Virus record (IMG/VR): IMGVR_UViG_3300005617_000117
Location: 38,815-102,814 of that record
DNA: 64,000 nucleotides
Reading direction: 5' to 3' (one strand)
From: a virus
Positions 1 to 64,000 of the stretch are shown here, piece after piece. Both the position numbers and the translations under genes were made by a program. Positions within the stretch are counted from its first letter, which is position 1. Every line of letters begins with the position of its first letter. Under the pieces are notes generated by a model. It worked only from the letters and a program-made list of their open reading frames with translations, was not told where the DNA came from and made no database searches.

Positions 1-1731
1 CGAGTTGCTGCCCATTGCGTCCTACCGGCTGACACCGTTTATGGTCCGTTAGGTGACGACGTTCCGGCTTCCTTTGCGAACTGGACTGAGGATGCTCCAC
101 CATTTAATCCATCTGGCGATGGACGACACTACATCCCTGTGCAAATTTCTATGGTTGGTCAGAGAGTTATTGACCCACGAAGCAATGATCTCTTCTCATT
201 CGAATCTTATCCAGAAGGCACTTTGTTATGTCAGTTGCCAATTAATGCTGGACCACGTACGGGACTGATAAATGACGGAATAATTAGAAGTCTAGAAACT
301 TTAATTTCTACACGAGACAAGTTGGGTGGCTCAGGCTTACAGGATATAGTAGATCCTTCAATTGTTCTAAATGTATATTCAGAGTTGAGCGGTGTTGTCG
401 TGCCCGTAGAGGCGAGAACTCGATATGGACAAATCTATCCAACCACTTGGGTTTCAGGTATTTTGAATCCTCGTACACATGAAGAAGTGCAGTTAGACGA
501 TCAGTTCGTGCCCTGGGCATTCTCTCCACAGGGAACTAAAAATTCGCTTGATATTATGACTGACCGTGCAATGGCAAGAGTAATTGGCAAGGTTGTTCGC
601 AGTGACACTTCTAGATTTGCTGATTTTACTCAAGTTGGATTACCATTGCTTTCATTTGACTCATTTGCGAATCAGCAAGTAGATGCTAATGGTTTATACG
701 GATCAATCGTCCACGGAGTCAATGAATTAAATCTTGGTTTCTCTATTGACGGTTTCCAGACTCGCTATAAGGTACAGTCTTATTATCCAAAATTTGGCAA
801 GGAAGCTCCTCTTGGAGAAAGAGTCCGTGCCATTCTAAATGGTATTATTAATCCTATCGACTTTACATTCTTAAAGTTAGGCAATCAGGTTCCTCCTCCG
901 CCGCCAAGTCCTTTGATTGATGCCGGAGCCAGAGATATTCCTTTCTTTGCCACACGAGAAGAAAGAGCGGTTCGAGTTAGAATTTCCGAAGTCAATGACA
1001 TCTTCACGCTTGCAAGCGTAGGATTACCACTCCAAGAAAGATATCGAGGTGTTGATGCTCACGGTTATAAGAAGCCATATGCCAACTCATTCTCGTCTGA
1101 CTTAGATCAAAAACGTGGAGCTATCTGCATTGACGGCTTCTTAAACGTCGATGATTCTGCGATTTATCATACTGATGCATTCGAATTGCCCGGCGGAACT
1201 ACTATTCTCAGATACTTTACTGGAGGCCGCCCATTCGGCAATAGCACGATCGTTACTGTTGAACAGGTGAGCGTAGACGTTCCCGGAACATATGATGTTA
1301 CAATCTTTGAAAATAATGACGCCGACAGAGCAATCTTGGCTGTTCCAGTTCTTAATGGCTCAGTTAATATTGGCGATAGAACTACGCTTTCCGCAAGAGG
1401 CGACGCATCTGTTACTGTTGGGCCAAACGTTGGCGGCCTGTATATTAATGGAACTTCGCTTGGTGCAGGCGTAGTACCAGTAGAAATCGTTTCTGTTACT
1501 AACGAGGGTACGATTGCTGCTACGGCAGTATGTCAAATCCTTAATTCTAATGGTATTGCAGCCGAAAATGGGGCCCAAACCAGTGGCGTTATTCCTTTGC
1601 CTTACAGACAATTTGCCACTTCTGGCGACCGAGGATTCTTGGCGACTACCACGGTTCCAGATGCCGTAAGCGGTAGCGGTGTCAGCGTTAGTTTCGTTGA
1701 AATAGTCAAGCCAGCCTTCGTTCGGTACTAA
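1..1731 (+). CDS. Putative virion structural (tail/baseplate-like) protein, 5'-truncated by the window edge
   Basis: Frame 1 is open from base 1 (RVAAHCVLPADTVYG...) through the ORF-track start at 139 to TAA at 1731. G/S/T/V-rich beta-type C-terminus; 7 SG dipeptides in the tracked part. Confidence 0.5.
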   Translation, partial: RVAAHCVLPADTVYGPLGDDVPASFANWTEDAPPFNPSGDGRHYIPVQISMVGQRVIDPRSNDLFSFESYPEGTLLCQLPINAGPRTGLINDGIIRSLETLISTRDKLGGSGLQDIVDPSIVLNVYSELSGVVVPVEARTRYGQIYPTTWVSGILNPRTHEEVQLDDQFVPWAFSPQGTKNSLDIMTDRAMARVIGKVVRSDTSRFADFTQVGLPLLSFDSFANQQVDANGLYGSIVHGVNELNLGFSIDGFQTRYKVQSYYPKFGKEAPLGERVRAILNGIINPIDFTFLKLGNQVPPPPPSPLIDAGARDIPFFATREERAVRVRISEVNDIFTLASVGLPLQERYRGVDAHGYKKPYANSFSSDLDQKRGAICIDGFLNVDDSAIYHTDAFELPGGTTILRYFTGGRPFGNSTIVTVEQVSVDVPGTYDVTIFENNDADRAILAVPVLNGSVNIGDRTTLSARGDASVTVGPNVGGLYINGTSLGAGVVPVEIVSVTNEGTIAATAVCQILNSNGIAAENGAQTSGVIPLPYRQFATSGDRGFLATTTVPDAVSGSGVSVSFVEIVKPAFVRY

Positions 1732-1734
1732 TTC

Positions 1735-3651
1735 ATGGTTGTAGCTTCTGGAACCATCCCATATCAGTATGAGGGAATCTATCCCTTTAGAGTGCCCGAT
1801 AGTCGATCTGTCGGTTTTTCTGGTATTCTATACGAACAAACAATGACCGTCCATACAGCAGAATTATTTAGATTCTTTGGATCTGATGACGATCCGTTCG
1901 TGTTCCAGAAGTATTTTAATATTAATGCTGCCACAGAATTATTTACGCCTCGACCTGATGGTGCCAATCTTGACGGTCGTGTGAATGGTTTGCCCGCTGG
2001 ATCATTCTTCATGAACTATATTGAAGACATGCGGCAGAGCTTCTCGCTTATGTTCTCGTTTAGCAACGTCGATTTAGCCGGGAATATTTTAGCCTTTAAA
2101 AAGGACTGGCTTCTTTGGGTCGGAAGCATTAGCGGCACTCAAGGAGATTTTACAAGATCCTTAGAAACAATTAATTCTGGTCCAATTCTTAGTATGGATT
2201 TTGACGACGTTGGGGCTAGTGGCGTTCTTACCGATATTGACTTAAGAGAAGTGTCTTACCAGCCGTATTCAAGATGGGGCAAAACTCTATCTGTAACTTA
2301 TAACATTGCCTCGGTTAGACTCGGACCTATTTTCCCAGGCTTTATGTCTACCGCAGGACTGTTCGTTAATTTAAACTCCAGAGAACAAGCACTTAGCTTC
2401 ACGACTGGCGGGACAACTAGAACGTCGGCAGATTGGACCGCTGGACAAATGATATTAGATGGAGACATGTTCTTCTCTGATACAGATTTTGCCCTGGCCG
2501 CAGGAACGGCAACTCGTCAAACACTAGAAGGTGATATTTCTCATAACGCCTATCCGGTACTTTCACTTCCTGGCCGTGTATTTAGAAATCACTTAAATGG
2601 CACGGTAGATCCGCGTGCTCGGGCGATCGTAGATCCCATTCCGTTAGCCATTGGTGGATATGGTATTGGAGCAATCAATAGTTTATCTGCTCATCCTAAA
2701 TTAGTTGTACCATCGGGCACTTTAAGTTTTAGTCCACAATTATCCTATAACGGCACTCATCTTGGTAGCGGATTTTATGTGTTTGATAATAGTTTCTGGA
2801 TTGACCAAGACGAAATCCTTAATCCTTCCGGCCTAAGACTACTAAATCCTTTGGCCCCACCGTCATTCGTTTGGTTTAGAATTGCAGATCAAGCTAATGC
2901 ATTTGACGATCTCGGCGGCAACCACGCCTGGAGCACGCAGAACATGGTTGGTCTGATGGATAACGGCACAAACTATGTTAAAATGTCCACCATGCTTGCG
3001 ACAGCAGATGCCGACAGAAAGATGGGATTCTTCTCATATGATAAATCTACTCTAGACCTTGTTTCAGTAGATCAACCGGTTCAAGACTGGACAGTATTTA
3101 CTGCAACTATCTCTGTCCCTGGAGTTTTAGCTCATGCCTCGTGGGATGGTACTTACTACTACGCCTATACCCAAAGCGGATCTGGTCCTGCTAGAAATAT
3201 CTTCTTATTTGATAGCGGATTTATCCTGGCAGACTCTAAGTTTTATGGGGCACACACATTAACTTGGATTCAGGGCAATATATTTACTGGCGGCGTTTTC
3301 GGAGCCGTTGGAGATACGGTCTATGAACTATTAATAGATCCTGATCCTGGCAATGACATTGTTACTGATACTGGCATTGCTTATACTGTGGATGTTAGCG
3401 TTGCAGCGTGGCCAGCCAGTCATTCAAGCGTAGTAACTAAAATCTATCCGCCGAAACAAATTACTGGATCTCCTTATTTTACAGACGGTACATGGATGAT
3501 GGCTATTAATGGATCTAATGTAGTAGTTATGTTTAGAGGTGAATTATCTGGATCATCTATTGTACCACAGGAAGGGTTTGTTGTCAGTGCATTGGGTGCG
3601 GCGGTCACGGCAAGAGCCGGTTATGAGTTCGTATATGGCAACTTTACTTAG
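1735..3651 (+). CDS. Putative virion structural protein (beta-rich, possible propeller-like C-terminus)
   Basis: 638 aa, Lys-poor and G/S/T/aromatic-rich, 12 SG dipeptides. N-terminal ASGTIPY resembles GSGTVPY/GSGTIPN of the 48365 and 48882 proteins. Confidence 0.5.
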   Translation: MVVASGTIPYQYEGIYPFRVPDSRSVGFSGILYEQTMTVHTAELFRFFGSDDDPFVFQKYFNINAATELFTPRPDGANLDGRVNGLPAGSFFMNYIEDMRQSFSLMFSFSNVDLAGNILAFKKDWLLWVGSISGTQGDFTRSLETINSGPILSMDFDDVGASGVLTDIDLREVSYQPYSRWGKTLSVTYNIASVRLGPIFPGFMSTAGLFVNLNSREQALSFTTGGTTRTSADWTAGQMILDGDMFFSDTDFALAAGTATRQTLEGDISHNAYPVLSLPGRVFRNHLNGTVDPRARAIVDPIPLAIGGYGIGAINSLSAHPKLVVPSGTLSFSPQLSYNGTHLGSGFYVFDNSFWIDQDEILNPSGLRLLNPLAPPSFVWFRIADQANAFDDLGGNHAWSTQNMVGLMDNGTNYVKMSTMLATADADRKMGFFSYDKSTLDLVSVDQPVQDWTVFTATISVPGVLAHASWDGTYYYAYTQSGSGPARNIFLFDSGFILADSKFYGAHTLTWIQGNIFTGGVFGAVGDTVYELLIDPDPGNDIVTDTGIAYTVDVSVAAWPASHSSVVTKIYPPKQITGSPYFTDGTWMMAINGSNVVVMFRGELSGSSIVPQEGFVVSALGAAVTARAGYEFVYGNFT

Positions 3652-3662
3652 TGTAATTTAAT
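3650..3662 (+). promoter_or_regulatory. Candidate phage late-promoter motif AGTGTA + AT-rich tract
   Basis: AGTGTAATTTAAT overlaps the upstream TAG. AGTGTA also begins the intergenic regions at 48268 (+) and 58086 (-). Confidence 0.4.
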
Positions 3663-3667
3663 TATAC

Positions 3668-3730
3668 CCGGATGCCAGACGGTATCTCGTGGGACTTGCC
3701 CCGAAGGGCCACAGGCGTTCGGACTTACCG
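3668..3730 (+). ncRNA. Candidate structured RNA leader, copy 1
   Basis: P1 CCGGATGCC (3668-3676)/GGCGTTCGG (3714-3722); hairpin AGA-CGGTA-TCT (3677-3687); GCCC-CGAA-GGGC (3698-3709); loop CGGTA is complementary to TACCG (3726-3730). Confidence 0.5.
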
Positions 3731-3767
3731 ATAGCTAAGGTTTAAAAAGCCTTGGCTATTTTTATTT
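3731..3767 (+). terminator. Intrinsic terminator
   Basis: ATAGCTAAGGTTT-AAA-AAGCCTTGGCTAT forms a 13-bp stem (2 G-U), followed by TTTTATTT. Confidence 0.7.
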
Positions 3768-3782
3768 GATGGGAGATTTTTC

Positions 3783-4439
3783 ATGGTAAGCGGAATTAGA
3801 TTCGCAGGATGTTCTGGAGCGATGGGTGGACAGCCTAGCAATAGAGCGTTCCCCAACGGTCTAGAAGTATTTAATATGCAGCCTGGGGATACGTCTGCAC
3901 CTCTACGTGTAGGCTTCTTCGGTGCTGGAGGGGCTCCTAACGCCTCAGTAATCGTTGGCGAATACCAAGACCGCACCCACAGAACTAATCATAACGGGGC
4001 CGATTTAGGCGTCTTTATTAATAATAAATTCTCATCTTCTACGGTAGCAATTGTTTCTGGCGTTACGTTCCCCAACTTAATCGATATGCCAGCAAGTTCC
4101 GGTACTCTGATGTGCCGGTTTACAGAGCCAAGTGCTCAGCAAGTACAAACTCAGAACGCCACGTTCCGGGCGGTTTCATTTAACTCTAACTCAGGCGTTC
4201 CGAACATCGATGCTATTCCTGCTAACGTAACCGTACAGGCTTTCGAGCTAAAGAATACGGTTGGTGGTGCTGGCAACTCTTCATGGACTAATATTACCAG
4301 CGGAAGCAATGCCCTTGCACTTAATGCACAGGCTGCGACCGCAACGGTTCATGACTTTATAGTTGCCGTTTCTGCTTCTCCGACCGCTACGGGAACTAAT
4401 CGAGACTTCGGCTTCGCCGTAAGATTAGAATACTTCTAA
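3783..4439 (+). CDS. Putative virion structural protein
   Basis: 218 aa, A/G/N/S/T-rich, 6 SG dipeptides, GGGAG RBS upstream. Confidence 0.5.
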   Translation: MVSGIRFAGCSGAMGGQPSNRAFPNGLEVFNMQPGDTSAPLRVGFFGAGGAPNASVIVGEYQDRTHRTNHNGADLGVFINNKFSSSTVAIVSGVTFPNLIDMPASSGTLMCRFTEPSAQQVQTQNATFRAVSFNSNSGVPNIDAIPANVTVQAFELKNTVGGAGNSSWTNITSGSNALALNAQAATATVHDFIVAVSASPTATGTNRDFGFAVRLEYF

Positions 4440-4499
4440 GATTTTTCCGTAACTTTTCTCAGAAAAACCGGCATATTACCTAGCGTTCAAGGAGGTATT

Positions 4500-4976
4500 A
4501 TGACGAATCTCGCTTTCAGAGCAGACAGTCCAGGCGTTGGACCGAATAGATGGATCGCAAGCTTAAGTGACGGATCTACAGTCTTCGAAGATCGATTACC
4601 TAATATACCGTCGTCATGGATTAGGCTGCAAGAGTACGTACGAGAATCTGGTCTACAAATTACTCGTTTGCGGTCCCAGGCAAATGGCGTCATGGTCCAA
4701 CTCCCTCCTTTTAAGGATGAGAATGGTCTTCAGCAGTTGGATGGCTATTGGCATAGTAAACGTCAGACAGCTTTCTTGCATCCAGACATTATGCAAGAGA
4801 CTTCCCACGGCATTGGATTTATCAGGGGAGATACTCTGTCCATTAGTTGGATTAAAGAAAACGGATCGATAGAAGAAGAGCAAAGACCGTATAATAGACA
4901 AAAAGACCTAGCGGGAATTTTAAATGTCAAAATATCAGTCGATCACAACTCCAACGATTCAGCACGACGAATTTAA
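4500..4976 (+). CDS. Hypothetical phage protein
   Basis: 158 aa ORF with a strong AAGGAGG RBS; first gene of the replication module. Confidence 0.6.
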   Translation: MTNLAFRADSPGVGPNRWIASLSDGSTVFEDRLPNIPSSWIRLQEYVRESGLQITRLRSQANGVMVQLPPFKDENGLQQLDGYWHSKRQTAFLHPDIMQETSHGIGFIRGDTLSISWIKENGSIEEEQRPYNRQKDLAGILNVKISVDHNSNDSARRI

Positions 4977-5394
4977 TATTGTCACGGAACTTATTTTCTT
5001 AAATAATTATGGGAATGTTGGTGAATATCCGTGGCGAGGTCAATATAGAGACTTCTGGTCTAAGACGCTAGCAATAATTCGCAAGTTGCACAAAGTCCAC
5101 GGTCTATCGGTCGATCAACTAGCGTTCTATATATTTAAGTGCAGCCCCAAAGAGCTTTCTCAGCAAGAATTTGCTAAAGCCGCCGTAGTTGCTAAAAAAC
5201 TATTCCTTAAATTTAATCTTGACGAATTAGTTAATCGGTACAGAGAAAAATTCAAACCGATTGAAATGACGGGGCTAGAAGCGGCACCATATAGTGACCG
5301 TACTATCACAGAACCTAAACGAAAAACACTTATTGAATTATTAAAGGAATTGGAAAATGGCCAAGGAGCAAACTCTATTCACGAAGGAAGTTGA
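4924..5394 (+). CDS. Hypothetical protein
   Basis: 156 aa ORF overlapping both neighbours. Confidence 0.55.
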   Translation: MSKYQSITTPTIQHDEFNIVTELIFLNNYGNVGEYPWRGQYRDFWSKTLAIIRKLHKVHGLSVDQLAFYIFKCSPKELSQQEFAKAAVVAKKLFLKFNLDELVNRYREKFKPIEMTGLEAAPYSDRTITEPKRKTLIELLKELENGQGANSIHEGS

Positions 5395-6436
5395 AAGCGT
5401 AGATGGTGCAAAAATTATTAATGCATCAGACATTGAGAATCCAGAACTAAATGCCACAGGATCGTTCAGTCTAGACTTTGACTTGGTTGTGCCAATTCCC
5501 GATGGAAGAATCGTAGAAATCTATGGTGGCGAAGGTGCGGGAAAGTCCAGTCTCGCCCTTGAAATTATTGGGCAGGGCCTTAAGAAAGGCAAGAAAGCTC
5601 TATATGTAAATATGGAGCGAAGTCTTAATAGAAGCCTGCTCGAAACCATTCGAAGCATCAAGCCGTTTATTAATAAGCCGGATTCTCCACTTTCGATTAT
5701 GTGGGCTCCAAATGGAGAAACCGCACTAGAACTATGTCGCAAATGGTGCGTGACTAATCCAAACTCTGTGCTCGTATTGGATTCTATCGATGCGTGCGTG
5801 CCCGCAGCCGTGCTCACGGGCGAGATCGGCGATAGTCATATGGGTAATCACGCTAAATTAATGTCGCAGGCAATCAGAACGCTTATCACAGCCATTGAAG
5901 ATAATCATGTGGCATTCGTCTGTATTAATCAGCTTCGCAGCAAGATGAGTCCTTATGGTAATCCCAACGAGACTAGCGGCGGCAATGCCATGAAGTATTA
6001 CGCTAGTCAGCGAATTGAAGTATTGAAGCCGGGTAAAGCCGAAATGATCGTAACTACTGATGGAAACGTTCTTGGTTTCAATATGCGATACAAGGTCATT
6101 AAGAATAAGTGTGCCCCGCAAGGACAGGACGGCGTAGTACCTATTCTATATTTTAATGGCATCTACCGAGAACTAGAAATCATTAATATGATGGCCAAGT
6201 TCGGCCTGTTACAAATGGGAGGAAAGGGCGGAGCACAAGTACAACTCCCGACGCTTGACAAGGATGGCAAGGAAACCGGAGAGCACATTATGTGCAGCAA
6301 GTTTAATGCTGCCCGTCGTCTTTTTACGATAGACCCAATTCTCTGTGCCCATCTGGAAAAGAAGCTAAGAGCATTCCTCATTCAAAGCACATCAACAAAG
6401 AATGTAATAGAAACAGATGAAATTTCAGAGTCTTAA
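5357..6436 (+). CDS. recA: RecA/UvsX-family recombinase
   Basis: GRIVEIYGGEGAGKS Walker A, LVLDSI Walker B, INQLR, GGNAMKYYASQR, KNK motifs. Confidence 0.93.
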   Translation: MAKEQTLFTKEVESVDGAKIINASDIENPELNATGSFSLDFDLVVPIPDGRIVEIYGGEGAGKSSLALEIIGQGLKKGKKALYVNMERSLNRSLLETIRSIKPFINKPDSPLSIMWAPNGETALELCRKWCVTNPNSVLVLDSIDACVPAAVLTGEIGDSHMGNHAKLMSQAIRTLITAIEDNHVAFVCINQLRSKMSPYGNPNETSGGNAMKYYASQRIEVLKPGKAEMIVTTDGNVLGFNMRYKVIKNKCAPQGQDGVVPILYFNGIYRELEIINMMAKFGLLQMGGKGGAQVQLPTLDKDGKETGEHIMCSKFNAARRLFTIDPILCAHLEKKLRAFLIQSTSTKNVIETDEISES

Positions 6437-6833
6437 TGGTCAGGAAGTTCATTGCGAAGTCTCGCAGAGCAAATATCCTACCCGCACTAAAGACCAGTGC
6501 AAGTCAGATGGCCAATTTAATCTCGGCCAGCAATTAAAATTACTTTACAAGGGCGTGCCGATTCTTGAGGAATTCCCAATTCCAGGGACCAAGCTTTCTC
6601 TTGATTTCTTTATTCCTAGTTTTAAAGCAGCCTTCGAGTTTCAAGGCTCACAGCACGATTCTTTTAACAAGTTCTTTCATGCAGATAAAAAAGACTTTGT
6701 TAAACAGACGAAAAGAGATCAAGATAAGAAGGAGTGGTGCAAGCTGAACGCCATTAAATTAATTGAGATACGAAAGCCAGACCTTACGTTTGATGAGCTA
6801 AAGGCGGCTATTTTGGAGATTGTGAATGGCTAA
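6417..6833 (+). CDS. DUF559/Vsr-like restriction-endonuclease-fold protein
   Basis: EEF...LDFFIP...AFEFQGSQH...RDQDKKEWC..N.IKLIEI pattern. Confidence 0.7.
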   Translation: MKFQSLNGQEVHCEVSQSKYPTRTKDQCKSDGQFNLGQQLKLLYKGVPILEEFPIPGTKLSLDFFIPSFKAAFEFQGSQHDSFNKFFHADKKDFVKQTKRDQDKKEWCKLNAIKLIEIRKPDLTFDELKAAILEIVNG

Positions 6834-8322
6834 TATTGCCGCAGAAAAACTACTGCTGGCGTCTTTTATCAGACATCCAGATACATTCTTTGCTTTTCAG
6901 AATTATGTAACTGAAAACGATTTCATGAGTGTGGCCCACAAGTTTGTTTTCCAGGCCATGCAAAAGCTTTATCTAGATAAGTCAATTGATCGTATTAGCA
7001 AGATGAAGATTATCGCCGAAGCTAAAAATCTCGGCTGTGAGAACTTCATGTCCATGACCAAAGACGGAAAGCTTCTTGATGAGATTTTCGCCGAAGCACC
7101 GTCAGTCGAAGAAACTGCCAACCACTTTCAGGTTGTTAAAAAGGAAACGATTAAAAGAGCCTATCTCACAGTTAATGATGAGGTTCGCGGATACATTAAT
7201 ACGACTCTAGATCCTGCGATGACAATGGTGGACACGGTTGAACAAAAGTTAATCAACGTTAGCCAGCAACTAAATCATGATGACGCCCAAATTATCAATC
7301 TAGGTAAAGATGCCGAGGGTGTTATTGCGGACCTAGCCAATAATCCTGGCCATCTTGGATGGGACTTGGCATTCCCAGTGTGGCAAAATAAGATTGGTCA
7401 GATTAGAAATGGCTCGATCACATTCGTAGTTGGTACAGCCAAATCAGGCAAAAGTCAGTTTGGAATGCGTAATGCGTTGCACGTTGCCCACAAATTTAGA
7501 GCACCCGTTCTTCTTATTGACACAGAACTAAAAAAGAAAGACCAGATTGTTAGGTTGGTCGGTATGATGGCAGGAGTACCATACGAAATACTTGAGACGG
7601 GCTTCTGGAAATTGGACGACGATAAATGGGCTGGCATGAATCTAAAACCCGAACTAATTACGGCCCTCAAAGTTTATCGCCAGCGAATGAACGACCCGAT
7701 TCTTTGGTCCAAAGCACGCGAACTTCCCTTTTCTTATTTAGAGGCTAGCGGCATGGGCGTGGAAGAGGTTATTCCAAAGATTCGTAGATGGGTCATGACG
7801 ACAGCAAAGCCAGACAAAATGGCTAAATTCCCACAATGTTTAATTGTATACGACTATATCAAGCTAGCAACATTCGATGAATTAAAGGGTGGCAAATTGC
7901 AAGAGTGGCAGCTTCACGGGCTTAATATGGCCGCTATGCACGATTTCGTGAACAAATGGAACGTGCCCATGATTGCTCTTGGCCAAACCAATAACACAAT
8001 TGGATACGATATTAAGATGGTGGCCGGAGCCAAGCGAATTATCGATAACGTTAGTTCGGTGACATTGCTGCATCGCAAAGACACAGATCAAAAGTCAATG
8101 GATGGCAATGGCAACTACTTCTTAATGCCACTAGTAACACGATACGGTGCAGGACTTGAAAGAGGCCATATTAATATCGCGTTCAATCCAGAAATTGGAG
8201 AATTTACAGAACTTGGTTTAAGTCAAATCGATTACCGAGAAGAGCAGAAGAAACGACTAGAAGAATGGAAGCAGGAAAAGAAGAATAATAATAAGAAGTC
8301 AAAAGATGACTACGATGATTAA
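6826..8322 (+). CDS. dnaB: Replicative DNA helicase, DnaB-like
   Basis: N-terminal AEKLLLASF...DF..AHK DnaB-type domain; GTAKSGKS Walker A, IDTE, IVYDYI Walker B, TRYG; adjacent to the primase. Confidence 0.85.
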   Translation: MANIAAEKLLLASFIRHPDTFFAFQNYVTENDFMSVAHKFVFQAMQKLYLDKSIDRISKMKIIAEAKNLGCENFMSMTKDGKLLDEIFAEAPSVEETANHFQVVKKETIKRAYLTVNDEVRGYINTTLDPAMTMVDTVEQKLINVSQQLNHDDAQIINLGKDAEGVIADLANNPGHLGWDLAFPVWQNKIGQIRNGSITFVVGTAKSGKSQFGMRNALHVAHKFRAPVLLIDTELKKKDQIVRLVGMMAGVPYEILETGFWKLDDDKWAGMNLKPELITALKVYRQRMNDPILWSKARELPFSYLEASGMGVEEVIPKIRRWVMTTAKPDKMAKFPQCLIVYDYIKLATFDELKGGKLQEWQLHGLNMAAMHDFVNKWNVPMIALGQTNNTIGYDIKMVAGAKRIIDNVSSVTLLHRKDTDQKSMDGNGNYFLMPLVTRYGAGLERGHINIAFNPEIGEFTELGLSQIDYREEQKKRLEEWKQEKKNNNKKSKDDYDD

Positions 8323-9334
8323 ACTCGATCGTACCAAGCTTAAAGATCATGCCAACGCCAACATTAATCGCATCCTTGATATTTTAGGAATAACGTATCG
8401 TCGGAGCGGCGATCTTATTCAGGCGTCGTGCCCATGCAAACAACATCCGGGGGATGGCGATAATCCAACTGCATTTTCTTGGCGAGATAGCGTAGGACAT
8501 TGGGTTTGCTGGACACATCATTGCGAACAAGAATTGGGGGCAGACGTTTTTGGTCTTATTCGCAGCGTTGTCGGCTGTGGCTTTAACGATTCGCTTGATT
8601 GGGTTGCAACCTTTTTAAGCAATCACAAAATCAATATTGATGAACAGCCAAAAACGAAATATAAGAATAGTGGCCCATCTTTAAGAATCCATGAGCCATT
8701 GAACGAATCTCTTATTCGATATCTTCAACCGAATTACGACTATCTACTTGGTCGCGGATATAAACTAGAAACTCTCAAAAAGTTCGAGATTGGATTTTGG
8801 AATCGATTGGGCACATTCATGCATAATCGTCAAATCTTTCCGATTAGAGATATTCGCGGCAGCCTTGTGGGATTTTCTGGTCGCACCATTTATCCAGAAG
8901 CAGATTGGGGCAAGTATCAGATTAAAGCAAAATGGGTGCATGGACGCTATTATGATAGATGGCCGAAACTGGACGAATTAAAAACTGGCTCGCTTCTATT
9001 TAATCTTGATAAGGCAAAAGATCATATCGGTCTTCAAAAGACCCTCATACTTGTTGAGGGGCCATTAGACGGCTTAAGATTAGACGAGGCCGGTTTCTAT
9101 AATTGGGTAGCTTTATTAGGATGTAACTTCGGAGCCTCCCATAGATCACTACTAGTTTCTTTAGGGATTAATAATCTAGTCATGGCTCTTGATATAGATA
9201 AAGCGGGAACTAACGCAACATCTAAAATCGAGAGATCATTGTCGGAATTTTTCCATATTCATAAGCCAGTAATGCAAAATGATCCTGGCAAAACTTCTAT
9301 AGAGGATCTAAAGAAAATCTTTAATGCTTATTAA
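8306..9334 (+). CDS. dnaG: DNA primase (Zn finger + TOPRIM), DnaG-like
   Basis: CPCKQH...CWTHHC Zn-binding domain, FPIRD..G.LVGFSGR, LVEGPLD, ALDIDKAG, NDP. Confidence 0.9.
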   Translation: MTTMIKLDRTKLKDHANANINRILDILGITYRRSGDLIQASCPCKQHPGDGDNPTAFSWRDSVGHWVCWTHHCEQELGADVFGLIRSVVGCGFNDSLDWVATFLSNHKINIDEQPKTKYKNSGPSLRIHEPLNESLIRYLQPNYDYLLGRGYKLETLKKFEIGFWNRLGTFMHNRQIFPIRDIRGSLVGFSGRTIYPEADWGKYQIKAKWVHGRYYDRWPKLDELKTGSLLFNLDKAKDHIGLQKTLILVEGPLDGLRLDEAGFYNWVALLGCNFGASHRSLLVSLGINNLVMALDIDKAGTNATSKIERSLSEFFHIHKPVMQNDPGKTSIEDLKKIFNAY

Positions 9335-10265
9335 AAATGCTAGTGCCTCTCGAATAGAAACGTTCAATACCTGTCTTTTCAAGTATTGGCTTACTTATCA
9401 CGAGAAAGCAAAATTAAAATCTAATTGGGGAGCGACGCACGGCAGTCTACTTCATGACATTTTAGAGAAGTTTGCTAATGGCACAGACAAAGATTGGATG
9501 GATCGTCTATACAAGGGGTATGGCGGAGTATTAATTACCGAAGACAAGTTTGGTGCCAAGATCACTATGGAGTCTCCATTAGCTTGGGCTAAACCAGATG
9601 ATTATGCCAATGTCCAACCAGAATGTGATGGATGCAAATACGCCAAAGATGGCCAGTGCTCTATCAGTTTGCAGAAGTTAGATGCCTTAAAAGGTTGTCC
9701 AAAGGATCTCTTCGATAATAGTATAAGAATCTTAGAGGACGTATTCCGTCGATATGACCCTCTATATTCTAATGCAGAAATGTTGGTTGGTACAGAATAT
9801 AAGATAGAGTTTATGATTCCCGAGACGGAAACTCCACTCATTTGCATATTAGACCTCGTTATAAACCGAGGTAATGGTGTCTTAGAGGTCATCGATTATA
9901 AGTTTGGCAAACACACCAAAGACTTTGATGAGCTAAGCACGGATGTACAAGCAAGAATATGTTCCTACGCTGCCCGCAAAGAATTTATAGAAGACATAAA
10001 TAAAAAGGGGCATAAGTTCACGAATGTATTCTTGACTTTTGATTATTTCTCGAAGGCACCATCGACTGTTGCCTTTACTGCGATTCAGGACAGTGCCACA
10101 GAAAAGTCTCTTATTCTTACTGTGAAGAAAATTAAGAATACGGACGAAGTAACCAGAGTATGTGGCAGCAAAGACCCGAGCACTCAATGGAAGTGTAAAG
10201 CCATGTGCGATCCAGTTGTTTGTAACAAACTATGGAAGGGAAACTTTAAGCTTGAATCTAATTGA
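9324..10265 (+). CDS. PD-(D/E)XK exonuclease, Cas4/AddB/RecB-like
   Basis: SASRI..F..C, GSLLH, TE...ILDLV...VIDYK.G, Q...Y; C-terminal CxxxCxxxxC. Confidence 0.8.
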   Translation: MLIKNASASRIETFNTCLFKYWLTYHEKAKLKSNWGATHGSLLHDILEKFANGTDKDWMDRLYKGYGGVLITEDKFGAKITMESPLAWAKPDDYANVQPECDGCKYAKDGQCSISLQKLDALKGCPKDLFDNSIRILEDVFRRYDPLYSNAEMLVGTEYKIEFMIPETETPLICILDLVINRGNGVLEVIDYKFGKHTKDFDELSTDVQARICSYAARKEFIEDINKKGHKFTNVFLTFDYFSKAPSTVAFTAIQDSATEKSLILTVKKIKNTDEVTRVCGSKDPSTQWKCKAMCDPVVCNKLWKGNFKLESN

Positions 10266-10818
10266 ACACGGCATTAGTCTTAAAAAACGCCGAATATTCC
10301 TTTCGGGGGAATTGGAAGCTGATAATGCGGATACTGTGATGCGAGCACTGATCCGTATGGCAGACATTAGTGCCGACCCAATCGATCTTATAGTGAATTC
10401 TCCAGGCGGAGAACTATACGACGCTTTCGCTATTTATGACATAATGAAGACGGTTCCGAACATTATTAGAACTCTTGCGATTGGTCAATGTCAATCGGCT
10501 GTCCCACTTCTAGTGGCGGCGGGCAGCCCCGGCTTCAGATATAGTTTTCCCAATTGCCATTTTATGGTGCATGACATTTGGATTGAAGGGGCACCGGATG
10601 CAACGGTAGAAGCTGCCGCAAAAGAGTTACGTCATACTAAACAGCTAAGAACAAAGTATTTAGAATTAATGACCGCGAATACCAAGATTGGTATGGTAGA
10701 GTGGAAGAAAATCTGTAGAAAGCCCGGGGACATGTTCTTTGGGCCGAACGAGGCATTGAAGTACGGCATTATTGACAACATAGCAACGAAGGACGTATGG
10801 AATGGCATTAAAACTTAA
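10252..10818 (+). CDS. clpP: ClpP-family protease subunit
   Basis: RRIFLSG, NSPGG, GQCQSA (Ser), FMVH (His), GDMFF (Asp), EALKYGIID. Probable TTG start at 10252 (ORF track starts at 10162). Confidence 0.88.
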   Translation: MNLIEHGISLKKRRIFLSGELEADNADTVMRALIRMADISADPIDLIVNSPGGELYDAFAIYDIMKTVPNIIRTLAIGQCQSAVPLLVAAGSPGFRYSFPNCHFMVHDIWIEGAPDATVEAAAKELRHTKQLRTKYLELMTANTKIGMVEWKKICRKPGDMFFGPNEALKYGIIDNIATKDVWNGIKT

Positions 10819-11425
10819 GATATTCGCTTGCGATAACGATCACAAGATTCTTTCGAGCAGTAAGAACGAAAGCCGTTTCGACAAGGGCAAAATAGTCTGT
10901 GGCACTTGTGGTAAACGCATGTCCGCATTTAAGTCTGCATCTTGGAGTGCTTCTAAGCATTTTCTTTGCGAGCACGGCCACGTTATTACGATCACTCCAT
11001 TTAATAACGGCAATTGCAACCTCTCGTGGGGAGGCAGACAGGGCGAATATACAAATGTTGACAAGACGCCAGAAGAATTTACAGCCCTTTTGAATGAGAA
11101 AAAAGTATTGTGTCCGGTCGGATCTTGCGGATCTAATCTTACATCTTTAGAGGGGAATCATCTAGAAGTTCCCAAGCTATTAGTTGCCAAGACTAGAACA
11201 AGGGTTGGCGACCTATGGGATAGACAAGGATGCCCACGCCCGGTCGCGGGGAGCTACGATAAGAATTATAATTTCCGTGAATCTGAATTTACTCAGCGGA
11301 ATAAAGAGCGAGTTAAGAAGTTAAAAACAAAGCGAAATACCAAGCCTGTTGGAGAAATAATAACGAAGGCCACAGAGAAAAACTACAAGAGCGGCGAAAA
11401 AGCTCCAACAAAAGAAGACCTATGA
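10802..11425 (+). CDS. Multi-Cys/His zinc-ribbon protein
   Basis: CDNDH, CGTC, CEHGH, CPVGSC; basic C-terminus. Confidence 0.55.
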   Translation: MALKLKIFACDNDHKILSSSKNESRFDKGKIVCGTCGKRMSAFKSASWSASKHFLCEHGHVITITPFNNGNCNLSWGGRQGEYTNVDKTPEEFTALLNEKKVLCPVGSCGSNLTSLEGNHLEVPKLLVAKTRTRVGDLWDRQGCPRPVAGSYDKNYNFRESEFTQRNKERVKKLKTKRNTKPVGEIITKATEKNYKSGEKAPTKEDL

Positions 11426-14400
11426 AATCATTTACACACTTACATCTACATTCTAGAGCGTCTTTCTTGGACGCATCTTGCTCACCAGAAGCCATTGCCA
11501 AGGCGGCAAAAGACGCCGGGATGGCTTCTATTGCTATTACTGACCACAATAACCTATTCAATGCAATTCCTTTTTACAAGGCTTGTCAGAAGCAAGGAAT
11601 AAAGCCTATTCTTGGTATTGAATTAAACGTCGTTGAAGATTGTGCCGAGAGTATCCAGCTAAAGACCAAAGATGTATATCATGTAGTTTTGCTGGCAGAA
11701 AATAACGTTGGCTGGAATAATATCATTAAGATGGTAAATCTTGCTAACGACGAGAAGCATTTTTATTATTCACCACGCATTGATTTTAAGATTCTAGAAA
11801 GTCATAAAGACGGCGTTATTCTACTGACATCTTGTCATAGTGGTATTCTGGCAAAAAATATCGTCTTTAATGACGATGGAGAAGTAAGCAATACATTCAA
11901 GGCAGAAGCAATCACAAGAAAGCTTCTTAGTATTTTTGACAGAGATCACTTCTATATTGAAGTACAAGACCTCAAGGAATCAAAATATCTAAAGATTAAC
12001 GAGGCACTTCGTAAAGTTGGTATGAAATACGGTATTAAAACCGTCGCCACGAATGATGTTCATTACGTTGAATCTAAAGATGCCGAAGCCCATAAAGCCC
12101 TGCGTAAGATGGCAGAGTTTCAGTACAATAGAATGAGCGGCAGTTCTTTTGAGACGGACGAATATTATCTCAAAACGCGAACGGAAATGGATGGCCTTAC
12201 GTTCTCAGAAGAAGAGAAAGACTTAACCAATGATATTGCCAATAGATGCAATGTCACAATTAACTTTGCCGAAAAAAGGCTACCATCTTACGGCTTCTTA
12301 CCAGAAGGTAAGACTGCCATGCAAACTTTACGAGAGACAGTTAAAACAGCTACACACGATTGGGCTCCAGATTATCAGGCAAGGCTCGAAAGAGAGCTTA
12401 AGGACATTGAGACGCTCGGCTTTGCCGATTATTTCTTAATTGTTGCCGACGTAGTGAATTGGGCGAAAACTCAAAATATGCTTGTTGGTCCTGGACGTGG
12501 CTCGGCTGGCGGCAGTCTTGTAAGTTATGCACTAGGCGTTACGAATATTAATCCTATGAAATATGGGCTCATTTGGGAGCGATTCCTTAACGTTGGTCGC
12601 AAGAGTCTACCAGATATTGATACAGACTTCCCTCGTTCTCAGCGGGCCGCAGTGATCGATTATATTAAAGCTAGATTCGGTCACGAAAAGGTAACACAGT
12701 TGGCAACCTTCAATAAATTGGCTGCCCGTGCCGTACTTAAAGAAGTCTTTAAGATTTATGGTATGCCGTTCGATGAGGCCAACATTATTACATCGCTTTT
12801 GCCTCTTAAAAATGACGAGCACTCACAGATTACGCTCGATGAAGCGATTACAATGGTGCCAGAATTAAAAGCATATGAGGACAAGTACAAGGCTTGGTTT
12901 TCCGTTGCAAGGGCTCTAGAGGGCTGCTACAAGTCCCTTGGCACGCACGCCGCCGCCGTCGTAATCTCCAACAAGAACTTCTCTGAGGGCGAATATCCGC
13001 TATGCCGCTCCTCGGACGATAAGTCATTAATTTTCGCCTGGGACATGCAGGCCGTAGATGATCTTGGTCTACTTAAGTTGGACGTACTAGGCTTATCCAC
13101 CCTTGATATTATTCAGGATACTTTGGATATTGCAAACAAACGTCACAATCTAAATATAACTCTTGATACCATTCCCCTCGATGATGAAAAGACGTTTACT
13201 CTCTTGGCCGAAGGCAAGACGGTTGGAGTATTCCAGCTAGAAAAGCAACTAGGTAGAACTTGGAGCAAGCAACTTGCACCAAAATCAATCGAAGAGATTT
13301 CGGACTTAGTTTCGCTCATTCGCCCTGGGCCGATGGAATCAAAGATGCATGAAATGTATAGGGACGTAAAGGCTGGCGAACGAATGCCAGATTACGTGCA
13401 TCATTCCCTAAAACCAATTTTGGACCCGACTTACGGTGCTCTACTTTATCAGGAACAGGTAATTGAGATTTGTAAAGTCTTAGCCGGTATGTCTCTGATC
13501 GACGCCGACTTAGTAAGAAAGGCGATGGGTAAAAAGAAGCCCGAAGAAATGCGTAAGTGGCAGAAGACGTTCGTAGATGGCTGTGTAAAGAATAGCATTC
13601 CAGAGGATGCCGCCGAACAGATTTGGTCTTATATCGACAAATTCTCTGGATACGGCTTTAACAAGTCGCACGGAATCGGCTATGCCCTACTGGCTTATTA
13701 CACGGCTTATTTAAAGGCCAACTACACGGTTGAATTTGTTTGTGCCAACCTTAAGAATAGCGAAGGGGCCCAAGACACTCTTGAAGACATTAATCAATTC
13801 GTTCACGACAGCAAGCTCTTTAACATTGAGATAACGCCGCCTCGTATCGAGCAGGGCAATTCGGATTTCGAGATTACTAGTGATAATAAGATTGCCTTTG
13901 GTCTATCCTTCTTAAAGGGGGCTGGCGAAAAAGGCATTGATAATGCCCGTCGAGCTTATGCAGCTATGCCTAAATCCGACATTCACAATTTCATATTTCA
14001 GGCTTACGAGACAAGCGTGAATCGCAGAGTCATGGAATCTCTTATTTATAGCGGGGCTCTTGATTCGTTTGGCATGTCTAGAAGTCAAGCCTACGCTCAC
14101 TTCAATCTATATGAATCCCTAACCCCCGCTGAAAGAAAGATTATTACAGACCATCCAGAATATGCGTGGGTCAATGTTGTGAAGGCCCTGGCGGATGATG
14201 TGCGTTCAGTTGCCATGAAAGAACAGTGGCAAGTTAAAATTCCCAACGTTAGACGCCGAGCGACATTACGCGAACTACTAAAAGAGTATGATGCGAGCGA
14301 CACATTCGACGGCTTCGTATCTAAGATTGGTTGGGAAAAGACGTATCTTGGTATTGCTCTCAGCGGAGACGAAACAAGTTTATTTGTGTCCAAGAATAAA

Positions 14401-14676
14401 TGCAGCGATATCATAAACTTTGGTGGAGAGGATATGCCCATCGAAGTTATTGTGAGAATTGAGAATATTAAAAAGGTATTAACAAAGACAAAGCAAGAAG
14501 AAATGGCGTTCTTAACAGTTACAGATAATACAGCTAAATTAGATAACTTTGTTGTGTTCCCGCGAGCCTGGAACTATATTAAGAATGCCATATTAATTGG
14601 TAATATTGCTAGAATTAAAGGCAAAATAGATAAGCGGGGATCTGTTCTAGTGGATAGGTTGGAGCGTGTAAGATGA
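11422..14676 (+). CDS. dnaE: DNA polymerase III alpha subunit (family C)
   Basis: PHP domain HLHLHS/TDHN/NDVHY, GRGSAGGS, PDIDTD, KLDVLGL, GVFQLE, RPGP, YGFNKSH, C-terminal OB fold. Confidence 0.96.
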   Translation: MKSFTHLHLHSRASFLDASCSPEAIAKAAKDAGMASIAITDHNNLFNAIPFYKACQKQGIKPILGIELNVVEDCAESIQLKTKDVYHVVLLAENNVGWNNIIKMVNLANDEKHFYYSPRIDFKILESHKDGVILLTSCHSGILAKNIVFNDDGEVSNTFKAEAITRKLLSIFDRDHFYIEVQDLKESKYLKINEALRKVGMKYGIKTVATNDVHYVESKDAEAHKALRKMAEFQYNRMSGSSFETDEYYLKTRTEMDGLTFSEEEKDLTNDIANRCNVTINFAEKRLPSYGFLPEGKTAMQTLRETVKTATHDWAPDYQARLERELKDIETLGFADYFLIVADVVNWAKTQNMLVGPGRGSAGGSLVSYALGVTNINPMKYGLIWERFLNVGRKSLPDIDTDFPRSQRAAVIDYIKARFGHEKVTQLATFNKLAARAVLKEVFKIYGMPFDEANIITSLLPLKNDEHSQITLDEAITMVPELKAYEDKYKAWFSVARALEGCYKSLGTHAAAVVISNKNFSEGEYPLCRSSDDKSLIFAWDMQAVDDLGLLKLDVLGLSTLDIIQDTLDIANKRHNLNITLDTIPLDDEKTFTLLAEGKTVGVFQLEKQLGRTWSKQLAPKSIEEISDLVSLIRPGPMESKMHEMYRDVKAGERMPDYVHHSLKPILDPTYGALLYQEQVIEICKVLAGMSLIDADLVRKAMGKKKPEEMRKWQKTFVDGCVKNSIPEDAAEQIWSYIDKFSGYGFNKSHGIGYALLAYYTAYLKANYTVEFVCANLKNSEGAQDTLEDINQFVHDSKLFNIEITPPRIEQGNSDFEITSDNKIAFGLSFLKGAGEKGIDNARRAYAAMPKSDIHNFIFQAYETSVNRRVMESLIYSGALDSFGMSRSQAYAHFNLYESLTPAERKIITDHPEYAWVNVVKALADDVRSVAMKEQWQVKIPNVRRRATLRELLKEYDASDTFDGFVSKIGWEKTYLGIALSGDETSLFVSKNKCSDIINFGGEDMPIEVIVRIENIKKVLTKTKQEEMAFLTVTDNTAKLDNFVVFPRAWNYIKNAILIGNIARIKGKIDKRGSVLVDRLERVR

Positions 14677-14912
14677 CACAATACGAATATAAAATTGTCG
14701 AACTCGAATTACCAGAGGATCTAAGTGCTGCTGTTGCACACGCCTTCCTGGGCAATCCGTTAAATCCACAACAGCGTCAGAGTTTGAATACGTTTGTAGA
14801 AAAGAAATTAAACGAATTAGGTAAAAATGGCTGGCTACTGCATAATAGTGGATTAGCTACTATACCAACTTTACTGGTTTACAAAACCAAAGGAGCAAGA
14901 AATGTCAGATAA
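14673..14912 (+). CDS. DUF4177-like small protein
   Basis: QYEYKIV...LNELGKNGW pattern. Confidence 0.6.
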   Translation: MTQYEYKIVELELPEDLSAAVAHAFLGNPLNPQQRQSLNTFVEKKLNELGKNGWLLHNSGLATIPTLLVYKTKGARNVR

Positions 14913-15315
14913 GATTGTACAAACCCTAACAGGTCGTATTTTTAAGGAGCCAACTACTACAGAGAAGGCTATTCGTGTAGAAGTTGTTTCTAATCTATAT
15001 GACCGTCAGCAGGACGGCTCTGCCGGATCTCACCCACTTTACACGACCATTATCCTAACTGGTGGTCTTATGAAGCTATGGGCCGGTCGCATGGGAGAAC
15101 TCGTCAAGGGTGCTCGCGTAAGCGTCACGGGCGATTGGAACTTCTCACTCTTCCAGAAGCGAGACAATACGCCGGGATTCTCGGGCTCACTTTTCCCGCT
15201 TATCTTTGAAGTCAATCCTCCACGTTCACAGTCAACGGGAACCACGGAAGCGGCCCCCGCTGCTGCTGCCGCTGCTACGACTCAGGGTCCGAAGGAAGAT
15301 GACCTACCTTTCTAA
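14902..15315 (+). CDS. ssb: Single-stranded DNA-binding protein
   Basis: OB-fold pattern (LTGRI.KEP, KGARVSVTG), low-complexity linker, acidic DDLPF tail. Confidence 0.8.
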   Translation: MSDKIVQTLTGRIFKEPTTTEKAIRVEVVSNLYDRQQDGSAGSHPLYTTIILTGGLMKLWAGRMGELVKGARVSVTGDWNFSLFQKRDNTPGFSGSLFPLIFEVNPPRSQSTGTTEAAPAAAAAATTQGPKEDDLPF

Positions 15316-15715
15316 TCTGATTCAGAACATAGCCAAAGATATTTGCCGCTGTAATCACTGTTCCGGTCTATTTGACGACCTCTGCCAAATAGGTGCATTG
15401 ACAGCAGATAAACTAGCACATAAATCTAGTCCGTATATTGCGATATCGGTTCGGCGTGCCATGTTAAAAGCGGTCCCTCAGAGACAGCCGGAGTCTCTTG
15501 GGGACCGTGATTATGCAGATACTCGCGGGATAGATTTAAGTCCCGAATTTTACATTAATGATTTAATAGCATCTGACCAAGAACGAAGTATTTTCATACA
15601 GCATTATTTATACAATGTTTCCGTCGATAAGATCGCGGAAGCCACCAAAATGTCTGTCAGTGCTATCTATAGAATACTATCTCGTTTAAGGAAGGATCTT
15701 GTTAATGCCATCTAA
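15299..15715 (+). CDS. Small sigma-70/ECF-like factor
   Basis: Region-2-like FDDLCQIG...YIAISVRRAM and region-4 HTH (ERSIFIQHY...SVDKIAEATKMSVSAIYRILSR). Probable start 15299. Confidence 0.6.
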   Translation: MTYLSNLIQNIAKDICRCNHCSGLFDDLCQIGALTADKLAHKSSPYIAISVRRAMLKAVPQRQPESLGDRDYADTRGIDLSPEFYINDLIASDQERSIFIQHYLYNVSVDKIAEATKMSVSAIYRILSRLRKDLVNAI

Positions 15716-17510
15716 GACTAGAATTCTATTCGTCGGTGAAGCCTCCTGTCTATCTACCGGATTCTCGACATACTATAGAGAATTACTACCTCGTCTGGTC
15801 GCTACAGGAAAATACGAGATTGCAGAGTTGGGCAGTTATATTCGTCCCGACGATCCATTAGCAATTAACTTCGTTGCTGGTCGTTGGAAATTCTATGGCG
15901 TCATGCCCACTAACGATCAAGAAAATCACATCTACAGTCAGCCCTCTAGCAATCCCCGCGACAAAGGACAGAACATTAATCAGTTCGGGGCATGGAAATT
16001 TGACGCAGCCGTAGCGGATTTCAAGCCAGATATCGTTATCGATATTCGTGACAATTGGATGCTTACGTGGCAATTACGTTCTCCATTTAGAAAATGGATG
16101 AAATTGGTTTGGATGCCTACGGTTGACGCCGAACCACAGCACGAAGATTGGATTGCTGACTACGAACAGGCCGATATCATTCTTTCATACTCAGATTATG
16201 GCATTAACACGTTGATGCGTCAGAGCCAGAAAATGAAAGTATTTCCCCGTCCAATGCGGCCGGGTGTAGATATTGAAGGCTTCAAGCCAGAGGATCGAGA
16301 GATTATTCGAGCCAAGTATGGCATTAAGTCGGACATTCCTGTGATTGGCACAGTGATGCGAAATCAGTCTCGAAAGCTATATCCCGATCTACTAGACGCA
16401 TTTTCACGTATGAAGAAGAAGTACGCGGGAGAATCGGTAGTAGATAAATCAGTTCTTCTCTTGCATTCTTGCTGGCCAGACAATGCCTTTAGTTACGATT
16501 ACCCTCGCCATATCATGAGACTCCAGGGATATCCTTGGATGCAAAATCATTTCAAGGGCATTAAAAACTCTATCCTACAGACATTCATGTGCCATGACGA
16601 TGCGTGTAGAAAGAATCATATTGGTTATGCAATGGCAATTCACGGCCGACCAATTCAGCAAAATGTTGTGCCGATGCCATGTCCGCACTGCGGCAAGAAT
16701 AGTGCCACTTGCCCAACCACGGGCAAAGGTTTTAACCGCGAAGCCCTTTCAGAAGTTTATAACTTAATGGATCTGTATGTGCAGTGTTCGATTTGCGAGG
16801 GTGACGGAATGCCAATTCAAGAAGCTAAGGCTTGTGGCGTTCCGACTCTTGTAATGGATTACACGGCAATGCGTGAAAAGGGACGATTCCCGCAAGAATA
16901 TATGCATTTCGCAAAGCACAAAATTACGCCCGAAACTTATGGGGTTCATAAGGGCGGCGAAGTTATTAAGGTCCAGCGTTATTATTACGAACCAGAAACT
17001 TCTTGCATGAGGGCTTTACCCGACATTGATGATATGGCTACAAAGATGCGAGACATTTTGACGGATAAAGAAAGACACGCCAAGATGAAATTAGAAGCCC
17101 GTCAGTGCGTTGAAGAAGTATATGACTGGAATAAGCTATCGAAGCAATGGGAGTTCTTACTTGATAGTATCAAGCCCAAGGATCGTACGAATACTTGGGA
17201 TAGTCCAATCGTTGTCCATGAGAAAGTAAAGCCGCCAACACCGCCCGACAATTTAAGTGACGAAGCATATGTAGAATGGCTATATCTCAACATCATGAAA
17301 TATTCAGCAGTTGATACGGTCGGTGCTCAAATGTGGATGCATCACCTTAAGAGTGGCGTCACTCGTCAGCAACTTCTAGATCAGTTCGTTAAGCTTTCGT
17401 CTGACCAAGAAGGCGAAGATAATTCGCGTCAGAAGATTAGAGAACAAATTGCAATTGCCAAGGGCGAGACAGTAAAAACCTCCGACAAGCCAGCGATGGA
17501 GTTCGTATAA
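15705..17510 (+). CDS. GT4 (GT-B) glycosyltransferase with Cys-rich insert and C-terminal DUF4214-like domain
   Basis: TGF N-terminal motif, RNQSRK, DLYV..SICEGDGMPIQEAKACGVP, YDW; C-terminal LSDEAYVEWLY...D..G...W...L.SG.TR. Confidence 0.85.
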   Translation: MPSKTRILFVGEASCLSTGFSTYYRELLPRLVATGKYEIAELGSYIRPDDPLAINFVAGRWKFYGVMPTNDQENHIYSQPSSNPRDKGQNINQFGAWKFDAAVADFKPDIVIDIRDNWMLTWQLRSPFRKWMKLVWMPTVDAEPQHEDWIADYEQADIILSYSDYGINTLMRQSQKMKVFPRPMRPGVDIEGFKPEDREIIRAKYGIKSDIPVIGTVMRNQSRKLYPDLLDAFSRMKKKYAGESVVDKSVLLLHSCWPDNAFSYDYPRHIMRLQGYPWMQNHFKGIKNSILQTFMCHDDACRKNHIGYAMAIHGRPIQQNVVPMPCPHCGKNSATCPTTGKGFNREALSEVYNLMDLYVQCSICEGDGMPIQEAKACGVPTLVMDYTAMREKGRFPQEYMHFAKHKITPETYGVHKGGEVIKVQRYYYEPETSCMRALPDIDDMATKMRDILTDKERHAKMKLEARQCVEEVYDWNKLSKQWEFLLDSIKPKDRTNTWDSPIVVHEKVKPPTPPDNLSDEAYVEWLYLNIMKYSAVDTVGAQMWMHHLKSGVTRQQLLDQFVKLSSDQEGEDNSRQKIREQIAIAKGETVKTSDKPAMEFV

Positions 17511-18766
17511 TGAAGATTTGCTTTACTGGTCCTCTATTAGACTTTTCTGGCTTTGCCACGGCCTCACGAAACTTTTTGCAAGCCATTGTATTGGCCTCAA
17601 AAGAAGCAAACGCAGAAGTTGTTGCTCGTGCTCTACGCTACGATATGCCAGACCCAGGAGCAGAATATAAACCAGATGCTTGGCTGCTAGACGCTTTAAA
17701 GGGGTCGTTGCAAGATGTAGACTTTTTAATTCAGGCGACTACATGTAATATTGAGGCGGTCCCGAAGCCTGGGATTCTAAATGCCCTTTATACTTTCTTT
17801 GAACTTGATAGAATTCCTCCAGCCTGGGCGGCAAAAGCAAACGAATTTGATCTTTTGATTGTGCCATGCCAATATAATGCCCACATGCTTATGCGATGTG
17901 GCGTTACAAAACCAATTTTTATTATTCAACCGCCCACTGACATTAGTAGATATGACACATTCTTAAAGCCGGTAGCAGATCCTATGTTGCCCGATTTGGC
18001 CAACAAAACAGTCTTCTATAATATTTGTCAACTTTCTGGCAAGAAAGGTATTGACGCTCTTCTAAGAGCATACTACGCGGCGTTTGCAGATATGCCCGAC
18101 GATGTTGTGCTAATCCTTAAAACATATATTAATATGGGCAATCGCCATAATGATTTAAATATGGTGAAGGATTTTATCAAACGAGTAAAGACCGCATGTC
18201 GCATTCCTTTAGAAAAATTACCGCCAGTGCTTCCAATAACGCAAATCATGAGCGACGATCAAATTCGCGGCATACATGCGAAATGTCACGCCTACGTAAA
18301 TTCTTCACGAGCAGAAGGCTTTTGTCTACCGGCGTTTGACGCACTAGGCTTCGGCAAAACGCTGATTACTAATGCGTTCGGTGGAATGGCAGAATACGCT
18401 AATGACAAGACGGCCCTAGTTTATGGCGGCTGTATATCAAACGTCTACGACGTTCCGCACGGCGACCAATTCTTGTATACTGGTCTAGCACGATGGTTTG
18501 AACCTTCCACCGCCCATATGTCCGATTTGATGAGATCATTTCATATGCTCCGTAAAGGTGCAGAAGCCAACCAACTGAATGACGAAAATAAAACTGCTTG
18601 GAATGGTATCTTAGAGAGGCAACGTAATGGTGTCGAACTAACACAGAAGTATTGTTTGCGGAAGAACGGGCCCGCTATTTTAGGACTTCTATTACAAGGC
18701 TATGCTTCTTGGAAACAGTTTGGTAAATTAGTAATGCCGAAGCAGGAGAATCAGCCCAATGAATAA
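17510..18766 (+). CDS. GT4 glycosyltransferase
   Basis: SGFATA, FE, KKGID.LLRAY, SRAEGFCLPAFDALGFGK. Confidence 0.85.
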   Translation: MKICFTGPLLDFSGFATASRNFLQAIVLASKEANAEVVARALRYDMPDPGAEYKPDAWLLDALKGSLQDVDFLIQATTCNIEAVPKPGILNALYTFFELDRIPPAWAAKANEFDLLIVPCQYNAHMLMRCGVTKPIFIIQPPTDISRYDTFLKPVADPMLPDLANKTVFYNICQLSGKKGIDALLRAYYAAFADMPDDVVLILKTYINMGNRHNDLNMVKDFIKRVKTACRIPLEKLPPVLPITQIMSDDQIRGIHAKCHAYVNSSRAEGFCLPAFDALGFGKTLITNAFGGMAEYANDKTALVYGGCISNVYDVPHGDQFLYTGLARWFEPSTAHMSDLMRSFHMLRKGAEANQLNDENKTAWNGILERQRNGVELTQKYCLRKNGPAILGLLLQGYASWKQFGKLVMPKQENQPNE

Positions 18767-19793
18767 TATTATGTATGTGGCACAGATGTCAAGCATAACG
18801 CAACGTATCAATAATCCTATAAAGCTAGTACAGTGCATTCAGATGCATAACGAGGCGGAATTCGCCCCAATCGTTCTAAAATCCATCTACGACGAGGTTG
18901 ACCAGATTATTGTTATTGAGGGGGCGGTTGCCAATCGTCCCAACTCTACGCCAGATGGGCACTCCATAGATAATACCTGGGAGATCATCCAAGATTTTAA
19001 AGTCAATCATGATCCTAAAAAGAAAATTCTGGCCGTCAGGATAAAGAAGCCCTGGAAGAATCTAGAAGAACTAAAGCAGACATTTATCGAACTTACTGTA
19101 GATGGCGACTGGCTAATAATTAACGACGCCGATGAAATTTATCGCCCCGAAGATATCCGCCGGGTACGGCAGGCAATTGAGCTACATCCGCACGCTTGCG
19201 AGATTGTTCCCACCTTTCTCCACTTTTACAGGGACTTTAAGCACGTATATGCTCCGGCCCCCGAATGGCAACCGCAGCATCAGAGAATTTTTAAGCGAAT
19301 CAATGGGATGAAATATAACAGTCACCCAATTGTTACACTGCCCGATGGACATTGCAGCTACTTCTCATCACATATGCAGCATCGTCGCTATCTGATCGAT
19401 AAGTTCTTTATCTTCCATTATGGCTATGCTCGATCCAATATGGATAAGATCATGACCGAGAAACAGGAATACTACAAGAAGGAGCTAGCTAATCACGCCA
19501 GGGCCGATGTCAAGTTTGACGCAAAGGTAAAAGAATGGGTCGGTCGTCTTGAGCCAGATGCCAACATTCTATCGTTCCCACTAGACCAGCATCCGGCTGT
19601 CGTACGGGAACACCCTATGTTCCACTTTGAGGATGCAGTTTTTGCCAAGAAGCAATTCAAGCCCTGGACAGAAGATCGTCTATATTCACAGGTTTTGAAC
19701 AATCAACCTTATGGCAATATTTGGCTATGCATGAATGGCATGGCCGCTCCAGCAATGTCACTTTTCCATAATCAGATTAGTTTATTATCTTAG
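18759..19793 (+). CDS. GT2/GT-A-fold glycosyltransferase
   Basis: HNEA, IIVIEG, S.DNT, DWLIINDADE (DxD), HYGY. Confidence 0.75.
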   Translation: MNNIMYVAQMSSITQRINNPIKLVQCIQMHNEAEFAPIVLKSIYDEVDQIIVIEGAVANRPNSTPDGHSIDNTWEIIQDFKVNHDPKKKILAVRIKKPWKNLEELKQTFIELTVDGDWLIINDADEIYRPEDIRRVRQAIELHPHACEIVPTFLHFYRDFKHVYAPAPEWQPQHQRIFKRINGMKYNSHPIVTLPDGHCSYFSSHMQHRRYLIDKFFIFHYGYARSNMDKIMTEKQEYYKKELANHARADVKFDAKVKEWVGRLEPDANILSFPLDQHPAVVREHPMFHFEDAVFAKKQFKPWTEDRLYSQVLNNQPYGNIWLCMNGMAAPAMSLFHNQISLLS

Positions 19794-19821
19794 CGGGATT
19801 TTAAACTAATGGAGAAGGAAG

Positions 19822-21210
19822 ATGTTTTGCACGAAGCTGGCACCAAAATTTACTGTAGAAATTGATACCGATCATGGTTGGATCATCTTTGCAGATTCAG
19901 ACAATGGATTCAAGTCTGTCTATAATATAGACAAAATTGCCAAGCAAGCCGAAGACGGCGTTTGGGTCCAGCCTCATTGCGGTCACACCGTTAGCAATGG
20001 AACAGGGCTATTACCAATTACGTACGCCCTAGGATTTGAAAACAGTCTTGCCAGATTAACAGGACCGGCCACCGCCCTCCAAGGAAGCGATTGGCACCAA
20101 GCACGTTCTAGTCATACAACTGGCGACGCAGATAGATTCTTTATTTCTGTTGGTGGCGAAAGATGTCAACGAGGCTTTCTAGATGGGCTTGCGTCACTTA
20201 AGTCCAGAGCGAAAGATCAAGAAAATAGACCAGTTGCGTGGTGGCCCTTTACATTTAAATATGATAACGGATATTACGGCGTTTTGAATAACGGCGTAGA
20301 TATCTGGAAATACGACGGTATGATGTTAAATGGTATCGAAGATCCAGCTAATGGTTGGGATATCTTTGATGCCGCCCACCTCGAATCAGCCTGTCTATTT
20401 TATGGGGCAGCCATCGGTGATCGCCAGTGCCTAGCAAACTTCTTTATGCTTGCCGCGTGGGTCTATTCAACTTTCCCTGGGGGCGGACCAAAAGCTGGTA
20501 GTGTTCAAAAGGGCTGGCACGGAAGCAATCAGGAACGAGCCAGAGGATGGCGTTACTGGTTTGATGCCCGAGCAATTATGTTAGGTTTTGATACCGCTGA
20601 TGCAGCCGTTATTGATATCTTCTTTGCAGGACAGGCTCCTAAGAAACACGCGACAGCGATCCTTAAGGACGCTCTAGATAATCCGCAGCCGCTTGGTGGC
20701 GATCACGCCGACGAACGAACGATGGTTGACTTTAAAGATGGAAGCGGCGAAATCAAAGGTTTCTATCCGTGGGCAAACGGTATCATGGTCGGCGGTTGGG
20801 GATATATGCGTCGAACGGGCATTATTAACGATCCATTAAAAACTCAGATGGATACGTGGATGTCAGATCGTGCGGCAGAAGTTATTAAAAGAGCCGTTAG
20901 TAATCTTGGCACATCTTATGCGGCATCCAGTACAAGTACGTTTGTTCAGGCGGATGTAGATAAAGCCAACTCCTTAGAAAAGGATAAAGGGCACTTCTAC
21001 GAACTCGTTGACTTTGGCGGTGGTGTCGGCGTTATTCGAGACAGACCAAGAAAGGCCGATTCTGAAGTTTTGGCCGGAGGTCTTTCCTTATTGTATAGCT
21101 ATGGCAATCCAATTGTACAGACGTTATTAAACGTATGCGATAAAATTGGATCAGTCGATTATGATAAAAGAGCTAAATATCTGGACATCGCTTACGGGCA
21201 GATTTTCTAA
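19822..21210 (+). CDS. Hypothetical protein, possible (alpha/alpha)-toroid glycan-processing enzyme
   Basis: Trp/Gly/Asp-rich; FDAAH...Y...GD...L and QERARGW patterns; own RBS and terminator. Confidence 0.35.
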   Translation: MFCTKLAPKFTVEIDTDHGWIIFADSDNGFKSVYNIDKIAKQAEDGVWVQPHCGHTVSNGTGLLPITYALGFENSLARLTGPATALQGSDWHQARSSHTTGDADRFFISVGGERCQRGFLDGLASLKSRAKDQENRPVAWWPFTFKYDNGYYGVLNNGVDIWKYDGMMLNGIEDPANGWDIFDAAHLESACLFYGAAIGDRQCLANFFMLAAWVYSTFPGGGPKAGSVQKGWHGSNQERARGWRYWFDARAIMLGFDTADAAVIDIFFAGQAPKKHATAILKDALDNPQPLGGDHADERTMVDFKDGSGEIKGFYPWANGIMVGGWGYMRRTGIINDPLKTQMDTWMSDRAAEVIKRAVSNLGTSYAASSTSTFVQADVDKANSLEKDKGHFYELVDFGGGVGVIRDRPRKADSEVLAGGLSLLYSYGNPIVQTLLNVCDKIGSVDYDKRAKYLDIAYGQIF

Positions 21211-21238
21211 GTAATCTTTCGGGACTTTGACATAATAT

Positions 21239-21274
21239 AGACGCAGGAAACGAACGCCTGCGTCTCTTTTATTT
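21239..21274 (+). terminator. Intrinsic terminator
   Basis: AGACGCAGG-AAACGAACG-CCTGCGTCT is a perfect 9-bp stem, followed by CTTTTATTT. Confidence 0.75.
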
Positions 21275-21288
21275 CAAGGTCTTATTTA

Positions 21289-22140
21289 ATGATCTCATAT
21301 CTCATTTCGTCATATGATAGTGGACAATACCTAGACAGACACCTCAGAAATCTTCTAGAGGAACAGTCTGACCAAAATTTAGAAGTAGTTATTGTCGTCC
21401 CCAATTCTCCCGGTATAGATGCAGAAGTTGCTAAGAAGTGGGCTCTTAAAGATACACGAGTTAACTTTATTGATTGGCCCGGCCGCGAACCTTATGGCTC
21501 TTCTTGGTTAAGAGCATGGCAAGAAGCCAAGGGAGATTTCGTATGTAATTCTAATGCGGACGATTTTCATCACCCTAAGTTTAATGAAACGTTCACAAAG
21601 ATTACCGATCAATTTAAAGACACGTACCATTGCTTTAGTAAAGAGCCTGCCTTCTGGTATGCAGGAATTGTAGTAGTTTCAGAGGAAACTGGTCAGGTTA
21701 TCGGGGCCGGAAGACGCCAACCGTTTAACCACGAACGATTCTCTTATGAATGCGATGGCGGCCCACAAGTCTGTTGGCGAAACGACCTACTCTTTACCCA
21801 AAAACTAAATTGGGAATTAATGTGGGCACGCTCAGCCGAACATACTTCGGCCTTCGATTACTGGCTCTGGCTTTACTTTATGTCTCTTGGTTTTAGAGGA
21901 CAAGTAATTGATGAATGTCTAACGTATTATACACAACGTAAACTCTCTATTGAGAACCGCAATAAAGGACAGAATACTTACGAGGCTCTTGCGTCGATTG
22001 CCGAATTCTTCCCCAATAATTTTAATCCTGGCGGACATCTACATAAACACCATCCCGAATTTGCAGACTTTAATAAATTACCACCCAAGGACGCATGGGT
22101 ACAAGCAAGAAATGAGGGGCGTGCATGGGACGCAAAGTAA
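21289..22140 (+). CDS. GT2 glycosyltransferase
   Basis: ISYLISSY, EVVIV, AKGDFVCNSNADD, FDYWLW. Confidence 0.8.
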   Translation: MISYLISSYDSGQYLDRHLRNLLEEQSDQNLEVVIVVPNSPGIDAEVAKKWALKDTRVNFIDWPGREPYGSSWLRAWQEAKGDFVCNSNADDFHHPKFNETFTKITDQFKDTYHCFSKEPAFWYAGIVVVSEETGQVIGAGRRQPFNHERFSYECDGGPQVCWRNDLLFTQKLNWELMWARSAEHTSAFDYWLWLYFMSLGFRGQVIDECLTYYTQRKLSIENRNKGQNTYEALASIAEFFPNNFNPGGHLHKHHPEFADFNKLPPKDAWVQARNEGRAWDAK

Positions 22141-23255
22141 GAGTTGTTCATCTTCTCAAAGACCTTGGATTAGGTGGTACACAAAAGACGGCAGAACTTC
22201 TAGTTAGAGAACTGGTACAGAAGTATAATAACGAATATGAAACGTTTGTACTTTACGATGCTGGTCACGAATTAACTAGATATTTAAATTTCGAGGCGGC
22301 AGTCGGTGGGCCCGAGCATATGGTGCCCTACAGATTTACTTCACAGGCTATTGAAGTATTGCAATCACTTAGACCAGATATCACGCACGTTTATCGTGCG
22401 GGTACGCCCGAATGGCCCATCCCTGGCAAAGACATCAAGCAAACTATTTTCGTAGAAACTAATGTTTTCGGCTTTGTCGATCCCAATCCAGAAGTTCACA
22501 AATCTCTCTTTATGAGTAAATGGTTAATGGATTGCAGTAGAAAACAGCACGGCGATGCAATTTTTGATACTGTCGGTCGTAGTGGTAGATTTGACTTTCT
22601 TAATAATCCGGTTGATCTACCAGCAACCCAAGATACATTCCTAGACATCAGACCAGACAAAGATACGATTGTTCTTGGTCGTGTCGGCCGTCCTGATGAC
22701 GGGATCTACGATGATATCAATGTTAAGGCCGCTATGGTTCTAGTTAGTAAAGGCTACAAGATTCTATTTTTAACGCTAGCGGCCCCTCCAAGAATGATGG
22801 ATGATCTGGAGAAATATGATGTTCCGCACATCAATATAGCTCCAACGGTATCTCCGACTGTTCTTAGTGCTTTTTATAATTCTATTGATATTCTCGCACA
22901 CGCACGAGCGGATGGAGAAACGTTCGGAAGCAATATAGCGGAAGCGATGATGCACGGTAAGCCTGTAGTAACACATATTGCAGTGCCTAGCCATCCTAGA
23001 ATGGGTGTATTTCAGGCACAAACCGAACTTGTTCAGGACGATGTTACTGGATATGTAGTACGACATGAGATTGCGGCTTATGCTGATGCACTAGAGCAAT
23101 TAATTAATATTGGTCCACTACGAAAGAAGTTAGGGATTGCAGGCAAGGAATGGGCCGAAAAGAACTGTAGCACAGAAGTTTGCGGAGCTAAGCTGCACAA
23201 AACTTATCAGGATCTAATTTACAAGTATGGCCACTTGATTCGGTCTAGGAGCTAA
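22125..23255 (+). CDS. GT4 glycosyltransferase
   Basis: LGLGGTQK, LGRVGRPD, GETFGSNIAEAMMHGKPVV. Confidence 0.88.
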   Translation: MGRKVRVVHLLKDLGLGGTQKTAELLVRELVQKYNNEYETFVLYDAGHELTRYLNFEAAVGGPEHMVPYRFTSQAIEVLQSLRPDITHVYRAGTPEWPIPGKDIKQTIFVETNVFGFVDPNPEVHKSLFMSKWLMDCSRKQHGDAIFDTVGRSGRFDFLNNPVDLPATQDTFLDIRPDKDTIVLGRVGRPDDGIYDDINVKAAMVLVSKGYKILFLTLAAPPRMMDDLEKYDVPHINIAPTVSPTVLSAFYNSIDILAHARADGETFGSNIAEAMMHGKPVVTHIAVPSHPRMGVFQAQTELVQDDVTGYVVRHEIAAYADALEQLINIGPLRKKLGIAGKEWAEKNCSTEVCGAKLHKTYQDLIYKYGHLIRSRS

Positions 23256-24337
23256 TGATGATTTTTGAGAGTCTTTCGTTTGATGACGTAAACTTAATTC
23301 CCAAGTACAATGACAAGAGTAGAAAACAAGTTTCTATTGCGATGGATTTTGCAGGATTTGTTTTTGCTCATCCATTTATTTCTTCTAATATGGATACCAT
23401 TACGGGGCCAAAGATGGCCGCTGCAATGCATGAAACAGGTGGTTTCGGTATTCTCCATAGATTTTGTACTATTGAAGAAAATCTTCAAATGTTTAAAGAT
23501 GCTGGCTGTGTATGGCAAGGATCGTGTGACTATAAGAGTCATGGCGTTGGAGTTTCTATAGGCATTAAAGACGAAGAAATCGAACGAGCCGCCGCCCTGT
23601 ACGAAGCGGGTGCCCGTATTATTTGTGTTGACATTGCACATGGTCATTCCAAGCAAATGGGGCAAATGCTCAAAAAACTCAGAGATAATTTTCCAGGCAT
23701 TACATTGATTGCCGGTAATGTCGCCACATATGCTGGAGCAGACTATCTTATTAGTTGTGGTGCTCACGCCGTTAAAGTAGGCATCGGTCCCGGCGGAGCG
23801 TGTTCTACACGCATGAAGACTGGTTGTGGAGTGCCACAATTAACTGCAATCATGGAGGCTTCTAAGGCTAATGGAATTATTATTGCCGATGGTGGCGTAA
23901 AGACTCCTGGCGATGCAGTTAAAGCTTTAGCTGCCGGGGCACACTTTGTCATGCTCGGCTCATTCTTCGCCGGTTGTAGCGAGACGCCCGGCGAAGTTGT
24001 CGAATATCCTAGTGCTAATTCCGACTTGCTTTATGGTAAACCAATTAATCACATTATTCGACGCAAGCGTTTCCGTGGCATGGCTTCACGCGAAGCCCAA
24101 GAAGATTTTATGGGCAAGATGGATGATTGGAAGACGGCCGAAGGCGTCTCCATCGAAGTACCTTACACTGGTCCAGTAGCCGATAAGGTTGCTGATTTAT
24201 GTGGCGGTCTTCGCTCAGGCATGACATATTGCGGGGCCGCTTCAATAGACGAGCTACACCGTAGAGCAGATTTTACAAAGATTTCACATTCAGGTTATAT
24301 GGAGGGTACACCCCATGCGTCCACTAGATTGGCTTAA
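23255..24337 (+). CDS. IMP dehydrogenase/GMP reductase family protein (no CBS domains)
   Basis: [40 protein letters not shown] (catalytic Cys), [22 protein letters not shown]. Confidence 0.92.
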
Positions 24338-24686
24338 AAATTTAACATGGATTAGAGCAATTCGTCTTTACCCAACTGCTAAACAAAATTACGCTTGTTT
24401 ATTAGATGCATATATTAACCTTGTATCAAAGGTCAAAGAATTAACTATTCAACTTGAAGCAAAGAATGCTATGCGATCTGTTGCCGATATTCTTGCTCCA
24501 AAGGAACAAGAACGAAGTCAACCATATAAAACGTCCCACGAAGGCGTGAGAATGAGCACTTTAACGTGGCACGAAGAGAGACTTTTGAGAATCGAATTGC
24601 AGGCTTATAAGGATAAGCTAGCAAAGGCCAGCGATCAGATTGACTCACTCAAGGACGAGGTACGACATGCCAACAGGGCCGATTAA
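24315..24686 (+). CDS. Hypothetical coiled-coil protein
   Basis: 123 aa ORF with a GGAGG RBS, overlapping both neighbours. Confidence 0.55.
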   Translation: MRPLDWLKNLTWIRAIRLYPTAKQNYACLLDAYINLVSKVKELTIQLEAKNAMRSVADILAPKEQERSQPYKTSHEGVRMSTLTWHEERLLRIELQAYKDKLAKASDQIDSLKDEVRHANRAD

Positions 24687-25758
24687 GGTTGTCCACCATT
24701 CAAAAACAATAGGATATTCCGGCACAGATAGAACCGCACAACTCATGTGCAAGTATCTGGCCAAAGATCCTAGATTTGAGCCGTTCTTGGTTTATAGAAC
24801 GGATGGTGATAATTCTCGGCTAGAAATTATGCGTAGTATTCTAGGCGATAGTCATGTTATTCCATACGAATGGGTTCCGGGGAAGAAAGGTCGTCAGGCT
24901 CCATATCTTCCAGAACATGATAATTTATACGAAGTCATTGAAAAGATTAATCCTGATATCATGCACGTTCATAGGTCTGGCTATCAGGAATGGCCTTTGC
25001 GATATGTCGCTCCAAAAGCAACATGGGTAGAAACGAATATCTTTGGATTCGGAGACAAATCAAACGATATTGACCAGCATATCTATATCTCGGATTTCAT
25101 TCGGAACACGGCAATTAAGTGTGGGAATCCACATGGTCCAACCCTATACAATCCTATTGAATCGCCAGTGCCGCATAGCGAATTGCCGCCCGTATCGTTA
25201 AAAGAAGAATTGGGATTCTGGCACGGCACAATTCTTTTAGGGAGAATAGGTAGACCAGACAACTTCGATCCTATATCTCTTAAGGCGTTCGCAAAATTAG
25301 AACGCGAGAATCCGAATGTTCACTATCTTGTGATTAATGCCTGTCACAATTGGATTGATACCGCAAAACAATTAGGAATAAAGAATATTACATTCCTTCC
25401 GGCGATCATTGACGATCAGTCACTTTCTAGATTTTATCAGAGTCTAGATATTTATGCACACGCCCGCAGTGATGGCGAGTGTTGCCCTTGCAATATTCAG
25501 GAAGCAATGATACACGGTTTGCCGGTTGTTTCTCATAGGAGTGCAATCTACAATGGGCAGTCTGAGATTATTGGGGATTCTGGTTTCGTTGTTCCTGAGA
25601 ATGATAGCGAATCTTATTATCAAGTTCTTAAAGCTCTTGTGGAAGACGCTGGATTAAGAGATCAATTTGGAGACAAAGCTGCTCATAGAGCAGACTTCTA
25701 TTTCAGGGCTGATCGTGTGGTAGAAAAACTAAAAGAAATTTATTTGGAATTACTATAA
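24667..25758 (+). CDS. GT4 glycosyltransferase (paralog of 22125)
   Basis: GYSGTDR, VETNIFG, LGRIGRPD, HARSDGECC..NIQEAMIHGLPVV. Confidence 0.88.
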   Translation: MPTGPIKVVHHSKTIGYSGTDRTAQLMCKYLAKDPRFEPFLVYRTDGDNSRLEIMRSILGDSHVIPYEWVPGKKGRQAPYLPEHDNLYEVIEKINPDIMHVHRSGYQEWPLRYVAPKATWVETNIFGFGDKSNDIDQHIYISDFIRNTAIKCGNPHGPTLYNPIESPVPHSELPPVSLKEELGFWHGTILLGRIGRPDNFDPISLKAFAKLERENPNVHYLVINACHNWIDTAKQLGIKNITFLPAIIDDQSLSRFYQSLDIYAHARSDGECCPCNIQEAMIHGLPVVSHRSAIYNGQSEIIGDSGFVVPENDSESYYQVLKALVEDAGLRDQFGDKAAHRADFYFRADRVVEKLKEIYLELL

Positions 25759-25976
25759 TGTCTTTAATTTGGACTAAAGAAAAGCCCACCAAGCCAGGAT
25801 GGTATTTTTATCGCCTATTTGATGGTAAGAAATATTTGTCGCCAAGCGTTTATCATATCGTTGAAATTAATCAATATATTGTTGTTGATACTGGCGATAG
25901 ACGGTGGCCCATCAGCGTTGAGTCTGATATGTGTCGATGGGCTGGACCGATAGAGGAACCACATGAAAGTCATTAG
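25758..25976 (+). CDS. Small hypothetical phage protein
   Basis: WTKEKPTKPGWYFYR...WAGPIEEP; TAATG coupling. Confidence 0.6.
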   Translation: MSLIWTKEKPTKPGWYFYRLFDGKKYLSPSVYHIVEINQYIVVDTGDRRWPISVESDMCRWAGPIEEPHESH

Positions 25977-26664
25977 CTTTTGCCTTTGGGGCGACAAGCC
26001 CCAATACACCGTTGGTGCAATAAAGAATGCCAAACTTGCTAAGGAAATTTATCCTGGGTGGGAATGCTGGTTTTATGTAGACGACAATGAGCTTGATCTT
26101 TGTGTGCCTCATTTTAATGAACTAGAGACAATGGATCATGTTAGAGTATTTGGAGTCGGCAAGAGCAGGCACCATTTAATGCTTAGTAGATTTCGGGCTA
26201 TTGATGGCTGTAGACATACACACGGTCCAGATATTCCAGTAGACGTAATGCTTTCCCGCGATTGTGACTCCCGCCTTTCTCTGAGAGAAAAACTGGCAGT
26301 GGACAAATGGCTGGCCAGCGATAAACAGTTCCTAGTTTTAAAGGATCACCCCTGGCACGCGGGCGTGCCTATCCTGGGCGGCCTATGGGGCGTTAAAGCC
26401 GGTCTTTTGCCCAACATGAGCCAGATGACTAATGATTTTATCCGCGAAGATCCACGCAACGAATGGCAGTGCGACCAACGATTTTTAACCGACAAGATTT
26501 GGCCCCTAGTCGCCCACACAGCAATGGTCTTCGACCCATTTTATGGCGGCCTTAATTATCCTATTCCAAGGGATGGTTTTGAATTCTGCGGCTCTACGCA
26601 TGACGAAAACGATAAAATTCCACAGGAACAGATAGACCTACTCGGAAGATATTGGAGAGATTAA
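25963..26664 (+). CDS. Putative GT-A-like glycan biosynthesis protein
   Basis: KVISFCLWG..P.Y..GAI.N, RDCDSR (DxD), DHPWH, ILGGLWG, DQ.FL; pattern typical of polysaccharide loci. Confidence 0.6.
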   Translation: MKVISFCLWGDKPQYTVGAIKNAKLAKEIYPGWECWFYVDDNELDLCVPHFNELETMDHVRVFGVGKSRHHLMLSRFRAIDGCRHTHGPDIPVDVMLSRDCDSRLSLREKLAVDKWLASDKQFLVLKDHPWHAGVPILGGLWGVKAGLLPNMSQMTNDFIREDPRNEWQCDQRFLTDKIWPLVAHTAMVFDPFYGGLNYPIPRDGFEFCGSTHDENDKIPQEQIDLLGRYWRD

Positions 26665-26667
26665 GTT

Positions 26668-27270
26668 ATGGCCGATGGCTATCAATATAATGAAGGCGAC
26701 ATCCTTTCTAAGTTCTTTAATGCACCTCCATATACTCAAATGGACGAATGGCCTTATCTCGTAGATATTGGGGCGGCTGACGGAGTAGATAATTCCAACT
26801 CTAAACAATTGCTAGGGACATGGAATGGATTGCTAGTCGAGCCACATCCACAATATTTTATGGATCTTTTAAAACTATATAAGTCTGGTGCCCATTACGG
26901 ATTAACCCGAAATATCAAATTATCTAATTATGCTATATCAGACGTTCCTGGCCGCAAGAGGTTTTATCTCAATAATCAATGCTCGTCACTAGTCTATCCT
27001 ATCGGGCCATCAATAGAAGTGGAGGCGGTCACTTTGACCGACCTCTTTATGCTTTATGGCGTACCCCGCCATTTCGAATTCATGTCTATAGATTGCGAGG
27101 GGCACGACATGGCCGTGCTCCGGTCATTAGATTGGAAAACTTGGTCGATAGATTTGGTGTGCATTGAGCATAGTATGGATAAGCAAGAACTGGATCATTT
27201 TATGAAAGCGGTAGATTATAAATTGCACGAACGTACACAAGGAAATTCGTTTTATGTTAAAAAGAGTTAA
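26668..27270 (+). CDS. FkbM-family SAM methyltransferase
   Basis: VDIGAADG..NSNS, GLLVEP, SIDCEGHD..VL, IEH. Confidence 0.88.
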   Translation: MADGYQYNEGDILSKFFNAPPYTQMDEWPYLVDIGAADGVDNSNSKQLLGTWNGLLVEPHPQYFMDLLKLYKSGAHYGLTRNIKLSNYAISDVPGRKRFYLNNQCSSLVYPIGPSIEVEAVTLTDLFMLYGVPRHFEFMSIDCEGHDMAVLRSLDWKTWSIDLVCIEHSMDKQELDHFMKAVDYKLHERTQGNSFYVKKS

Positions 27271-27535
27271 AGAACTGTTTGAAGTTATTAAGAATGCAGA
27301 GGCAGAGTTAAAGAAGATTCGGGATAAGTGCAAGCACAAAAAGACATTCGAAGGGAATTGGTCGGATGGTCCCGGACGTATAACGCACGCAAACATTTGT
27401 TTTTCTTGCCATAACTTTGTGTCTGTTACTGGTAAATTTCCAGATATGCCAGAGTTTCATGACGGTGGATGGAAACAATCGAACATTACTTTGCAAGATC
27501 CAAAACGTGGCGATTGGTTTGAGGCTCCAGAATGA
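27254..27535 (+). CDS. Hypothetical protein (CxH...CxxC)
   Basis: 93 aa ORF coupled to its neighbours. Confidence 0.55.
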   Translation: MLKRVKELFEVIKNAEAELKKIRDKCKHKKTFEGNWSDGPGRITHANICFSCHNFVSVTGKFPDMPEFHDGGWKQSNITLQDPKRGDWFEAPE

Positions 27536-28422
27536 AGATCCTAGTAAGTTATCGCGGTGCCCCACGTATTCGCGGATGGGAAACGGGGGCTTTAGTCGCC
27601 AGGGCATTACGCCATTCTGGTAACGAAGTAGATGAATATGCCAAGATTTACGAGAGTGATGCGTGGCTATTCGCCCACAACGACGTATTCTCAAATGAAT
27701 ACGATCTCCATCTTTTTATGGAATGTAATGACGGCGATAGACAATATCTTGAGCTAAAACATATTAATGCGAAGCGTCGAGCAGCTTGGTTATTCGATGT
27801 AGCCATGAATCCTCAAGGCTATAAAGAACTAGTACAATATATGGAGTTCGACCATTGCTATTGTGCTAACCTAGATTTTCTCAGCCAATTTGGTCGCCCA
27901 TCAACATATTTGCCTTACGGCTGCGACAAGGAATTCTTTTATAGACCACTCGATACACCCAAGACTATTGATGTATGTCTTGTGGGATCTGATAGACCAG
28001 AACGCCAGGAACTGATAAAGACCCTTATTAAGAACGGCGTTAATGCCCAACTTATTTCTGGAGTATTTAAAGAAGACTATATTAATACGCTTGCGGCAAG
28101 CAAAATAGTTATTAACGACATTGCTGGCGGTGGAACCAATCTTCTCTCAATGAGAACTTTTGAGGCTCCTGCCGCCGGAGCACTTTTGTTACAGGCTATG
28201 GTGCCTTCTATCTACCACGAATTCGAAGAGGCCGTGACTTGTGCCACTTTCGGTAACGAAACCGAATTAATTTCTAATTGCCTTTATTATTTAAAGAACG
28301 AAGACGAACGTAAACGAGTTGCTAAGAACGGACAATATTGGGCACTTAATCATCACTCTTATGAGGCCCGCGTATTTAAAATCATAATGGACACTATTCA
28401 TTGGAATCTTACGCATAAATGA
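27532..28422 (+). CDS. CgeB-like (Glyco_trans_1_2) glycosyltransferase
   Basis: YLPYGCD, KIVIN, MRTFEAPAAG, ERKRVAKNG....NHHSYEAR. Confidence 0.82.
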   Translation: MKILVSYRGAPRIRGWETGALVARALRHSGNEVDEYAKIYESDAWLFAHNDVFSNEYDLHLFMECNDGDRQYLELKHINAKRRAAWLFDVAMNPQGYKELVQYMEFDHCYCANLDFLSQFGRPSTYLPYGCDKEFFYRPLDTPKTIDVCLVGSDRPERQELIKTLIKNGVNAQLISGVFKEDYINTLAASKIVINDIAGGGTNLLSMRTFEAPAAGALLLQAMVPSIYHEFEEAVTCATFGNETELISNCLYYLKNEDERKRVAKNGQYWALNHHSYEARVFKIIMDTIHWNLTHK

Positions 28423-29108
28423 CTGCCGATACATTAATTTGCGTACATAGCACTACGCCTAAGAACGACTCACTTCTTCAGGAAGCGGTTCGTTCTGTAC
28501 TACGCTCTTCTGTTAGACCCAACAATCTTGTTATAGTATATGATGCCTGTTGGGAAGATACACAGAAGAATCTAGAAAGCATCTTTGATGATACGATCCA
28601 TTATTGGGACTATGTTGAATTAGGGTCAACACATTATATCCCAATTAGTAAGCCAATGAAACAGGGACTGGCAGTGGCCAAGAACTTTGGTCTTAAGTTT
28701 TGCACCAGCGATATCGTAACTTACTGTGATGCAGACGATACTTGGATAAGTAGTAAACTAGAACTCCAGAAGAAATTTATGGAAGATTCTGGAGTGGACT
28801 TTTGCTTTACTCAATCCTGGGATATTCGTTCTGATTATGCACTTGTCCCGAACTGTTTTCCAGTTGGCTACGCCAATACCCACGAAAAGATTGCCGAGAA
28901 GATATTTACTGAAAACTGCTTGTGCCACGGTTCGATGGCTGCAAAAAGATCGGTATTAGAGGCCCTCGGAGGGTATAATACAGACAGACGATTTTTAGGC
29001 CGCGAGGATTGGGAACTCTGGCAAAGAGCATTCCAGGCCGGTTATAAATTCTTCAATATCCCGGAGCGGCTTTATTGCTATCGCCTAGGTACAAGTGTGG
29101 AGAGATAA
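28419..29108 (+). CDS. GT2 glycosyltransferase
   Basis: GLAVAKNFG, YCDADD, KLELQ, GGY, EDWELW. Confidence 0.88.
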   Translation: MTADTLICVHSTTPKNDSLLQEAVRSVLRSSVRPNNLVIVYDACWEDTQKNLESIFDDTIHYWDYVELGSTHYIPISKPMKQGLAVAKNFGLKFCTSDIVTYCDADDTWISSKLELQKKFMEDSGVDFCFTQSWDIRSDYALVPNCFPVGYANTHEKIAEKIFTENCLCHGSMAAKRSVLEALGGYNTDRRFLGREDWELWQRAFQAGYKFFNIPERLYCYRLGTSVER

Positions 29109-29109
29109 G

Positions 29110-29397
29110 ATGTGCGTAGTTTCTATGATCGGCGATCATTTTGGGGATATGTGGAAGAATCAACCATTTATAGTTCCAGCGGTCGATCCCAATGGACAAG
29201 CAAAGATTGATTTCTCCCTTATTTCAAGGGCAGAATTTGAGGCTCTTAAAAAAGAGGTAGAGATACTAAAGGAATTGCTAGTAAAGGCGATTGCCTACGA
29301 TAAAGCGAACGGCGAACCTCACTGTGAGAAGCCAGAGAAAGTTAAGTTGCTCAAAGATATTGCAAAAGCATTAGGAGTAGAACTAAATGGAATTTAA
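29110..29397 (+). CDS. Hypothetical phage protein
   Basis: MCVVSMIGD...EFEALKKEV...EPHCE; coiled coil. Confidence 0.6.
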   Translation: MCVVSMIGDHFGDMWKNQPFIVPAVDPNGQAKIDFSLISRAEFEALKKEVEILKELLVKAIAYDKANGEPHCEKPEKVKLLKDIAKALGVELNGI

Positions 29398-29719
29398 GGA
29401 ATATCAGGAAAAGACTGCGACCACGGCTATTTATCCGGGGCGTGGTACTTTAACGGGCGTTCTATACACGGCCCTCGGCCTAGGAGAGACTGGCGAAGTG
29501 CAAGGTAAGGTGAAGAAGATTCTACGAGATTCTAATGGCGTTATTTCGCCCGAAACGGTTGTTGCCATTAAAGGAGAACTTGGCGACTGTCTTTGGTACA
29601 TTTCTCAACTTTGCAGCGAGCTAGGTCTTGATCTAGGCACAGTAGCCCAGGAGAATATCCAGAAACTAGCTGATCGTGCAGCCCGAGGCGTCCTTAAAGG
29701 TAATGGCGACAATAGATAA
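29387..29719 (+). CDS. MazG-like nucleoside triphosphate pyrophosphohydrolase
   Basis: LGLGETGEV, ELGDCLWY, N..KLADR...G.GDNR. Confidence 0.88.
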   Translation: MEFKEYQEKTATTAIYPGRGTLTGVLYTALGLGETGEVQGKVKKILRDSNGVISPETVVAIKGELGDCLWYISQLCSELGLDLGTVAQENIQKLADRAARGVLKGNGDNR

Positions 29720-29723
29720 TTTT

Positions 29724-30038
29724 ATGTATCCGGGTAAAGTACCTCTAAGCCAAGACGGCCACTTATTTAGTTACGTCGATGGCTATGTCTCGAACAACAA
29801 CAGTATTATTTGGGTAGATAATTTTGTTCTAACATCAACACTGAAAATTTATGATTATGGCCGTGGTCGGTCGGCAGTACATTTTTTGGTAGAAGATAAT
29901 ACTGGAAGAAAATATAACATGTTCCTGACGGATATGTTTCATGCCATTACTCACTTTAAAATTGAAGGCAGCGTAATTATGCATGATCGCTGGACAATCT
30001 GTAAGCGTGGTGCTAATTACGGTATTGAGGCAATATGA
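29724..30038 (+). CDS. Hypothetical protein
   Basis: GRSAVHF...KRGANYGI; probable ATG at 29724. Confidence 0.55.
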   Translation: MYPGKVPLSQDGHLFSYVDGYVSNNNSIIWVDNFVLTSTLKIYDYGRGRSAVHFLVEDNTGRKYNMFLTDMFHAITHFKIEGSVIMHDRWTICKRGANYGIEAI

Positions 30039-31006
30039 CTAGATTAATGTATGCTGGCCTTCTTTATGATTATGGGGAGCCCGGAAAAGGCTACTCCTAT
30101 GAACATAATAACATAGAAGCTGGCCTACAGGACTGTCAAGATCGTGGGCTTTTATTGCTCAATCGTTTCTATATTGACGCCCAAAGAATTGCTACGGGCC
30201 GCGAAGCATCCAACAAATGGTTAGAAGATCAGATTACTCAACGAAATTTTGACATACTATTCTACGTTGCTTTTAACGAGAGCCACGATATTCCGGCCCA
30301 TCTTTTAAATTTGTGCCGCGACTATGGTATTAAGACCGTCGAATGGGATTGCGATAGTTCCTGGCGATTCAATAATTGGATTCTTCCCAGGAAGGGTTTG
30401 TTTGATTATTTTATTACTACGCATTCCCAGGCTGTGCCTTGGTACGAAGCTAATGGAATGAAGGTTATTCATTCTCAGTGGGGTGGCTCGCCCTATTATA
30501 GAGCCGACGATGGAGCAAAGAAATATGACGTTACATTTATTGGACAAAAACACGGTATCCGACCGCAGATCATTAAAGCACTTACTGATCGCGGCATCAA
30601 AGTTGATTTGTTCGGCAATTATTGGGATGGCTATGATAACTGGCATGGCTACCTCACAGACTTCGGTACAATGCTCAAGGTCTTCCAGCAGTCTAAGGTC
30701 TGCCTCAACCTTTCCAATCCCTGGCACATCGGGACTCTCCCTCAAATCAAGGGAAGACATTTTGAGATCCCACAGTGTGGAGCTTTCCAGATTAGTACGC
30801 CCGCAGATGACCTCAACAATTATTTTGAGCCCGGGAAGGAAATTGTCATTTGCGACGATATTGAATCGCTTGCCGCCGCCTGTAAGAATTACCTACATGC
30901 AGACAGCGAGCGGGAGACTATTGCAAAAGCGGGTTATGAGCGGATGCAGCGGGAGCACCAATGGCACCATCGTTTTAGGGAGATACTCAAGTGCATTATC
31001 TCGTAA
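30035..31006 (+). CDS. CgeB-like glycosyltransferase
   Basis: YDVTFIG, SKVCLN, KGRHFEIPQCG, ERETIAKAG...EHQW.HRF. Confidence 0.85.
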   Translation: MTRLMYAGLLYDYGEPGKGYSYEHNNIEAGLQDCQDRGLLLLNRFYIDAQRIATGREASNKWLEDQITQRNFDILFYVAFNESHDIPAHLLNLCRDYGIKTVEWDCDSSWRFNNWILPRKGLFDYFITTHSQAVPWYEANGMKVIHSQWGGSPYYRADDGAKKYDVTFIGQKHGIRPQIIKALTDRGIKVDLFGNYWDGYDNWHGYLTDFGTMLKVFQQSKVCLNLSNPWHIGTLPQIKGRHFEIPQCGAFQISTPADDLNNYFEPGKEIVICDDIESLAAACKNYLHADSERETIAKAGYERMQREHQWHHRFREILKCIIS

Positions 31007-31662
31007 GTGAAATTCTAAAAGCAATTAAACAGGCTCCCGATGGATTAAAATTCGTTCTTCCAGATGAAGTTGCTGGTTGGTGTCCGACAGAATTGGGCTC
31101 CGTGCTCGGTACATTTTTGGCTTCCGGCCAAAAGAGATATCTCGAAGTCGGCACATTTTGTGGTCGTAGTTTAATTTATGCTCTTCGAACTAACCTAAAC
31201 ACTAAGGCAGATGTCATTGATCCATTATCAGATCAGATGATTGTTGGTACTAAGCCAGTTTATCAACATTGGGAAGCAAATGTTAAGGCGTACGAGATAC
31301 AAAATCAAATTACTCTGCACCGTTTTAAATTAGAAGAGTTCACTGGTAGTATAAATGATATACACCTTGCTTTCGTTGATGGCAATCATGACTCTGGACA
31401 TACGCTAGAAGCTTTACGAAAAGTCAAGCAATATCTAGCCAACGACGCAATTATTATTGTTGATGACTACGAGATTTATGGTGGCAACGAACAAACGCCA
31501 TACCCTGGTTATGACGTAGATATTAAGGCACCTGTCAAAACAGATGTCCATAAGTTTTTATCAGAAACGCCAGAAGTAACGGTTATCGCGTATACGCCTT
31601 GGCTGAATGGACAAATCTATATGTATTATAGAAAGAATACGACAGTCTGGAGACAGCAATGA
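30991..31662 (+). CDS. Class I SAM methyltransferase (Methyltransf_24-like)
   Basis: YLEVGTFCGRS, FVDGNH, IIVDDY. Confidence 0.82.
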   Translation: MHYLVSEILKAIKQAPDGLKFVLPDEVAGWCPTELGSVLGTFLASGQKRYLEVGTFCGRSLIYALRTNLNTKADVIDPLSDQMIVGTKPVYQHWEANVKAYEIQNQITLHRFKLEEFTGSINDIHLAFVDGNHDSGHTLEALRKVKQYLANDAIIIVDDYEIYGGNEQTPYPGYDVDIKAPVKTDVHKFLSETPEVTVIAYTPWLNGQIYMYYRKNTTVWRQQ

Positions 31663-32300
31663 CCAAATGGCGAGATCGTAAAGATAATCATGATTTTATG
31701 CAGCCAGAGCACGTACAGAATTTTCTACGTAATCACAACACTGGCGTTAATAACCTAGGAAGACTTTATCTAGCTTCTATCATTTCTCAGCACGGCCCAG
31801 GCACAACAGTTCTAGATGCGGCATGTGGCTCTTGTGTTAACTATGAGGTATTCAAGAATCATCATGTCCAGTGCAATTATACCGGCCTTGATCGAACAGA
31901 AAAGCTTCTTGAGGAAGCTAAGCGTCGTTACGGCAACGAGATTACGTTTGTTAAAGGATTTGTTCAGGAGATCCCGCTTCCAGAAGAAAGTCAGGACGTT
32001 GTTATTTTAAGACACATTCTAGAGCATTTAGAGGAAGGTTATGAAATAGCTATTAAAGAAGCACTTCGCGTAGCGAAGAAGGAAGTTGTTGTTGTCTTCT
32101 TTCTGGCACCACATGGCGGCCCACAGGATCAAATGTCAGAATCCCAACCAGACGAGAATGGTTGCACATATTGGTGGAATACATATAGCTGGTGCAAATT
32201 TACACAGTTTATTGCTTCGTTGGGCGTTCAACTACAAGTAAGAAGTGTCGCTACGCCTGGAGCCGCTCACTCCGACACTATCGTTAGGATAATTAAATAA
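31659..32300 (+). CDS. Class I SAM methyltransferase
   Basis: VLDAACG, YTGLD, DVVILRHILEH, EALRVAK. Confidence 0.85.
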   Translation: MTKWRDRKDNHDFMQPEHVQNFLRNHNTGVNNLGRLYLASIISQHGPGTTVLDAACGSCVNYEVFKNHHVQCNYTGLDRTEKLLEEAKRRYGNEITFVKGFVQEIPLPEESQDVVILRHILEHLEEGYEIAIKEALRVAKKEVVVVFFLAPHGGPQDQMSESQPDENGCTYWWNTYSWCKFTQFIASLGVQLQVRSVATPGAAHSDTIVRIIK

Positions 32301-32815
32301 TGGGCGTTAATCTTCTACAGTATCCTATCTCTAAATTTCCATTCTACGATTATGATGATTGTAATGGGATGGATAAGTTTCTATATGCCCCGAAGGATGG
32401 CGGTATTCCGCCAATTCCATCAGACGAAGAATGTTTGAATTTTGCTAATGTTTTGGCTTGTGATAAAGGGTTCGCAGAATTTCACGACAGATATACCAAA
32501 TATGTTTCCGCACTCTTCAATTCTGCCGGTTCATATCCCTATGAAATACCTGGGTTTAGAATCCATAGAAGAGATCATTTACCATTTTATTCTGGCATAC
32601 AAGAATCTAAGTATGTGATTTATACTCCATTAACCCCCATGTTCTATACAAACTCTATTGCTGTCGAAAGTCAGTATGGATTGGGTGACTACAATTTTAT
32701 AAATATGAAGATAGGCGACCTTTACATTCTTGATAAACAATACAGAAGAGTGATAGACAATTTTCACAATGGCATGGGACAATTATCTATCTGTATGATG
32801 AGTTTCTTAGGATAA
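32300..32815 (+). CDS. Degenerate StrG-like / double-stranded beta-helix protein
   Basis: PGFRIH and YTPLT...TNSIAVES..G.GDY pattern; no evident HxD...H metal triad. Confidence 0.4.
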   Translation: MGVNLLQYPISKFPFYDYDDCNGMDKFLYAPKDGGIPPIPSDEECLNFANVLACDKGFAEFHDRYTKYVSALFNSAGSYPYEIPGFRIHRRDHLPFYSGIQESKYVIYTPLTPMFYTNSIAVESQYGLGDYNFINMKIGDLYILDKQYRRVIDNFHNGMGQLSICMMSFLG

Positions 32816-33516
32816 TGTTTAAAACTTGGACGTTCGGAATTATTACTGATGGCAGCGACATGCCTCGGCTAGAGCAATGCATTAATTCGGCTTATCGAAA
32901 TTCGTCGCCGGGCGAACACATTATCGTAGTTGGAGGAACCAAAAAACCGCAAGGGAACGTTATCTGGATTCCGTTTGACGAAACAATCAAAGATAAATGG
33001 ATCACAAAGAAAAAGAATCTCATAGCTCAGTTGGCGGATTCCGCAGCCATCTGTTTTATGCACGATTATGTATCGCTAGAACAAACTTGGCGAATAGGGA
33101 TGGATCAAATTGGATGGCCCGATTTTACTCATCCAACATGCACTAACAAAATATTGAACGGTAATGGAAAACGATTTAGAGATTGGTGTGTAATATATAA
33201 CGACGCCTGGATGAATCCGCCTATTGACGACCAAAAGCCGCCCGAAAATATTGATGGCCATTTATTGCAATACGATAACTTTAATATGGGGCGTTGGCAG
33301 TATATGTCCGGGGCATATTTCTGTGCAACCAAATACGTTATGATGCATCACCCTCTCAACGAAGAAAGAGTTTGGGGACAGGGTGAAGATGTCGAATGGT
33401 GCAGAAAAGTGTACGCGACGTATGGTAGTAATGCGTTTTTGTTTAATCCATTTTCAGAAGTTAGGTTTCTCAAAATCAAGGAACAGGCTCCTTGGGAAAT
33501 GTTCTCACCACTATGA
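32815..33516 (+). CDS. GT-A-fold glycosyltransferase
   Basis: TFGIIT, WITKKKN, FMHDY, SGAYF, WGQGEDVEW. Confidence 0.7.
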   Translation: MFKTWTFGIITDGSDMPRLEQCINSAYRNSSPGEHIIVVGGTKKPQGNVIWIPFDETIKDKWITKKKNLIAQLADSAAICFMHDYVSLEQTWRIGMDQIGWPDFTHPTCTNKILNGNGKRFRDWCVIYNDAWMNPPIDDQKPPENIDGHLLQYDNFNMGRWQYMSGAYFCATKYVMMHHPLNEERVWGQGEDVEWCRKVYATYGSNAFLFNPFSEVRFLKIKEQAPWEMFSPL

Positions 33517-34220
33517 ACAAAGATAAATATGCGGACATGCAACGTAGACAATACGAGAGTGACGCCTCGCACTGGTCATTACAGAATATTGATAGTGTGG
33601 TGGGCTCTTTTCACGCCCACAATAATCACGCAGACTATGAAAACTTCCTATTAAATGGTTTTGATAAAGCCAACATGATTGCTCTAGACTTTGGCTGTGG
33701 CCCGGGTCGCAATCTAGCGAGGTTTGGGCCGCAATTTAAGCGGATGGATGGTGTAGATATCGCCCAAAACAATCTTAATAATGCCAAGGTTTGGCTCGAA
33801 CATAACAAGCTATGGAAGGATGATATTCGTCTCATTCTTTGTAACGGTACGGATTTAAGTGCCATCGAAAGCAATTACTACGACCTCGTGATGAGCACAA
33901 TTACGCTACAGCATATTTGCGTCCATTCTATTAGATTTGGTTATTTTCAGGAATTTTTCCGAGTTCTTAAGCCGGGTGGATGGATTACCCTACAGATGGG
34001 TTATGGTCCCAAGGCAGATGCACGACAGAAGGCAGAATATAATCAAGACTATTTTGATGCCGAGGGAACAAATGGTTGTGCCGATACAATGGTTACTTCA
34101 CCAGATCAATTATTAATAGACCTTACTGTTATTGGATTTAAAAACTTTCACCACGATATTCGACCAGTTGGGCCGGGTGACAAACATCCCAATTGGATAT
34201 TCTTTAGGGCACAGAAATGA
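33513..34220 (+). CDS. Class I SAM methyltransferase
   Basis: ALDFGCGPGR, DGVDI, TLQHI, RVLKPGG. Confidence 0.9.
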   Translation: MNKDKYADMQRRQYESDASHWSLQNIDSVVGSFHAHNNHADYENFLLNGFDKANMIALDFGCGPGRNLARFGPQFKRMDGVDIAQNNLNNAKVWLEHNKLWKDDIRLILCNGTDLSAIESNYYDLVMSTITLQHICVHSIRFGYFQEFFRVLKPGGWITLQMGYGPKADARQKAEYNQDYFDAEGTNGCADTMVTSPDQLLIDLTVIGFKNFHHDIRPVGPGDKHPNWIFFRAQK

Positions 34221-34867
34221 TTAGAGCAATCCTATATGATTTAGATGGTGTCCTAGTTGATGCCGTCGATATTCATAAGCGAGCCTTTAATGCCGCTCTT
34301 ACGACTGTTACCGGCAAACCATTAACAGACGAAGAGCATCTAAAAGATTTTAATGGACTACCAACAAAAAAGAAATTAGAAATGTTGATTGCTCGTCGTA
34401 AAATAACTCCAGTAATGGTGCCGTTTATTGAACGTCTTAAACAAGAAATGACGATTGCCCAAATTAATGAACTACTAAAAACAGATCATCACAAAACCAG
34501 ACTTCATAGATGGGCAAAGATGTCAGGAATCAAAATTGGCTGTGTAACAAACTCAATTCGTGAGACGGCCGAATTAATGCTAAAGAATACTGGCCAACTT
34601 AAATATATGAAATTAGTTATCACTAATCAGGATGTAGATGAGCCAAAGCCAAGTCCAGAAGGTTATTTTAAAGCAATGGCCATGTTAGGAGTTAAGCCAG
34701 AAAACACTTTAATAGTTGAAGATTCTGAGAAGGGTGTTAGTGCCGCTAAGAAAACTGGTGCCCACCTTCTAGTTGCAAGATCCTGTAAAGAAGTTAATAT
34801 AGACTCTATTAAGGATAAAATCATTGAAAGCAGCTTTAGTTCTGTCTGGTCAGCCGCGTTGTCTTGA
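34217..34867 (+). CDS. HAD-superfamily phosphatase
   Basis: DLDGVLVD, VTNS, KPSPEGY, VEDS..G. Confidence 0.9.
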   Translation: MIRAILYDLDGVLVDAVDIHKRAFNAALTTVTGKPLTDEEHLKDFNGLPTKKKLEMLIARRKITPVMVPFIERLKQEMTIAQINELLKTDHHKTRLHRWAKMSGIKIGCVTNSIRETAELMLKNTGQLKYMKLVITNQDVDEPKPSPEGYFKAMAMLGVKPENTLIVEDSEKGVSAAKKTGAHLLVARSCKEVNIDSIKDKIIESSFSSVWSAALS

Positions 34868-35537
34868 TGAGTGCTTTGATTCGCTTAAGCATTTTATTAT
34901 AGACCCATTGCAGACCGATATCTTTTTTCATTTCTGGAACACTTCGTTTCTTCCTTTTACGGATAATGTCACGAAGGTTCTTTATGGGATGGAGACGATA
35001 CCGCAGTGGAAGGCTTTCGATGGGGATTATGCCGCTAAATACATGGCTTTACTTAAGCCAAAGCGATTTATTGTACAACCACAGGTTGCATTAAATTTTG
35101 ACTATTATGCCAAGTCCTGCACACACGCCAATAGCAAGATGCAGGCAAAAGCATATATTCATGTTCTCAGCATGTTCTATTCCATTGGTATGGCACATCA
35201 ATGTATGATGGAATGGATGGAAAAGACTAATACAAATTACGATTTAATTATACGATGCAGAACCGATGCAAAATTTTGGAAGACGCCCGATCTAGATGGC
35301 CTAGAATCAGACAATATCCTTATTCCAGAGAATGATTGTTATGGCGGACTTAATGACCAATTTGCGATTACTAATAACTGGAAGATTATGCACGCTTATG
35401 CAACATGTCTAGATAATATCCAGACGCTCTTTGATGCTGGTACGAATTTTCATCCAGAAACAATTCTCAGGGATCATTTAAAATCGCATAATATACCTGT
35501 CAAGTTTATTCCCCAAAGCTATGGATTGATAAGATGA
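34824..35537 (+). CDS. Putative glycan-modifying transferase (SGQPR family)
   Basis: ALVLSGQPR, SMFYS, YDLIIRCRTD, NDQFA, HPE; TTG start. Confidence 0.55.
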   Translation: MKAALVLSGQPRCLDECFDSLKHFIIDPLQTDIFFHFWNTSFLPFTDNVTKVLYGMETIPQWKAFDGDYAAKYMALLKPKRFIVQPQVALNFDYYAKSCTHANSKMQAKAYIHVLSMFYSIGMAHQCMMEWMEKTNTNYDLIIRCRTDAKFWKTPDLDGLESDNILIPENDCYGGLNDQFAITNNWKIMHAYATCLDNIQTLFDAGTNFHPETILRDHLKSHNIPVKFIPQSYGLIR

Positions 35538-36274
35538 AACTACTCGTTCCTATGTCCGGTCGCGGACAGCGATTTAAAGATAAAGGTTACACGTTCCCAA
35601 AGCCATTAATAGATGTGAATGGCAAGCCTATGATAGAGGTTGTTCTTAATAACTTGCCCGTGGCAGAAGAGTATATCTTTATTGTTCAAAAAGAGCACGA
35701 AGATCAGTACGGATTAAGCAAGATGCTGAGTAGACTTACCAATGGTAGGTCTTTTTGCTTTTTTACTGATGGTGTGACGGAAGGTGCTGCTTGTAGTGCT
35801 TTGCTCGCACGCAAACGCCTGCTCAATGATGGCCCACTTTTAATTGCAAATTCAGATCAATTCGTTGAATATAGCTTGGGCAATTTTAATCTCGTAAAAA
35901 GCATTGCACAACGAGATAGTGATCTAGTGCCGCCATATGCTATGGCAGGCATGATATTTACATTTGAAGCTTCCCATCCAAAATGGAGCTTCGTGAAAAT
36001 GGATAATTTTCATATTACCCAGGTTGCAGAAAAGAACCCAATCTCTAATTGGGCTACATGTGGCATTTATTATTGGTCCCGTGCAGCAGATTTTGTACAT
36101 TCTTCCGAAGAAATGATCGCCGCAAATGATCGCGTTAACGGCGAATTCTATATTGCACCTTCATTTAATTATCTTATTAAACAGGGCAAATGGATCGCCC
36201 CATTTTTCGTGGATAAAATGCACGGACTCGGTACTCCAGAAGACCTAGAAAACTATTTGAGCAATCATTCATGA
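35534..36274 (+). CDS. Sugar-phosphate nucleotidyltransferase
   Basis: PMSGRGQRF...PKPLI, TEGAA, NSDQ, AEK, NGEFY, LGTPEDL. Confidence 0.85.
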   Translation: MKLLVPMSGRGQRFKDKGYTFPKPLIDVNGKPMIEVVLNNLPVAEEYIFIVQKEHEDQYGLSKMLSRLTNGRSFCFFTDGVTEGAACSALLARKRLLNDGPLLIANSDQFVEYSLGNFNLVKSIAQRDSDLVPPYAMAGMIFTFEASHPKWSFVKMDNFHITQVAEKNPISNWATCGIYYWSRAADFVHSSEEMIAANDRVNGEFYIAPSFNYLIKQGKWIAPFFVDKMHGLGTPEDLENYLSNHS

Positions 36275-37203
36275 GTAGACGAATTCTAATTACTGGCGGC
36301 TACGGGTTTCTCGGCAAGAACCTAATTAGTAATTGGCCCAACAAAGATGATCGTTTGCTCACACCATCGCACCGGGAAGTTGATTTTACCTCTTTTCAAG
36401 AGTCTGGACACTTCTTCTTTAAGTATGGGCAACATCTAGATTCGGTTGTTCATCTGGCAGCCTTATGCGGCGGCATTGGAGCCAATCAGAAAAGCCCGGC
36501 AGATTTTATCTATAAGAATCTCATGATGGGGGCGAACATTCTGGAAATGTCCCATCGTTTTAATGTACCTAAAGTTATTTTGTTAGGGACCGTATGCCAG
36601 TATCCCAAATTTACTCCTGCCCCATTTAAAGAAGATGATATTTGGAACGGCTATCCAGAAGAAACAAACGCACCATATGGTATTGCGAAAAAGACAATCA
36701 TGGAAATGGGATTGGCTTATAGACGCCAATATGGCATGAACATTATCACTTTAATTCCAACCAATCTCGTTGGCGAATTCGATCATTTTGAAGAGGATAG
36801 ATCACATGTTATACCTGCTCTGGTCCGAAAATTTGGTATGGCGGTACGTCAAAGCCTTCCTAACGTTACCGTTTGGGGTGATGGAACAGCTAGTCGTGAA
36901 TTCTTGGATGCTCGTGATGCTGCTCGTGGGATATATTTAGCACACGAAAAATATAATGGAGACTTGCCAGTTAATCTAGGCAACAATAAAGAAGTAACAA
37001 TTAAAGAGCTTGTCAATACGATTGCAACATTAATGAATTATAATGGCAATATTATTTGGGATAAAACGCAGCCGAATGGCCAGCCTCGTCGTTGTTTAGA
37101 TGTTTCTAGGGCCAAAGAACTATTTGACTTTGAGGCACAAATACCACTTGAAGAATCTCTGAAATTAGTAATTAAATATGCAAAGGAACATGGATATGCT
37201 TAA
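36271..37203 (+). CDS. fcl: GDP-L-fucose synthase-family SDR (GDP-4-keto-6-deoxy-sugar epimerase/reductase)
   Basis: TGGYGFLG, LAALCGGIGAN, GTVCQYPK, YGIAK, SHVIPAL, WGDG..SREF, PNGQPRR. Confidence 0.9.
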   Translation: MSRRILITGGYGFLGKNLISNWPNKDDRLLTPSHREVDFTSFQESGHFFFKYGQHLDSVVHLAALCGGIGANQKSPADFIYKNLMMGANILEMSHRFNVPKVILLGTVCQYPKFTPAPFKEDDIWNGYPEETNAPYGIAKKTIMEMGLAYRRQYGMNIITLIPTNLVGEFDHFEEDRSHVIPALVRKFGMAVRQSLPNVTVWGDGTASREFLDARDAARGIYLAHEKYNGDLPVNLGNNKEVTIKELVNTIATLMNYNGNIIWDKTQPNGQPRRCLDVSRAKELFDFEAQIPLEESLKLVIKYAKEHGYA

Positions 37204-38209
37204 GGCTGTTATTACGGGGGTATCTGGTCAAGACGGCTTCTATCTTAGCAAGCTATTGCTTGAAAAAGGATATCAGGTTATTGGGGTTAGAAGACGCACA
37301 TCATTGCCTACAGATCGTAGGCTAGTCCCATTAAAAGGAACTCCCAACTTTATTTTGGCAGATGGCGACGTTACTGACCAGGGTAGTATAGAACAAATCG
37401 TGGGCGACTTTAAGCCTAGCGAGTTCTATCATTTAGCTGCCCAGTCTCACGTACAGCGATCATGGGATTATCCCGTGATGACGGCACAGACCACCGGCCT
37501 GGGCACTTTAAATTGTCTTGAAGCAATTCGCCGAGTTCATCCTTCTTGTAGATTCTATTTTGCAGGGTCTTCTGAGCAATTTGGTAATACGGCCGAAACT
37601 CAGGGACGCCTAGATGAAGAGTCGGCGATGTCTCCCGAATCTCCATATGCTGCCGCTAAAGTATTTGGCTACAATATAACCAAGGTTTATAGACGCTCCT
37701 ATGGAATGTTTACCGCCTGCGGCATTCTATTTAATCATGAAAGTCCAATGCGGGGCGAAGAATTCGTTACTAGAAAAATTACGATGGGCCTTGCCAGAAT
37801 TAAGCACGGCCTACAGTCCGTATTAACTCTTGGCAATATGGACGCAAAGCGAGATTGGGGATTTGCTGGCGACTATGTAGAAGCAATGTGGAAAATGCTT
37901 CAAATTGATAGTCCAATGGATTTCGTGGTTGGAACCGGCGAAACGCACAGCGTTCGTGAATTTGTTGAGCACGCTTGTAGTTATTTTGGACTTAATAGTG
38001 CCGACATTATTAGAAGCGATCCAAAACTGTTTCGTCCCAAAGATGTGAATGTTTTAATTGCCAATCCAAAGCGAGCGGCTAAGCTTTTAGATTGGAAAGC
38101 AAAAACCGGTTTCGTTGATCTGGTAAATTCAATGTGCCTTTACGATCTATATAATACTTCTCCGAATCCTGCTGATAGAGCATCGGCCGAAGAATTGTTC
38201 ATGCAATAA
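37196..38209 (+). CDS. gmd: GDP-mannose 4,6-dehydratase
   Basis: ITGVSGQDG, LAAQSHV, SSE, SPYAAAK, GILFNHESP.RG..FVTRKI, RDWGFA.DYV. Confidence 0.95.
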   Translation: MLKAVITGVSGQDGFYLSKLLLEKGYQVIGVRRRTSLPTDRRLVPLKGTPNFILADGDVTDQGSIEQIVGDFKPSEFYHLAAQSHVQRSWDYPVMTAQTTGLGTLNCLEAIRRVHPSCRFYFAGSSEQFGNTAETQGRLDEESAMSPESPYAAAKVFGYNITKVYRRSYGMFTACGILFNHESPMRGEEFVTRKITMGLARIKHGLQSVLTLGNMDAKRDWGFAGDYVEAMWKMLQIDSPMDFVVGTGETHSVREFVEHACSYFGLNSADIIRSDPKLFRPKDVNVLIANPKRAAKLLDWKAKTGFVDLVNSMCLYDLYNTSPNPADRASAEELFMQ

Positions 38210-38219
38210 GGAAATTATT

Positions 38220-38819
38220 ATGCCTCAATTATCACAAGTAGATGTCCGTAAATTCATTAGGTTATGTGCCGAAGATAGAAACTTTGGCGAATTCCAGATT
38301 TATCTCGGCTTAGATAAGGCAGATGTGATCCGACTAAAGGGTACGCTTGGGATTATGACGCCACGCGATGCCAAGGATCTTTTAAAGGATGTGGTTGTTC
38401 TTGAAGAGAAGGAAGAGGCCGTGGCACGGGCCGAACGTCAAGTAACGCTCAACGAAGAGCGTAAGGCTGCCCAGGCACGCTTAGACGCTCAGAATCTTAA
38501 GAAGCAGCAAGAACGGTCAGAGAAGAAGCGTAAGGTTCTCAGCATCACCAAGGTAAAGAATCAGGATAAGAAGCGTCAGGAAAAGTTTGAAAAGCAGCAA
38601 GAAAAGACCGCCGCAGTTAAAGCTGCGGATACGCTTAAGAAGCTAAATAAAACTGCATGGCAGATTCCTCCCGAACTTTCTCCAGAACAGTTTAAGAGGG
38701 ATCTTGTCCATAGGGGTGTGCGTTTTATCTGCGATCGATATAACGTTACTCGCAGTGACATAATGAGTGAAGTAACCAGACTCAAACTTAAGATCGATTT
38801 CGATCTACTACCGAGGTAA
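38220..38819 (+). CDS. Hypothetical protein with central charged coiled coil
   Basis: 199 aa, K/E/Q-rich middle, AAGGA RBS. Confidence 0.6.
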   Translation: MPQLSQVDVRKFIRLCAEDRNFGEFQIYLGLDKADVIRLKGTLGIMTPRDAKDLLKDVVVLEEKEEAVARAERQVTLNEERKAAQARLDAQNLKKQQERSEKKRKVLSITKVKNQDKKRQEKFEKQQEKTAAVKAADTLKKLNKTAWQIPPELSPEQFKRDLVHRGVRFICDRYNVTRSDIMSEVTRLKLKIDFDLLPR

Positions 38820-38824
38820 TTTTA

Positions 38825-39541
38825 ATGAGCAATAGCAATCTTCCTCCGTCAGAAATGACAGCAACATCATCCGAAAATGCGGTTGATAATCTACTAAAGA
38901 AGCTTGAGAAGTCTAGAACTGGTACAGATTGGAAGGCCGAATTCCGACCAGAAGAATTGGCTATGCGTGAAGACCTCGGGCAAACAGTAAGGCTTCGTGG
39001 CCTACAGCGTTGTGCCCATCTAGCCGGTCTTGTTGAGAGCTATCCAACGCTACAGCATATTGATCGCCCGGGCGGTCACGCAATCATCCAATGCATTTAT
39101 CATGTTAAGTTCAATGACGGCACACATTTCGCCGGAGCGGCCGACGTTAATGAAGGCAACATCGACAAGAAGTTTTCCAAGTTTCCTACCGCCGTGGCCG
39201 AATCAAGAGCAGAAGCTCGTGCTCTACGTAAGGCCCTCAATATTACTGATATGTATTCCTTCGAAGAAGTGGATGGTCAGGAGGGCGGATCAACTGGTGA
39301 GCCTGATACTGGCGGCAAAATTGAGACGCAGCAGATCGCGGCAATTAACAGCATGATCGATCAGCTAAAGGTGCCGCTGTCAGTTGTACTTGTTGAAGTC
39401 CTTCCAAATGCCCGTGCGAAATCAGTCTTTTCCTTAGAGGAACTAACCTCTTTAGAGGCAGTTAATATTCTCAGAAATCTTAACGAGAAGCGTGCAGAAT
39501 TAGATAAACAACCCGTCATGGGCAAAAAGAAAGGTAGCTAA
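38825..39541 (+). CDS. Hypothetical protein, possible ssDNA-annealing protein
   Basis: TAVAESRAEARALRKAL...SFEE motif and a small C-terminal helical domain recall phage annealing proteins; weak. Confidence 0.4.
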   Translation: MSNSNLPPSEMTATSSENAVDNLLKKLEKSRTGTDWKAEFRPEELAMREDLGQTVRLRGLQRCAHLAGLVESYPTLQHIDRPGGHAIIQCIYHVKFNDGTHFAGAADVNEGNIDKKFSKFPTAVAESRAEARALRKALNITDMYSFEEVDGQEGGSTGEPDTGGKIETQQIAAINSMIDQLKVPLSVVLVEVLPNARAKSVFSLEELTSLEAVNILRNLNEKRAELDKQPVMGKKKGS

Positions 39542-39546
39542 TTAAT

Positions 39547-40095
39547 ATGCGAGGAGTACAAATTTACCGTCCCAATAATGATATGACAAAGGGATGGGCC
39601 GTACAGTTTAATTTAGGCTTTGACCGTCGAGAGAATGTGGTTATTTTTATAGAAGCCGCACATCAGATCGGGCCCAAGCCAGCACCGGGCAGTACCGCCT
39701 CCCCATTTGATTGGGAGAATAAGATTCGATTCATGCTTAACTCCAATGAATTAGGGGCAATTGGGGCTTGTATTCGCGGCATTCATCGCAAGGACATTAA
39801 GTTTATTCACCAGACGGGCGAAGGCGACAAACAGAAGCTAGGCTCCTTCTCTTTGCAGGCTCCTCAAACCGATGAAGCAAAGCAGTATGGGAATTGGCGT
39901 CTTGAGTTGTTTACAAGACAAAACGGAGCAGATAAGCGTATTAACGCCTTTATTAGTCCAGCAGAGTTGTACCAAATCCTTATCTTGATCGACTTCTCAT
40001 TCATGAAGAACTTTGCCACGCCACCACGTAAGCGTGTTAAACCGGAGACTACAGATGTCCAAGATAATAGCGGCGACGGGTCACAGGCCGGATAA
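39547..40095 (+). CDS. Whirly-like single-stranded nucleic acid-binding protein
   Basis: FDWENKIRFMLNSNELG / KFIHQ / FISPAELYQI parallel the Whirly motifs YDWxxKxxFxLSxxEIG / EFFHD / PVTxAEF. Confidence 0.55.
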   Translation: MRGVQIYRPNNDMTKGWAVQFNLGFDRRENVVIFIEAAHQIGPKPAPGSTASPFDWENKIRFMLNSNELGAIGACIRGIHRKDIKFIHQTGEGDKQKLGSFSLQAPQTDEAKQYGNWRLELFTRQNGADKRINAFISPAELYQILILIDFSFMKNFATPPRKRVKPETTDVQDNSGDGSQAG

Positions 40096-40540
40096 GCTAG
40101 GTGGATACGACGAATCCAATCCTATTGCTGTAGCAGTTAAAAAGCATATCCGAGCATTTCTCCTATTACCAGAGAATAAGTCGGCTGTCGCCATATCTGG
40201 CATGGCATTGGGCGTCGATCAATGGTTTGCCGAAGCATGTATTGATTTGGGCATTCCATTTACTGCGGCCATTCCGTTTGAAGATATGCAAGTGAAATGG
40301 CCAAAAGCGTCTCAAGAAAGATTCGACCGTATATTCGCAAAGGCCGATAGTATTATTTATGTTTCGGGACCGGGATATGAGCCCTGGAAAATGCAAGTTC
40401 GTAATAAATGGATGGTGGATCACTGCACCGAGATTTTGGCCGTATGGAATGGAAGTAAAGGCGGCACAAATAACTGTCTAGAATACGCCAAGTCCATAAA
40501 TAAACCAATCACAATAATTGATCCAAGGACAATCACATGA
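40055..40540 (+). CDS. SLOG-superfamily protein (YpsA/DUF1273-like)
   Basis: ATGHRP, SGMALGVD, IPF, RNKWMVD, GGT. Confidence 0.85.
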   Translation: MSKIIAATGHRPDKLGGYDESNPIAVAVKKHIRAFLLLPENKSAVAISGMALGVDQWFAEACIDLGIPFTAAIPFEDMQVKWPKASQERFDRIFAKADSIIYVSGPGYEPWKMQVRNKWMVDHCTEILAVWNGSKGGTNNCLEYAKSINKPITIIDPRTIT

Positions 40541-40803
40541 TTACTTATGTCGAGTTAGTTTGCCCCGAATGCAATAAAAAGAGAATGATGCGAGAAGAGG
40601 GGCACAAGGTTTTGGACCGGAAAATTAAAAAGGAATTGCCCTCCGGCCAAACAATCGAACATTTCTATGATATTTGCGAAGTATGTGTGCGTCGCCTCAC
40701 AAAGTTATATTATACGCCCACTAAGGCGGATGCCAAGAAGGTGTTGGATGCCCTTGACGCGGGCCATTCCCTAGGAGACAAGAGCATTGAGGAACTTCTT
40801 TAA
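40537..40803 (+). CDS. Small zinc-finger protein
   Basis: CPEC...CEVC. Confidence 0.55.
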   Translation: MITYVELVCPECNKKRMMREEGHKVLDRKIKKELPSGQTIEHFYDICEVCVRRLTKLYYTPTKADAKKVLDALDAGHSLGDKSIEELL

Positions 40804-42020
40804 TGCCATACCACTCCAACTTTCAGCTTGACGATTTTCCAACCCCATACCTAACAACACATATCCCCAAAGAAGCCGACGTTATTATTGTCGGCGGCGG
40901 ACTGGCTGGCCTTTTAACTCTCTACTATCTCACGAAGTACACGAAACTCAGTGTCTATCTTTTAGAGGAGGGGGCTCTAGGCTTTCACGCCTCTGGTCGT
41001 GATATTGGCAGTGTCCATATGCTGGACTGGTTTTTGGCAAAGAAGTTAGTAGACAATCCAGAAGCGTACAAAAACTATATTCATTTGCTTAAAAGCAATC
41101 AAGACGAATTGCATAAACTAATTACGCACGAACAAATTCAGTGCGATTATGATAAGACCGGGGGCTTCTACGTTTCATCAGATGCAAAGGAGTCAGATTT
41201 TTTAATTAATCTGAACAAGACGCTATCAGCCATTGCCCCAAATGTTTTATGGCCAGCGAGAGTTGATGGCATTGCAACGATGCAACTCCTTGGTACTTCC
41301 TTCTTTATGGATTCTTTGTTCATTCCTAATGATTCGGTATTTTCAACGCAGAAATTTCTACATGGCGTGGCCAAGGTTTGCGAAAAGAACGAGCGTAGAA
41401 TCCTTACGAACTGCATTGTTGAAAATATTACACAGTCACAAGAAGGCATTAATATCCAAGTTAGAAATCGTGGCATGATTTCAACAAAAAATATAGTGTA
41501 TTGTACGGGGATATACACCGGCAAGGTTGTTCCCGGCGTAAACAAATTTCTATTAGCTCGTAAGCAGCACGTTATAGTTACTGAGAAGGTTGATAAAAAA
41601 CTTCTTGACAAATTGCCGCGTGCTGGTATAGTGTTCAATGGAATCAAATTAAAAGTTACCGATGATCGCGTGATGTTGCAAAGCCTGCCACTAAATTTGG
41701 CTGATCGCTTTTACGATGGCGAAATTAATATGCGGGCGTGCGACAATATGAAGAAGTTAATGCGACTAGTCTATCCCGAACTTAATAAGGTAGACGTAGA
41801 GTTTTTATGGAGTAAAATCACTTGCACAGGTGTTGATGGCCTACCAATATGTGGCGAAATTCATAATCGCCCCAAGGAATTTATCAATATTGGCTTTGGT
41901 ACATCTAATCTCAACTGTATCATGTTATGTGCAGCAGCAATTAAAGACATGATCGTTGGTAAATCAGTACCGGAACAACTAACTAAGTTATTCGATCCAC
42001 GAAGGGTAAACAATGTCTGA
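40803..42020 (+). CDS. FAD-dependent oxidoreductase (DAO/PuuB-like)
   Basis: DVIIVGGGLAG, E...GFHASGR, IVYCTG, DGLPICG, FDPRR. Confidence 0.82.
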   Translation: MPYHSNFQLDDFPTPYLTTHIPKEADVIIVGGGLAGLLTLYYLTKYTKLSVYLLEEGALGFHASGRDIGSVHMLDWFLAKKLVDNPEAYKNYIHLLKSNQDELHKLITHEQIQCDYDKTGGFYVSSDAKESDFLINLNKTLSAIAPNVLWPARVDGIATMQLLGTSFFMDSLFIPNDSVFSTQKFLHGVAKVCEKNERRILTNCIVENITQSQEGINIQVRNRGMISTKNIVYCTGIYTGKVVPGVNKFLLARKQHVIVTEKVDKKLLDKLPRAGIVFNGIKLKVTDDRVMLQSLPLNLADRFYDGEINMRACDNMKKLMRLVYPELNKVDVEFLWSKITCTGVDGLPICGEIHNRPKEFINIGFGTSNLNCIMLCAAAIKDMIVGKSVPEQLTKLFDPRRVNNV

Positions 42021-43926
42021 CGAAAAAGAGGGGCTTGTTCTTGGCGGTTTAGCAAAAGATATCTTCGCTTCTAGATACGCCATGTCGAACGAATTGTCCT
42101 GGGAAGAATGTGCCAAAAGAGTTTCCGAATCTATTTCCCAGGTAGAGCAAAACGATTGCCGGGTACAACATCAAAAGAACTTCTTTGATGCCATTAATAC
42201 TGGCAATTTTATGCCCGGTGGTCGTATTTTGTTTGGTGCCGGTCGCCCCAAATATAATATGTTAAATTGCTACCGTCTTCACCCGGACGATACGATCGAA
42301 TCGATTGGCCAAACGATCAAGGATATGTATCTTATTTCCTGCGGCGGTGGCGGTATAGGTTTTAACTTCTCATCAATTCGTCCCAAGGGCGATGATATCC
42401 AGAATATTAAGTGGAGTGCTCCTGGCTCAGTCTCTAACATGCAAATGATTAATGAGATTGGCGAGCACGTTAGGGCTGGCAAGAATCGAAGAACCGCCCT
42501 CATTAGTATTCTTAATGTAGATCATCCCGACCTTCTAGAATTCCTGCATGTTAAGCTCGATCTGCACGAACTAAATAACTTTAATATTTCTATTGGTGTT
42601 ACTAACGAATTTTTAGAGGCCGTCCGGGAAAACAAAGAGTGGAAGTTTAAGTTTAACAATCGTCAGTACCATCTTTATCAGATGAAGCGTAAGTCCGAAC
42701 TAAGCGATGATGTTATTAGAGTTCCAGCCCTATCGCCAGAGGATGCGATTGGTCGTGCCAAGTATCACTTCCGCAAACATCAGAATGACGAGTTCTCAGA
42801 CGTTAAGTGCGTTAAGTTGATGGCCAAGGAAATTTGGGACTTGATGATTAAGAATTCTTGGACTTGTGGCGATCCGGGAATCTATAACATTTCCATGTCC
42901 AATTCGTATACCAACGTTAGTTATTTCGAGACACTAGATTCGCCCAATCCTTGCGGCGAAATTCCATTACCGGCTTATGGCAATTGTTGTCTTGGGCACG
43001 TTAATCTTTCTAATATGTATGATGAGGAAAAGAATGATGTTAACTGGAAGAAGTTCGCCCATACTATTCAAGTTGGTATCCGATTCTTGGACGATGTACT
43101 TTCAGCCAATCACTATCCTATTCCAGAGTGCAAGATGGTTGGCGAAAAGAGCCGCCGCATTGGTTTGGGAGTAACTGGCTTACATTATCTACTATTAAAA
43201 CTTGGTTTAAAGTATGGCGATAAGAAGTGCGTAGAATTCTTAGATAGATTATTTGCAACATTTAGAAATGAAGCCTATTTAGCGTCTATTGAACTTGCTA
43301 AAGAAAAGGGAAGCTTCCCGGCTTTTGACGCTCATAAATATGGCAAAGAGGAATTCTTTAAACAGCTTCCTCCTCGTATCCAGGCTTCAATAAAGAAGAA
43401 TGGCATCCGCAATGCAGTAATGTTAACGATAGCTCCCTGCGGAACGAACTCAATGGTCTTGGGCGTGTCTTCTGGCGTTGAACCAATATTCGCCCCAATC
43501 TACGAAAGATCCTTCCGGGATAAGACCGTCTGGAAAAAGGAAATTGTAATCGATGGCCTATTCGAGAATTTTTATCACAACAAGAAATCATTGAAGCATT
43601 TCGTATCAGCATATGATGTAAGCGTAGAACAGCACATCATCGTGCAAGCCACTATTCAGAAGTATATTGATTCCGCTATCAGTAAGACAACTAACTTACC
43701 AGAAGACTATCCTGTAGATCAGTTGGGACAGGTTATTCTTGATTACGCACAGTATGTTAAAGGCTTTACGATTTATCGCACTAATAGTCGCGGACTTGAG
43801 CCTCTTAAGCCAATTAAGTATTCTTCCCAGGAAGAACTAAAGAATTTGATGGATAAGAATCGTTCAACTGCGGCAGAATCTATGTCAGCGTGCAAAGATG
43901 GAGCCTGTGAATTTACGCCGCATTAA
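42013..43926 (+). CDS. nrdJ: Ribonucleotide reductase, probably class II (B12-dependent)
   Basis: PGGRIL, NCY, GGGIG, HPD, NPCGEIPL, CCLG, RRIGLG, TIAP, C-terminal CKDGAC; no beta-subunit gene nearby. Confidence 0.88.
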   Translation: MSDEKEGLVLGGLAKDIFASRYAMSNELSWEECAKRVSESISQVEQNDCRVQHQKNFFDAINTGNFMPGGRILFGAGRPKYNMLNCYRLHPDDTIESIGQTIKDMYLISCGGGGIGFNFSSIRPKGDDIQNIKWSAPGSVSNMQMINEIGEHVRAGKNRRTALISILNVDHPDLLEFLHVKLDLHELNNFNISIGVTNEFLEAVRENKEWKFKFNNRQYHLYQMKRKSELSDDVIRVPALSPEDAIGRAKYHFRKHQNDEFSDVKCVKLMAKEIWDLMIKNSWTCGDPGIYNISMSNSYTNVSYFETLDSPNPCGEIPLPAYGNCCLGHVNLSNMYDEEKNDVNWKKFAHTIQVGIRFLDDVLSANHYPIPECKMVGEKSRRIGLGVTGLHYLLLKLGLKYGDKKCVEFLDRLFATFRNEAYLASIELAKEKGSFPAFDAHKYGKEEFFKQLPPRIQASIKKNGIRNAVMLTIAPCGTNSMVLGVSSGVEPIFAPIYERSFRDKTVWKKEIVIDGLFENFYHNKKSLKHFVSAYDVSVEQHIIVQATIQKYIDSAISKTTNLPEDYPVDQLGQVILDYAQYVKGFTIYRTNSRGLEPLKPIKYSSQEELKNLMDKNRSTAAESMSACKDGACEFTPH

Positions 43927-43939
43927 TTTGGAGATAGGC

Positions 43940-44257
43940 ATGTCGAATCCGACCGTTCCGTTTAAAATTATTCATCCCACCGGGAAAGATGGTAAAGAAG
44001 ATCGTCAACTGGCGATTATTACATTGAATAAGCGTCTTGATAAGACTCCGTTTGGATCAGCACAAACGGTCTTCCATAAAATAATGCAGATTGATGGTGT
44101 AGATAGTGTTCAGGCATTGGGCACATATACTATGCAGATGGTTCTTGCTAACACGTTTAATTATGATGAAGTTTATGCTGAGCTTGCACCATTGCTTGAA
44201 CAACTAACATCAAGCCTGCTTGTCGTGCAGAAGCCAAATGCCAAACTTAGCATTTAA
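43940..44257 (+). CDS. Hypothetical protein
   Basis: GGAG RBS; IDGVDSV motif. Confidence 0.55.
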   Translation: MSNPTVPFKIIHPTGKDGKEDRQLAIITLNKRLDKTPFGSAQTVFHKIMQIDGVDSVQALGTYTMQMVLANTFNYDEVYAELAPLLEQLTSSLLVVQKPNAKLSI

Positions 44258-44528
44258 TGAGCCGATTCCGCAACGAGTCTTTCCCTGCCTATACTGCAAT
44301 AAATGCAAAAAAGATTCGCCAGTAATCATTGTTTATTTGGATTCGCCCAAGTCTAATGAGGTCGAATTAATATTCTGTCCAGTGTGCTTAGATATTCTAA
44401 GCAATAAATTCTACGGTCAAATCGAGTGGTTGACAAGAGATAGTATAGGCCAACGTACAGGATGTTGGTACGGCTATAAACCCACGAGATTCAATCCAAA
44501 GGCACGCATGAATCTTTATGGCAAATGA
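44238..44528 (+). CDS. Small zinc-binding protein
   Basis: CNKC...CPVC. Confidence 0.5.
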   Translation: MPNLAFNEPIPQRVFPCLYCNKCKKDSPVIIVYLDSPKSNEVELIFCPVCLDILSNKFYGQIEWLTRDSIGQRTGCWYGYKPTRFNPKARMNLYGK

Positions 44529-44967
44529 ACAGTGGGATAAGCGATTTCTAGATTTAGCCCTATTGATTGCGTCTTGGAGTAAAGATCCGAGCACCCAGGT
44601 AGGTGCCATTATTGTAGATGGCTTAAATCGCGTCAAGGGCGTAGGCTTTAATGGATTTGCTCGTGGTATTAAAGACGCCAATCCTTTGCTCAAGGATCGT
44701 AAATCAAAATTAGATCGGATGATCCACGCGGAAATTAATGCCGTTCTAAATTCGCCCTCAAACCTTGATGGCTGCACGATATATCTCACGATACCTCCGT
44801 GCAATATGTGTGCCAACTTTCTTATTCAGGCGGGTATTAAAAGAATCGTTTGGTTCACGCCATCTGACGAATTAATACAACGTTGGGGCGAGAGTTGGGC
44901 ATTAACATACGACTTACTATGTGAGGCAGGCATCAAGACAACGGAGTATGCCAAAGATGATATTTGA
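44518..44967 (+). CDS. dCMP deaminase
   Basis: SKDPSTQVGA, GFNG, HAEINA, PCNMC. Confidence 0.92.
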   Translation: MANEQWDKRFLDLALLIASWSKDPSTQVGAIIVDGLNRVKGVGFNGFARGIKDANPLLKDRKSKLDRMIHAEINAVLNSPSNLDGCTIYLTIPPCNMCANFLIQAGIKRIVWFTPSDELIQRWGESWALTYDLLCEAGIKTTEYAKDDI

Positions 44968-45457
44968 AATTGCATTAGGCGTTTTACTTGCATATATTAT
45001 TTATCTTCGTCTTACTAGAGAAGTTATTATCGATGCCGATGGTAGTCCTTATCTCATCAGATACTTTCTTTTTAAGAGCAGGAAGTTTGGTAGACTCTTG
45101 TTACATCATATTGTAAGATCAGATTATGATAGAGCCCTGCACAGCCATCCGTGGGCATTTAAGAGTTTTATTTTATGGGGCGGTTACTTTGAGATCGCTG
45201 ATAGTAGACAACTAGAGACTTTTCAAGAAGGTTGGAAGCGTTATAGGGAACTTCAGAGGATCAAGTGGTGGAAGCCCTTATCACTTTTATCGAATAAAGA
45301 TTATTGGATTCACAGAATAGTATTGCCAAAAGGTAAAACGGCGTGGACAATCGTAAGAAATTATCCTAAATCAAAAGAATGGGGCTTTTGGATTACCCCA
45401 TACGATTTCTGCCATCATAAAAACTATAGTACAAAAACAGGACTATGTGAAGTATGA
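44957..45457 (+). CDS. Hypothetical phage protein (N-terminal hydrophobic segment, cupin-like His motifs)
   Basis: PYLIRY, LHH...D.DRALHSHPW, GGYFE, HRI, WGF. Confidence 0.6.
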   Translation: MIFEIALGVLLAYIIYLRLTREVIIDADGSPYLIRYFLFKSRKFGRLLLHHIVRSDYDRALHSHPWAFKSFILWGGYFEIADSRQLETFQEGWKRYRELQRIKWWKPLSLLSNKDYWIHRIVLPKGKTAWTIVRNYPKSKEWGFWITPYDFCHHKNYSTKTGLCEV

Positions 45458-46131
45458 CGCAAGTATTAGATAACGGCTATGTAATTCTTAAAGACGTTTG
45501 GGGTGGTGACGAACGTATTATTGAAGCCGCTCGTATGTCGAGTGGCAAAGGTTTCTTGGGTTGGGGCACGCCAGAAAAGCCAGGAGACGAAAAGCTATTA
45601 AAGTATTTATGGAAGAATAAGCACACTAGCCCTTTCGAACAGTGCGGTTTAACTGTTGAAGTCCAGGCTCCTATAATGGTCTTCCGCGAGTGGCATCGCC
45701 ACAGAACACAGAGCTATAACGAAATGTCTGGCCGTTATACACAAATTCCAGATATTCATTATTTGCCGGAACCTTCCAGAGTCAAGGCACAGTCTAAAGC
45801 TAATAAACAAGGAACAGGAGATCAGGAGTTGCCACCGGAAATAGTGGCAGAATTCCTTAGTCGTGTTAAGGCCGAGCAAGATCAGATTTACGCCACCTAT
45901 CAGTGGGCTCTAGATCACGGTATTGCCAAGGAAGTCGCACGAATCAATACTCCCATTTCCAGATATTCTAGAATGGTAGCATCTGCAAATCTATTGAATT
46001 GGTTAAAGTTTTTGACGTTACGAATGCCCGAGGCTGCCCAATGGGAGATCAGACAGTTTGCAAACGAAGTAGCAAAGATCGTGGCCGAGAAGTTTCCTAG
46101 AACATGGGAACTATTTATTAACAAGGAATAA
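45454..46131 (+). CDS. thyX: Flavin-dependent thymidylate synthase
   Basis: AARMS, HTSPFE, RHRTQSYNEMSGRY, EVAR, AQWEIR. Confidence 0.95.
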   Translation: MTQVLDNGYVILKDVWGGDERIIEAARMSSGKGFLGWGTPEKPGDEKLLKYLWKNKHTSPFEQCGLTVEVQAPIMVFREWHRHRTQSYNEMSGRYTQIPDIHYLPEPSRVKAQSKANKQGTGDQELPPEIVAEFLSRVKAEQDQIYATYQWALDHGIAKEVARINTPISRYSRMVASANLLNWLKFLTLRMPEAAQWEIRQFANEVAKIVAEKFPRTWELFINKE

Positions 46132-46133
46132 TT

Positions 46134-48269
46134 ATGCTCAGTTTATTACTCGCCCTAGTTCTAGCGTGCCCACAGTCAATTGATATTACGCCTAAATTAG
46201 TTCATATTCCGGCAGACAAAACGGCTGCCGGTACGTGGCCCAACTGGGATATGACGAACGTTGGATATACTTCTTATACCATTACATATAATTCTGGACC
46301 CAACGGGTTCTTAGCAAATGGTTTCATTGAAGTGGGATTTGGTTACGACCTCAAAGATGATGGTGTAACAAACGATCCTCATTACACGAGCAATCTCGAC
46401 TACATTATTATTCCTAATGATGGAGCTAGAGTAAGTCCGGTAGATCAATTTCAGATTTCTACTCCAAACGCAGCCAATTACGTTACTGTTTCTGCACCAG
46501 TCAACGTAACACTATCGTTAATACATAATTCGCACCCCGCCGAAAGAATGTTGAGAGTAACGTTTAATGCGGTAATGCCTGGAAATAGCACAGTTACCAT
46601 TACTTTCGGAGACACTTCTCAAGGCGGCCCAGGAGCATTACTACCTTGGAATCCTGGCAGACCTCGCCTCATTTGTTTTGAAAAACGTAATCCAAATAGC
46701 ACTCTGGTTGTGACGCAGCAGGATTTCCCCATCGTTCTATTTACAGCACAAACTGCTACGGCTTTCGTTGTAAACGCTCCGCTTGTAGTAGAAGTGGAAC
46801 AACCGTTTGAATTTATTGTACAGGCCGTCCAAGGTCGTGATGTTGGTCCAGACGCAGGCATGTCTCCAGTAGAAGATTTTACTGGTACTATTAATTGGTC
46901 AGCCGCAAATACTACGCTTTTCGGCTCACAAACCGATAGAACATTTAAAAGAATTGACCGTGGAGTTAAACGATACATTGGGATATGTCACTCTTTAGGG
47001 TTTACTAATATTGCTATTGATGCCGATGGTAGTAGTCAAGTTGCCAGTTCTGCAACAACGCTATCATATAGCAACCAAATAAAAGTGGTTCCTACTGGCT
47101 CTCCAGACAGGATTTACGTAGGAGATTTACAGAGACATTCTTGCGAAGGTGGCCATGCCGCCATTCCCGACTGGATGTGTTGGCGTGAACTCTATAGCTT
47201 GGGTGACGATTTCGGTACGGTGGTCGAGCATTCAGAGCTATTTTTCTTTGGTTGGCAGCACGCCAATAAAATCGCTCAAGACGTACAAGCGGCCCATCCG
47301 AATTTCGTTGTTTTTCCCGGCTATGAATATGGATTACCGGGGGCACATCGCCATGTGATTTTTAAGACATTTACTACAGATCCGGCATTGGCCGCAGGCA
47401 CTTCTGCATCGGCAGAACTTCCTCCGCCAGTGGTTGCCCCAACAGTAACAGATTTCTTGAATAATCTTCATAATCCTCCTACACCTTCTATTCCAAGGAT
47501 TGCTATTATTCATCATCCCCTATGGGACAAGTCGAATTTCCCTAATGCTCCGTTTGAATGGGGCCCCGATCTCGATGACTCTGTGCAGCGATTAGTTGAG
47601 ATTTATAGCACGCACGGTTCATCCGAAGTCAATCATACAAATCCTGGCCCATTTGATTATCCTATTGCTCATGACGCAGTTAACGGCGAAAGACCGGCAT
47701 CAGAGAACGCTTCTGTACGGGCCGCACTAAGCATGGGATATCGCTATGGTATTATTTGTGGTAGCGATAGACACGGCTACTACAGAAGTCAAAACGCTAA
47801 CGATGACGGTGCTGGCCCTTATACGAGGGCGGGCCTAGCTTTCGTTCATAGCCTTGAAGCTGGTTTGAGCACTAGAGATCGTATCTGGAATGGCTTCGAG
47901 AATCGTCATACGTATGGAACAACTGGCTCACGCATATATCTGAATTTCACAGCAAATGGATCATCTGTAGGTATGGGCGACCTTTATGATGGCCAAGACT
48001 TTCCTATCTTTAATATAGAAGTTGCTGCCGCCGGTCTAGCTCTGGATCATATTCCTAATATCACGGAAGTATCCATTATTCTAGATGGTACAAGCGTGGT
48101 GGTGGATTTTAATTATCCTGGGCAACCATTAGTCAATCAGAATTGGGTAGACCCCAACCCGATTAGAGACGGCCAATATCACTCTTATTATGTTAAAGTC
48201 CTACAGGATGACGGTCAAACGGCTTGGTCAAGCCCCATTTGGGTCAACCTTTCTCCCCAGGACCATTAG
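46134..48269 (+). CDS. Secreted PHP-family metallohydrolase (DUF3604/CehA-like)
   Basis: Hydrophobic N-terminus (LLLALVLAC); GDLQRHS, EHS, GYEY, HRHV, HHP, VEIYSTHG, GSDRH, TYGTTG, YYVKV.Q.DG..AWSSPIW. Confidence 0.75.
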   Translation: MLSLLLALVLACPQSIDITPKLVHIPADKTAAGTWPNWDMTNVGYTSYTITYNSGPNGFLANGFIEVGFGYDLKDDGVTNDPHYTSNLDYIIIPNDGARVSPVDQFQISTPNAANYVTVSAPVNVTLSLIHNSHPAERMLRVTFNAVMPGNSTVTITFGDTSQGGPGALLPWNPGRPRLICFEKRNPNSTLVVTQQDFPIVLFTAQTATAFVVNAPLVVEVEQPFEFIVQAVQGRDVGPDAGMSPVEDFTGTINWSAANTTLFGSQTDRTFKRIDRGVKRYIGICHSLGFTNIAIDADGSSQVASSATTLSYSNQIKVVPTGSPDRIYVGDLQRHSCEGGHAAIPDWMCWRELYSLGDDFGTVVEHSELFFFGWQHANKIAQDVQAAHPNFVVFPGYEYGLPGAHRHVIFKTFTTDPALAAGTSASAELPPPVVAPTVTDFLNNLHNPPTPSIPRIAIIHHPLWDKSNFPNAPFEWGPDLDDSVQRLVEIYSTHGSSEVNHTNPGPFDYPIAHDAVNGERPASENASVRAALSMGYRYGIICGSDRHGYYRSQNANDDGAGPYTRAGLAFVHSLEAGLSTRDRIWNGFENRHTYGTTGSRIYLNFTANGSSVGMGDLYDGQDFPIFNIEVAAAGLALDHIPNITEVSIILDGTSVVVDFNYPGQPLVNQNWVDPNPIRDGQYHSYYVKVLQDDGQTAWSSPIWVNLSPQDH

Positions 48270-48280
48270 TGTATTTAGAC
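48268..48280 (+). promoter_or_regulatory. Candidate phage late-promoter motif AGTGTA
   Basis: AGTGTATTTAGAC overlaps the upstream TAG, as at 3650. Confidence 0.4.
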
Positions 48281-48365
48281 AGGCGGTATCTAGTCTAGGT
48301 AGCGTCTGGTGAATTAAAATTCCTTGATTTTCTCCGGCCGCACCGTCTTTAGTAGGAGAAAGTCA
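48272..48365 (+). ncRNA. Candidate structured RNA leader, copy 2, with SD-sequestering hairpin
   Basis: P1 TATTTAGAC (48272-48280)/GTCTAGGTA (48293-48301); AGG-CGGTA-TCT (48281-48291); TGATTTTCTCC (48325-48335) pairs with GGAGAAAGTCA (48355-48365), covering the RBS and the A of the ATG. Confidence 0.5.
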
Positions 48366-48853
48366 TGCCGAGAGAAACTTCCGCCCTAATGGGGTCTGGA
48401 ACAGTCCCATATACTGCGGCCATTCTACATACAACGCTTGGTGGTACATTTGCTGGTACGTTAAGTGCCGGTGCGTCCGATGGACGCGGCGTTCGTACGG
48501 GAACGCAAGTCGTTGTTGCCAATCCAGAAGACCTTGTGTCCGTGCCAGTCATCCGTTGCTCAGGCATTACTGTTGGCACAGGGGCCGCTGTGAATATTTT
48601 AAGTCAATCAAGCCATGACGCTATTTTAAAGCGTGGTCGAATGGCTGAAATCGAGAATCTTGGCCCCGGCGATCTATTTATTGGTGGAACGGCCAATGTC
48701 ACTGCTGGCCTAGCTGGTGAATCTGGATTTAAGCTATTGGCTCCAGCGACCAACATTCCCCCACAAAGAGTCAAGATTCCGATTATGAATGGTGCCGACA
48801 TATGGGCCATCGCTCTAACGAGTGCTGCGGACGTAAGAATTCTGCTTTACTAA
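48365..48853 (+). CDS. Putative small virion protein (paralog of 48882)
   Basis: Shared GSGT.P, DGR, RTGT, NPED, N.GPG.(L/M)(F/Y)IG..NVT and D.RIL blocks. Confidence 0.55.
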   Translation: MPRETSALMGSGTVPYTAAILHTTLGGTFAGTLSAGASDGRGVRTGTQVVVANPEDLVSVPVIRCSGITVGTGAAVNILSQSSHDAILKRGRMAEIENLGPGDLFIGGTANVTAGLAGESGFKLLAPATNIPPQRVKIPIMNGADIWAIALTSAADVRILLY

Positions 48854-48881
48854 GTCGCATTCCAACTAAAGGAGGGCGGCT

Positions 48882-49328
48882 ATGGCAAAAGAATACGTTG
48901 CCGTAATAGGCTCTGGTACAATTCCAAATATTGGCCCGTTCGTTCCGGCCATGTCTGGTGCATTTCCTGACGGACGTTATCCTCAAGCTTTTCATCAAGG
49001 GAAAGCGTTTGGCCGTACAGGAACAGGTGCGATTATTCTCAACCCCGAAGATTTTTCAGTCTTCTTGGGTGTTAAATCGCAATCTATTCTAGTTGGTGGC
49101 ACAGCCGTTCCTTTACCCACTTCTCCGCTAGAGAATCGTCGGGCACTTGCTCTGCACAATAATGGCCCAGGAATAATGTATATTGGTGATATCAACGTTA
49201 CTACTCTGACAGGATACCCACTCGCAGTAAATGAGAAGATAGGATTAGATATCACCGGTAACGACAATGTTATTATATATAGCGTATCGGATAGTAGTTC
49301 TGATGCACGAATATTAGAATTGGCATAA
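48882..49328 (+). CDS. Putative small virion protein (paralog of 48365)
   Basis: Same blocks as 48365; AAGGAGG RBS. Confidence 0.55.
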   Translation: MAKEYVAVIGSGTIPNIGPFVPAMSGAFPDGRYPQAFHQGKAFGRTGTGAIILNPEDFSVFLGVKSQSILVGGTAVPLPTSPLENRRALALHNNGPGIMYIGDINVTTLTGYPLAVNEKIGLDITGNDNVIIYSVSDSSSDARILELA

Positions 49329-49331
49329 CTC

Positions 49332-50375
49332 ATGAGTATTGGTTTAGGTGGTCTAGTATCAGTAGGTGGTGGAACTGGCGGAAGCAGCGGAGGCTCCGGC
49401 AGCGGCATTACATCTATTAATGGCCAGCAAGGACCAGCAATTGTCGAGGTCGGTGTTAACGGAATTGTTGTTACTGCCGCAGGAAATCAAATAGTTTTTA
49501 ATGCGGCGGCCCTTTCTGGATTAATTGCTACAGCAACGGGCAGCGGAATCCGCGAAATTAACTCGCAAACGGGCCCCGCGATCCAAGTCAGCGGTATTAA
49601 CGGTATTGGCGTATCGCAGCCTCGCAGCAATTTCATTCTTATTGATTATGTTCCCCTTTCAGGGATCTTTGATATCAATGGAGAAGATGGCCCTCATATC
49701 GTCGTGGATGGCGTCAACGGTGCCTCTATAATCACCGGGACGGATCGATTGACTGTAGATGTGTCCGCTCTATCGGGTTTAATACAGACATTTACTGGCA
49801 GTGGCATCACAAGAATTAATGACCAACAGGGTCCAGAAATTCAAATCAGTGGTATTAATGGAATAGAAGTTACTCAGCCGCGAAGCAATTTCATATTGCT
49901 AGATGGGGCGGCCATTTCTGGAACAACTGGCGGCGGCGGCATGAACGCCTGTTACACCACATCATTTACTGGTGTGCTAGAACAGACATTCACTCACGCA
50001 CTTGGAACAAAAGCTATTGTTGTACAGATTCAAGATGAGAACGATGAATTTATAGAGGCCGACTTAATAACCTCTACCGATATCAATAATGTCACTATTA
50101 GGTTTAATCAACCACAATCCGGTAGATTGACTGTAGTTTCCTGTGGCGGGACTATAGCTACCAGTGGTGTAACTAAGTTTGCCGCATCGTTCTTAAATGT
50201 TACAAGCGGTCAATTTACGCACGGTTTCAGTACCAGGGACGTTCTAATTCAGGTCTATGACACTAATGGACCGCCAAGACAGCTTATGCCAGACGACATA
50301 ATACTAGATACCTTAGATACCATTAGTTTATTATTTAATGCGGCACAGTCGGGCAGAGTTGTGATTATGGGCTAA
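49332..50375 (+). CDS. Putative fibre/decoration protein with internal repeats
   Basis: Four SGI..IN...GP.I...G.NG repeats; two C-terminal TH......(V/I)Q..D...D......I.FN..QSGR domains; 15 SG dipeptides. Confidence 0.6.
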   Translation: MSIGLGGLVSVGGGTGGSSGGSGSGITSINGQQGPAIVEVGVNGIVVTAAGNQIVFNAAALSGLIATATGSGIREINSQTGPAIQVSGINGIGVSQPRSNFILIDYVPLSGIFDINGEDGPHIVVDGVNGASIITGTDRLTVDVSALSGLIQTFTGSGITRINDQQGPEIQISGINGIEVTQPRSNFILLDGAAISGTTGGGGMNACYTTSFTGVLEQTFTHALGTKAIVVQIQDENDEFIEADLITSTDINNVTIRFNQPQSGRLTVVSCGGTIATSGVTKFAASFLNVTSGQFTHGFSTRDVLIQVYDTNGPPRQLMPDDIILDTLDTISLLFNAAQSGRVVIMG

Positions 50376-50391
50376 TTTATGGGGACGATAC

Positions 50392-51159
50392 ATGACTAAA
50401 ATTAATGGCGATCTTATACCGTCAGCATCCGGTATAGCCAATCTTGGCGTTAATGGTAATGCAGTAGGGGCATACGACATAGCCTCGATTGCTCCGTTCG
50501 CCCACATTCACATGAACTCTGGAGTGTTTCATGATACTCTGGCGGGCGAAAGCGGCGTACTTCGTTATAGCCGTGCGGCCAGTGCGTTTCAGGTATCAGT
50601 CGATGGTGGTAAGACATTCAATAACATTTCTGCCGGAGCAGTAACGTCGATTGGTGTAATTGGCGGTGTAGACTTAACTGGTGCAGTCGATCTTGCGACC
50701 GTTGCCAGCGGCTTCATGACAATTCAGGATACTGGCGGGGCGAGCCCACTAGTTTTCTCCGTAGATACCCTTGGATTATCAGGACTGTTTAGATTCCCCA
50801 CTCAGGGCTTCAATGGTCGTGTTGTAAACGCCCTTACTGATACTAATGGCACGGAAGCACAAGGAGTTATTCAGGTCGCCGGTGTATCTGGTATTATCGC
50901 CGATCTTGTTGGGCAAGTTTTAAGTATTGGCCTTGGTAATAACGTTCCAAAATCGTTTGCTCAAACATTCGTATCTTCAAGTCCTTGGACGGTAACGCAC
51001 AATCTTAATAGTTTGAATGTCATCGTACAGACATTCGATGCTACGTCAGCTAGACTAGCTATTGAGCCAGACGATATTGAAATAACTGATGCTAATACAG
51101 TAACAATTAGATGGAATCAGGCACAGGCTGGACTCGTGGTGGTATTTGCAGCATTCTAA
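50392..51159 (+). CDS. Putative fibre/decoration protein
   Basis: C-terminal WTVTHNLNS..VIVQTFD domain related to those of 49332; 6 SG dipeptides. Confidence 0.6.
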   Translation: MTKINGDLIPSASGIANLGVNGNAVGAYDIASIAPFAHIHMNSGVFHDTLAGESGVLRYSRAASAFQVSVDGGKTFNNISAGAVTSIGVIGGVDLTGAVDLATVASGFMTIQDTGGASPLVFSVDTLGLSGLFRFPTQGFNGRVVNALTDTNGTEAQGVIQVAGVSGIIADLVGQVLSIGLGNNVPKSFAQTFVSSSPWTVTHNLNSLNVIVQTFDATSARLAIEPDDIEITDANTVTIRWNQAQAGLVVVFAAF

Positions 51160-51169
51160 TAGGTGATAG

Positions 51170-52333
51170 ATGAATAGATTAAATGGATATCTTGACAGCT
51201 TTGCTAGTCAAGCTGGTTACAGACAACACGGTGGAATTTGGAGCGGTATTTCCGTTGGAGATACTTTTATCCAATCAAGTGGTACTATTGGCGTTAGCGG
51301 TTATCGCAATGTCGAAATTCAGGTATTGGGCGGCAGCGGCGTATTAAAGTATGTTGGTGGGGCATATGAAGGTTGGCAAGTCAAGATGGCCAATCTTTCT
51401 CCAAATGCTGGATCTGGACAAAACGGATTTTTCCCTGTTGCTGTTTCTGGTATTTATAGCTTACAAGACGCTTATTATGCCAATCCTGATATAATGCTAG
51501 GGTCAAAAGCAACTTTCCGTGGCAACGATCAAATGACTATTACGGCCAATGATCGTAAGCTGATCTTTATCCAAGGACAAAGATCCCCAATAAATATCTC
51601 TGGTGCGTTAAAGGTTCCGATTGTTGGTGGCGTGAACTTGAATCTTACTGGCGATATTGCCATGTGCCATCACGCACAAGTAATGCAACCTAACTCATTT
51701 AGCTCGCCAGCAGATGATGCCGAAGCAGATGCAAGAGCACTTGGCCCAGGAACATTAACTGTCAATACTGGATCTGGTATTATTAATCTTTCAACCGGAT
51801 CTGGCATTGCCATGATTACTATGAAAGCCGACACACAATTACCATATCTATTAGATAACTGGGCCAGAATCGGCATGTCTGGTATGGCATCACAAGACGC
51901 CATGTTCGTGCCCAATATTATTGGCTCTGGTATTACATTCATGAATACTGGTATGTACTTGGTGAACTACAGTATTTCATTGCAGAAAGTGTTAAGCACT
52001 ACATCAAGAACTATTGCTATTAGGGCGGTCTTAAGAGATAAAGGTGGAGAAGGTGAGCAAAATAATGCCGGTGGAGCGTTAAATGGTTCGACTAAACTGG
52101 CTATTCCCGGCAGCATTGCATATGGAACCGTTACGAACGTTACGACGTTACCATTCTTTACTGTTAATAGTACATTCTTAGTTAATGCTACTGCTGGACA
52201 ATTCTTGGGGTTTGAGGCGGCTCAGGCCGGTACGGGTGCCGTCGCTGGTCAAACCGTTCTTGCCACTGCATCAGGCAGCAGGGCTATAGTTCAATACATT
52301 GGTCCAAGACGCACGTTTCCCGTTCTCGACTAA
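51170..52333 (+). CDS. Putative fibre protein with BclA/C1q-like C-terminal beta domain
   Basis: GITF.NTG.YLVNYSI...IPGS...LVN..AG pattern; 12 SG dipeptides. Confidence 0.55.
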   Translation: MNRLNGYLDSFASQAGYRQHGGIWSGISVGDTFIQSSGTIGVSGYRNVEIQVLGGSGVLKYVGGAYEGWQVKMANLSPNAGSGQNGFFPVAVSGIYSLQDAYYANPDIMLGSKATFRGNDQMTITANDRKLIFIQGQRSPINISGALKVPIVGGVNLNLTGDIAMCHHAQVMQPNSFSSPADDAEADARALGPGTLTVNTGSGIINLSTGSGIAMITMKADTQLPYLLDNWARIGMSGMASQDAMFVPNIIGSGITFMNTGMYLVNYSISLQKVLSTTSRTIAIRAVLRDKGGEGEQNNAGGALNGSTKLAIPGSIAYGTVTNVTTLPFFTVNSTFLVNATAGQFLGFEAAQAGTGAVAGQTVLATASGSRAIVQYIGPRRTFPVLD

Positions 52334-52344
52334 GGACGAACAAC

Positions 52345-52680
52345 ATGGTTTTACTTCTAGCTCTACTAACTGAATTTACATTTGGCGAATATGGAATTAT
52401 TGGATTAGCGTTTGCAGCAATGATTGCAATGCTCGGAAAGCAAATGCAATTTAGTAATAAAATGGCTGTCGAACACGCTAAGCGACGCGAAGAAGACCTT
52501 GACAAAATAAGTGCTGCTCTAATAATTATTCAGGAGCAGGGCAAGGCACAAACCGAAATGTGTAAAGAGGTTGTGTACTCAGCCAAAGAGGTTTCTGAAA
52601 ATCAGAAATTACTTGCCAAGGACATGAGCCTTGTGAGAGACTTAGTTATCCAGAAGTTACCGGATACTAAACAATCTTAG
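52345..52680 (+). CDS. Holin-like membrane protein
   Basis: N-terminal hydrophobic helix (EYGIIGLAFAAMIAML) followed by a coiled coil; last gene of the structural module. Confidence 0.45.
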   Translation: MVLLLALLTEFTFGEYGIIGLAFAAMIAMLGKQMQFSNKMAVEHAKRREEDLDKISAALIIIQEQGKAQTEMCKEVVYSAKEVSENQKLLAKDMSLVRDLVIQKLPDTKQS

Positions 52681-52915
52681 GTCTGGCCGTTTTCGGATCG
52701 TCTAGTTTACCCTGACGAAGCAAATCGCCCGCACGGGAAGCCTCTGGCGTCATAACTGCCGCACCATTTTTCTTGGTATTCTTGGGCGTTAGCGTATCCA
52801 TAATGTCGTCGCGTAGTTGACGAACAACTTCGTTCGGCACCTTAAAAGGTTCAAGTCGGGCACGGAGTAGATTCATAACGTCTGCATGTGGGTCATTTAC
52901 CATTGCTGTCTCCAA
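52667..52915 (-). CDS. Hypothetical protein
   Basis: 82 aa, terminal gene of the convergent - strand block. Confidence 0.5.
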   Translation of the reverse strand: METAMVNDPHADVMNLLRARLEPFKVPNEVVRQLRDDIMDTLTPKNTKKNGAAVMTPEASRAGDLLRQGKLDDPKTARPKIV

Positions 52916-53357
52916 AAAATGAATCGCGGAGTCGCTGAACTCTGCTAGAGTGTTTTATTGCAAAGTCTTCGACCACCTTTGTTGCGAGATCATTTTTCTT
53001 TTTCGGGTCTATCATTGCTTCGCTTGCATTCGCAAGCACTTTATCTAATTTAATTTTGTCCAGCTTTCTAAATAATACTATGCCATAAAGGCTTGATAAC
53101 ATTTGGCCCGCCATTCGCTTTGCTTCTTTTGTCCACTGGTCGAGCGGGGCTGCCACACCATTCATATCGTCAATAAGTCGCGTATCATTAAAGAATGTCA
53201 CATTGTCTTTGGTCGTTGCCAGTTCTGGCAATAGCATCAAAAACGCCCAATAAGTCTGGTGGATTTGATCTTCCTGGGCAACAACAAGGCTGGAATAAAT
53301 CTCTAGTTCTTTTCCGACAATATAGTAAGCTCTATCTGAAAAATAACAGTTAATCAT
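52893..53357 (-). CDS. Hypothetical protein, possible degenerate RNase H-like fold
   Basis: NVTFFNDTRLIDDMNG resembles the RNase HI-like V...GDS.LV..Q.NG. Confidence 0.4.
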   Translation of the reverse strand: MINCYFSDRAYYIVGKELEIYSSLVVAQEDQIHQTYWAFLMLLPELATTKDNVTFFNDTRLIDDMNGVAAPLDQWTKEAKRMAGQMLSSLYGIVLFRKLDKIKLDKVLANASEAMIDPKKKNDLATKVVEDFAIKHSSRVQRLRDSFFGDSNGK

Positions 53358-53874
53358 TTGATGGTGGCTGTGTATTTAATTCTTCTGCTTTAGTTCTAGC
53401 AGATTTATAAGGAAGTGGAGTGTCGCAATCTTTGCAATGCTGTTCTACTTCACTGGTTTTAGAGTTAATTCTAGGACGAGACTTGTTCATATGCAAACAG
53501 TCTTTACCCTCTTTATCCTTAGCTTTTGGAAGACCATTATCAAAGGCACCGGGGGTGCCACCTTCTGTCGATTCTGGATAGGTTCTGCTAGGAATTTTGC
53601 GGATAGAGCCGTCAGGAAGTTCCAACTCATCGGGGGCAACCTTGGTTTCATTTTGAATTTCAGGAGTGCCACGTTTTGAAACCGGAGCTACACCCTTTAG
53701 CTGAGCCAGCCCATCACTGGATATGAAGACCTTTTCTAGTAGTTCTTTACATGCATTGCATATGTCGTAACTACGACCAGCCTTCTTAGACTTATTAGGC
53801 TTGATGGTTAAACTATTATCTAGTTCAGATTCCTTTTTACATAGATCGCATTCTTCAACATATCTCTTAGCCAT
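53350..53874 (-). CDS. Zinc-binding hypothetical protein
   Basis: CDLC...CNAC and CLH...CKDC; probable ATG at 53874. Confidence 0.55.
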   Translation of the reverse strand: MAKRYVEECDLCKKESELDNSLTIKPNKSKKAGRSYDICNACKELLEKVFISSDGLAQLKGVAPVSKRGTPEIQNETKVAPDELELPDGSIRKIPSRTYPESTEGGTPGAFDNGLPKAKDKEGKDCLHMNKSRPRINSKTSEVEQHCKDCDTPLPYKSARTKAEELNTQPPSND

Positions 53875-54091
53875 TGTCTTCGCCCTCTGTACTAAAGTCT
53901 TCGTCAGCACTTTGCTGAGAATTCCTCATTGCTTCCATTTCTACTTCGTAACTAAAAATAGCTATGGCTAGATTACTGGCAGCAATGTGACTGGCACCAG
54001 AGTCATTACGAACATCAGCAATGCTATTTTCGGTAACTATCTCAAGACCTTCTTTAAAAGCCTTTTCCATTATCTCTTTTGCCGTACGCAT
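53867..54091 (-). CDS. Hypothetical protein
   Basis: 74 aa, TAATG-coupled to def. Confidence 0.5.
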   Translation of the reverse strand: MRTAKEIMEKAFKEGLEIVTENSIADVRNDSGASHIAASNLAIAIFSYEVEMEAMRNSQQSADEDFSTEGEDNG

Positions 54092-54693
54092 TACTTTCTC
54101 CGATTCATTCGCTTGTGAATCTTGGCCATCCGACGACGCTTCTGCTTGTCGCGTTCCCGTGCCTCTAGACGTTCATCACGCATACGTTCATTCTTATCGA
54201 TTTGAGCCTGGATATGATAGTTAATCATACGGCCAGCCAAATGATCCATTTCGTGGGCAACGATCTTAGCTTCCATCCCACGGAATTCAGTTGAATGGAA
54301 GCCGCCGAAGGCATCGTAATATTCTAGTACGATTGTCTTGGGACGAGAGATAAATCCCACCATCTTGGGTAGGGATAGGCAGCCTTCTGCCTTCCGCGTC
54401 ATTTCACGCGAGAATGATACAATGCGGGGATTAACACACTCAATGATTGAGCCGTCACTACGCTTCATTAAAAAGAGAGTGCGGGCAATTCCGATTTGGA
54501 CTGCGGCTAAACCAACGGCATCCTCTCCCAACTTAACAAGTTCCTCTTTCATCTTCGTTACGATTAGGGCATCGTCTGGAGCCAAAGGAATACTACATGG
54601 CAGTGACTTCTGCTCTAGCACCGGGAATCTAAGATCGAAGCTTGTGATAATTAGCGGCATCGCCGGAGGAGCTTCCTGAGCCTGTTCTGTCAT
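54091..54693 (-). CDS. def: Peptide deformylase
   Basis: All three motifs are present: GLAAVQIG, EGCLS, HEMDHL.G. Confidence 0.95.
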   Translation of the reverse strand: MTEQAQEAPPAMPLIITSFDLRFPVLEQKSLPCSIPLAPDDALIVTKMKEELVKLGEDAVGLAAVQIGIARTLFLMKRSDGSIIECVNPRIVSFSREMTRKAEGCLSLPKMVGFISRPKTIVLEYYDAFGGFHSTEFRGMEAKIVAHEMDHLAGRMINYHIQAQIDKNERMRDERLEARERDKQKRRRMAKIHKRMNRRK

Positions 54694-55439
54694 GATATGA
54701 TCTCCGTTCCATTTTCTGTTATTAACAAAGTGTTTTCGAAGTGAGCACTAATAAAATCGTATTTGCTTCGCCAAGTCCATCCGTCTTCCATTAAAACGTG
54801 ACCGACGTTCGGTTGGCTAATAAATATTGGTTCAACGCAAACCGTCGATCCGACCGGAAGCAACGCAGTCTTGAGCGTATTAATTGTGCGATCATCCAGG
54901 CCCTTTAATGAATGAAATATGTTCGGGTCCATATGGATTTGCTGGCCGATACCGTGACCGCAGAAATCATTTAATAAATGAATATTATGAGGGGCAACTA
55001 ATCTGTCGCCCAATTCTGCCAGTTGATAAAGAGAAAATTGTGGATGAACGTGCTTTATCATTTCGTTAAAAATTGATTCGCACTCTCTCACAAACTTTAT
55101 TGTTTCTGGCTTTGCTTTACCGATAATATCAGTATAGGCCGCGTCCACATTCCAACCATTATACTTTGTACCAATATCTATTGTTAGAATGTCTCCATCC
55201 TGCATCACACGATCATCTGGTACGCCATGCACTATCTCTTCTGTTAAACAAATACAAGCCTCTCCTGGGAAATTAAGATAGCCAAGAAAGGCCGGTTCAC
55301 AGTCGTAGCTCCTAATGAACTCGCCTAGGCGATGTCCTAGCTCTCGCTTGGTCATTCCCGGCTCTGCGACCTCGAAGCCGTATTCGATGGCCATTCTATT
55401 AACTTGGCCAGCGTGCCGCATATAGCTTAGCTTATTCAA
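54690..55439 (-). CDS. map: Type I methionine aminopeptidase
   Basis: FLGY..FP, VHGVP, IDIG, VDAA, GHGIG..IH..P, VEP, SAHFENT. Probable TTG start at 55439. Confidence 0.93.
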   Translation of the reverse strand: MNKLSYMRHAGQVNRMAIEYGFEVAEPGMTKRELGHRLGEFIRSYDCEPAFLGYLNFPGEACICLTEEIVHGVPDDRVMQDGDILTIDIGTKYNGWNVDAAYTDIIGKAKPETIKFVRECESIFNEMIKHVHPQFSLYQLAELGDRLVAPHNIHLLNDFCGHGIGQQIHMDPNIFHSLKGLDDRTINTLKTALLPVGSTVCVEPIFISQPNVGHVLMEDGWTWRSKYDFISAHFENTLLITENGTEIIS

Positions 55440-56025
55440 GTTCTTTAACCATCTTTTGTATTGTGTTCCAAGTGGGTAAAGCTTCTCTATACGCTCTAAA
55501 TCTATTGCGTATGTGATATGACGGATGATAAGCAGTAACAACTTTATATTGTTTATTGTGGATCGTAACTTCGACTACTGATCCAAGATGCAATTTGAGT
55601 GGCTTCTTTAGCTCTTGCTGAAAGATAGTTGACCATGCAGATCGCCCAAGCAATACGATAAACTTGGGGGCCACCATATCAATTTGATTAAAGAGACGTT
55701 CGCGGCAAGCGTCCATTTCTTCCATTAAAGGGGTTCTATTATTGGGTGGACGACATAAGACAGTATTTGCGATATAGGCGTTCTTTGTTCTATCTAGCCC
55801 GGCATAAGTCAGCATTTTTGTTAGCTGCTGACCAGCCTTTCCCACGAATGGAATGCCCTGGGCATCCTCGTCTTCGCCTGGGGCCTCCCCAATAATCATG
55901 GCGGTAGGATTAAGAACACCGTCGCCGAATACGGTTTGTTTACGATATTTGGCGAGATCGCAGGCCACACACGAGGCCATTTGACATTTAAACTGTTCTA
56001 TGCTTCCAGTAAAGGTTCCGGCCAT
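55432..56025 (-). CDS. Family 4 uracil-DNA glycosylase
   Basis: CVAC, IGEAPG..ED..G.PFVG.AG, CRPPNNR.P, LGR, YHPSY. Confidence 0.93.
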   Translation of the reverse strand: MAGTFTGSIEQFKCQMASCVACDLAKYRKQTVFGDGVLNPTAMIIGEAPGEDEDAQGIPFVGKAGQQLTKMLTYAGLDRTKNAYIANTVLCRPPNNRTPLMEEMDACRERLFNQIDMVAPKFIVLLGRSAWSTIFQQELKKPLKLHLGSVVEVTIHNKQYKVVTAYHPSYHIRNRFRAYREALPTWNTIQKMVKELE

Positions 56026-56905
56026 TATGGATTTCATCCGAAAATTGATTTGCTAATAAAACTATTCTTGCCTCGATCGTGAGGCATTCGTTCATTGTGC
56101 TTGCAAAGCAGGCGTTTTGTAGGGCCAATTCCTTTGGTTCCGGGATTTGAATCTTTAAGTCCTCGGCTGTGCTAATTAAAATATGATTGACCCACATCGT
56201 ACTTAAATGTCTGATTCCCAGGAGTTTAATAGAATCCTGTGGAACAAAGTTAGTTCCATCGATTTTAAGTCCAGAGGCGAAACCGATGTTCCTGAATAGA
56301 CAGGATGCGATTACAAGCGATCGGTCTATTCGGAGGTCCACGGATGGCTCCCGGCCTGTTTGAACCATTCCTAGGGCAGTTTTGAGAGCCAGGGATGTAT
56401 GCATTAAGAGGCCGCCACGGTGGGCGAGCAGTCCTTCGGCTTCATAGGCGTTTTCCGCCAGTAAGTCTAGGAGCCTAATATGCTGACATGCATTATTCAC
56501 GATGTCCCGGTAATGGGGATCATCTATGTCGGATATAATCTTTTCTATATCCTCTTTGAGCACTTTTAATACGTGGTCGTTTGGCCCAGGAACATAGTCC
56601 GTGAGATTTTCCACGGGTGTTGAGCAGGCAGCAACGTTCTTAACAATAAACGTCTTTTCGTTATTATATGACTCAACAGCAATAGTTAAATTAACAAAGT
56701 TGCCAGCCTTAAGCGTTGGTTCTGTCTCAGTAACTTGAAAGTCCCAAAGACACCCACGCATTGTGGCGGTAACATCTTTGATTTCTAATAGAACGAAATT
56801 ATGACCGTTCTTTTTTGAGACTTTATTTGAGACGCCTGACAGTAGGAATATTTGACTATATGTTGTGTTAGTTTGGAGAGCACGAACCGGGATATATTCT
56901 TGCAT
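55988..56905 (-). CDS. YhaM-like OB-fold + HD-domain protein, HD motif degenerate
   Basis: N-terminal OB fold (LEIKD.T...GCLWD), GGLLMH; LFRNIG at the LLHDIG position; EARIVLLAN. Confidence 0.7.
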   Translation of the reverse strand: MQEYIPVRALQTNTTYSQIFLLSGVSNKVSKKNGHNFVLLEIKDVTATMRGCLWDFQVTETEPTLKAGNFVNLTIAVESYNNEKTFIVKNVAACSTPVENLTDYVPGPNDHVLKVLKEDIEKIISDIDDPHYRDIVNNACQHIRLLDLLAENAYEAEGLLAHRGGLLMHTSLALKTALGMVQTGREPSVDLRIDRSLVIASCLFRNIGFASGLKIDGTNFVPQDSIKLLGIRHLSTMWVNHILISTAEDLKIQIPEPKELALQNACFASTMNECLTIEARIVLLANQFSDEIHNGRNLYWKHRTV

Positions 56906-56907
56906 AC

Positions 56908-57096
56908 TTAATTTCCAGTGAATGGCACCTTCGGACCAGCCTGCGTCCTAATCTGACGGACCTTACATTGATTACATCTTGCTACGGTCAGAACAACAAT
57001 ATCGATTTCGTCATTAGGATTTAAAGTGACTGCGTTTTCATCAATAATTATCTTGGCTTGGCAAGTGCGACATTCTCTAACTGTGACGGTTTTCAT
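56908..57096 (-). CDS. Small zinc-ribbon protein
   Basis: CRTC...CNQC. Confidence 0.55.
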   Translation of the reverse strand: MKTVTVRECRTCQAKIIIDENAVTLNPNDEIDIVVLTVARCNQCKVRQIRTQAGPKVPFTGN

Positions 57097-57661
57097 TTTT
57101 CTTTCTTCTCATTGTTCGACGCATCTTCTCAATCGTTTTATCTAGATGCTGGCTTATTGTTGCAGATGACACCTGGGTTAGTTCGGCAATATCCTTGACT
57201 TTAGCATCATTGAAGAATCTCTCATTTACTAGAGTCTTCTCATGCTCCGTGAGATCAGACATAAGATTGTCTAAGAAGTCGCGGCACTCTACTGATCCAA
57301 CGCCAGACATGCTTGGAATTTCGCCCACGACTTGTGGCGACTGATTACCGTCACCAAGTTCTAGATAAGACTCAATAGTGGGAGACGATGTATCGTTGCG
57401 GACCTTGCCTCGCAGCTTAGTCTGGCCCTTGATATACTTGAGTAGTTCGTGATACACGTAAGTATAGGCGTACGTAATAAACTTGACGCCCTTGTTCGGG
57501 TCAAAACCTTTATTGGCTTTTAGCAAAGCCAACCAAGCTTCCTGCTTTAGATCGTTTAAACCGCACGTAGCCCTATGAAGTTTTGCAATATTCGCAAAAG
57601 TAGAGGCCATCTTGTTTATGAGGGGTTCCCATTTGGTGGTGTCGAATTGTTCTGTGTACAT
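57077..57661 (-). CDS. RNA polymerase sigma-70 family factor
   Basis: DLKQEAWLALLKA...FDPNKGVKFITYA (region 2); LTEHEK.LV..RF...VKDIAEL..VS..TI (region 4). Confidence 0.88.
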   Translation of the reverse strand: MYTEQFDTTKWEPLINKMASTFANIAKLHRATCGLNDLKQEAWLALLKANKGFDPNKGVKFITYAYTYVYHELLKYIKGQTKLRGKVRNDTSSPTIESYLELGDGNQSPQVVGEIPSMSGVGSVECRDFLDNLMSDLTEHEKTLVNERFFNDAKVKDIAELTQVSSATISQHLDKTIEKMRRTMRRKKNENRHS

Positions 57662-58035
57662 GAATGATCTTCCAGAATTTGAGTTAGTAAAAGGGTGATA
57701 TGTACTTCTCGTTGAGTGGTTGTGAAATTCTTGAATTCTAAGATGATATTACCATTCCCTATAGTCGGCTTGCTTTCGCCTTCTTGAGTAGTTGGAACGT
57801 CGTACTCAAAGAATGATAATCCGCCCTTAGATTGTGCATTAACTTTCATGATCTCCGTATGACTATCGTAAATTCGCCACATAGCTTCTAAGAACTGCCC
57901 AAACAGTATTTTCCTTGTTAAAGGTTCGCCAAACTTCGGCGTGATTGTTAAACAAATCGGCGTGTTGTCCGATATGGTTGATTTGGCTTTGTCAAACTCC
58001 CCTTTGATTACATCCCATTGAATGTTCTTTAGCAT
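57616..58035 (-). CDS. Hypothetical protein
   Basis: GGAGG RBS before the ATG at 58035. Confidence 0.55.
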   Translation of the reverse strand: MLKNIQWDVIKGEFDKAKSTISDNTPICLTITPKFGEPLTRKILFGQFLEAMWRIYDSHTEIMKVNAQSKGGLSFFEYDVPTTQEGESKPTIGNGNIILEFKNFTTTQREVHITLLLTQILEDHSCTQNNSTPPNGNPS

Positions 58036-58071
58036 GGCAGTTCCTCCAGGGTGAGAAGGTAAAATACGCAT

Positions 58072-58086
58072 TCTTTATAGTACACT
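58072..58086 (-). promoter_or_regulatory. Candidate AGTGTA promoter motif
   Basis: The minus strand reads AGTGTACTATAAAGA in an intergenic gap. Confidence 0.35.
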
Positions 58087-58091
58087 CACCC

Positions 58092-58718
58092 CTAGTCTCT
58101 CCAGATAAAATCGAAAGTTGATGATGATAATACGTCGTCACCGCAATACCGACGCATTTCATTATACAGTTCTAGGTCATGATCCTCCACGTTATTAGGG
58201 TTCCAACCCTTAGTCTTGTTGAAAACATCCATTGTATGGCACATACCCCCACAAGTTATATTGTCAACAATGCCTATCCTTTTTAGGACTTTCTTTGAGC
58301 TACGGGGGCTTTTATGCTTTAATTTGTATAGATCGGCATAACTGTAGAAGAGTTTGAAGTCTGGCCAAGTCTTGCGGTCTTCAATAAACTGATTAAATTT
58401 CCACAGTCTATCGCCGTGCCAAATATCGTCGTCATCTAGGTAGCATATCCAATCGCAGTCGGTTGGCACATATTTCATTGCATAGTTGCGGGCAGAAGCA
58501 CCACTATCATTGGAGCGTTTTTCATTTCCCTGGGAAAGATTAATAATTCTACAATCGTCGGGTAAAAATCCGCCCATGAATAAAACTCTATGAGCGTCGT
58601 CCCAATCCCACGAAACAATAAGATTCCAGTTACTATAGGTCTGTGCAATAACGGAGTTGATTGCTTCCAGTAGACTATCGCGGCCTATAGTTGGAAGAAC
58701 GATGCCAAACTTATTCAT
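58092..58718 (-). CDS. GT2 glycosyltransferase (outside the main island)
   Basis: IVLPT.GR, AINSVIAQTY.NW, GASARN, YLDDDD, GW....EDHD. Confidence 0.85.
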   Translation of the reverse strand: MNKFGIVLPTIGRDSLLEAINSVIAQTYSNWNLIVSWDWDDAHRVLFMGGFLPDDCRIINLSQGNEKRSNDSGASARNYAMKYVPTDCDWICYLDDDDIWHGDRLWKFNQFIEDRKTWPDFKLFYSYADLYKLKHKSPRSSKKVLKRIGIVDNITCGGMCHTMDVFNKTKGWNPNNVEDHDLELYNEMRRYCGDDVLSSSTFDFIWRD

Positions 58719-58831
58719 TTCTCTTTCATTTCATTGTAGGTAGTTGACTGTTGTGGGTCTGGCGAATCTCTTAAATTCTGATGAATACAGGCTAACCAAA
58801 AACAACCTACTATGATGATTGCTAGAATCAT
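58715..58831 (-). CDS. Small membrane protein (38 aa; not in ORF track)
   Basis: MILAIIIVGCFWLACIHQNL...; ATGA overlaps with both flanking genes. Confidence 0.55.
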   Translation of the reverse strand: MILAIIIVGCFWLACIHQNLRDSPDPQQSTTYNEMKEK

Positions 58832-59316
58832 GACTTAAGTGGCCTCCATATGAACATTTCAGTGGGGATTCTGTAGGCTGGCTTGTCTCCGAAGCCCGCC
58901 CACCTAACAACCTCGCAGAAGTCAATTATCTTCTGTATCATATCGGCACTGATAATCGTGAAGACGGGGGCATCAGTTTCCCACCCATTGACAATAAGGA
59001 TCTTGCAACCCTGCTTGATATAAGACTTTAATTGCCCGACCTTTAGGTGGAATCTGGTTTTCAGGAATGGATTGCAGAACTTAACTTCTACCTTGCCGTG
59101 CCCTTCAACAACGAAGTCGGCCGTAGAATCTACATCCTTGTCCTTAAGGAACTTGCCGTCACGACCAACGGCCAAATTAGAGTAAACTGGTCTAGTGCCA
59201 GAGTCTTTTGCCAGTAGGTCTAGCCAGAGATTTAAAATCTCCTCTTCGGTTTTTGAGGCTTCCTTAATATCTTTTTTGAACTTGTCTTTACTTCTATTAT
59301 CGAAGCGATAGTTCAT
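58828..59316 (-). CDS. PD-(D/E)XK nuclease-fold protein
   Basis: E...ADF......VEVK. Confidence 0.55.
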   Translation of the reverse strand: MNYRFDNRSKDKFKKDIKEASKTEEEILNLWLDLLAKDSGTRPVYSNLAVGRDGKFLKDKDVDSTADFVVEGHGKVEVKFCNPFLKTRFHLKVGQLKSYIKQGCKILIVNGWETDAPVFTIISADMIQKIIDFCEVVRWAGFGDKPAYRIPTEMFIWRPLKS

Positions 59317-59319
59317 GTG

Positions 59320-59886
59320 TTATACCTTGATTTCAAGTAGCTTGCGAAACTTATGAAGCAGGCGGGCAGTTGCAATAACATCGAATAGTGCTTCGTGAAA
59401 GCCGCCCTTAACATCTGACATATCAATCCCAAAGAACTGAATAGCTTGCTTGAGAGAAGACCCGGACGGAGACTTTTGATTTCCAAGTGTCAGTTGGATT
59501 AGTGGATATGTGTCTAAATATCTATAAGTAAATAGAGTTGAAAAGCGATGTGGCTCAATCTTGTATAGCCAATGCGATGCGAACGCAATATCGAAATGAA
59601 TGTTTTGCCCGCCAATTAAGAAGCATCCGTGATTGACCCAAAGATCCAACAGCTTATCACCAATCTTCTCTGGTTCAAGGCCATTAGCTTGGCACTCGGC
59701 CACAGTTAGGCCGTTCTTGTCAAGTGCCTCTTGTTCGACATTATATTCTGGTAGTTTAATTAGACTGGAAAACTGTTCTAGAATTTCTCCGGTATCAACA
59801 TTAGTTACAACTGCACCAATTGATAAGGGCGAATGTCTCTTGAAATCTAGCCCTCCGGTTTCAAAGTCAAAAATCAATGTCTTCAT
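59320..59886 (-). CDS. DEDDh 3'-5' exonuclease (DnaQ-like)
   Basis: FDFETGG, GQNIHFD, LDT, HEALFD. Confidence 0.9.
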   Translation of the reverse strand: MKTLIFDFETGGLDFKRHSPLSIGAVVTNVDTGEILEQFSSLIKLPEYNVEQEALDKNGLTVAECQANGLEPEKIGDKLLDLWVNHGCFLIGGQNIHFDIAFASHWLYKIEPHRFSTLFTYRYLDTYPLIQLTLGNQKSPSGSSLKQAIQFFGIDMSDVKGGFHEALFDVIATARLLHKFRKLLEIKV

Positions 59887-60110
59887 TTTACACCTTCTAT
59901 GATAATCACTGGACGACTACAAAGTTTAATAGCGTCTGATACTATGGCTTCTATAGACCTGTATCCACCAAAACCATTGTAATGTTTAATAAACGCACCA
60001 TCTATTATATCCCTAGTCTGTTCGGCAATAGGAATAGCTCTTAAACCCGTAACATTGCCATCGCTGATAGCGAATAATATTTGTTTAATTGCTGCGTCAA
60101 CGGTGAGCAT
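59883..60110 (-). CDS. Hypothetical protein
   Basis: 75 aa, AAGGA RBS, downstream of a sigma70-like promoter. Confidence 0.55.
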   Translation of the reverse strand: MLTVDAAIKQILFAISDGNVTGLRAIPIAEQTRDIIDGAFIKHYNGFGGYRSIEAIVSDAIKLCSRPVIIIEGVK

Positions 60111-60141
60111 ATGGGGTATCCTTTGAAACTGATCTGCAAGT

Positions 60142-60169
60142 AGTATAACTCAAGAACTTAGTTCGTCAA
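60142..60169 (-). promoter_or_regulatory. Sigma70-like (early/middle) promoter
   Basis: Minus strand TTGACG-16 nt-TATACT with an AT-rich upstream region, in a 130-nt intergenic gap. Confidence 0.55.
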
Positions 60170-60241
60170 CCCTTTTCTTATACAAAAATCGTACCAATTA
60201 AAAATTGGAATTAAATCCAAATTCTAGGAGTGCCAGTAAAA

Positions 60242-60418
60242 TCAACTGGAACTAGGTGGCGTCTGAGCCGGAGGCTGTACGTTACTTATGGCAAGAAGTT
60301 GCCCAAAGATAATGTATACGTCCGGTAACGAGCTACCTTTATAGACTACATTCTCATTAGTCATTAGCTGAATAAGTAGGCGAGACTGGTCGCCCGTAAG
60401 ACTGATATTGTTTTGCAT
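60242..60418 (-). CDS. Small hypothetical protein
   Basis: TAATG-coupled to the kinase gene. Confidence 0.45.
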   Translation of the reverse strand: MQNNISLTGDQSRLLIQLMTNENVVYKGSSLPDVYIIFGQLLAISNVQPPAQTPPSSS

Positions 60419-61116
60419 TATAGATTTTCCCAAATTAATTTTGCTATCTTTTTAGCTTCTTCGGCAAGCTCATTAAGCGTACCATTATTATTTACTATGG
60501 TGCAACCAACTTGAGTAAAGTCATATTTATCTAGAGCGGTTTCCGAAGGATGATTATCGTTGTGTCCAGTATCCCTACTAATACGAATTACAAGCCCCAT
60601 ATTTTTCAGGGTTTCTTCAACTTCATTGGGGAATCGACAATCGGCAATAAATACTACGTCCACAGGAGCATACTCTGTTGCCCACTCTTGTTTAAATGGA
60701 TATTCTGCCCACACATTATTATAGACTCTCTCGCGGAAGATGTCGGTGCCCATCACTTGGAGAAGTTCGCGGTGAGTCATGGGGCCGGTACGTGGTACTG
60801 GCTTTAAGTCGCCAAAATGAGGATCTCTGCTAGTAAAGTTATCACGCACTTCTTCAAGACAATATTTTTTTCTAACTTCTAGCGGAAAGCCATCCCACAG
60901 AACGCTCGTCGGTTGCTCTTTATCGGCATTACTTCCATATACGAACTTTGGATTAAGCCCGAATAGTTTGATACAGATTTCTTTTAGAGGATCTGCAAAG
61001 TGCGTAATTGCTACTTCATAATTCGATAAAACTAATTCGGTTGCTAAAAATTGTGCAAACTGATCCTTACCCGATCCCTTCTTTCCAGAGATAGCAATAA
61101 ATAGCGGCTTGCTCAC
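60418..61116 (-). CDS. Deoxynucleoside monophosphate kinase
   Basis: SGKKGSGKD, FADPLK, RELLQVMGT, DCRFPNE, HPSE. Confidence 0.9.
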   Translation of the reverse strand: MSKPLFIAISGKKGSGKDQFAQFLATELVLSNYEVAITHFADPLKEICIKLFGLNPKFVYGSNADKEQPTSVLWDGFPLEVRKKYCLEEVRDNFTSRDPHFGDLKPVPRTGPMTHRELLQVMGTDIFRERVYNNVWAEYPFKQEWATEYAPVDVVFIADCRFPNEVEETLKNMGLVIRISRDTGHNDNHPSETALDKYDFTQVGCTIVNNNGTLNELAEEAKKIAKLIWENL

Positions 61117-61397
61117 GACTCAAAGTCCTTAACTTTACCTACATATACCGCCCCGGTTGTTGCTTCGTTCGTAATACAAACTACTGTCTCGCCAGCCTTG
61201 TACGCCTTTTCCTTCTTACGAAGCAAGATGGCATTCTTGGCGTGACCAACATTATGATATATCTTGTAGAGTGCCCAATCTTGTTTGGGGCCAAACACGC
61301 CAGGAATATACGGAGTGTCCGCCACTCGCACCCATAGAGTATAAATCCCTAGGTTTTTGATATTCCTTTTTAGAGGATAAAATCCCGCACAACTCAT
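61113..61397 (-). CDS. Hypothetical protein
   Basis: ATGA-coupled to the upstream gene. Confidence 0.5.
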   Translation of the reverse strand: MSCAGFYPLKRNIKNLGIYTLWVRVADTPYIPGVFGPKQDWALYKIYHNVGHAKNAILLRKKEKAYKAGETVVCITNEATTGAVYVGKVKDFES

Positions 61398-61651
61398 ACT
61401 ATATCTCCATTTTTTGCTATACAATCGTTTTCATAAGGACTTAAGAGGCGTCTCACTAATTCCAGCTTCGCACACTCAAGAGCCCCAATAACAGTATTAT
61501 GAGCAGCATAGTTGCCACCAAGCCTCTTAACCATATCCCAGGCGAGACGGCTAATACAGTAATTAAATTCGCCGGGTGAGATTATGTTGGCGTTAAGAGC
61601 GTCGATATAGAAGTCAAAACGTTGGCGATCTTTAGATGAGATGTAGGGCAT
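61394..61651 (-). CDS. Conserved phage protein (DUF6899-like)
   Basis: MPYI...R, GEFNY, GALECAKLE..RR...PYE...I.KNGD. Confidence 0.7.
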   Translation of the reverse strand: MPYISSKDRQRFDFYIDALNANIISPGEFNYCISRLAWDMVKRLGGNYAAHNTVIGALECAKLELVRRLLSPYENDCIAKNGDIV

Positions 61652-62090
61652 CTGACATCCTCTTAAGGAGGTGGGCTAAAGGCCATGTTATTAACTTATG
61701 TAAATAAAAATATACGCTTTTAATTACTGGGATCTTCGACAGGTACGAGTGACGTTTAACATAATTATGTATCTGCTTTGCTTCTTTACGAGCCTTTGCT
61801 ATTGCATCATCATGATAACCGCCATAACCCGTAATTGGTGCGTCAATATTATCTAATAGAACATCGTCCATATTCATTTGATGCATGTAAATATGTCCGA
61901 GTGGCGGGCTATCAAACTTGCCACCGATAATGCTATAGCATTTACCTTTTAATGCTTCATTATGAACCAATATAAAAGGAAATCCGTCTTCATAATCAAG
62001 AAAATAGATATCGCCGCCAGTTCCAGTAACTTCTACCTTTCCAGTAGGATCTAGCTCTTGTAAGATTTTTACTAATTCGCCAGACTTCAT
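61632..62090 (-). CDS. Hypothetical protein
   Basis: 152 aa, TAATG-coupled. Confidence 0.55.
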   Translation of the reverse strand: MKSGELVKILQELDPTGKVEVTGTGGDIYFLDYEDGFPFILVHNEALKGKCYSIIGGKFDSPPLGHIYMHQMNMDDVLLDNIDAPITGYGGYHDDAIAKARKEAKQIHNYVKRHSYLSKIPVIKSVYFYLHKLITWPLAHLLKRMSDALHLI

Positions 62091-63058
62091 TAAATGCTCC
62101 GCTTAATATCTGCAATCGCTCTACTGAAGTCATTATGCTCGAAAAGGAACTTCTTATCACGAATACATCCAGCCAACCAAATAGGAAGCTTGCGGGCTTC
62201 AAAGCCTTCCTCTAAAACGAAGAAGTTGGGGATGTTATAATCGACGGCAATTGTGGCTTCGCTTTTGGTGCCAGCACCTAACATCGCCGACTTATTAATG
62301 AGCGTTAAGATGGCGTCGCTATTCTTTATTGCTTCTAGGTCTTTCTCAATAAAGATCCCGCCTGCCCCGATATAATCTTCGAGCGATAGCTGATCCATAT
62401 TGGTGCCGTATCGATCATGCACGGCAAACCCTTCAAATACGGGGTTAAAGATATCATACCCGTGACGATATAGCGACGGGCTGACGATACTACGCCAGCT
62501 TGCTCCGCCATCGGGGGAGAATTGTTGGCCGCCCGAAAGATAAATAAGCTTATGTTTGCGGGGATAGCGTGCCGTGAATATCGGCGTTTTATTGGGGGCA
62601 AACTCCCGCAAATAGCGTTGCGTTAGGAGCCACAGATTGATCTCGTCGTCCTCGGACGACGGCTCTAAACTCACTGGATCTAGTTTAATAGACCACTTCT
62701 TATTGAAGGATTCGCAGAAATGATGCTTTTGTTCTGGAGTCCAAACAGTTACAGTAAAATTGGTGGCGTCAGTTGCTAGCCAGATGGCAATCGCCAATGG
62801 CGATAGCTTGTCCACATACTCTTCTGGATAACGCGGCTCCATACTTTCGCTATCAGTAAAGAATACCGGCTCGATCTTTTTGCGGAATGCGTTCCATTCT
62901 TTACTAGACACTCTCTTTCGCATTTCCCTCAGAGTGGTTTCAATCCATTCGCTGGTTAAAGCTAAGTCCAGGGTATGTAAATCATTCGGGCCGTCACACG
63001 AGCCACCGCTCATATGAAGGCCCACTAAAATTGCTTTGTCGTGTGAGGTTAATTTCAT
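62090..63058 (-). CDS. Degenerate LAGLIDADG domain fused to nucleoside 2-deoxyribosyltransferase-like domain
   Basis: N-terminal ILVGLHMSGGS and LSPLAIAIWLATDA; C-terminal IYLSGG, WR, FNP, DLEAIKNSD, GTKSE. Confidence 0.65.
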   Translation of the reverse strand: MKLTSHDKAILVGLHMSGGSCDGPNDLHTLDLALTSEWIETTLREMRKRVSSKEWNAFRKKIEPVFFTDSESMEPRYPEEYVDKLSPLAIAIWLATDATNFTVTVWTPEQKHHFCESFNKKWSIKLDPVSLEPSSEDDEINLWLLTQRYLREFAPNKTPIFTARYPRKHKLIYLSGGQQFSPDGGASWRSIVSPSLYRHGYDIFNPVFEGFAVHDRYGTNMDQLSLEDYIGAGGIFIEKDLEAIKNSDAILTLINKSAMLGAGTKSEATIAVDYNIPNFFVLEEGFEARKLPIWLAGCIRDKKFLFEHNDFSRAIADIKRSI

Positions 63059-63231
63059 ATATCCCTCGGATTAGCAAGAAAACTTATTGTGAATCCTATT
63101 GCAAGAACTATATGCAATACAATTAGAATGCATAGAACTATTGGTGAAAATAGTGTCAGGCCAATGCCAATAAACCATTTATCTGATAAATCTAACCTAT
63201 TCCATGCTCTTACATACTTATGTAGTAACAT
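63055..63231 (-). CDS. Small membrane protein (58 aa; not in ORF track)
   Basis: MLLHKYVRAWNRLDLSDKWFIGIGLTLFSPIVLCILIVLHIVLAIGF...; overlaps both neighbours. Confidence 0.55.
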   Translation of the reverse strand: MLLHKYVRAWNRLDLSDKWFIGIGLTLFSPIVLCILIVLHIVLAIGFTISFLANPRDI

Positions 63232-64000
63232 TCTGCTTTGCCTCCGCTACTAGCTCTTCCTCTGTCATTTTCCAGAGCCATTCGGTTGGCTCTTTGTTAG
63301 AGACAAGCTGGAAGACGCCAGCCTGATATGCCTTCGGCACATTAACTTGAATCCAAAGAGCACACTGCTTCTTCCACTCTTTTGGGTCATGCGAAGGCGA
63401 AATGCCAGACGATTGGGTGCTTACTGCCGCCCAATACTGGTGAATAAGCTTGTTAAGAGCTACGAACTTATTGTTGACCAACGCCACCAAATCGTCCAGG
63501 GTCGCTTGCCAAGTCGGCGGGCACTGAGCAGCCACCGCCGCTATCGAACCGTCCCGGCAGCCCTCCACGACGCGAGGAATGGAGACGTTGGTGAGGAATC
63601 GGTGGGCCATTACATAGACCGGCGACTTCGCCTTAACGCGAAGACCTGACGTAAAGCGTATTACATAACCCTCTGCGTTCTCTGCGAACGTAAGATTTTC
63701 TAGATCGATGTGGCCGTAAATCTTGGGACGACCGAAGCCACAAAAGATAGCAAGACCATCTACTTCTAATGTAGACCATTCTGAGCCGTCTCGATTAAAG
63801 ACGGTCAATAAAATGAGTTCCCGCCGATCAGCATAATCAACAACAATGCGGTTCTCTGGATAGATTATCTCTACTACTGGCGTTACATTGTCTGGAATTG
63901 TAGATAGATCGTACTGCGATAACATCTTCGTAGCTTCGCGTGCCTGTGGCGAATCCATCGAGCCGGGCGTAGCCACGGCCCACTCACCCGTAGGCAGTTT
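63218..64000 (-). CDS. T4 Rnl1-like RNA ligase, 5'-truncated by the window edge
   Basis: Frame open to base 64000; AT.GS, EIIYPENRIVVDY, EGYVI, RVK.K...Y motifs. Confidence 0.85.
   Translation of the reverse strand, partial: KLPTGEWAVATPGSMDSPQAREATKMLSQYDLSTIPDNVTPVVEIIYPENRIVVDYADRRELILLTVFNRDGSEWSTLEVDGLAIFCGFGRPKIYGHIDLENLTFAENAEGYVIRFTSGLRVKAKSPVYVMAHRFLTNVSIPRVVEGCRDGSIAAVAAQCPPTWQATLDDLVALVNNKFVALNKLIHQYWAAVSTQSSGISPSHDPKEWKKQCALWIQVNVPKAYQAGVFQLVSNKEPTEWLWKMTEEELVAEAKQNVTT

Follow-up and report, generated by a model that had tools for sequence, protein, structure and literature searches.

The gene for a 218-aa protein in a family of large uncultured phages is preceded by a conserved two-hairpin RNA leader, which has no Rfam family and is new. 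Its counterpart in the 64,000-nt stretch of phage DNA analyzed here (the window; positions 38,815–102,814 of IMG/VR record IMGVR_UViG_3300005617_000117) lies at 3649–3782, and we consider it probable, with some reserve, that it is a promoter-proximal leader in which a promoter-like box, a diverged form of the two-hairpin RNA and an overlapping terminator make up an attenuator-like arrangement. Structured cis-regulatory RNAs before phage structural genes have rarely been described. The leader is associated with a single conserved gene and with what is best read as a conserved single-box promoter, and it gives a system in which to test how these uncultured phages may time or dose a virion protein.

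The two-hairpin 5' leader was present before the 218-aa gene in 37 contigs, comprising 36 hits of R1, a covariance model of the leader defined in the present analysis, and the independent sequence L114, which scored 49 bits (E 7.5e-11) with this model. The scores of the relatives ranged from 20 to 69 bits. In the alignment of 32 leaders (31 distinct), 93.4% of the cells pair, and 9 of the 13 pairs show compensatory changes; when the partner was slid by 1–3 columns as a control, pairing dropped to 26–52%. The pairing and compensation figures were unchanged on the 36 model hits. A third helix, P3, joins linker and tail, with −5.8 kcal/mol for the duplex of a leader's own linker and tail versus −3.3 kcal/mol for cross pairs, and none of 2000 permutations was as low. 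G-U pairs favor RNA of the + strand. Covariation and these pairs show the family leader to be a structured RNA. Only two 2 × 2 internal loops are conserved in it, one C-R-U-U / A-U-A-G loop in each hairpin, while the terminal loops and linkers vary. Searching the whole window against Rfam 15 at gathering thresholds gave no hits, and permissive scans gave four hits with E of 3–6 in the region 3600–3800, none of them credible, and no hits for the leader contig L027. The first-pass annotation, made from the letters alone, had recognized no riboswitch consensus, and for this leader the Rfam search agreed.

The window leader has the same placement as in the family, with a TAGTGTAYT box on its 5' side and the orthologous gene beginning on its 3' side, and judged by its position and one module it appears to be a diverged member that kept only the signature of hairpin 2. 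R1 gave 10.7 bits on the window (E 1.2, not significant), and the aligned stretch was module 2, the hairpin GCGUUCGG-ACUUA-CCGAUAGC (3715–3735, + strand), which has the family-wide 2 × 2 internal loop (G.A, U.U). The R-U-U-C / G-A-U-A form of this loop was found both here and in the nearest relative, G001. A strict scan for module 2 returned one match in the 103-kb record G000 and one in G001, both at the orthologous locus; a loose scan showed no genome-wide enrichment (19 versus 13.8 in G000; 24 versus 25.4 in G001), and only the strict form at the locus of the 218-aa gene is meaningful. Hairpin 1 of the window (GGAUGCC, loop AGAC, GGUAUCU; 3670–3687, + strand; −9.1 kcal/mol) is fully paired where relatives have the module-1 internal loop C-R-U-U-G / C-A-U-A-G, and the module-1 signature is lost in G001 as well. 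The hairpin itself is maintained there as GGAUGCC-AGAU-GGCGUCU (−9.9 kcal/mol), in which both changes of the 3' strand keep the pairing. DNA contigs from four sequencing runs covering 3400–4100 were identical across the leader; no RNA run was listed among those containing the sequence.

Two further elements had been pointed out in this leader from the sequence. The GCCC-CGAA-GGGC arm does lie at 3698–3709 (+ strand), and it is lineage-specific, being absent from G001 and all other relatives. The sequence UACCG is likewise present at 3726–3730, but the proposed contact with a CGGUA loop was dropped, because the loop reads UGGCG in G001 and the pairing is not kept; UACCG is located partly in the loop and partly in the 3' strand of a hairpin conserved across the family. 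It is the CGUUC...GAUAG hairpin (3715–3735) that carries the conserved signature, and the earlier reading had split this hairpin between the 3' strand of its P1 helix and UACCG.

The strong terminator described 15 nt before the next gene was confirmed. A G+C-containing 14-bp hairpin (3730–3760) is followed by a U tract in the coding strand, so that the intrinsic terminator extends over 3730–3767 (+ strand), and the ATG is at 3783. Compensatory changes preserve it in G001 (L004, 2364–2402) and L091 (1145–1186), which form one clade with the window (98/75); these three are the only lineages with a terminator. In all three it starts exactly inside module 2, and in the window GAUAGC (3730–3735) is common to module 2 and the 5' strand of the terminator, an overlap of the kind seen in antitermination. 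A candidate antiterminator (3693–3742, + strand), in which a GACUU/AGGUU helix closes off the arm together with module 2, corresponds to the long hairpin 2 of the family (P3 plus module 2) and is the minimum-energy fold of the prefix 3660–3745. The candidate anti-antiterminator is P1 (3668–3676 / 3714–3722; 3668–3722, + strand), which excludes hairpin 1 and module 2. There are two exclusive sets of folds, hairpin 1 with hairpin 2 versus P1 with the terminator, and the prefix folds pass from the first set (−27.5 / −28.6 kcal/mol) to the second (−43.3 versus −33.2 kcal/mol). The same competition was seen in L091, where P1 is absent, and the prefix folds of G001 prefer a GCGUU-based helix over the outer stem of module 2. 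The 9-bp P1 helix, originally claimed for this gap and for a second one at 48268–48365, was confirmed for the first copy, where it is part of the full-length minimum-energy fold and retains 8 of 9 pairs in G001, and not for the second.

Transcription of the leader is best read, on sequence grounds, as starting from a recurrent single-box promoter of the phage. The 638-aa ORF upstream ends with a TAG inside the box TAGTGTAAT (3649–3657, + strand), and the box of the second gap, TAGTGTATT (48267–48275, + strand), likewise includes a stop codon. The observation of AGTGTA over the upstream stop codon was correct for both gaps (TAG followed by TGTA, 3649–3655 and 48267–48273), but it does not mark these two gaps, since AGTGTA is part of a TAGTGTAWT box with about 10 intergenic sites per genome. 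TAGTGTA[ACT]T occurs at 12 sites in G000, 8 of which fall within the 4% of non-coding DNA, and the orientation is always that of the next gene. The box is kept at the orthologous sites of G001, and ahead of the orthologous 218-aa gene it shows no change in 35 of the 36 contigs from relatives, although the downstream proteins are only 43–55% identical. Conservation, enrichment in non-coding DNA and location upstream of co-oriented genes are all features of a sigma-dependent promoter. In distant relatives the box of the second gap lies directly 3' of a G+C-rich terminator hairpin, and in L026 box and leader lie within a divergent intergenic region; transcription must therefore start there. A literature search for TAGTGTA as a phage promoter gave only unrelated primer matches. 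T4-type late promoters consist of the single box TATAAATA, read by gp55. The present box resembles them as a short −10-type box that has no evident −35 element and recurs before structural genes of a phage encoding a small sigma-like protein, but it differs in its sequence, TAGTGTAWT, its reader is only a candidate, and the phage additionally encodes a sigma factor that has regions 2 and 4 (57077–57661, − strand) and is a candidate reader of its promoters. A weaker second sigma candidate, with region 2 only, lies outside the window (G000 1731–2318).

Several mechanisms were weighed for the leader, of which factor-dependent antitermination seems the likeliest single one, though we would give it less than even weight. 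Transcription would start at the box and the leader would precede the 218-aa gene. A putative factor would bind module 2 at its conserved internal loop and hold the antiterminator hairpin in place, upon which RNA polymerase would continue into the 218-aa gene and those that follow it; when no factor is bound, the terminator would be favored (by about 10 kcal/mol), and transcription would end with release of a leader RNA roughly 105 nt long. Of the riboswitch-like or protein-bound attenuator suggested by the first-pass annotation, the RNA element of the first gap, its conserved terminator and the exclusive folds stood, and the shared core, the second-copy P1 and the CGGUA contact fell; a protein-bound attenuator is the best mechanistic guess for the first gap. 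The two-hairpin leader may, as a tentative proposal, be a riboregulator of a new class that responds to a factor and controls late virion genes in this large phage family, with a full four-part attenuator (hairpin 1, antiterminator hairpin 2, anti-antiterminator P1 and terminator) in the clade of the window. The same hairpin occurs without a terminator in most relatives and with one in this clade, and the leaders thus form a natural series.

Known antitermination systems resemble this arrangement in part. RAT sequences (BglG/SacY/LicT-type) and ANTAR targets are short imperfect hairpins, single or in like pairs, that overlap the 5' strand of a terminator, and the bound protein favors the hairpin. 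The window leader appears similar in having a hairpin with conserved unpaired nucleotides that overlaps the terminator 5' strand, but its motif is the 2 × 2 internal loop C-R-U-U / A-U-A-G, which is neither a RAT loop nor an ANTAR hexaloop, and most family members have no terminator. No ANTAR protein scored above threshold in G000 or G001 (records 66% and 80% complete), the best score being a sub-threshold 13.8 bits inside a 1687-aa frame of G001; an antitermination factor may come from the host. The lambda PR'-6S RNA-tR' region, governed by Q, is similar in that a late promoter is followed within about 100–200 nt by a strong terminator that has to be overcome for expression of late or virion genes, and the HK022 put RNA is similar in its two stem-loops just behind a promoter. 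In contrast to both, the phage yielded neither a Q-like protein nor a qut-type site, its leader is unlike theirs in sequence, and the terminator here is confined to one clade.

The leader runs straight into the gene in 34 other contigs, most relatives having no terminator, and its ancestral role must therefore be another one, such as control of translation or mRNA stability. One possibility, somewhat less likely to our mind than antitermination, is a translational operator, in which a dimeric repressor, perhaps the 218-aa protein or else some other operon product, would recognize the two identical internal loops and exert feedback control of a virion protein, the terminator being a secondary feature in the window's clade. 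The geometry suits such a role, with two like internal-loop sites separated by 10–14 nt and hairpin 2 ending about 8–20 nt before the Shine-Dalgarno sequence, and so does the restriction of the strict motif to the 218-aa gene in G000 and G001. Where HNH genes have been inserted, they take over the Shine-Dalgarno sequence of the leader, which also fits. Counting tentatively against this reading, no RNA-binding fold was recognized in the modeled structure of the 218-aa protein (mean pLDDT 64). The HNH insertions beside conserved structural genes, and promoter-plus-hairpin units at gene borders, recall the free-standing homing endonucleases and promoter-stem-loop cassettes of T4-type phages; unlike those cassettes, the hairpins here have a family-wide internal-loop signature and stay with one gene.

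A constitutive leader, whose hairpins only shield a highly expressed late mRNA from 5'-end-dependent decay and whose leaky, unregulated terminator ends transcripts of the upstream fiber gene and sets the downstream dose, seems rather unlikely. Other TAGTGTA-box leaders of G000 also start with hairpins, almost all folds in the family leave the Shine-Dalgarno sequence unpaired, and the rarity of the terminator among relatives agrees with such a role. However, the nucleotides of the internal loops are invariant and mismatched in two hairpins whose stems have swapped G and C, and a stabilizing hairpin needs no such C-R-U-U / A-U-A-G signature; nor does constitutive use explain a terminator that starts exactly within module 2 in three lineages. 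Improbable in our judgment is a factor-independent processive antiterminator in the style of HK022 put or Bacillus EAR, with hairpins acting in cis on RNA polymerase, which would then ignore this terminator and later ones in the long array of + strand genes. The abutting stem-loops directly behind the promoter head about 49 kb of co-oriented genes, and in the window's clade a strong terminator follows right behind them, yet the terminator-bearing window and G001 are the very members without the module-1 signature, and Rfam showed no likeness to known antiterminator RNAs. Slightly less probable again is a stand-alone, trans-acting small RNA of about 105 nt reaching from box to terminator: this spacing exists, and G001 and L091 preserve the arrangement, but the downstream gene looks essential and has no promoter of its own (no other promoter-like box was found between the terminator and the ATG), and elsewhere the leader leads directly into the gene.

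The first-pass annotation had treated the gap at 3650–3782 and that at 48268–48365 as two copies of one riboswitch-like or protein-bound element (P1, AGRCGGTATCT, an unpaired A) controlling both virion modules. This view was not borne out: the gaps do not contain copies of a single RNA element. The 11-nt core is indeed present in both (AGACGGTATCT at 3677–3687 and AGGCGGTATCT at 48281–48291) and in the second copy of G001. It is at chance level, however, once all inspected places are allowed for: 16 intergenic pairs of the window have an 11-mer in common with at most one mismatch versus 9.6 in shuffles, and 5 pairs have a 12-mer in common versus 3.3, and the core pattern with at most one mismatch has 4 matches versus 1.5 expected, a number reached by 7 of 100 shuffles. 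The first copy of G001 reads AGATGGCGTCT at this position, with 3 of 12 positions changed in ways that keep the local hairpin. In the window the core is the loop and 3' strand of hairpin 1, and GGUAUCU, which is a 3' strand in that hairpin (3670–3687), is the 5' strand of the second-gap hairpin; the "core" thus plays no structural role that the two gaps have in common.

The second gap has its own promoter-proximal hairpin (CAGGCG.UAUCUA / UAGGUA.CGUCUG; 48280–48308, + strand; −15.3 kcal/mol). It is conserved in G001 (L005; −16.9 kcal/mol), whereas the 9-bp helix assigned to this gap (48272–48280 / 48293–48301) has lost 3 of 9 pairs there. R1 had no match on this hairpin, which is absent from more distant relatives, and an ACCGTCT "switch" considered in the same gap was ruled out, G001 having ACCCTGT there. 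The region 48268–48365 is a separate leader, unrelated to that of the 218-aa gene. With the core in three places and the first-copy P1 in the minimum-energy fold speaking for it, and a chance-level, altered and differently folded core, a broken second P1, distant second-gap orthologs without such a sequence and no significant R1 match in either gap against it, the two-copy reading is largely refuted and very unlikely; what the gaps share is the promoter box and a word that recurs by chance.

The source is an uncultured phage of roughly 155 kb. Isolated phages gave no match by megablast (20 kb) or by tblastn with the 218-aa protein; the DnaE-like protein alone found phage records, and these were distant. 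For the proteins flanking the gaps, PHROGs and Pfam gave only ThyX and, for 49332–50375, a weak match to "virion structural protein". The 218-aa gene with its GGGAG Shine-Dalgarno sequence (3771–4439, + strand) has more than 120 homologs, none of them named. Its product was modeled as a beta-sandwich, with no Foldseek match at E 0.001 or better, a best VIA Z of 4.6 and no assignable family, and is probably a virion protein. Gene and leader are also carried by a 158-kb contig binned with a Hydrogenophaga MAG, binning being weak evidence of the host. Contigs with the leader came from soil, rhizosphere, groundwater and freshwater metagenomes.

Loci from relatives of the virus record (39 viral, 35 metagenome and 1 genome) were fetched for comparison. 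The record (IMG/VR, 102.8 kb, estimated 66% complete) lacks tRNA genes, its window (bases 38815–102814) has no Rfam match, and isolated phages showed no similarity to the window's gap-1 locus, the leader (~3649–3782) of a gene encoding a 218-aa protein. More than 120 homologues of this protein were found on contigs of ~150–180 kb; the closest relative of the record, G001, is a 164.5-kb contig whose downstream 218-aa protein is 83% identical. One whole-phage-size contig of this phage family, L114 (NZ_JAILWB010000012.1, 157.9 kb), was binned in a Hydrogenophaga MAG, which may be a hint at the host or an artefact of binning.

The region upstream of the 218-aa gene has the same order in nearly all relatives: a TAGTGTA(A/T/C)T box, a spacer of 7–10 nt, hairpin 1 (consensus a-G-C-R-U-U-G-G ... 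C-C-A-U-A-G-C-u), a linker of 10–14 nt, hairpin 2 (r-Y-R-U-U-C-C ... G-G-A-U-A-R-y), a tail pairing with the linker as helix P3, and an open Shine-Dalgarno sequence at the end. Both hairpins (modules 1 and 2) contain an identical 2x2 internal loop, R.A plus U.U, bordered by one C-G and one U-A pair; in their inner stems G and C are exchanged (G-G/C-C in one hairpin, C-C/G-G in the other), which would prevent mispairing between them. Across 32 leaders (31 distinct), 93.4% of cells pair, compensatory changes occur at 9 of the 13 pairs, and changes on both sides affect 66 cells; the covariation score was reached by none of 500 shuffles, and control structures slid by 1–3 columns gave only 26–52% pairing. 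RNAalifold recovered the same two hairpins, and single-sequence folds recovered them together with P3 in most members. The linker–tail duplex of each leader is stronger than cross pairs (-5.8 vs -3.3 kcal/mol; 0 of 2000 permutations as low), and the many G-U pairs show that the + strand is the folding strand. The covariance model of the leader, R1, detected it in 36 loci and scored 49 bits on the unseen contig L114. Nothing like it was found in Rfam, relative to which the family is new; the general type, a leader acting in cis through a choice between terminator and antiterminator, is already known. Three relatives (L037 1464–1503, L062 1471–1503 and L086 276–322) have the box followed by a short leader of ~30–45 nt without the two hairpins; as natural loss variants they can serve for comparison.

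On the window leader, R1 gave no significant match (10.7 bits, E 1.2) and aligned only 3715–3735. This stretch, GCGUUCGG-ACUUA-CCGAUAGC, matches module 2 perfectly, and a strict module scan matched once in the record and once in G001, both at the gap-1 locus. The first-pass annotation had divided this single hairpin between the 3' strand of a 9-bp helix, P1 (3668–3676/3714–3722), and a separate UACCG. At the place of module 1, the window and G001 carry a fully paired 7-bp hairpin, and only the window has a GCCC-CGAA-GGGC arm.

Module 2 of the window runs into a terminator, a stem at 3730–3760 with a U tract, whose start is the GAUAGC of module 2. The same arrangement was present in G001 and in the more distant L091, and the upper stems of the three carry compensatory changes (UAAGG/CCUUG, CAAGAC/GUCUUG and CCCGGCG/CGCUUGGG). 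In the protein tree the three carriers group as a single clade (98/75), nested with L026 and L086 in a starred group. The terminator thus arose once and was retained across deep divergence, the proteins of the window and L091 being 50% identical. No promoter-like site was found between terminator and ATG in the window, so the 218-aa gene can be expressed only by read-through. Most relatives have no terminator, so the ancestral role of the leader was probably control of translation or mRNA stability, through the same putative factor or none.

Prefix folds of the window leader gave hairpin 1 and the arm (to 3712), then P1 (to 3723), then, to 3736–3745, hairpin 1 and the arm joined by module 2 and a GACUU/AGGUU helix. 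In this last state the elements together make up the local counterpart of the long hairpin 2 seen in the family and sequester almost all of the terminator's 5' strand. At full length, P1 with the terminator reached -43.3 kcal/mol, against -33.2 with module 2 enforced. The same competition was seen in L091 and was less clean in G001. The chain of competing pairings resembles classical attenuators: hairpin 1 (A:B) with module 2 and the antiterminator (C:D) would compete with P1 (A:C) and the terminator (D:E). Termination is the thermodynamic default, and read-through would thus need something that stabilizes the conserved hairpin, for which the invariant internal loop offers an obvious handle to a putative protein. 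No such factor was found: ANTAR was absent from the record and G001, both incomplete, and the 218-aa protein is a beta-sandwich without an informative fold match. The idea of an attenuator survives for gap 1, with conserved parts other than those originally chosen.

The first-pass annotation had further treated gap 1 and gap 2 (~48268–48365, before a 162-aa gene) as copies of one element. Every letter it described is present, but a shared element is not supported, and three of the features in common have other explanations. The common 11-mer core is within chance: when at most one mismatch is allowed, 16 intergenic pairs in the window have an 11-mer in common (9.6 in shuffles) and 5 have a 12-mer (3.3 in shuffles). 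The two gaps give the core different structural contexts. Gap 1 has it as loop and 3' strand of a local hairpin, GGAUGCC-AGAC-GGUAUCU (3670–3687); in G001 it reads AGATGGCGTCT, and both differences in the 3' strand keep pairing (U-A to U.G; G.U to G-C). Gap 2 uses these letters as the 5' strand of a 13-bp hairpin (48280–48308) conserved in G001, and the 9-bp helix proposed there loses three of nine pairs in G001. Gap 2 is no copy of the gap-1 element. Among its more distant orthologues the leader is short and of another make, and it follows a terminator plus box. Gap 2 itself consists of a box, a promoter-proximal hairpin and a hairpin (48325–48365) burying the GGAG ribosome-binding site and start codon; both hairpins are kept in G001, the latter with pair-preserving changes (L005 ~1540–1605). 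An ACCGTCT "switch" in the loop of this second hairpin is not preserved in G001.

The AGTGTA over the upstream stop codon is indeed common to both gaps, but it marks no special pair, being part of the recurrent box. Eight of the 12 sites in the record lie in the 4% of non-coding DNA (binomial chance of at least eight ~3e-9, by our own arithmetic), all co-oriented with a gene start a short distance downstream, and the sites are kept at the same places in G001. Before the orthologous gene the box stays invariant even where a relative's protein is no more than 43–55% identical, the sole exception being L026 (TAGAGTA), where box and leader lie within a divergent intergenic region, so that transcription must begin there. 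In distant relatives, the box of the gap-2 gene lies directly 3' of a G+C-rich terminator hairpin. We read the box as a putative phage promoter. Window genes in 1–52680 are all on the + strand. A phage-encoded sigma factor with regions 2 and 4 (57077–57661, - strand; 37.5 and 30 bits) and a sigma-like protein with only a weak region-2 match (1731–2318 of the record, outside the window, + strand; 17.6 bits) are candidates for recognising the TAGTGTAWT box or other promoters of the phage. In the distant relatives L099–L108, shortly before position 1500 of each locus, a strong G+C-rich hairpin adjoins the box of the 162-aa gene, its stem ending 0–2 nt before TAGTGTA; the two form a compact terminator–promoter cassette.

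Residues 1–16 of the 218-aa protein (MVSGIRFFACSGAMGG; 3783–3830) are almost invariant family-wide, and residues 1–70 are unstructured in its AlphaFold model. Genes for HNH endonucleases (Pfam HNH, E 1e-11 to 1e-14) have been inserted exactly between leader and 218-aa gene in at least five lineages: behind the terminator in G001 (L004 2316–2978), with a start that uses the Shine-Dalgarno sequence and ATG of the leader itself in L048 (871–1501) and L065 (410–1198), and also in L086 (321–1199) and L068 (12–287). A remnant in L032/L049 (~1410–1500) looks like the opening codons of an HNH gene that was lost. This junction is a recurrent homing hot spot.

Follow-up and report, generated by a model that had tools for sequence, protein, structure and literature searches.

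The 64,000-nucleotide stretch of DNA analysed here (the window) comes from an uncultured soil phage that carries a DnaE-type polymerase. Its record of 103 kb is about 66% complete, and non-coding DNA makes up 5.6% of the genome. The clade to which the phage belongs is large and wholly uncultured; among 50,697 genomes of deposited phages there is no close DNA or protein match to it, and a search of genome contigs for relatives of the locus found none. At the locus, a gene of 711 aa is followed by a 100-base gap (48268-48367) and a six-gene operon that runs from 48365 to 52680 and is led by the gene of a 162-aa protein. The start codon at 48365 is backed by the N-terminus M-x-R-E, which is kept in 16 homologues of this protein (18 homologues in all, itself counted). 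An AlphaFold model of the 162-aa protein has a pLDDT of 67.5, and Foldseek together with a PDB profile search returned only weak matches, either generic jelly-roll or uncharacterised-phage proteins. The operon genes at 49332 and 50392 match the PHROG annotation 'virion structural protein'. Genes downstream in the operon carry their own ribosome-binding sites, and no terminator follows the 48268-48367 leader before the operon end. The features of the locus, and those elsewhere that bear on it, are listed below.

46134-48269, plus strand: upstream gene, 711 aa, whose stop codon TAG overlaps the promoter box
48267-48275, plus strand: promoter box TAGTGTATT, a probable single-element late promoter
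48277-48283, plus strand: probable zone of the transcription start
48280-48308, plus strand: 5'-proximal stem-loop, CAGGCG/CGUCUG plus UAUCUA/UAGGUA, loop GUC
48309-48324, plus strand: A/U-rich linker GUGAAUUAAAAUUCCU, predicted to be mostly unpaired and single-stranded
48325-48335, plus strand: anti-SD strand UGAUUUUCUCC, the 5' arm of the SD hairpin
48336-48354, plus strand: loop of the hairpin, with GGCCGC (48336-41), ACCGUCU (48342-48) and GUCUUU (48345-50)
48355-48365, plus strand: 3' arm of the hairpin, comprising SD GGAG (48355-58), spacer AAAGUC and the A of the start codon
48365-48853, plus strand: first operon gene, for an uncharacterised 162-aa protein whose N-terminus is disordered and whose C-terminal domain is jelly-roll-like
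52680-52699: terminator-like hairpin at the operon end
57077-57661, minus strand: phage sigma factor with regions 2 and 4, a candidate for reading the box
1731-2318 of the genome, outside the window: second sigma-like candidate, region 2 only, the match falling below cut-off
3649-3782, plus strand: a second leader ('copy 1'), with a box at 3649-55, an intrinsic terminator at about 3733-3768, an SD and an ATG at 3783

The earlier note proposed that RNA starts just after AGTGTA (48268-73). We find that this hexamer is part of a longer box, TAGTGTATT, at 48267-75, whose TAG is at the same time the stop codon that closes the 711-aa gene before it. The genome holds 11 copies of the box on the plus strand versus a single copy on the minus strand. 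Seven of the 11 lie inside the 5.6% of the DNA that is non-coding (P=5e-7 for intergenic enrichment), and eight stand directly 5' of plus-strand genes, seven of them in gaps and the eighth at the very 3' end of the ORF before; in at least five cases the TAG of the box serves as a stop codon. The same arrangement recurs in related phages. Among 34 distinct homologous loci whose start could be placed, with protein identities down to about 30%, 31 carry the box 49-101 nt 5' of the ATG, where it usually abuts a terminator hairpin. Elsewhere in these phages, 5' of other genes, copies number 37 on the plus strand versus 8 on the minus strand. The logo of the box reads as an invariant TAGTGTA and then TT, followed by an A/T-rich stretch of 6 nt and a G, and in the homologous loci it has no -35 partner. 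A short -10-like box that lacks a -35 element, is co-oriented with late genes and lies 5' of them has the form of a promoter read by a single-box phage sigma factor, and the phage does encode a sigma factor: the product of 57077-57661(-) scores 37.5 bits against Sigma70_r2 and 30 bits against r4, both above cut-off. Neither a T7-type RNA polymerase nor beta/beta' subunits were detected in this phage. TAGTGTATT is probably the single-box late promoter of the phage, and at 48267-75 it would serve as such while sharing bases with the stop codon that ends the upstream gene. The reader of the box is most likely the host RNA polymerase together with a phage sigma factor, which may be either of the two candidates. 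The analysis adds independent, cross-phage evidence for TAGTGTATT as the late promoter of the clade, and because the box behaves as a phage promoter, an RNA start just after AGTGTA is supported.

Transcription would probably begin at about 48277-83, within a few bases. This placement follows from the A/T stretch and the G that come after the box, from the short-leader promoters of the clade, in which the SD can start only 8 nt past the box, and from the analogy with phiEco32, where +1 lies nine nt past the box (PMC12276001). The close clade is sampled by three sequences, L001, L021 and L022; protein identity to the window is 78% for L001 and 56% for L021. Hairpins in L021, in L022 and at genome position 7922 begin 2-5 nt past the box and would be cut by a start so placed; a 5'-terminal stem-loop is therefore no general rule here. 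The -10-like repeat TAGTCTA (48290-96) was also considered, as a sigma-dependent pause site, and is not kept in L001.

From such a start the message would open with a stable stem-loop at 48280-48308, of the type that shields 5' ends from decay, and it may play a stabilising role here. The stem-loop belongs to the MFE structure, with a pair probability of 0.78-0.96, and folds alone at -15.0 kcal/mol, its L001 counterpart at -15.1 kcal/mol. The sole variable position of the stem is G48283, where G.U becomes A-U in L001 and in a metagenome variant, G48283A, the one variant of the leader that contigs from four DNA sequencing runs contain. Next would come a conserved A/U-rich single-stranded stretch. 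Together with 48299-48308 this linker makes up the block GTAGCGTCYGGTGAWTWAAA, which the window, L001 and L021 all retain, and the linker may act as a ribosome standby or S1 site. GAATTAAAA, tried as a motif common to late leaders, is not specific.

The earlier note folded this region differently. All of the complementarities that it described can be read directly in the DNA where it placed them, yet only one of them, the SD hairpin treated below, stands up to testing. A helix termed P1, of nine base pairs (two of them G.U), can be drawn between TATTTAGAC (48272-80) and GTCTAGGTA (48293-301) around AGGCGGTATCTA. Its pair probability is 0.001-0.19, as against that of the competing stem-loop at 48280-48308, and it is broken in L001 and absent in L021. 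A proposed switch, in which ACCGTCT of the hairpin loop (48342-48) meets AGGCGGT (48281-87), likewise exists as a complementarity (one G.U) but not as a predicted pairing: it has a probability of about 0 and can be imposed only at a cost of 7.9 kcal/mol, and neither L001 nor L021 has the loop complement.

From these elements a T4-style lock had been built, whereby RNA reading through from upstream forms P1 and stays silent, whereas RNA that starts just after AGTGTA lacks the 5' strand of P1, and its AGGCGGU invades the ACCGUCU loop and opens the SD. Several facts accord with such a lock. The SD and the AUG are predicted to be sequestered in an RNA helix, the late RNA proposed here would lack most of 48272-80, in neither the window nor L001 does a terminator separate the leader from the upstream gene, and the 7-nt complementarity is real. 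However, P1 is hardly predicted to form in the long RNAs, the invading pairing is costly, as given above, and both P1 and ACCGUCU are lost in the two relatives. Rather than being freed in the short RNA, AGGCG is held with CGUCU (48303-07) in the -15 kcal/mol hairpin, which is kept in L001, and this holds in long and short RNAs alike. The geometry is also at odds with the model, the box lying 52 nt 5' of the inhibitory strand and the proposed start about 45 nt 5' of 48325-35. Given that both strands of the SD hairpin are 3' of the proposed start, long and short RNAs carry the same block. Moreover, L021 keeps the SD hairpin despite a terminator 7 nt before its box, which would stop read-through. 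We regard the lock as very unlikely.

A riboswitch family, with one core on two platforms, had been suggested as well, since the 12-mer CAGRCGGTATCT occurs both in copy 1 (3676-87) and at 48280-91 in the leader under study, copy 2. Widened to an antiterminator like HK022 put, this reading holds that the two copies share a core set before a terminator in copy 1 and before the RBS hairpin in copy 2. The 12-mer is indeed common to two leaders just 3' of the same promoter box, and copy 1 is strongly structured (z=-5.2) and runs into a conserved terminator, whose stem is kept with a compensatory change in a sister phage (L052:794-915). But the structural role of the 12-mer differs between the copies: in copy 2 it is the 5' arm of the stem-loop at 48280-48308, whereas in copy 1 it forms the loop and 3' arm of a GGAUGCC/GGUAUCU stem, or lies inside a different helix. 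Its distances from the box in the two copies are 6 and 20 nt, it reads CAGATGGCGTCT in copy 1 of the sister phage (3 of 12 positions changed), and a 12-mer with at most one mismatch turns up in 18 of 300 shuffles (6%) of eight promoter-proximal leaders. We find no conserved aptamer core with covarying helices, P1 being unconserved, no single core fold on alternative platforms, no mutually exclusive pairing of core and SD hairpin, and no match in an Rfam search at E<=1. As for a put-type element, in which two conserved promoter-proximal stem-loops act on terminators 3' of them, the copies have only 12 nt in common, and these in different structures, and copy 2 lacks a terminator before the operon end. 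The genes served are those of a virion-associated operon, and the metabolic gene context of a riboswitch is absent, which counts against a riboswitch. The 48268-48367 leader is not a riboswitch, and the reading as a whole, put-like antitermination included, is already largely refuted and carries only a slight chance of being right. As to copy 1 RNA acting as a trans-activator of copy 2, the energy of the duplex is matched or beaten by 31% of shuffles.

The SD-sequestering hairpin of the earlier note is borne out. TGATTTTCTCC at 48325-35 pairs with GGAGAAAGTCA at 48355-65 over 11 bp, one of them G.U, burying GGAG and the A of the ATG at 48365. Its probability is 0.97 while the RNA ends at 48372. 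Once codons 3-5 are included, a second, nearer anti-SD (GUCUUU) pairs with the SD with a probability of 0.8, and the SD is paired in the alternative fold also. Alone, the hairpin of the window folds at -14.3 kcal/mol versus -8.8 +/- 2.6 in shuffles (p=0.03), and the homologous hairpins of L001 (-16.8 kcal/mol) and L021 (-13.6 kcal/mol) lie beyond shuffles with p=0.006 and 0.008, respectively. The loop sequence GGCCGC is conserved as GGYCGC. Compensatory changes of U-A to C-G are found at pair 6 in L001 and at pair 7 in L021, such that in both relatives a C of the pyrimidine arm tracks a G in the purine spacer. Pair tables were taken from per-sequence folds, as MAFFT misaligned the 3' arms. These comparisons indicate that the SD hairpin is under selection in the nearest relatives.

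A question arises, could the promoter be the only functional element, the stem-loops being incidental folds of a pyrimidine-rich leader facing an SD and spacer rich in purines, and not selected for any role? The hairpin of the window is only marginally beyond shuffles, and comparable occlusion of the SD is predicted for roughly 15% of the genes of the genome. The long hairpin is present in only three close sequences, those of the window, L001 and L021, and the distant relatives are without it: RNAalifold yields no consensus structure for about 30 of them, and their SD occlusion is not above shuffles, from which we take the hairpin to be a clade-specific addition. A long-range GGUC/GACC pair in the distant relatives is no better than column shuffles (99/500). 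A search of viral contigs with a 16-nt leader pattern gave at least 117 matches, about the chance rate by our own estimate, of which only the L001 contig is relevant. Nevertheless, incidental folding is at odds with two double compensatory changes that are independent of each other, and with the retention of hairpins of -14 to -17 kcal/mol in relatives of only 56-78% protein identity, and we consider a functional promoter with idle structure to be distinctly unlikely.

For a gene that has a late promoter to itself, an RBS hairpin of -14 kcal/mol is unexpectedly strong. In addition, the blocks GTAGCGTCYGGTGAWTWAAA and CTCCGGYCGC, marked by the sequences GUAGCGUCUGG and CCGGCCGC, are left unexplained by the account favoured below. 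A rival reading is a translational operator, in which GUAGCGUCYGG (48299-48309) and CUCCGGYCGC (48332-41) form an alternative helix or pseudoknot in competition with the SD hairpin, the balance being shifted by a phage protein, possibly the product of the operon, or by another signal. The clade of the window, L001 and L021 would then have added a module of 45 nt to an ancestral short leader, its blocks GUAGCGUCYGGUGAWUWAAA and CUCCGGYCGC constituting an operator, or an alternative helix or pseudoknot, by which a phage factor unlocks an otherwise closed RBS late in infection. Both blocks are kept in the three sequences while the surrounding leader diverged; pairing of GCGUCUGG with CCGGCCGC is possible in all three, and in L021 a change of U to C replaces U.G by C-G; L021 retains the first block without its 5' stem partner; and a hairpin of this strength seems to require some means of opening. 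On the other hand, the alternative helix contains an internal mismatch that is fixed, and it lies 5.3 kcal/mol above the MFE, the comparison comprises only three sequences, no candidate RNA-binding protein was identified, and the conserved sequence could serve other ends. Such an operator is a tentative idea and on balance improbable; if true, the unlocking module would add to the translational control of phages an element that is new and has no relation to any Rfam family.

We favour, at a probability of roughly 0.6, an account of 48268-48367 that consists of a promoter, a start-of-message stem-loop and a throttling RBS hairpin. The 11-bp hairpin would hold the SD and the first base of the start codon, throttling rather than switching translation of the first gene. 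The 100-base gap most likely holds the promoter of a virion-gene operon together with the untranslated leader, and its control is most likely of an ordinary kind of phage gene regulation. The analysis removes a false riboswitch lead and maps a late transcription unit comprising box, probable start, 5' stem-loop and RBS hairpin. Given the signs of selection in the nearest relatives, reporter experiments that ask how phages balance the quantities of their different virion proteins could reasonably be aimed at the RBS hairpin.

Several known systems share parts of this arrangement. In phage Mu, Com activates translation of mom, a late gene whose RBS is locked in a hairpin. The locus here resembles mom in having a late-gene RBS locked in a hairpin that would need opening, a model that pertains only to the operator described above; the analysis identified neither a Com-like protein nor a binding site. 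The 5' UTR stabiliser of E. coli ompA consists of a 5'-terminal stem-loop, a single-stranded A/U segment and a second hairpin beside the RBS. The predicted order is the same here, a stem-loop at or near +1, an A/U-rich linker and an RBS-proximal hairpin, but the RBS of ompA is accessible whereas here it lies inside the second hairpin. In the T4 genes e, soc, 49 and I-TevI the late promoter sits within or at the 5' strand of the helix, and transcripts made late, which for this reason are without the strand, are translated (PMC3014915). As in these genes, the SD and start codon of a late gene lie in a local helix near a short single-box late promoter; unlike in T4, the box here is 52 nt 5' of the helix strand, every transcript carries the whole hairpin, and the relative L021 retains the hairpin behind a terminator. 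The closest parallel to the box itself is with the phiEco32 sigma factor gp36, whose middle and late promoters contain AATGTA centred at -11.5 (PMC12276001). Both systems have a single short -10-like box without a -35 before late genes and a phage-encoded sigma factor, and AGTGTA matches AATGTA at five of six positions. T4 gp55 with TATAAATA is likewise of the single short -10-like box type (PMC3014915). In promoters of this type, transcripts are expected to start at a fixed 6-9 nt past the box and to depend on the phage sigma factor. What sets the present phage apart from both phiEco32 and T4 gp55 is the box itself, TAGTGTATT, which very frequently lies right beside a terminator hairpin or also provides a stop codon.

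The leader of the 162-aa gene is best read, from predicted folds and comparison among phages, as a putative promoter, a 5' stem-loop, a linker and an RBS hairpin, in that order. The 102,814-bp IMG/VR virus record, of which the window is the final 64 kb (completeness estimate 66%), encodes a DnaE-type polymerase, DnaB-like helicase, primase, UvsX-like recombinase, ribonucleotide reductase, ThyX and many glycosyltransferases. Deposited phage genomes searched with it gave no match in DNA or protein, and rhizosphere and groundwater metagenomes contain near-identical DNA. The gene and the end of its operon are:

48365-48853, + strand: gene of the 162-aa protein, directly after the gap, leading six closely packed genes
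52680-52699: terminator-like hairpin, end of the six-gene run

A 'virion structural protein' family is the match for two of these six genes. Counting itself, the 162-aa protein belongs to a set of 18 homologues, and their common N-terminus, M-x-R-E, confirms the start codon at 48365. A generic jelly-roll fold with a disordered N-terminus is predicted, and fold comparison gave no assignable function.

On the genome's + strand the sequence TAGTGTA is found 11 times, on the - strand once. Eight of the 11 copies closely precede + strand genes, seven in gaps and one in the final bases of the preceding ORF, and seven lie within the non-coding 5.6% of the genome (P=5e-7). Among 49 homologous loci collected for the 162-aa gene, 34 are distinct and have a placeable start codon; 31 of these carry TAGTGTA 49-101 nt upstream of the ATG, even where protein identity falls to ~30%. 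In most of the 31 the box directly adjoins a G+C-rich terminator-like hairpin, and it is followed by TT, ~6 A/T-rich bases and then G. These phages have a further conserved gene, 1.3-4 kb downstream, with the box ahead of it as well (37 + strand sites versus 8 on the - strand). No -35 partner for the box was found. The best-supported reading of these sequence patterns is that AGTGTA is a promoter box of the single-box late type. It resembles AATGTA, centred at -11.5 in promoters of the phiEco32 sigma factor gp36 (PMC12276001). Given this analogy, and that short-leader promoters of the box have an SD as early as 8 nt after it, transcription probably starts at ~48277-48283. The earlier note had RNA starting just after AGTGTA; the box does behave as a promoter, the start position itself being what we infer. 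Two candidates might read it:

window 57077-57661, - strand: sigma factor, regions 2 and 4
genome 1731-2318, + strand: weaker sigma-like ORF, region 2 only, below the Pfam cut-off, ahead of packaging genes

Neither a T7-type nor a multisubunit RNA polymerase was detected in the record or in that of the sister phage. The junction with the terminator was viewed in the 20-30 nt before TAGTGTA of the homologous loci and at genome 32045-32077. In most relatives the terminator-like hairpin ends 1-2 nt upstream of the box, so that terminator tail and promoter overlap; this genome has at least five boxes whose TAG instead ends the gene before it. Within an ORF of the window (40803-42020) lies an intragenic TAGTGTATTGTA (41494-41500), which several distant relatives keep in a homologous gene located ~3.5 kb before that of the 162-aa protein (L002:451, L014:125, L017:331, L028:480, L030:449). 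An internal promoter and a conserved coding motif (V-Y-C) are the two explanations for it.

The SD-sequestering hairpin described in the earlier note is present: 11 bp with one G.U (48325-48335/48355-48365) cover GGAG (48355-48358) and the A of the ATG at 48365, with a predicted -14.3 kcal/mol for the hairpin alone. The SD is paired in all predicted ensembles from the inferred start, its partner being the far strand 48325-48335 (probability 0.97) as long as the RNA stops at 48372; when codons 3-5 are included, it shifts to the nearer strand GUCUU (48346-48350) and the far strand pairs with coding-region GAGAGAAA. The close relatives compared were L001 (the 164-kb sister phage, 78% protein identity), L021 (56%) and L022 (50%). 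L001 and L021 keep the hairpin, start codon enclosed, at -16.8 (p=0.006) and -13.6 kcal/mol (p=0.008) versus shuffles. Distant relatives show no SD occlusion beyond shuffles. The lone G of the purine spacer, at -3 (window), -5 (L001) and -4 (L021) from the AUG, faces U, C and C, respectively, so that U-A has twice, and independently, become C-G by a double change. Because L021 keeps the hairpin behind a strong terminator 7 nt upstream of the box, it cannot serve solely to silence read-through RNA.

Upstream, the minimum free energy (MFE) fold pairs CAGGCG (48280-48285) with CGUCUG (48303-48308) and UAUCUA (48287-48292) with UAGGUA (48296-48301), a 5' stem-loop of -15.0 kcal/mol in isolation. 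P1, the helix earlier placed around AGGCGGTATCTA, has the complementarity claimed for it (48272-48280/48293-48301, 9 bp, two G.U), but is absent from the MFE fold: in RNAs from 48150, 48230 or 48268 its probability is 0.001-0.19 versus 0.78-0.96 for the 5' stem-loop. Its strands in L001, UAUUGAUC and GUAAGGUA, do not pair, and L021 has neither. The L001 stem-loop (-15.1 kcal/mol) has a single stem change, G48283 to A, turning G.U into A-U; a natural variant of the window's own phage, on a contig from a groundwater metagenome, shows this change too and no other difference across 361 nt. Likewise, ACCGTCT (48342-48348) in the SD hairpin loop is complementary to AGGCGGT (48281-48287), as the proposed switch would have it, but forcing this pairing costs 7.9 kcal/mol, its probability is essentially zero, and the loop complement is ACCCUGU in L001 and absent from L021.

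Some features are unaccounted for by the four-part reading. Conservation across the window, L001 and L021 extends to two blocks, GTAGCGTCYGGTGAWTWAAA and CTCCGGYCGC, which can pair together, 5.3 kcal/mol above the MFE; L021 retains the first although its stem partner is lost; and an RBS hairpin of -14 kcal/mol is strong for a gene owning a late promoter. With these features an operator worked by a factor is conceivable, but we consider it unlikely. In L022 a perfect 14-bp palindrome, TACCTTATAAGGTA (L022:1062-1075), begins 2 nt past the box, too near to fall wholly inside the inferred transcript; it may therefore function in the DNA, as an operator, instead of folding as an RNA hairpin.

Distant relatives have a shorter leader, ~45 nt, with conserved GGTC-NN-GTTT-N-GTTT and then GTCYCTTTT before the SD, and no consensus structure was found in it. 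This motif, 40-60 nt before the homologue's ATG in ~30 distant phages (33-40% protein identity; loci within L002-L049), seems more conserved than the protein and is absent from other TAGTGTA-led genes. It might enhance translation of this gene specifically, or bind a protein. Two examples are:

L011:3925-3980: leader motif
L017:3920-3974: leader motif

This short leader is presumably ancestral, and the loop and 3' arm of the hairpin in the window (GGCCGC...CCGTCTTTAGTAGGAG) resemble it. The clade of the window therefore seems to have added the 5' stem-loop, the linker and the far anti-SD strand.

Do the two leaders share a core? The other one is:

3649-3782, + strand: copy 1, with TAGTGTA over the upstream gene's stop, CAGACGGTATCT at 3676-3687, a terminator, and the ATG at 3783

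The surrounding genes are unrelated to those of copy 2. Copy 1 is heavily structured (z=-5.2), and a strong intrinsic terminator follows the box by ~85 nt, only then the SD. In the sister phage (L052:794-915), where an additional ~190-aa ORF separates leader and gene, a compensatory change preserves the terminator stem. Copy 1 could be an attenuator requiring antitermination or a ~100-nt small RNA. Its 12-mer contributes loop and 3' arm to a GGAUGCC/GGUAUCU stem, or sits within a different long-range helix, whereas copy 2 has it as the 5' arm of two stacked stems; it lies 20 nt from the box versus 6 nt. In the sister phage it reads CAGATGGCGTCT, with three changes, the local stem being preserved there. 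When the genome's eight promoter-proximal leaders were shuffled, 18 of 300 shuffles produced a 12-mer match with one mismatch or none, and Rfam gave no family at E<=1 for either leader. Given these differences, a common aptamer is rejected, and with it the riboswitch-like core on two platforms; the likeness is a common promoter box plus a short match, either chance or the remnant of a duplicated promoter cassette.

In the four-part reading, a single-box late promoter would drive a leader opening with a stable stem-loop. Stem-loops of the ompA type protect 5' ends, and this one is probably such a protector. The conserved A/U-rich linker may provide a ribosome standby site, and the RBS hairpin would reduce initiation at the first gene. 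The nearest named precedent is the lock of T4 e, soc, 49 and I-TevI, in which the siting of the late promoter leaves the inhibitory 5' strand out of late RNA (PMC3014915). The T4-style lock of the earlier note fails here on that defining feature, because the box is 52 nt upstream of the inhibitory strand, and on the retention of the hairpin behind the L021 terminator.

What the first reader, a model, noticed from the sequence alone, without database searches (positions are those of the whole stretch)
48365..52333. Ser-Gly motif enriched in virion proteins: candidate acceptor site for phage-encoded glycosylation
Seen (manual count): about 63 SG dipeptides in ~2700 aa across the 8 structural ORFs (1-4439 and 48365-52333), e.g. 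15/347, 12/387, 6/218. DnaE, NrdJ and the S/G-rich 46134 protein together have about 7 in ~2430 aa. In several proteins SG exceeds GS (6 vs 0 in 50392, 6 vs 1 in 3783, 15 vs 5 in 49332), and SG is mostly followed by I/V/L/F/T. Known: Ser-Gly is the glycosaminoglycan attachment motif of animal proteoglycans, and some mycobacteriophages glycosylate their virions with their own glycosyltransferases. Inference: the motif marks O-glycosylation sites used by the glycan island, producing a glycan-coated virion.
Basis: partly seen in the sequence, partly recalled or inferred. Interest (0 to 1): 0.8.

Follow-up and report, generated by a model that had tools for sequence, protein, structure and literature searches.

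The report
Ser-Gly motif on phage tail fibres
The tail-tip and fibre proteins of this uncultured large phage carry about 2.5 times too many, unusually conserved Ser-Gly pairs, and the phage also encodes many soluble sugar-transferring enzymes, so the serines may be sugar attachment sites, but nothing yet shows that they are more than a lineage-specific way of building tight turns.

Summary
The five ORFs at 48365-52333 hold 38 SG against 14.4 expected (z=7.0, 0 of 5000 shuffles); GS is at expectation. Across all 14 distal-tail ORFs of the 102.8-kb genome, SG is 141 against 57 (z=11) and the next dipeptide reaches z=2.9. The rest of the genome has 115 against 114.

The signal is Ser-specific: TG, AG, DG and NG are not raised. 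Many codons encode it. It survives masking of repeats and paralogues (116 against 47.5). The Ser is invariant at 70% of SG sites, against 27% for other Ser. T4 tail proteins (1.05) and GT-free phages sharing the fibre domain lack it. Lambda's tail tip shows a milder excess (1.67).

The glycosylation reading is plausible but unproven. Every reachable clade member carries soluble GTs, including one in the packaging operon, but they are all kin, which makes one evolutionary event. The sites are position-fixed, Gly is as conserved as Ser, some sites are generic fold features, the capsid lacks the motif, and one independent GT-bearing lineage is negative. The animal proteoglycan analogy fails.

The scan has noted the same pattern before in this genome and in at least 36 others, with the same verdict. 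Mass spectrometry is needed.

The parts
48365..48853 (+). 162-aa small virion protein, first gene of the fibre module. SG 3 against 1.4 expected. N-terminal GSGT(V/L)P motif conserved in clade orthologues. Paralogue of the next ORF.
   Evidence: 32% identity to 48882 product; motif conserved in G001, G003, G005; nearest Atlas clusters are viral hypothetical proteins; a PRD1 P5 spike N-terminal family at 0.89 is a lead only
48882..49328 (+). 148-aa paralogue of the preceding ORF. SG 2 against 1.3. Same N-terminal IGSGTIP motif.
49332..50375 (+). 347-aa modular fibre: G/S-rich N-terminus, two shaft repeats of the form SGI..ING..GP.I...G.NGI.V, then two Ig-like beta-sandwich domains ending in FN..QSGRvvI. 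SG 15 against 4.7, GS 5.
   Evidence: phrog_16122 virion structural protein, phrog_21918; 497 representative homologues; Ig-like domains pLDDT >90, shaft about 50
50392..51159 (+). 255-aa fibre protein with an N-terminal NGDLIP..SG...LGV motif and one C-terminal Ig-like domain of the same family. SG 6 against 2.6, GS 0.
51170..52333 (+). 387-aa fibre with an SG-punctuated N-terminal shaft (residues 1-210) and a C-terminal TNF/C1q-like jelly-roll head (about 211-387), probably the receptor-binding tip. SG 12 against 4.4. Nine SG columns are fixed in at least 13 of 15 homologues at 36-80% identity.
   Evidence: (Foldseek E 1e-8 to 1e-5 to TNF-family ligands, C1q-like domains, cyanophage A-1(L)/A4 fibre parts, phi812 knob, ExsFA/BxpB), 72, 82
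1..4439 (+). Three further SG-rich distal-tail ORFs: 1-1731 is the C-terminal part of a 1095-aa protein, followed by 1735-3651 and 3783-4439. SG 8, 12 and 6 against 4.2, 5.8 and 2.2. They are the end of the post-tape-measure tail module that starts upstream of the window.
   Evidence: tape measure lies just upstream, at genome 23833-28896
15699..38209 (+). Glycan island: GT1/GT4-like, GT2 and CgeB-like (PF13524) transferases, FkbM and other SAM methyltransferases, HAD phosphatase, nucleotidyltransferase, NAD-epimerase and GDP-mannose 4,6-dehydratase. No predicted transmembrane segment in any ORF. Candidate enzymes for the proposed modification; the link is inferred, not shown.
   Evidence: Pfam; Kyte-Doolittle scan

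Best explanation
The pattern (A/G/V/P)-Ser-Gly-(I/V/L/T) is a selected motif. It sits in the tight turn just before a beta-strand, or at a kink within a long strand, in the trimeric beta-rich tail-tip, baseplate and fibre proteins of this phage clade. My preferred reading is that the Ser is the acceptor for O-glycosylation by the phage's own soluble glycosyltransferases. These would act in the cytoplasm on folded or assembling tail parts, without a lipid carrier, much as autotransporter heptosyltransferases decorate regularly spaced Ser residues on a beta-helix. The Gly and the following aliphatic residue would provide the exposed-turn and strand-start geometry the enzyme recognises.

Shown: the enrichment, its Ser-specificity, its conservation, its restriction to distal tail proteins, the presence and solubility of the GTs, and their conservation across the clade.

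Inferred: that any sugar is attached, which enzyme initiates, and what the glycan does (for example shielding the fibres, or adhesion).
For: SG is 141 against 57.1 (z=11) in the tail set and 115 against 114.4 elsewhere; GS is 57 against 57.1. It is Ser-specific: TG 0.83, AG 0.81, DG 1.13, PG 0.83, and NG 1.33, the same as the rest of the genome. A generic turn preference would raise N/D/T/P-Gly as well. Ser in SG is invariant in 70% of sites across clade orthologues, against 27% for other Ser, 35% for N in NG and 20% for T in TG. In non-tail ORFs it is only 42%. The commonest replacement is Thr. The excess is spread over at least 8 non-homologous proteins with diverse local contexts. T4 baseplate and fibres give 1.05. 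Forty-seven large ORFs of GT-free phages give 1.37, with GS 1.20 and no +1 preference. Four complete GT-free phages sharing the fibre domain have 0-1 significant ORFs, against 6 in each clade genome. One SG site in the Ig-like domain is a clade-specific gain (7/16 against 0/53). All island ORFs lack TM segments. A CgeB-like GT sits between the packaging genes and is conserved in at least 14 clade contigs. No thymidylate-synthase/hydroxymethylase homologue is present that would suggest the GTs work on DNA. Precedent for patterned Ser glycosylation on a beta-solenoid by a soluble GT-B enzyme: PMC4358343.
Against: There is no chemical evidence. The co-occurrence with GTs is one phylogenetic event, because every genome with the motif is kin (45-74% mean identity) and no GT-free kin was reachable. 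The sites are position-fixed with little turnover, and Gly is at least as conserved as Ser, as expected for a structural turn. The QSGR site of the Ig-like domain is generic: Gly is near-invariant, S/A/T interchange, and SG occurs in 14/44 domains of GT-free phages. Lambda's tail tip has a directional SG excess of 1.67 without known glycosylation. The only independent lineage with a homologous CgeB-like GT and tail genes on the same contig (G031) shows no directional excess: SG 1.2, TG 1.66, GS 1.64. The major head protein and tape measure lack the motif, unlike the known mycobacteriophage case, where the capsid and tail tube are modified (as cited in PMC12619734). Exposure of the Ser could not be computed, and 18 of 27 sites lie in shaft regions that the monomer models do not resolve.
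Confidence: 0.45

Rival explanations
1. Purely structural, lineage-specific building habit. Ser-Gly forms the tight turn or beta-bulge that starts each short strand in the trimeric shafts, solenoid repeats and beta-sandwiches of this clade's tail appendages. It was inherited by descent within each protein family and is unrelated to the GT island, which would serve another purpose such as host surface or small-molecule glycans.
For: Sites are position-fixed: nine core columns in at least 13/15 homologues at 36-80% identity, with 0-3 non-core sites. Gly in SG is 81% invariant. In the confident parts of the models SG lies in the turn directly before a strand or at a kink in a long ladder. A stretch of the 1557-aa protein has SG at a strict 14-residue period. 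The QSGR site is shared with GT-free phages and tolerates S/A/T. Lambda's tail tip has SG 1.67 with a +1 hydrophobic preference of 1.6x and no GTs. Across 150 diverse homologues of the fibre family SG is 1.82. An antibody CH1 segment shows the same SG-hydrophobic strand starts.
Against: This does not explain why only Ser is used: T, N, D, P and A before Gly are not enriched. It does not explain why Ser, normally a poorly conserved residue, is the best-conserved class apart from Gly. It does not explain why at least 8 non-homologous proteins of one virion converge on the same extended motif while T4 and more than 20 GT-free phages do not.
Confidence: 0.4
2. The motif is recognised by some other trans-acting factor: a different Ser modification (acylation, phosphorylation) or a fibre-assembly chaperone that docks on SG-aliphatic turns.
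For: The same arguments for a shared trans-acting cause apply: Ser-specificity and convergence across non-homologous proteins. N-terminal GSGT(I/L/V)P-type motifs conserved in three different proteins look like docking peptides.
Against: No kinase, acyltransferase or known fibre chaperone was identified next to the modules. The only abundant candidate enzymes in the genome are GTs and methyltransferases.
Confidence: 0.08
3. Statistical or compositional artefact: S/G-rich composition, low-complexity linkers, internal repeats, paralogy, or a DNA-level motif.
For: A few GSGSG linkers exist at the N-terminus of the 49332 protein, and ORFs 49332/50392 and 48365/48882 are paralogous pairs.
Against: Within-protein shuffles give z=7-8 with 0/5000 reaching the observed count. 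GS is at expectation. Unique regions alone give 116 against 47.5. At least 21 codon pairs are used. The S/G-rich neighbour 46134 has 1 SG against 4.2 expected.
Confidence: 0.01

Closest known systems
Bacterial autotransporter heptosyltransferases (BAHT: TibC, AAH) acting on TibA/AIDA-I (PMC4358343)
   Same: A soluble cytoplasmic glycosyltransferase modifies many Ser residues that lie in a regular pattern on the surface turns of a beta-solenoid, with no lipid carrier. Here SG also sits at turns and strand starts, in one stretch at a strict 14-residue period.
   Different: No GT9/heptosyltransferase homologue is present in four clade genomes. The sugar pathway here is GDP-mannose-derived, not ADP-heptose. 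The substrates are phage tail proteins, not autotransporters. No modification has been shown here.
Virion glycosylation of mycobacteriophages by phage-encoded GTs (Freeman et al. 2023, known to me only as cited in PMC12619734; the paper itself is not held)
   Same: Phage-encoded glycosyltransferases would decorate the phage's own virion proteins in the cytoplasm.
   Different: There the glycans are on the C-termini of the capsid and tail-tube subunits. Here the candidate sites are internal Ser-Gly turns of distal tail, baseplate and fibre proteins, and the major head protein shows no excess. The GT complement here is far larger, with more than 12 GTs.
Chlorovirus (PBCV-1-type) autonomous capsid glycosylation
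   Same: A virus-encoded set of soluble GTs with GDP-mannose dehydratase/epimerase and sugar methyltransferases, and no membrane export machinery.
   Different: Chlorovirus glycans are N-linked to the major capsid protein (my own knowledge). Here the candidate acceptor is Ser in tail proteins of a tailed phage.
Ser-Gly xylosylation site of animal proteoglycans
   Same: Only the dipeptide itself.
   Different: Acidic flanks are depleted (0.66x), SGxG occurs at 5/141 sites, and there is no GT14/xylosyltransferase-like gene. The flanks here are small or aliphatic residues.
Glycine-containing tight turns and beta-bulges with Ser/Thr/Asn/Asp capping (ST- and Asx-turn type motifs)
   Same: The position is in the turn just before a strand or at a strand kink. 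Gly is nearly invariant. At the QSGR site of the Ig-like domain S/A/T interchange freely.
   Different: Such motifs normally accept T, N and D as well. Here only Ser is enriched and it is strictly conserved.
CgeB-family (PF13524) transferases of Bacillus spore-surface maturation
   Same: Three ORFs of this phage match PF13524. In Bacillus the family is linked to glycosylation of a protein surface layer assembled inside the mother cell (my own knowledge). The fibre head also resembles the exosporium proteins ExsFA/BxpB in fold.
   Different: This is family-level similarity only. No substrate or sugar is known here.

Membership tests
Phage-encoded virion glycosylation (mycobacteriophage type) | Phage genome encodes glycosyltransferases expressed with or near morphogenesis genes | tested here: met
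   Pfam GT1, GT2 and PF13524 hits in window 15699-31006. A CgeB-like GT lies between the packaging genes at genome 3119-4051 and is conserved in the clade.
Phage-encoded virion glycosylation (mycobacteriophage type) | Glycans demonstrated on virion proteins | not testable with these tools
   Needs mass spectrometry or glycan staining of virions or co-expressed proteins.
Phage-encoded virion glycosylation (mycobacteriophage type) | Acceptor sites on C-terminal tails of the capsid and tail-tube subunits | tested here: not met
   The major head protein has SG 1 against 1.2 expected. The motif is internal and confined to post-tape-measure tail proteins and fibres.
BAHT (TibC/AAH) hyperglycosylation | GT9-related heptosyltransferase | tested here: not met
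   PF01075 has no match in G000, G001, G003 or G005, while control genomes do match.
BAHT (TibC/AAH) hyperglycosylation | ADP-heptose donor | tested here: not met
   The island encodes GDP-mannose 4,6-dehydratase, an NAD-epimerase and a nucleotidyltransferase. No heptose pathway gene was seen.
BAHT (TibC/AAH) hyperglycosylation | Ser acceptors patterned on surface turns of a beta-solenoid substrate | tested here: inconclusive
   SG lies before strands and at a 14-residue period in one shaft. However, the shafts are not resolved by the monomer models and exposure could not be computed.
Proteoglycan Ser-Gly xylosylation | Acidic residues flanking SG, often SGxG | tested here: not met
   The acidic fraction in the +-5 flanks is 0.058 against 0.088 background. 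SGxG occurs at 5 of 141 sites.
Proteoglycan Ser-Gly xylosylation | GT14-type xylosyltransferase | tested here: not met
   PF02485 has no match in four clade genomes.
Generic Gly turn / ST-turn structural motif | Located at a tight turn or bulge, with Gly structurally required | tested here: met
   (position). Gly in SG is 81% invariant. Gly is near-invariant at the QSGR site.
Generic Gly turn / ST-turn structural motif | The capping residue is interchangeable among S/T/N/D | tested here: not met
   TG 0.83, NG 1.33 (the same as the rest of the genome) and DG 1.13, against SG 2.47. Ser is invariant at 70% of sites. The exception is the QSGR site, where S/A/T interchange.
Phage DNA glycosyl-hypermodification (rival use of the GT island) | Hydroxymethyl-pyrimidine pathway (thymidylate-synthase-like hydroxymethylase or TET/JBP dioxygenase) | tested here: inconclusive
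   PF00303 is absent from G000, G001, G003 (96% complete) and G005. The PF12851 search matched nothing, including in the controls, so it is uninformative.

The most novel reading that the evidence does not exclude
A clade of uncultured 100-180 kb phages runs its own lipid-carrier-independent protein O-glycosylation system. The system uses a minimal Ser-Gly-aliphatic sequon at beta-turns to decorate specifically the tail tip, baseplate and receptor-binding fibres, not the capsid. This would make it the first phage glycosylation system with a recognisable sequon.
Probability: 0.4. Interest if true: 0.85.

Novelty: new variant of a known kind. Interest (0 to 1): 0.55.

Why it matters
If the serines are glycosylated, this would be a sequon-directed, phage-encoded protein glycosylation system aimed at the host-recognition apparatus. 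It would bear on how phages shield or tune their fibres, on host-range prediction from sequence, and on cytoplasmic glycoengineering with a very short tag. The motif would then let glycosylated phage proteins be predicted from sequence alone. If it is structural, it is still a clean example of a lineage-specific, Ser-specific turn rule in fibrous proteins. It would also be a caution that co-occurrence with GT islands within one clade is not evidence of a link.

Tried and rejected
- Composition alone is rejected by within-protein shuffles.
- A DNA-level motif is rejected: at least 21 codon pairs encode SG.
- Internal repeats and paralogy are rejected by masking. The local contexts are diverse, and the Ig-like domain occurs only in ORFs 49332 and 50392.
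- A generic turn preference is rejected, since only Ser is enriched.
- A general property of phage tail proteins is rejected for T4 and more than 20 GT-free phages, though lambda shows a milder version.
- The proteoglycan analogy and BAHT membership both fail.
- Cultured relatives: blastn and tblastn against 50,697 phage records found nothing.
- Solved homologues by sequence: none, only linker artefacts.
- GT-free kin: profile scans of viral, metagenome and genome contigs with three different tail proteins and one GT returned only clade members, all with GTs.
As a result, the 65.6-kb and 87.4-kb contigs that encode the 38-41%-identical homologues P0011, P0013 and P0015 could not be examined.
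- Independent-lineage test with distant CgeB-like GT homologues: five of six contigs lack tail genes, and the sixth (G031) is negative.
- Structure: the monomer AlphaFold models leave the fibre shafts at pLDDT about 30-55. The tools return no coordinates, so Ser exposure could not be measured.
- The Freeman et al. 2023 paper is not held.

Full report
**What is there**

The window is the last 64 kb of a 102,814-bp viral contig, CheckV about 66% complete. The genome runs as follows:
- packaging genes with an embedded CgeB-like GT (genome 3119-4051) and TerL (5945-7924);
- a probable portal;
- the major head protein (14210-15241);
- the tape measure (23833-28896);
- a block of large distal-tail ORFs that runs into the window (window 1-4439).

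After a replication and glycan region, a second small structural module lies at window 48365-52333. It holds:
- two small paralogous proteins (48365, 48882);
- a modular fibre with shaft repeats and two Ig-like domains (49332);
- a shorter fibre with one such domain (50392);
- a fibre whose C-terminal 175 residues fold as a TNF/C1q-like trimeric jelly roll (51170). Its matches include cyanophage fibre parts, the phi812 spike knob and Bacillus exosporium proteins.

**Check of the observation**

Pooled within-protein shuffles give the following:

| Set | SG observed | Shuffle mean | z | Shuffles reaching observed | GS observed |
|---|---|---|---|---|---|
| Five ORFs, 48365-52333 | 38 | 14.4 | 7.0 | 0/5000 | 16 (mean 14.5) |
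| Eight structural ORFs | 64 | 26.7 | 8.2 | 0/5000 | 29 (mean 26.7) |
| DnaE, NrdJ, 46134 | 7 | 11.0 | -1.3 | 4651/5000 | 13 (mean 11.1) |

Genome-wide, the excess covers the 14 ORFs that follow the tape measure plus the fibre module. There SG is 141 against 57.1 (z=11.1), the only strongly deviant dipeptide of 400, with the next at z=2.9. All other ORFs together have 115 against 114.4. The tape measure (4 against 7.8) and the major head protein (1 against 1.2) lack the excess.

At least 21 codon pairs encode the SG sites. Masking all segments with a detectable paralogue or repeat leaves 116 against 47.5. The local contexts are diverse. The extended pattern is (A/G/V/P)-S-G-(I/V/L/F/T), with both flanks about 1.8-fold over background.

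**Properties that bear on mechanism**

1. Ser-specificity. TG is 0.83, AG 0.81, PG 0.83 and DG 1.13. NG is 1.33, the same as in the rest of the genome.

2. Conservation. Across orthologues in three clade genomes (mean 60% identity), Ser in SG is invariant at 70% of sites, against 27% for other Ser. Gly in SG is invariant at 81%, against 67% for other Gly. N in NG is 35% and T in TG 20%. In non-tail ORFs, Ser in SG is only 42%. Thr is the commonest replacement. In 15 homologues of the 51170 protein at 36-80% identity, seven SG pairs are invariant, which is 14 of 47 invariant columns. Nine SG columns are fixed in at least 13 of 15 sequences, with only 0-3 non-core sites each. The sites are therefore position-fixed, not turning over.

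3. Position. In the confident parts of two AlphaFold models, SG lies in the turn directly before a strand (S211, S237, S253 of 51170) or at a kink in a long ladder (S263, S292, S340 of 49332; S368 of 51170). Eighteen of the 27 sites lie in shaft regions that a monomer model cannot resolve. One stretch of the 1557-aa upstream protein has SG every 14 residues.

4. The Ig-like fibre domain allows a direct comparison with GT-free phages. Its QSGR site is generic: Gly is near-invariant, S/A/T interchange, and SG occurs in 8/16 clade domains against 14/44 GT-free domains. Its TSG site is a clade-specific gain, 7/16 against 0/53, with an aromatic or aliphatic residue in place of Gly elsewhere.

**Controls**

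| Protein set | SG O/E | GS O/E | Notes |
|---|---|---|---|
| T4 baseplate, short and long fibres | 1.05 | 1.08 | |
| Lambda tail tip | 1.67 | 1.00 | DG 1.74; +1 hydrophobic 1.6x; no -1 preference |
| 47 large ORFs near the fibre gene of GT-free phages | 1.37 | 1.20 | no +1 preference |
| This phage's tail set | 2.47 | 1.00 | +1 1.79x, -1 1.84x |

Lambda shows that a milder directional excess can exist without known glycosylation. Four complete GT-free phages have 0-1 ORFs with p<0.01, and in those SG is about equal to GS. G000, G001, G003 and G005 each have six such ORFs, with SG well above GS.

**The glycosyltransferases**

Window 15699-38209 encodes GT1/GT4-like, GT2 and CgeB-like transferases, FkbM and other methyltransferases, a HAD phosphatase, a nucleotidyltransferase, an epimerase and GDP-mannose 4,6-dehydratase. 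None has a TM-like segment.

The clade comprises G001-G006, about ten further contigs found through the CgeB-like GT, and G033, G034 and G037 found through a tail protein. Every reachable member of useful size carries these GTs. No thymidylate-synthase-like gene is present in four clade genomes, which argues weakly against DNA hypermodification as the island's role.

**Why the link remains unproven**

All genomes that combine the motif and the GTs are kin, so the co-occurrence is one event. Scans with three tail proteins and one GT found no kin without GTs.

Distant homologues of the CgeB-like GT (31-39% identity) lie on T4-like fragments. Only one of them, G031, includes baseplate genes, and its tail block has SG 1.2, TG 1.66, GS 1.64 and GT 1.44. 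That is not a directional signal.

The animal proteoglycan analogy fails, and so does BAHT membership. BAHT remains the best mechanistic analogue.

**Verdict**

I give the glycosylation-sequon reading 0.45, because Ser-specificity, exceptional Ser conservation and convergence across non-homologous proteins all point to a use of the hydroxyl. I give a purely structural lineage habit 0.40, because the sites are position-fixed, Gly is co-conserved, some sites are generic, and lambda shows a milder version.

Earlier notes of this scan report the same pattern in the adjacent window of this genome and in at least 36 other genomes, with the same verdict. I treated these as leads only.

Noticed in passing
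window 48365-48420, 48882-48930, 1735-1770: The two small fibre-module paralogues begin with GSGT(I/L/V)P. The unrelated 638-aa tail protein begins with a related (A/Q)SG..PY form. The motifs are conserved in clade orthologues at 25-50% identity and may be docking peptides.
   Followed up: partly
window 50392-50460 and 51170-51240: The fibre proteins start with an NGDL.P..SG...LGV-type motif. Related L.P......D.GS....W motifs occur in distant homologues of the fibre family (alignment A2).
   Followed up: no
window 46134-48269: A 711-aa S/G-rich protein with a signal-peptide-like N-terminus and a weak DUF3604 match, directly upstream of the fibre module. It is SG-poor (1 against 4.2 expected, GS 7), which makes it a useful internal negative control. 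Its function is unknown.
   Followed up: partly
window 52345-52680: A 111-aa ORF right after the fibres with an N-terminal TM-like segment and no SG. It may be a holin-like or membrane protein.
   Followed up: no
genome 36362-36533 (upstream of the window, in the 1557-aa ORF 32585-37258): SG recurs at a strict 14-residue period (residues 1260, 1274, 1288, 1302, 1316; again at 1427 and 1441). This looks like a solenoid or beta-spiral-like shaft with one SG per rung.
   Followed up: partly
window 23255-24337: An IMP dehydrogenase/GMP reductase-family gene (Pfam E 6e-98) sits in the middle of the glycosyltransferase island.
   Followed up: no
window 15699-17510: A 603-aa GT1-like protein carries a C-terminal DUF4214 domain. 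This extra domain could serve substrate recognition.
   Followed up: no
window 11422-14676 and 42013-43926: The phage encodes its own DNA polymerase III alpha (PHP, NTPase, finger and HhH domains) and a class-II-like ribonucleotide reductase.
   Followed up: no
L149 (phage lambda 10542-21973): Lambda's tail-tip proteins (H, J, orf-314 and others) have a directional SG excess of 1.67 (37 against 22) with GS 1.00 and DG 1.74. I am not aware that this has been remarked on.
   Followed up: partly
L142-L143 (G031): A T4-like phage fragment carries a glycan-gene cluster (CgeB-like GTs, GMD/epimerase homologues) directly upstream of baseplate-wedge genes, but has no directional SG or TG excess.
   Followed up: partly
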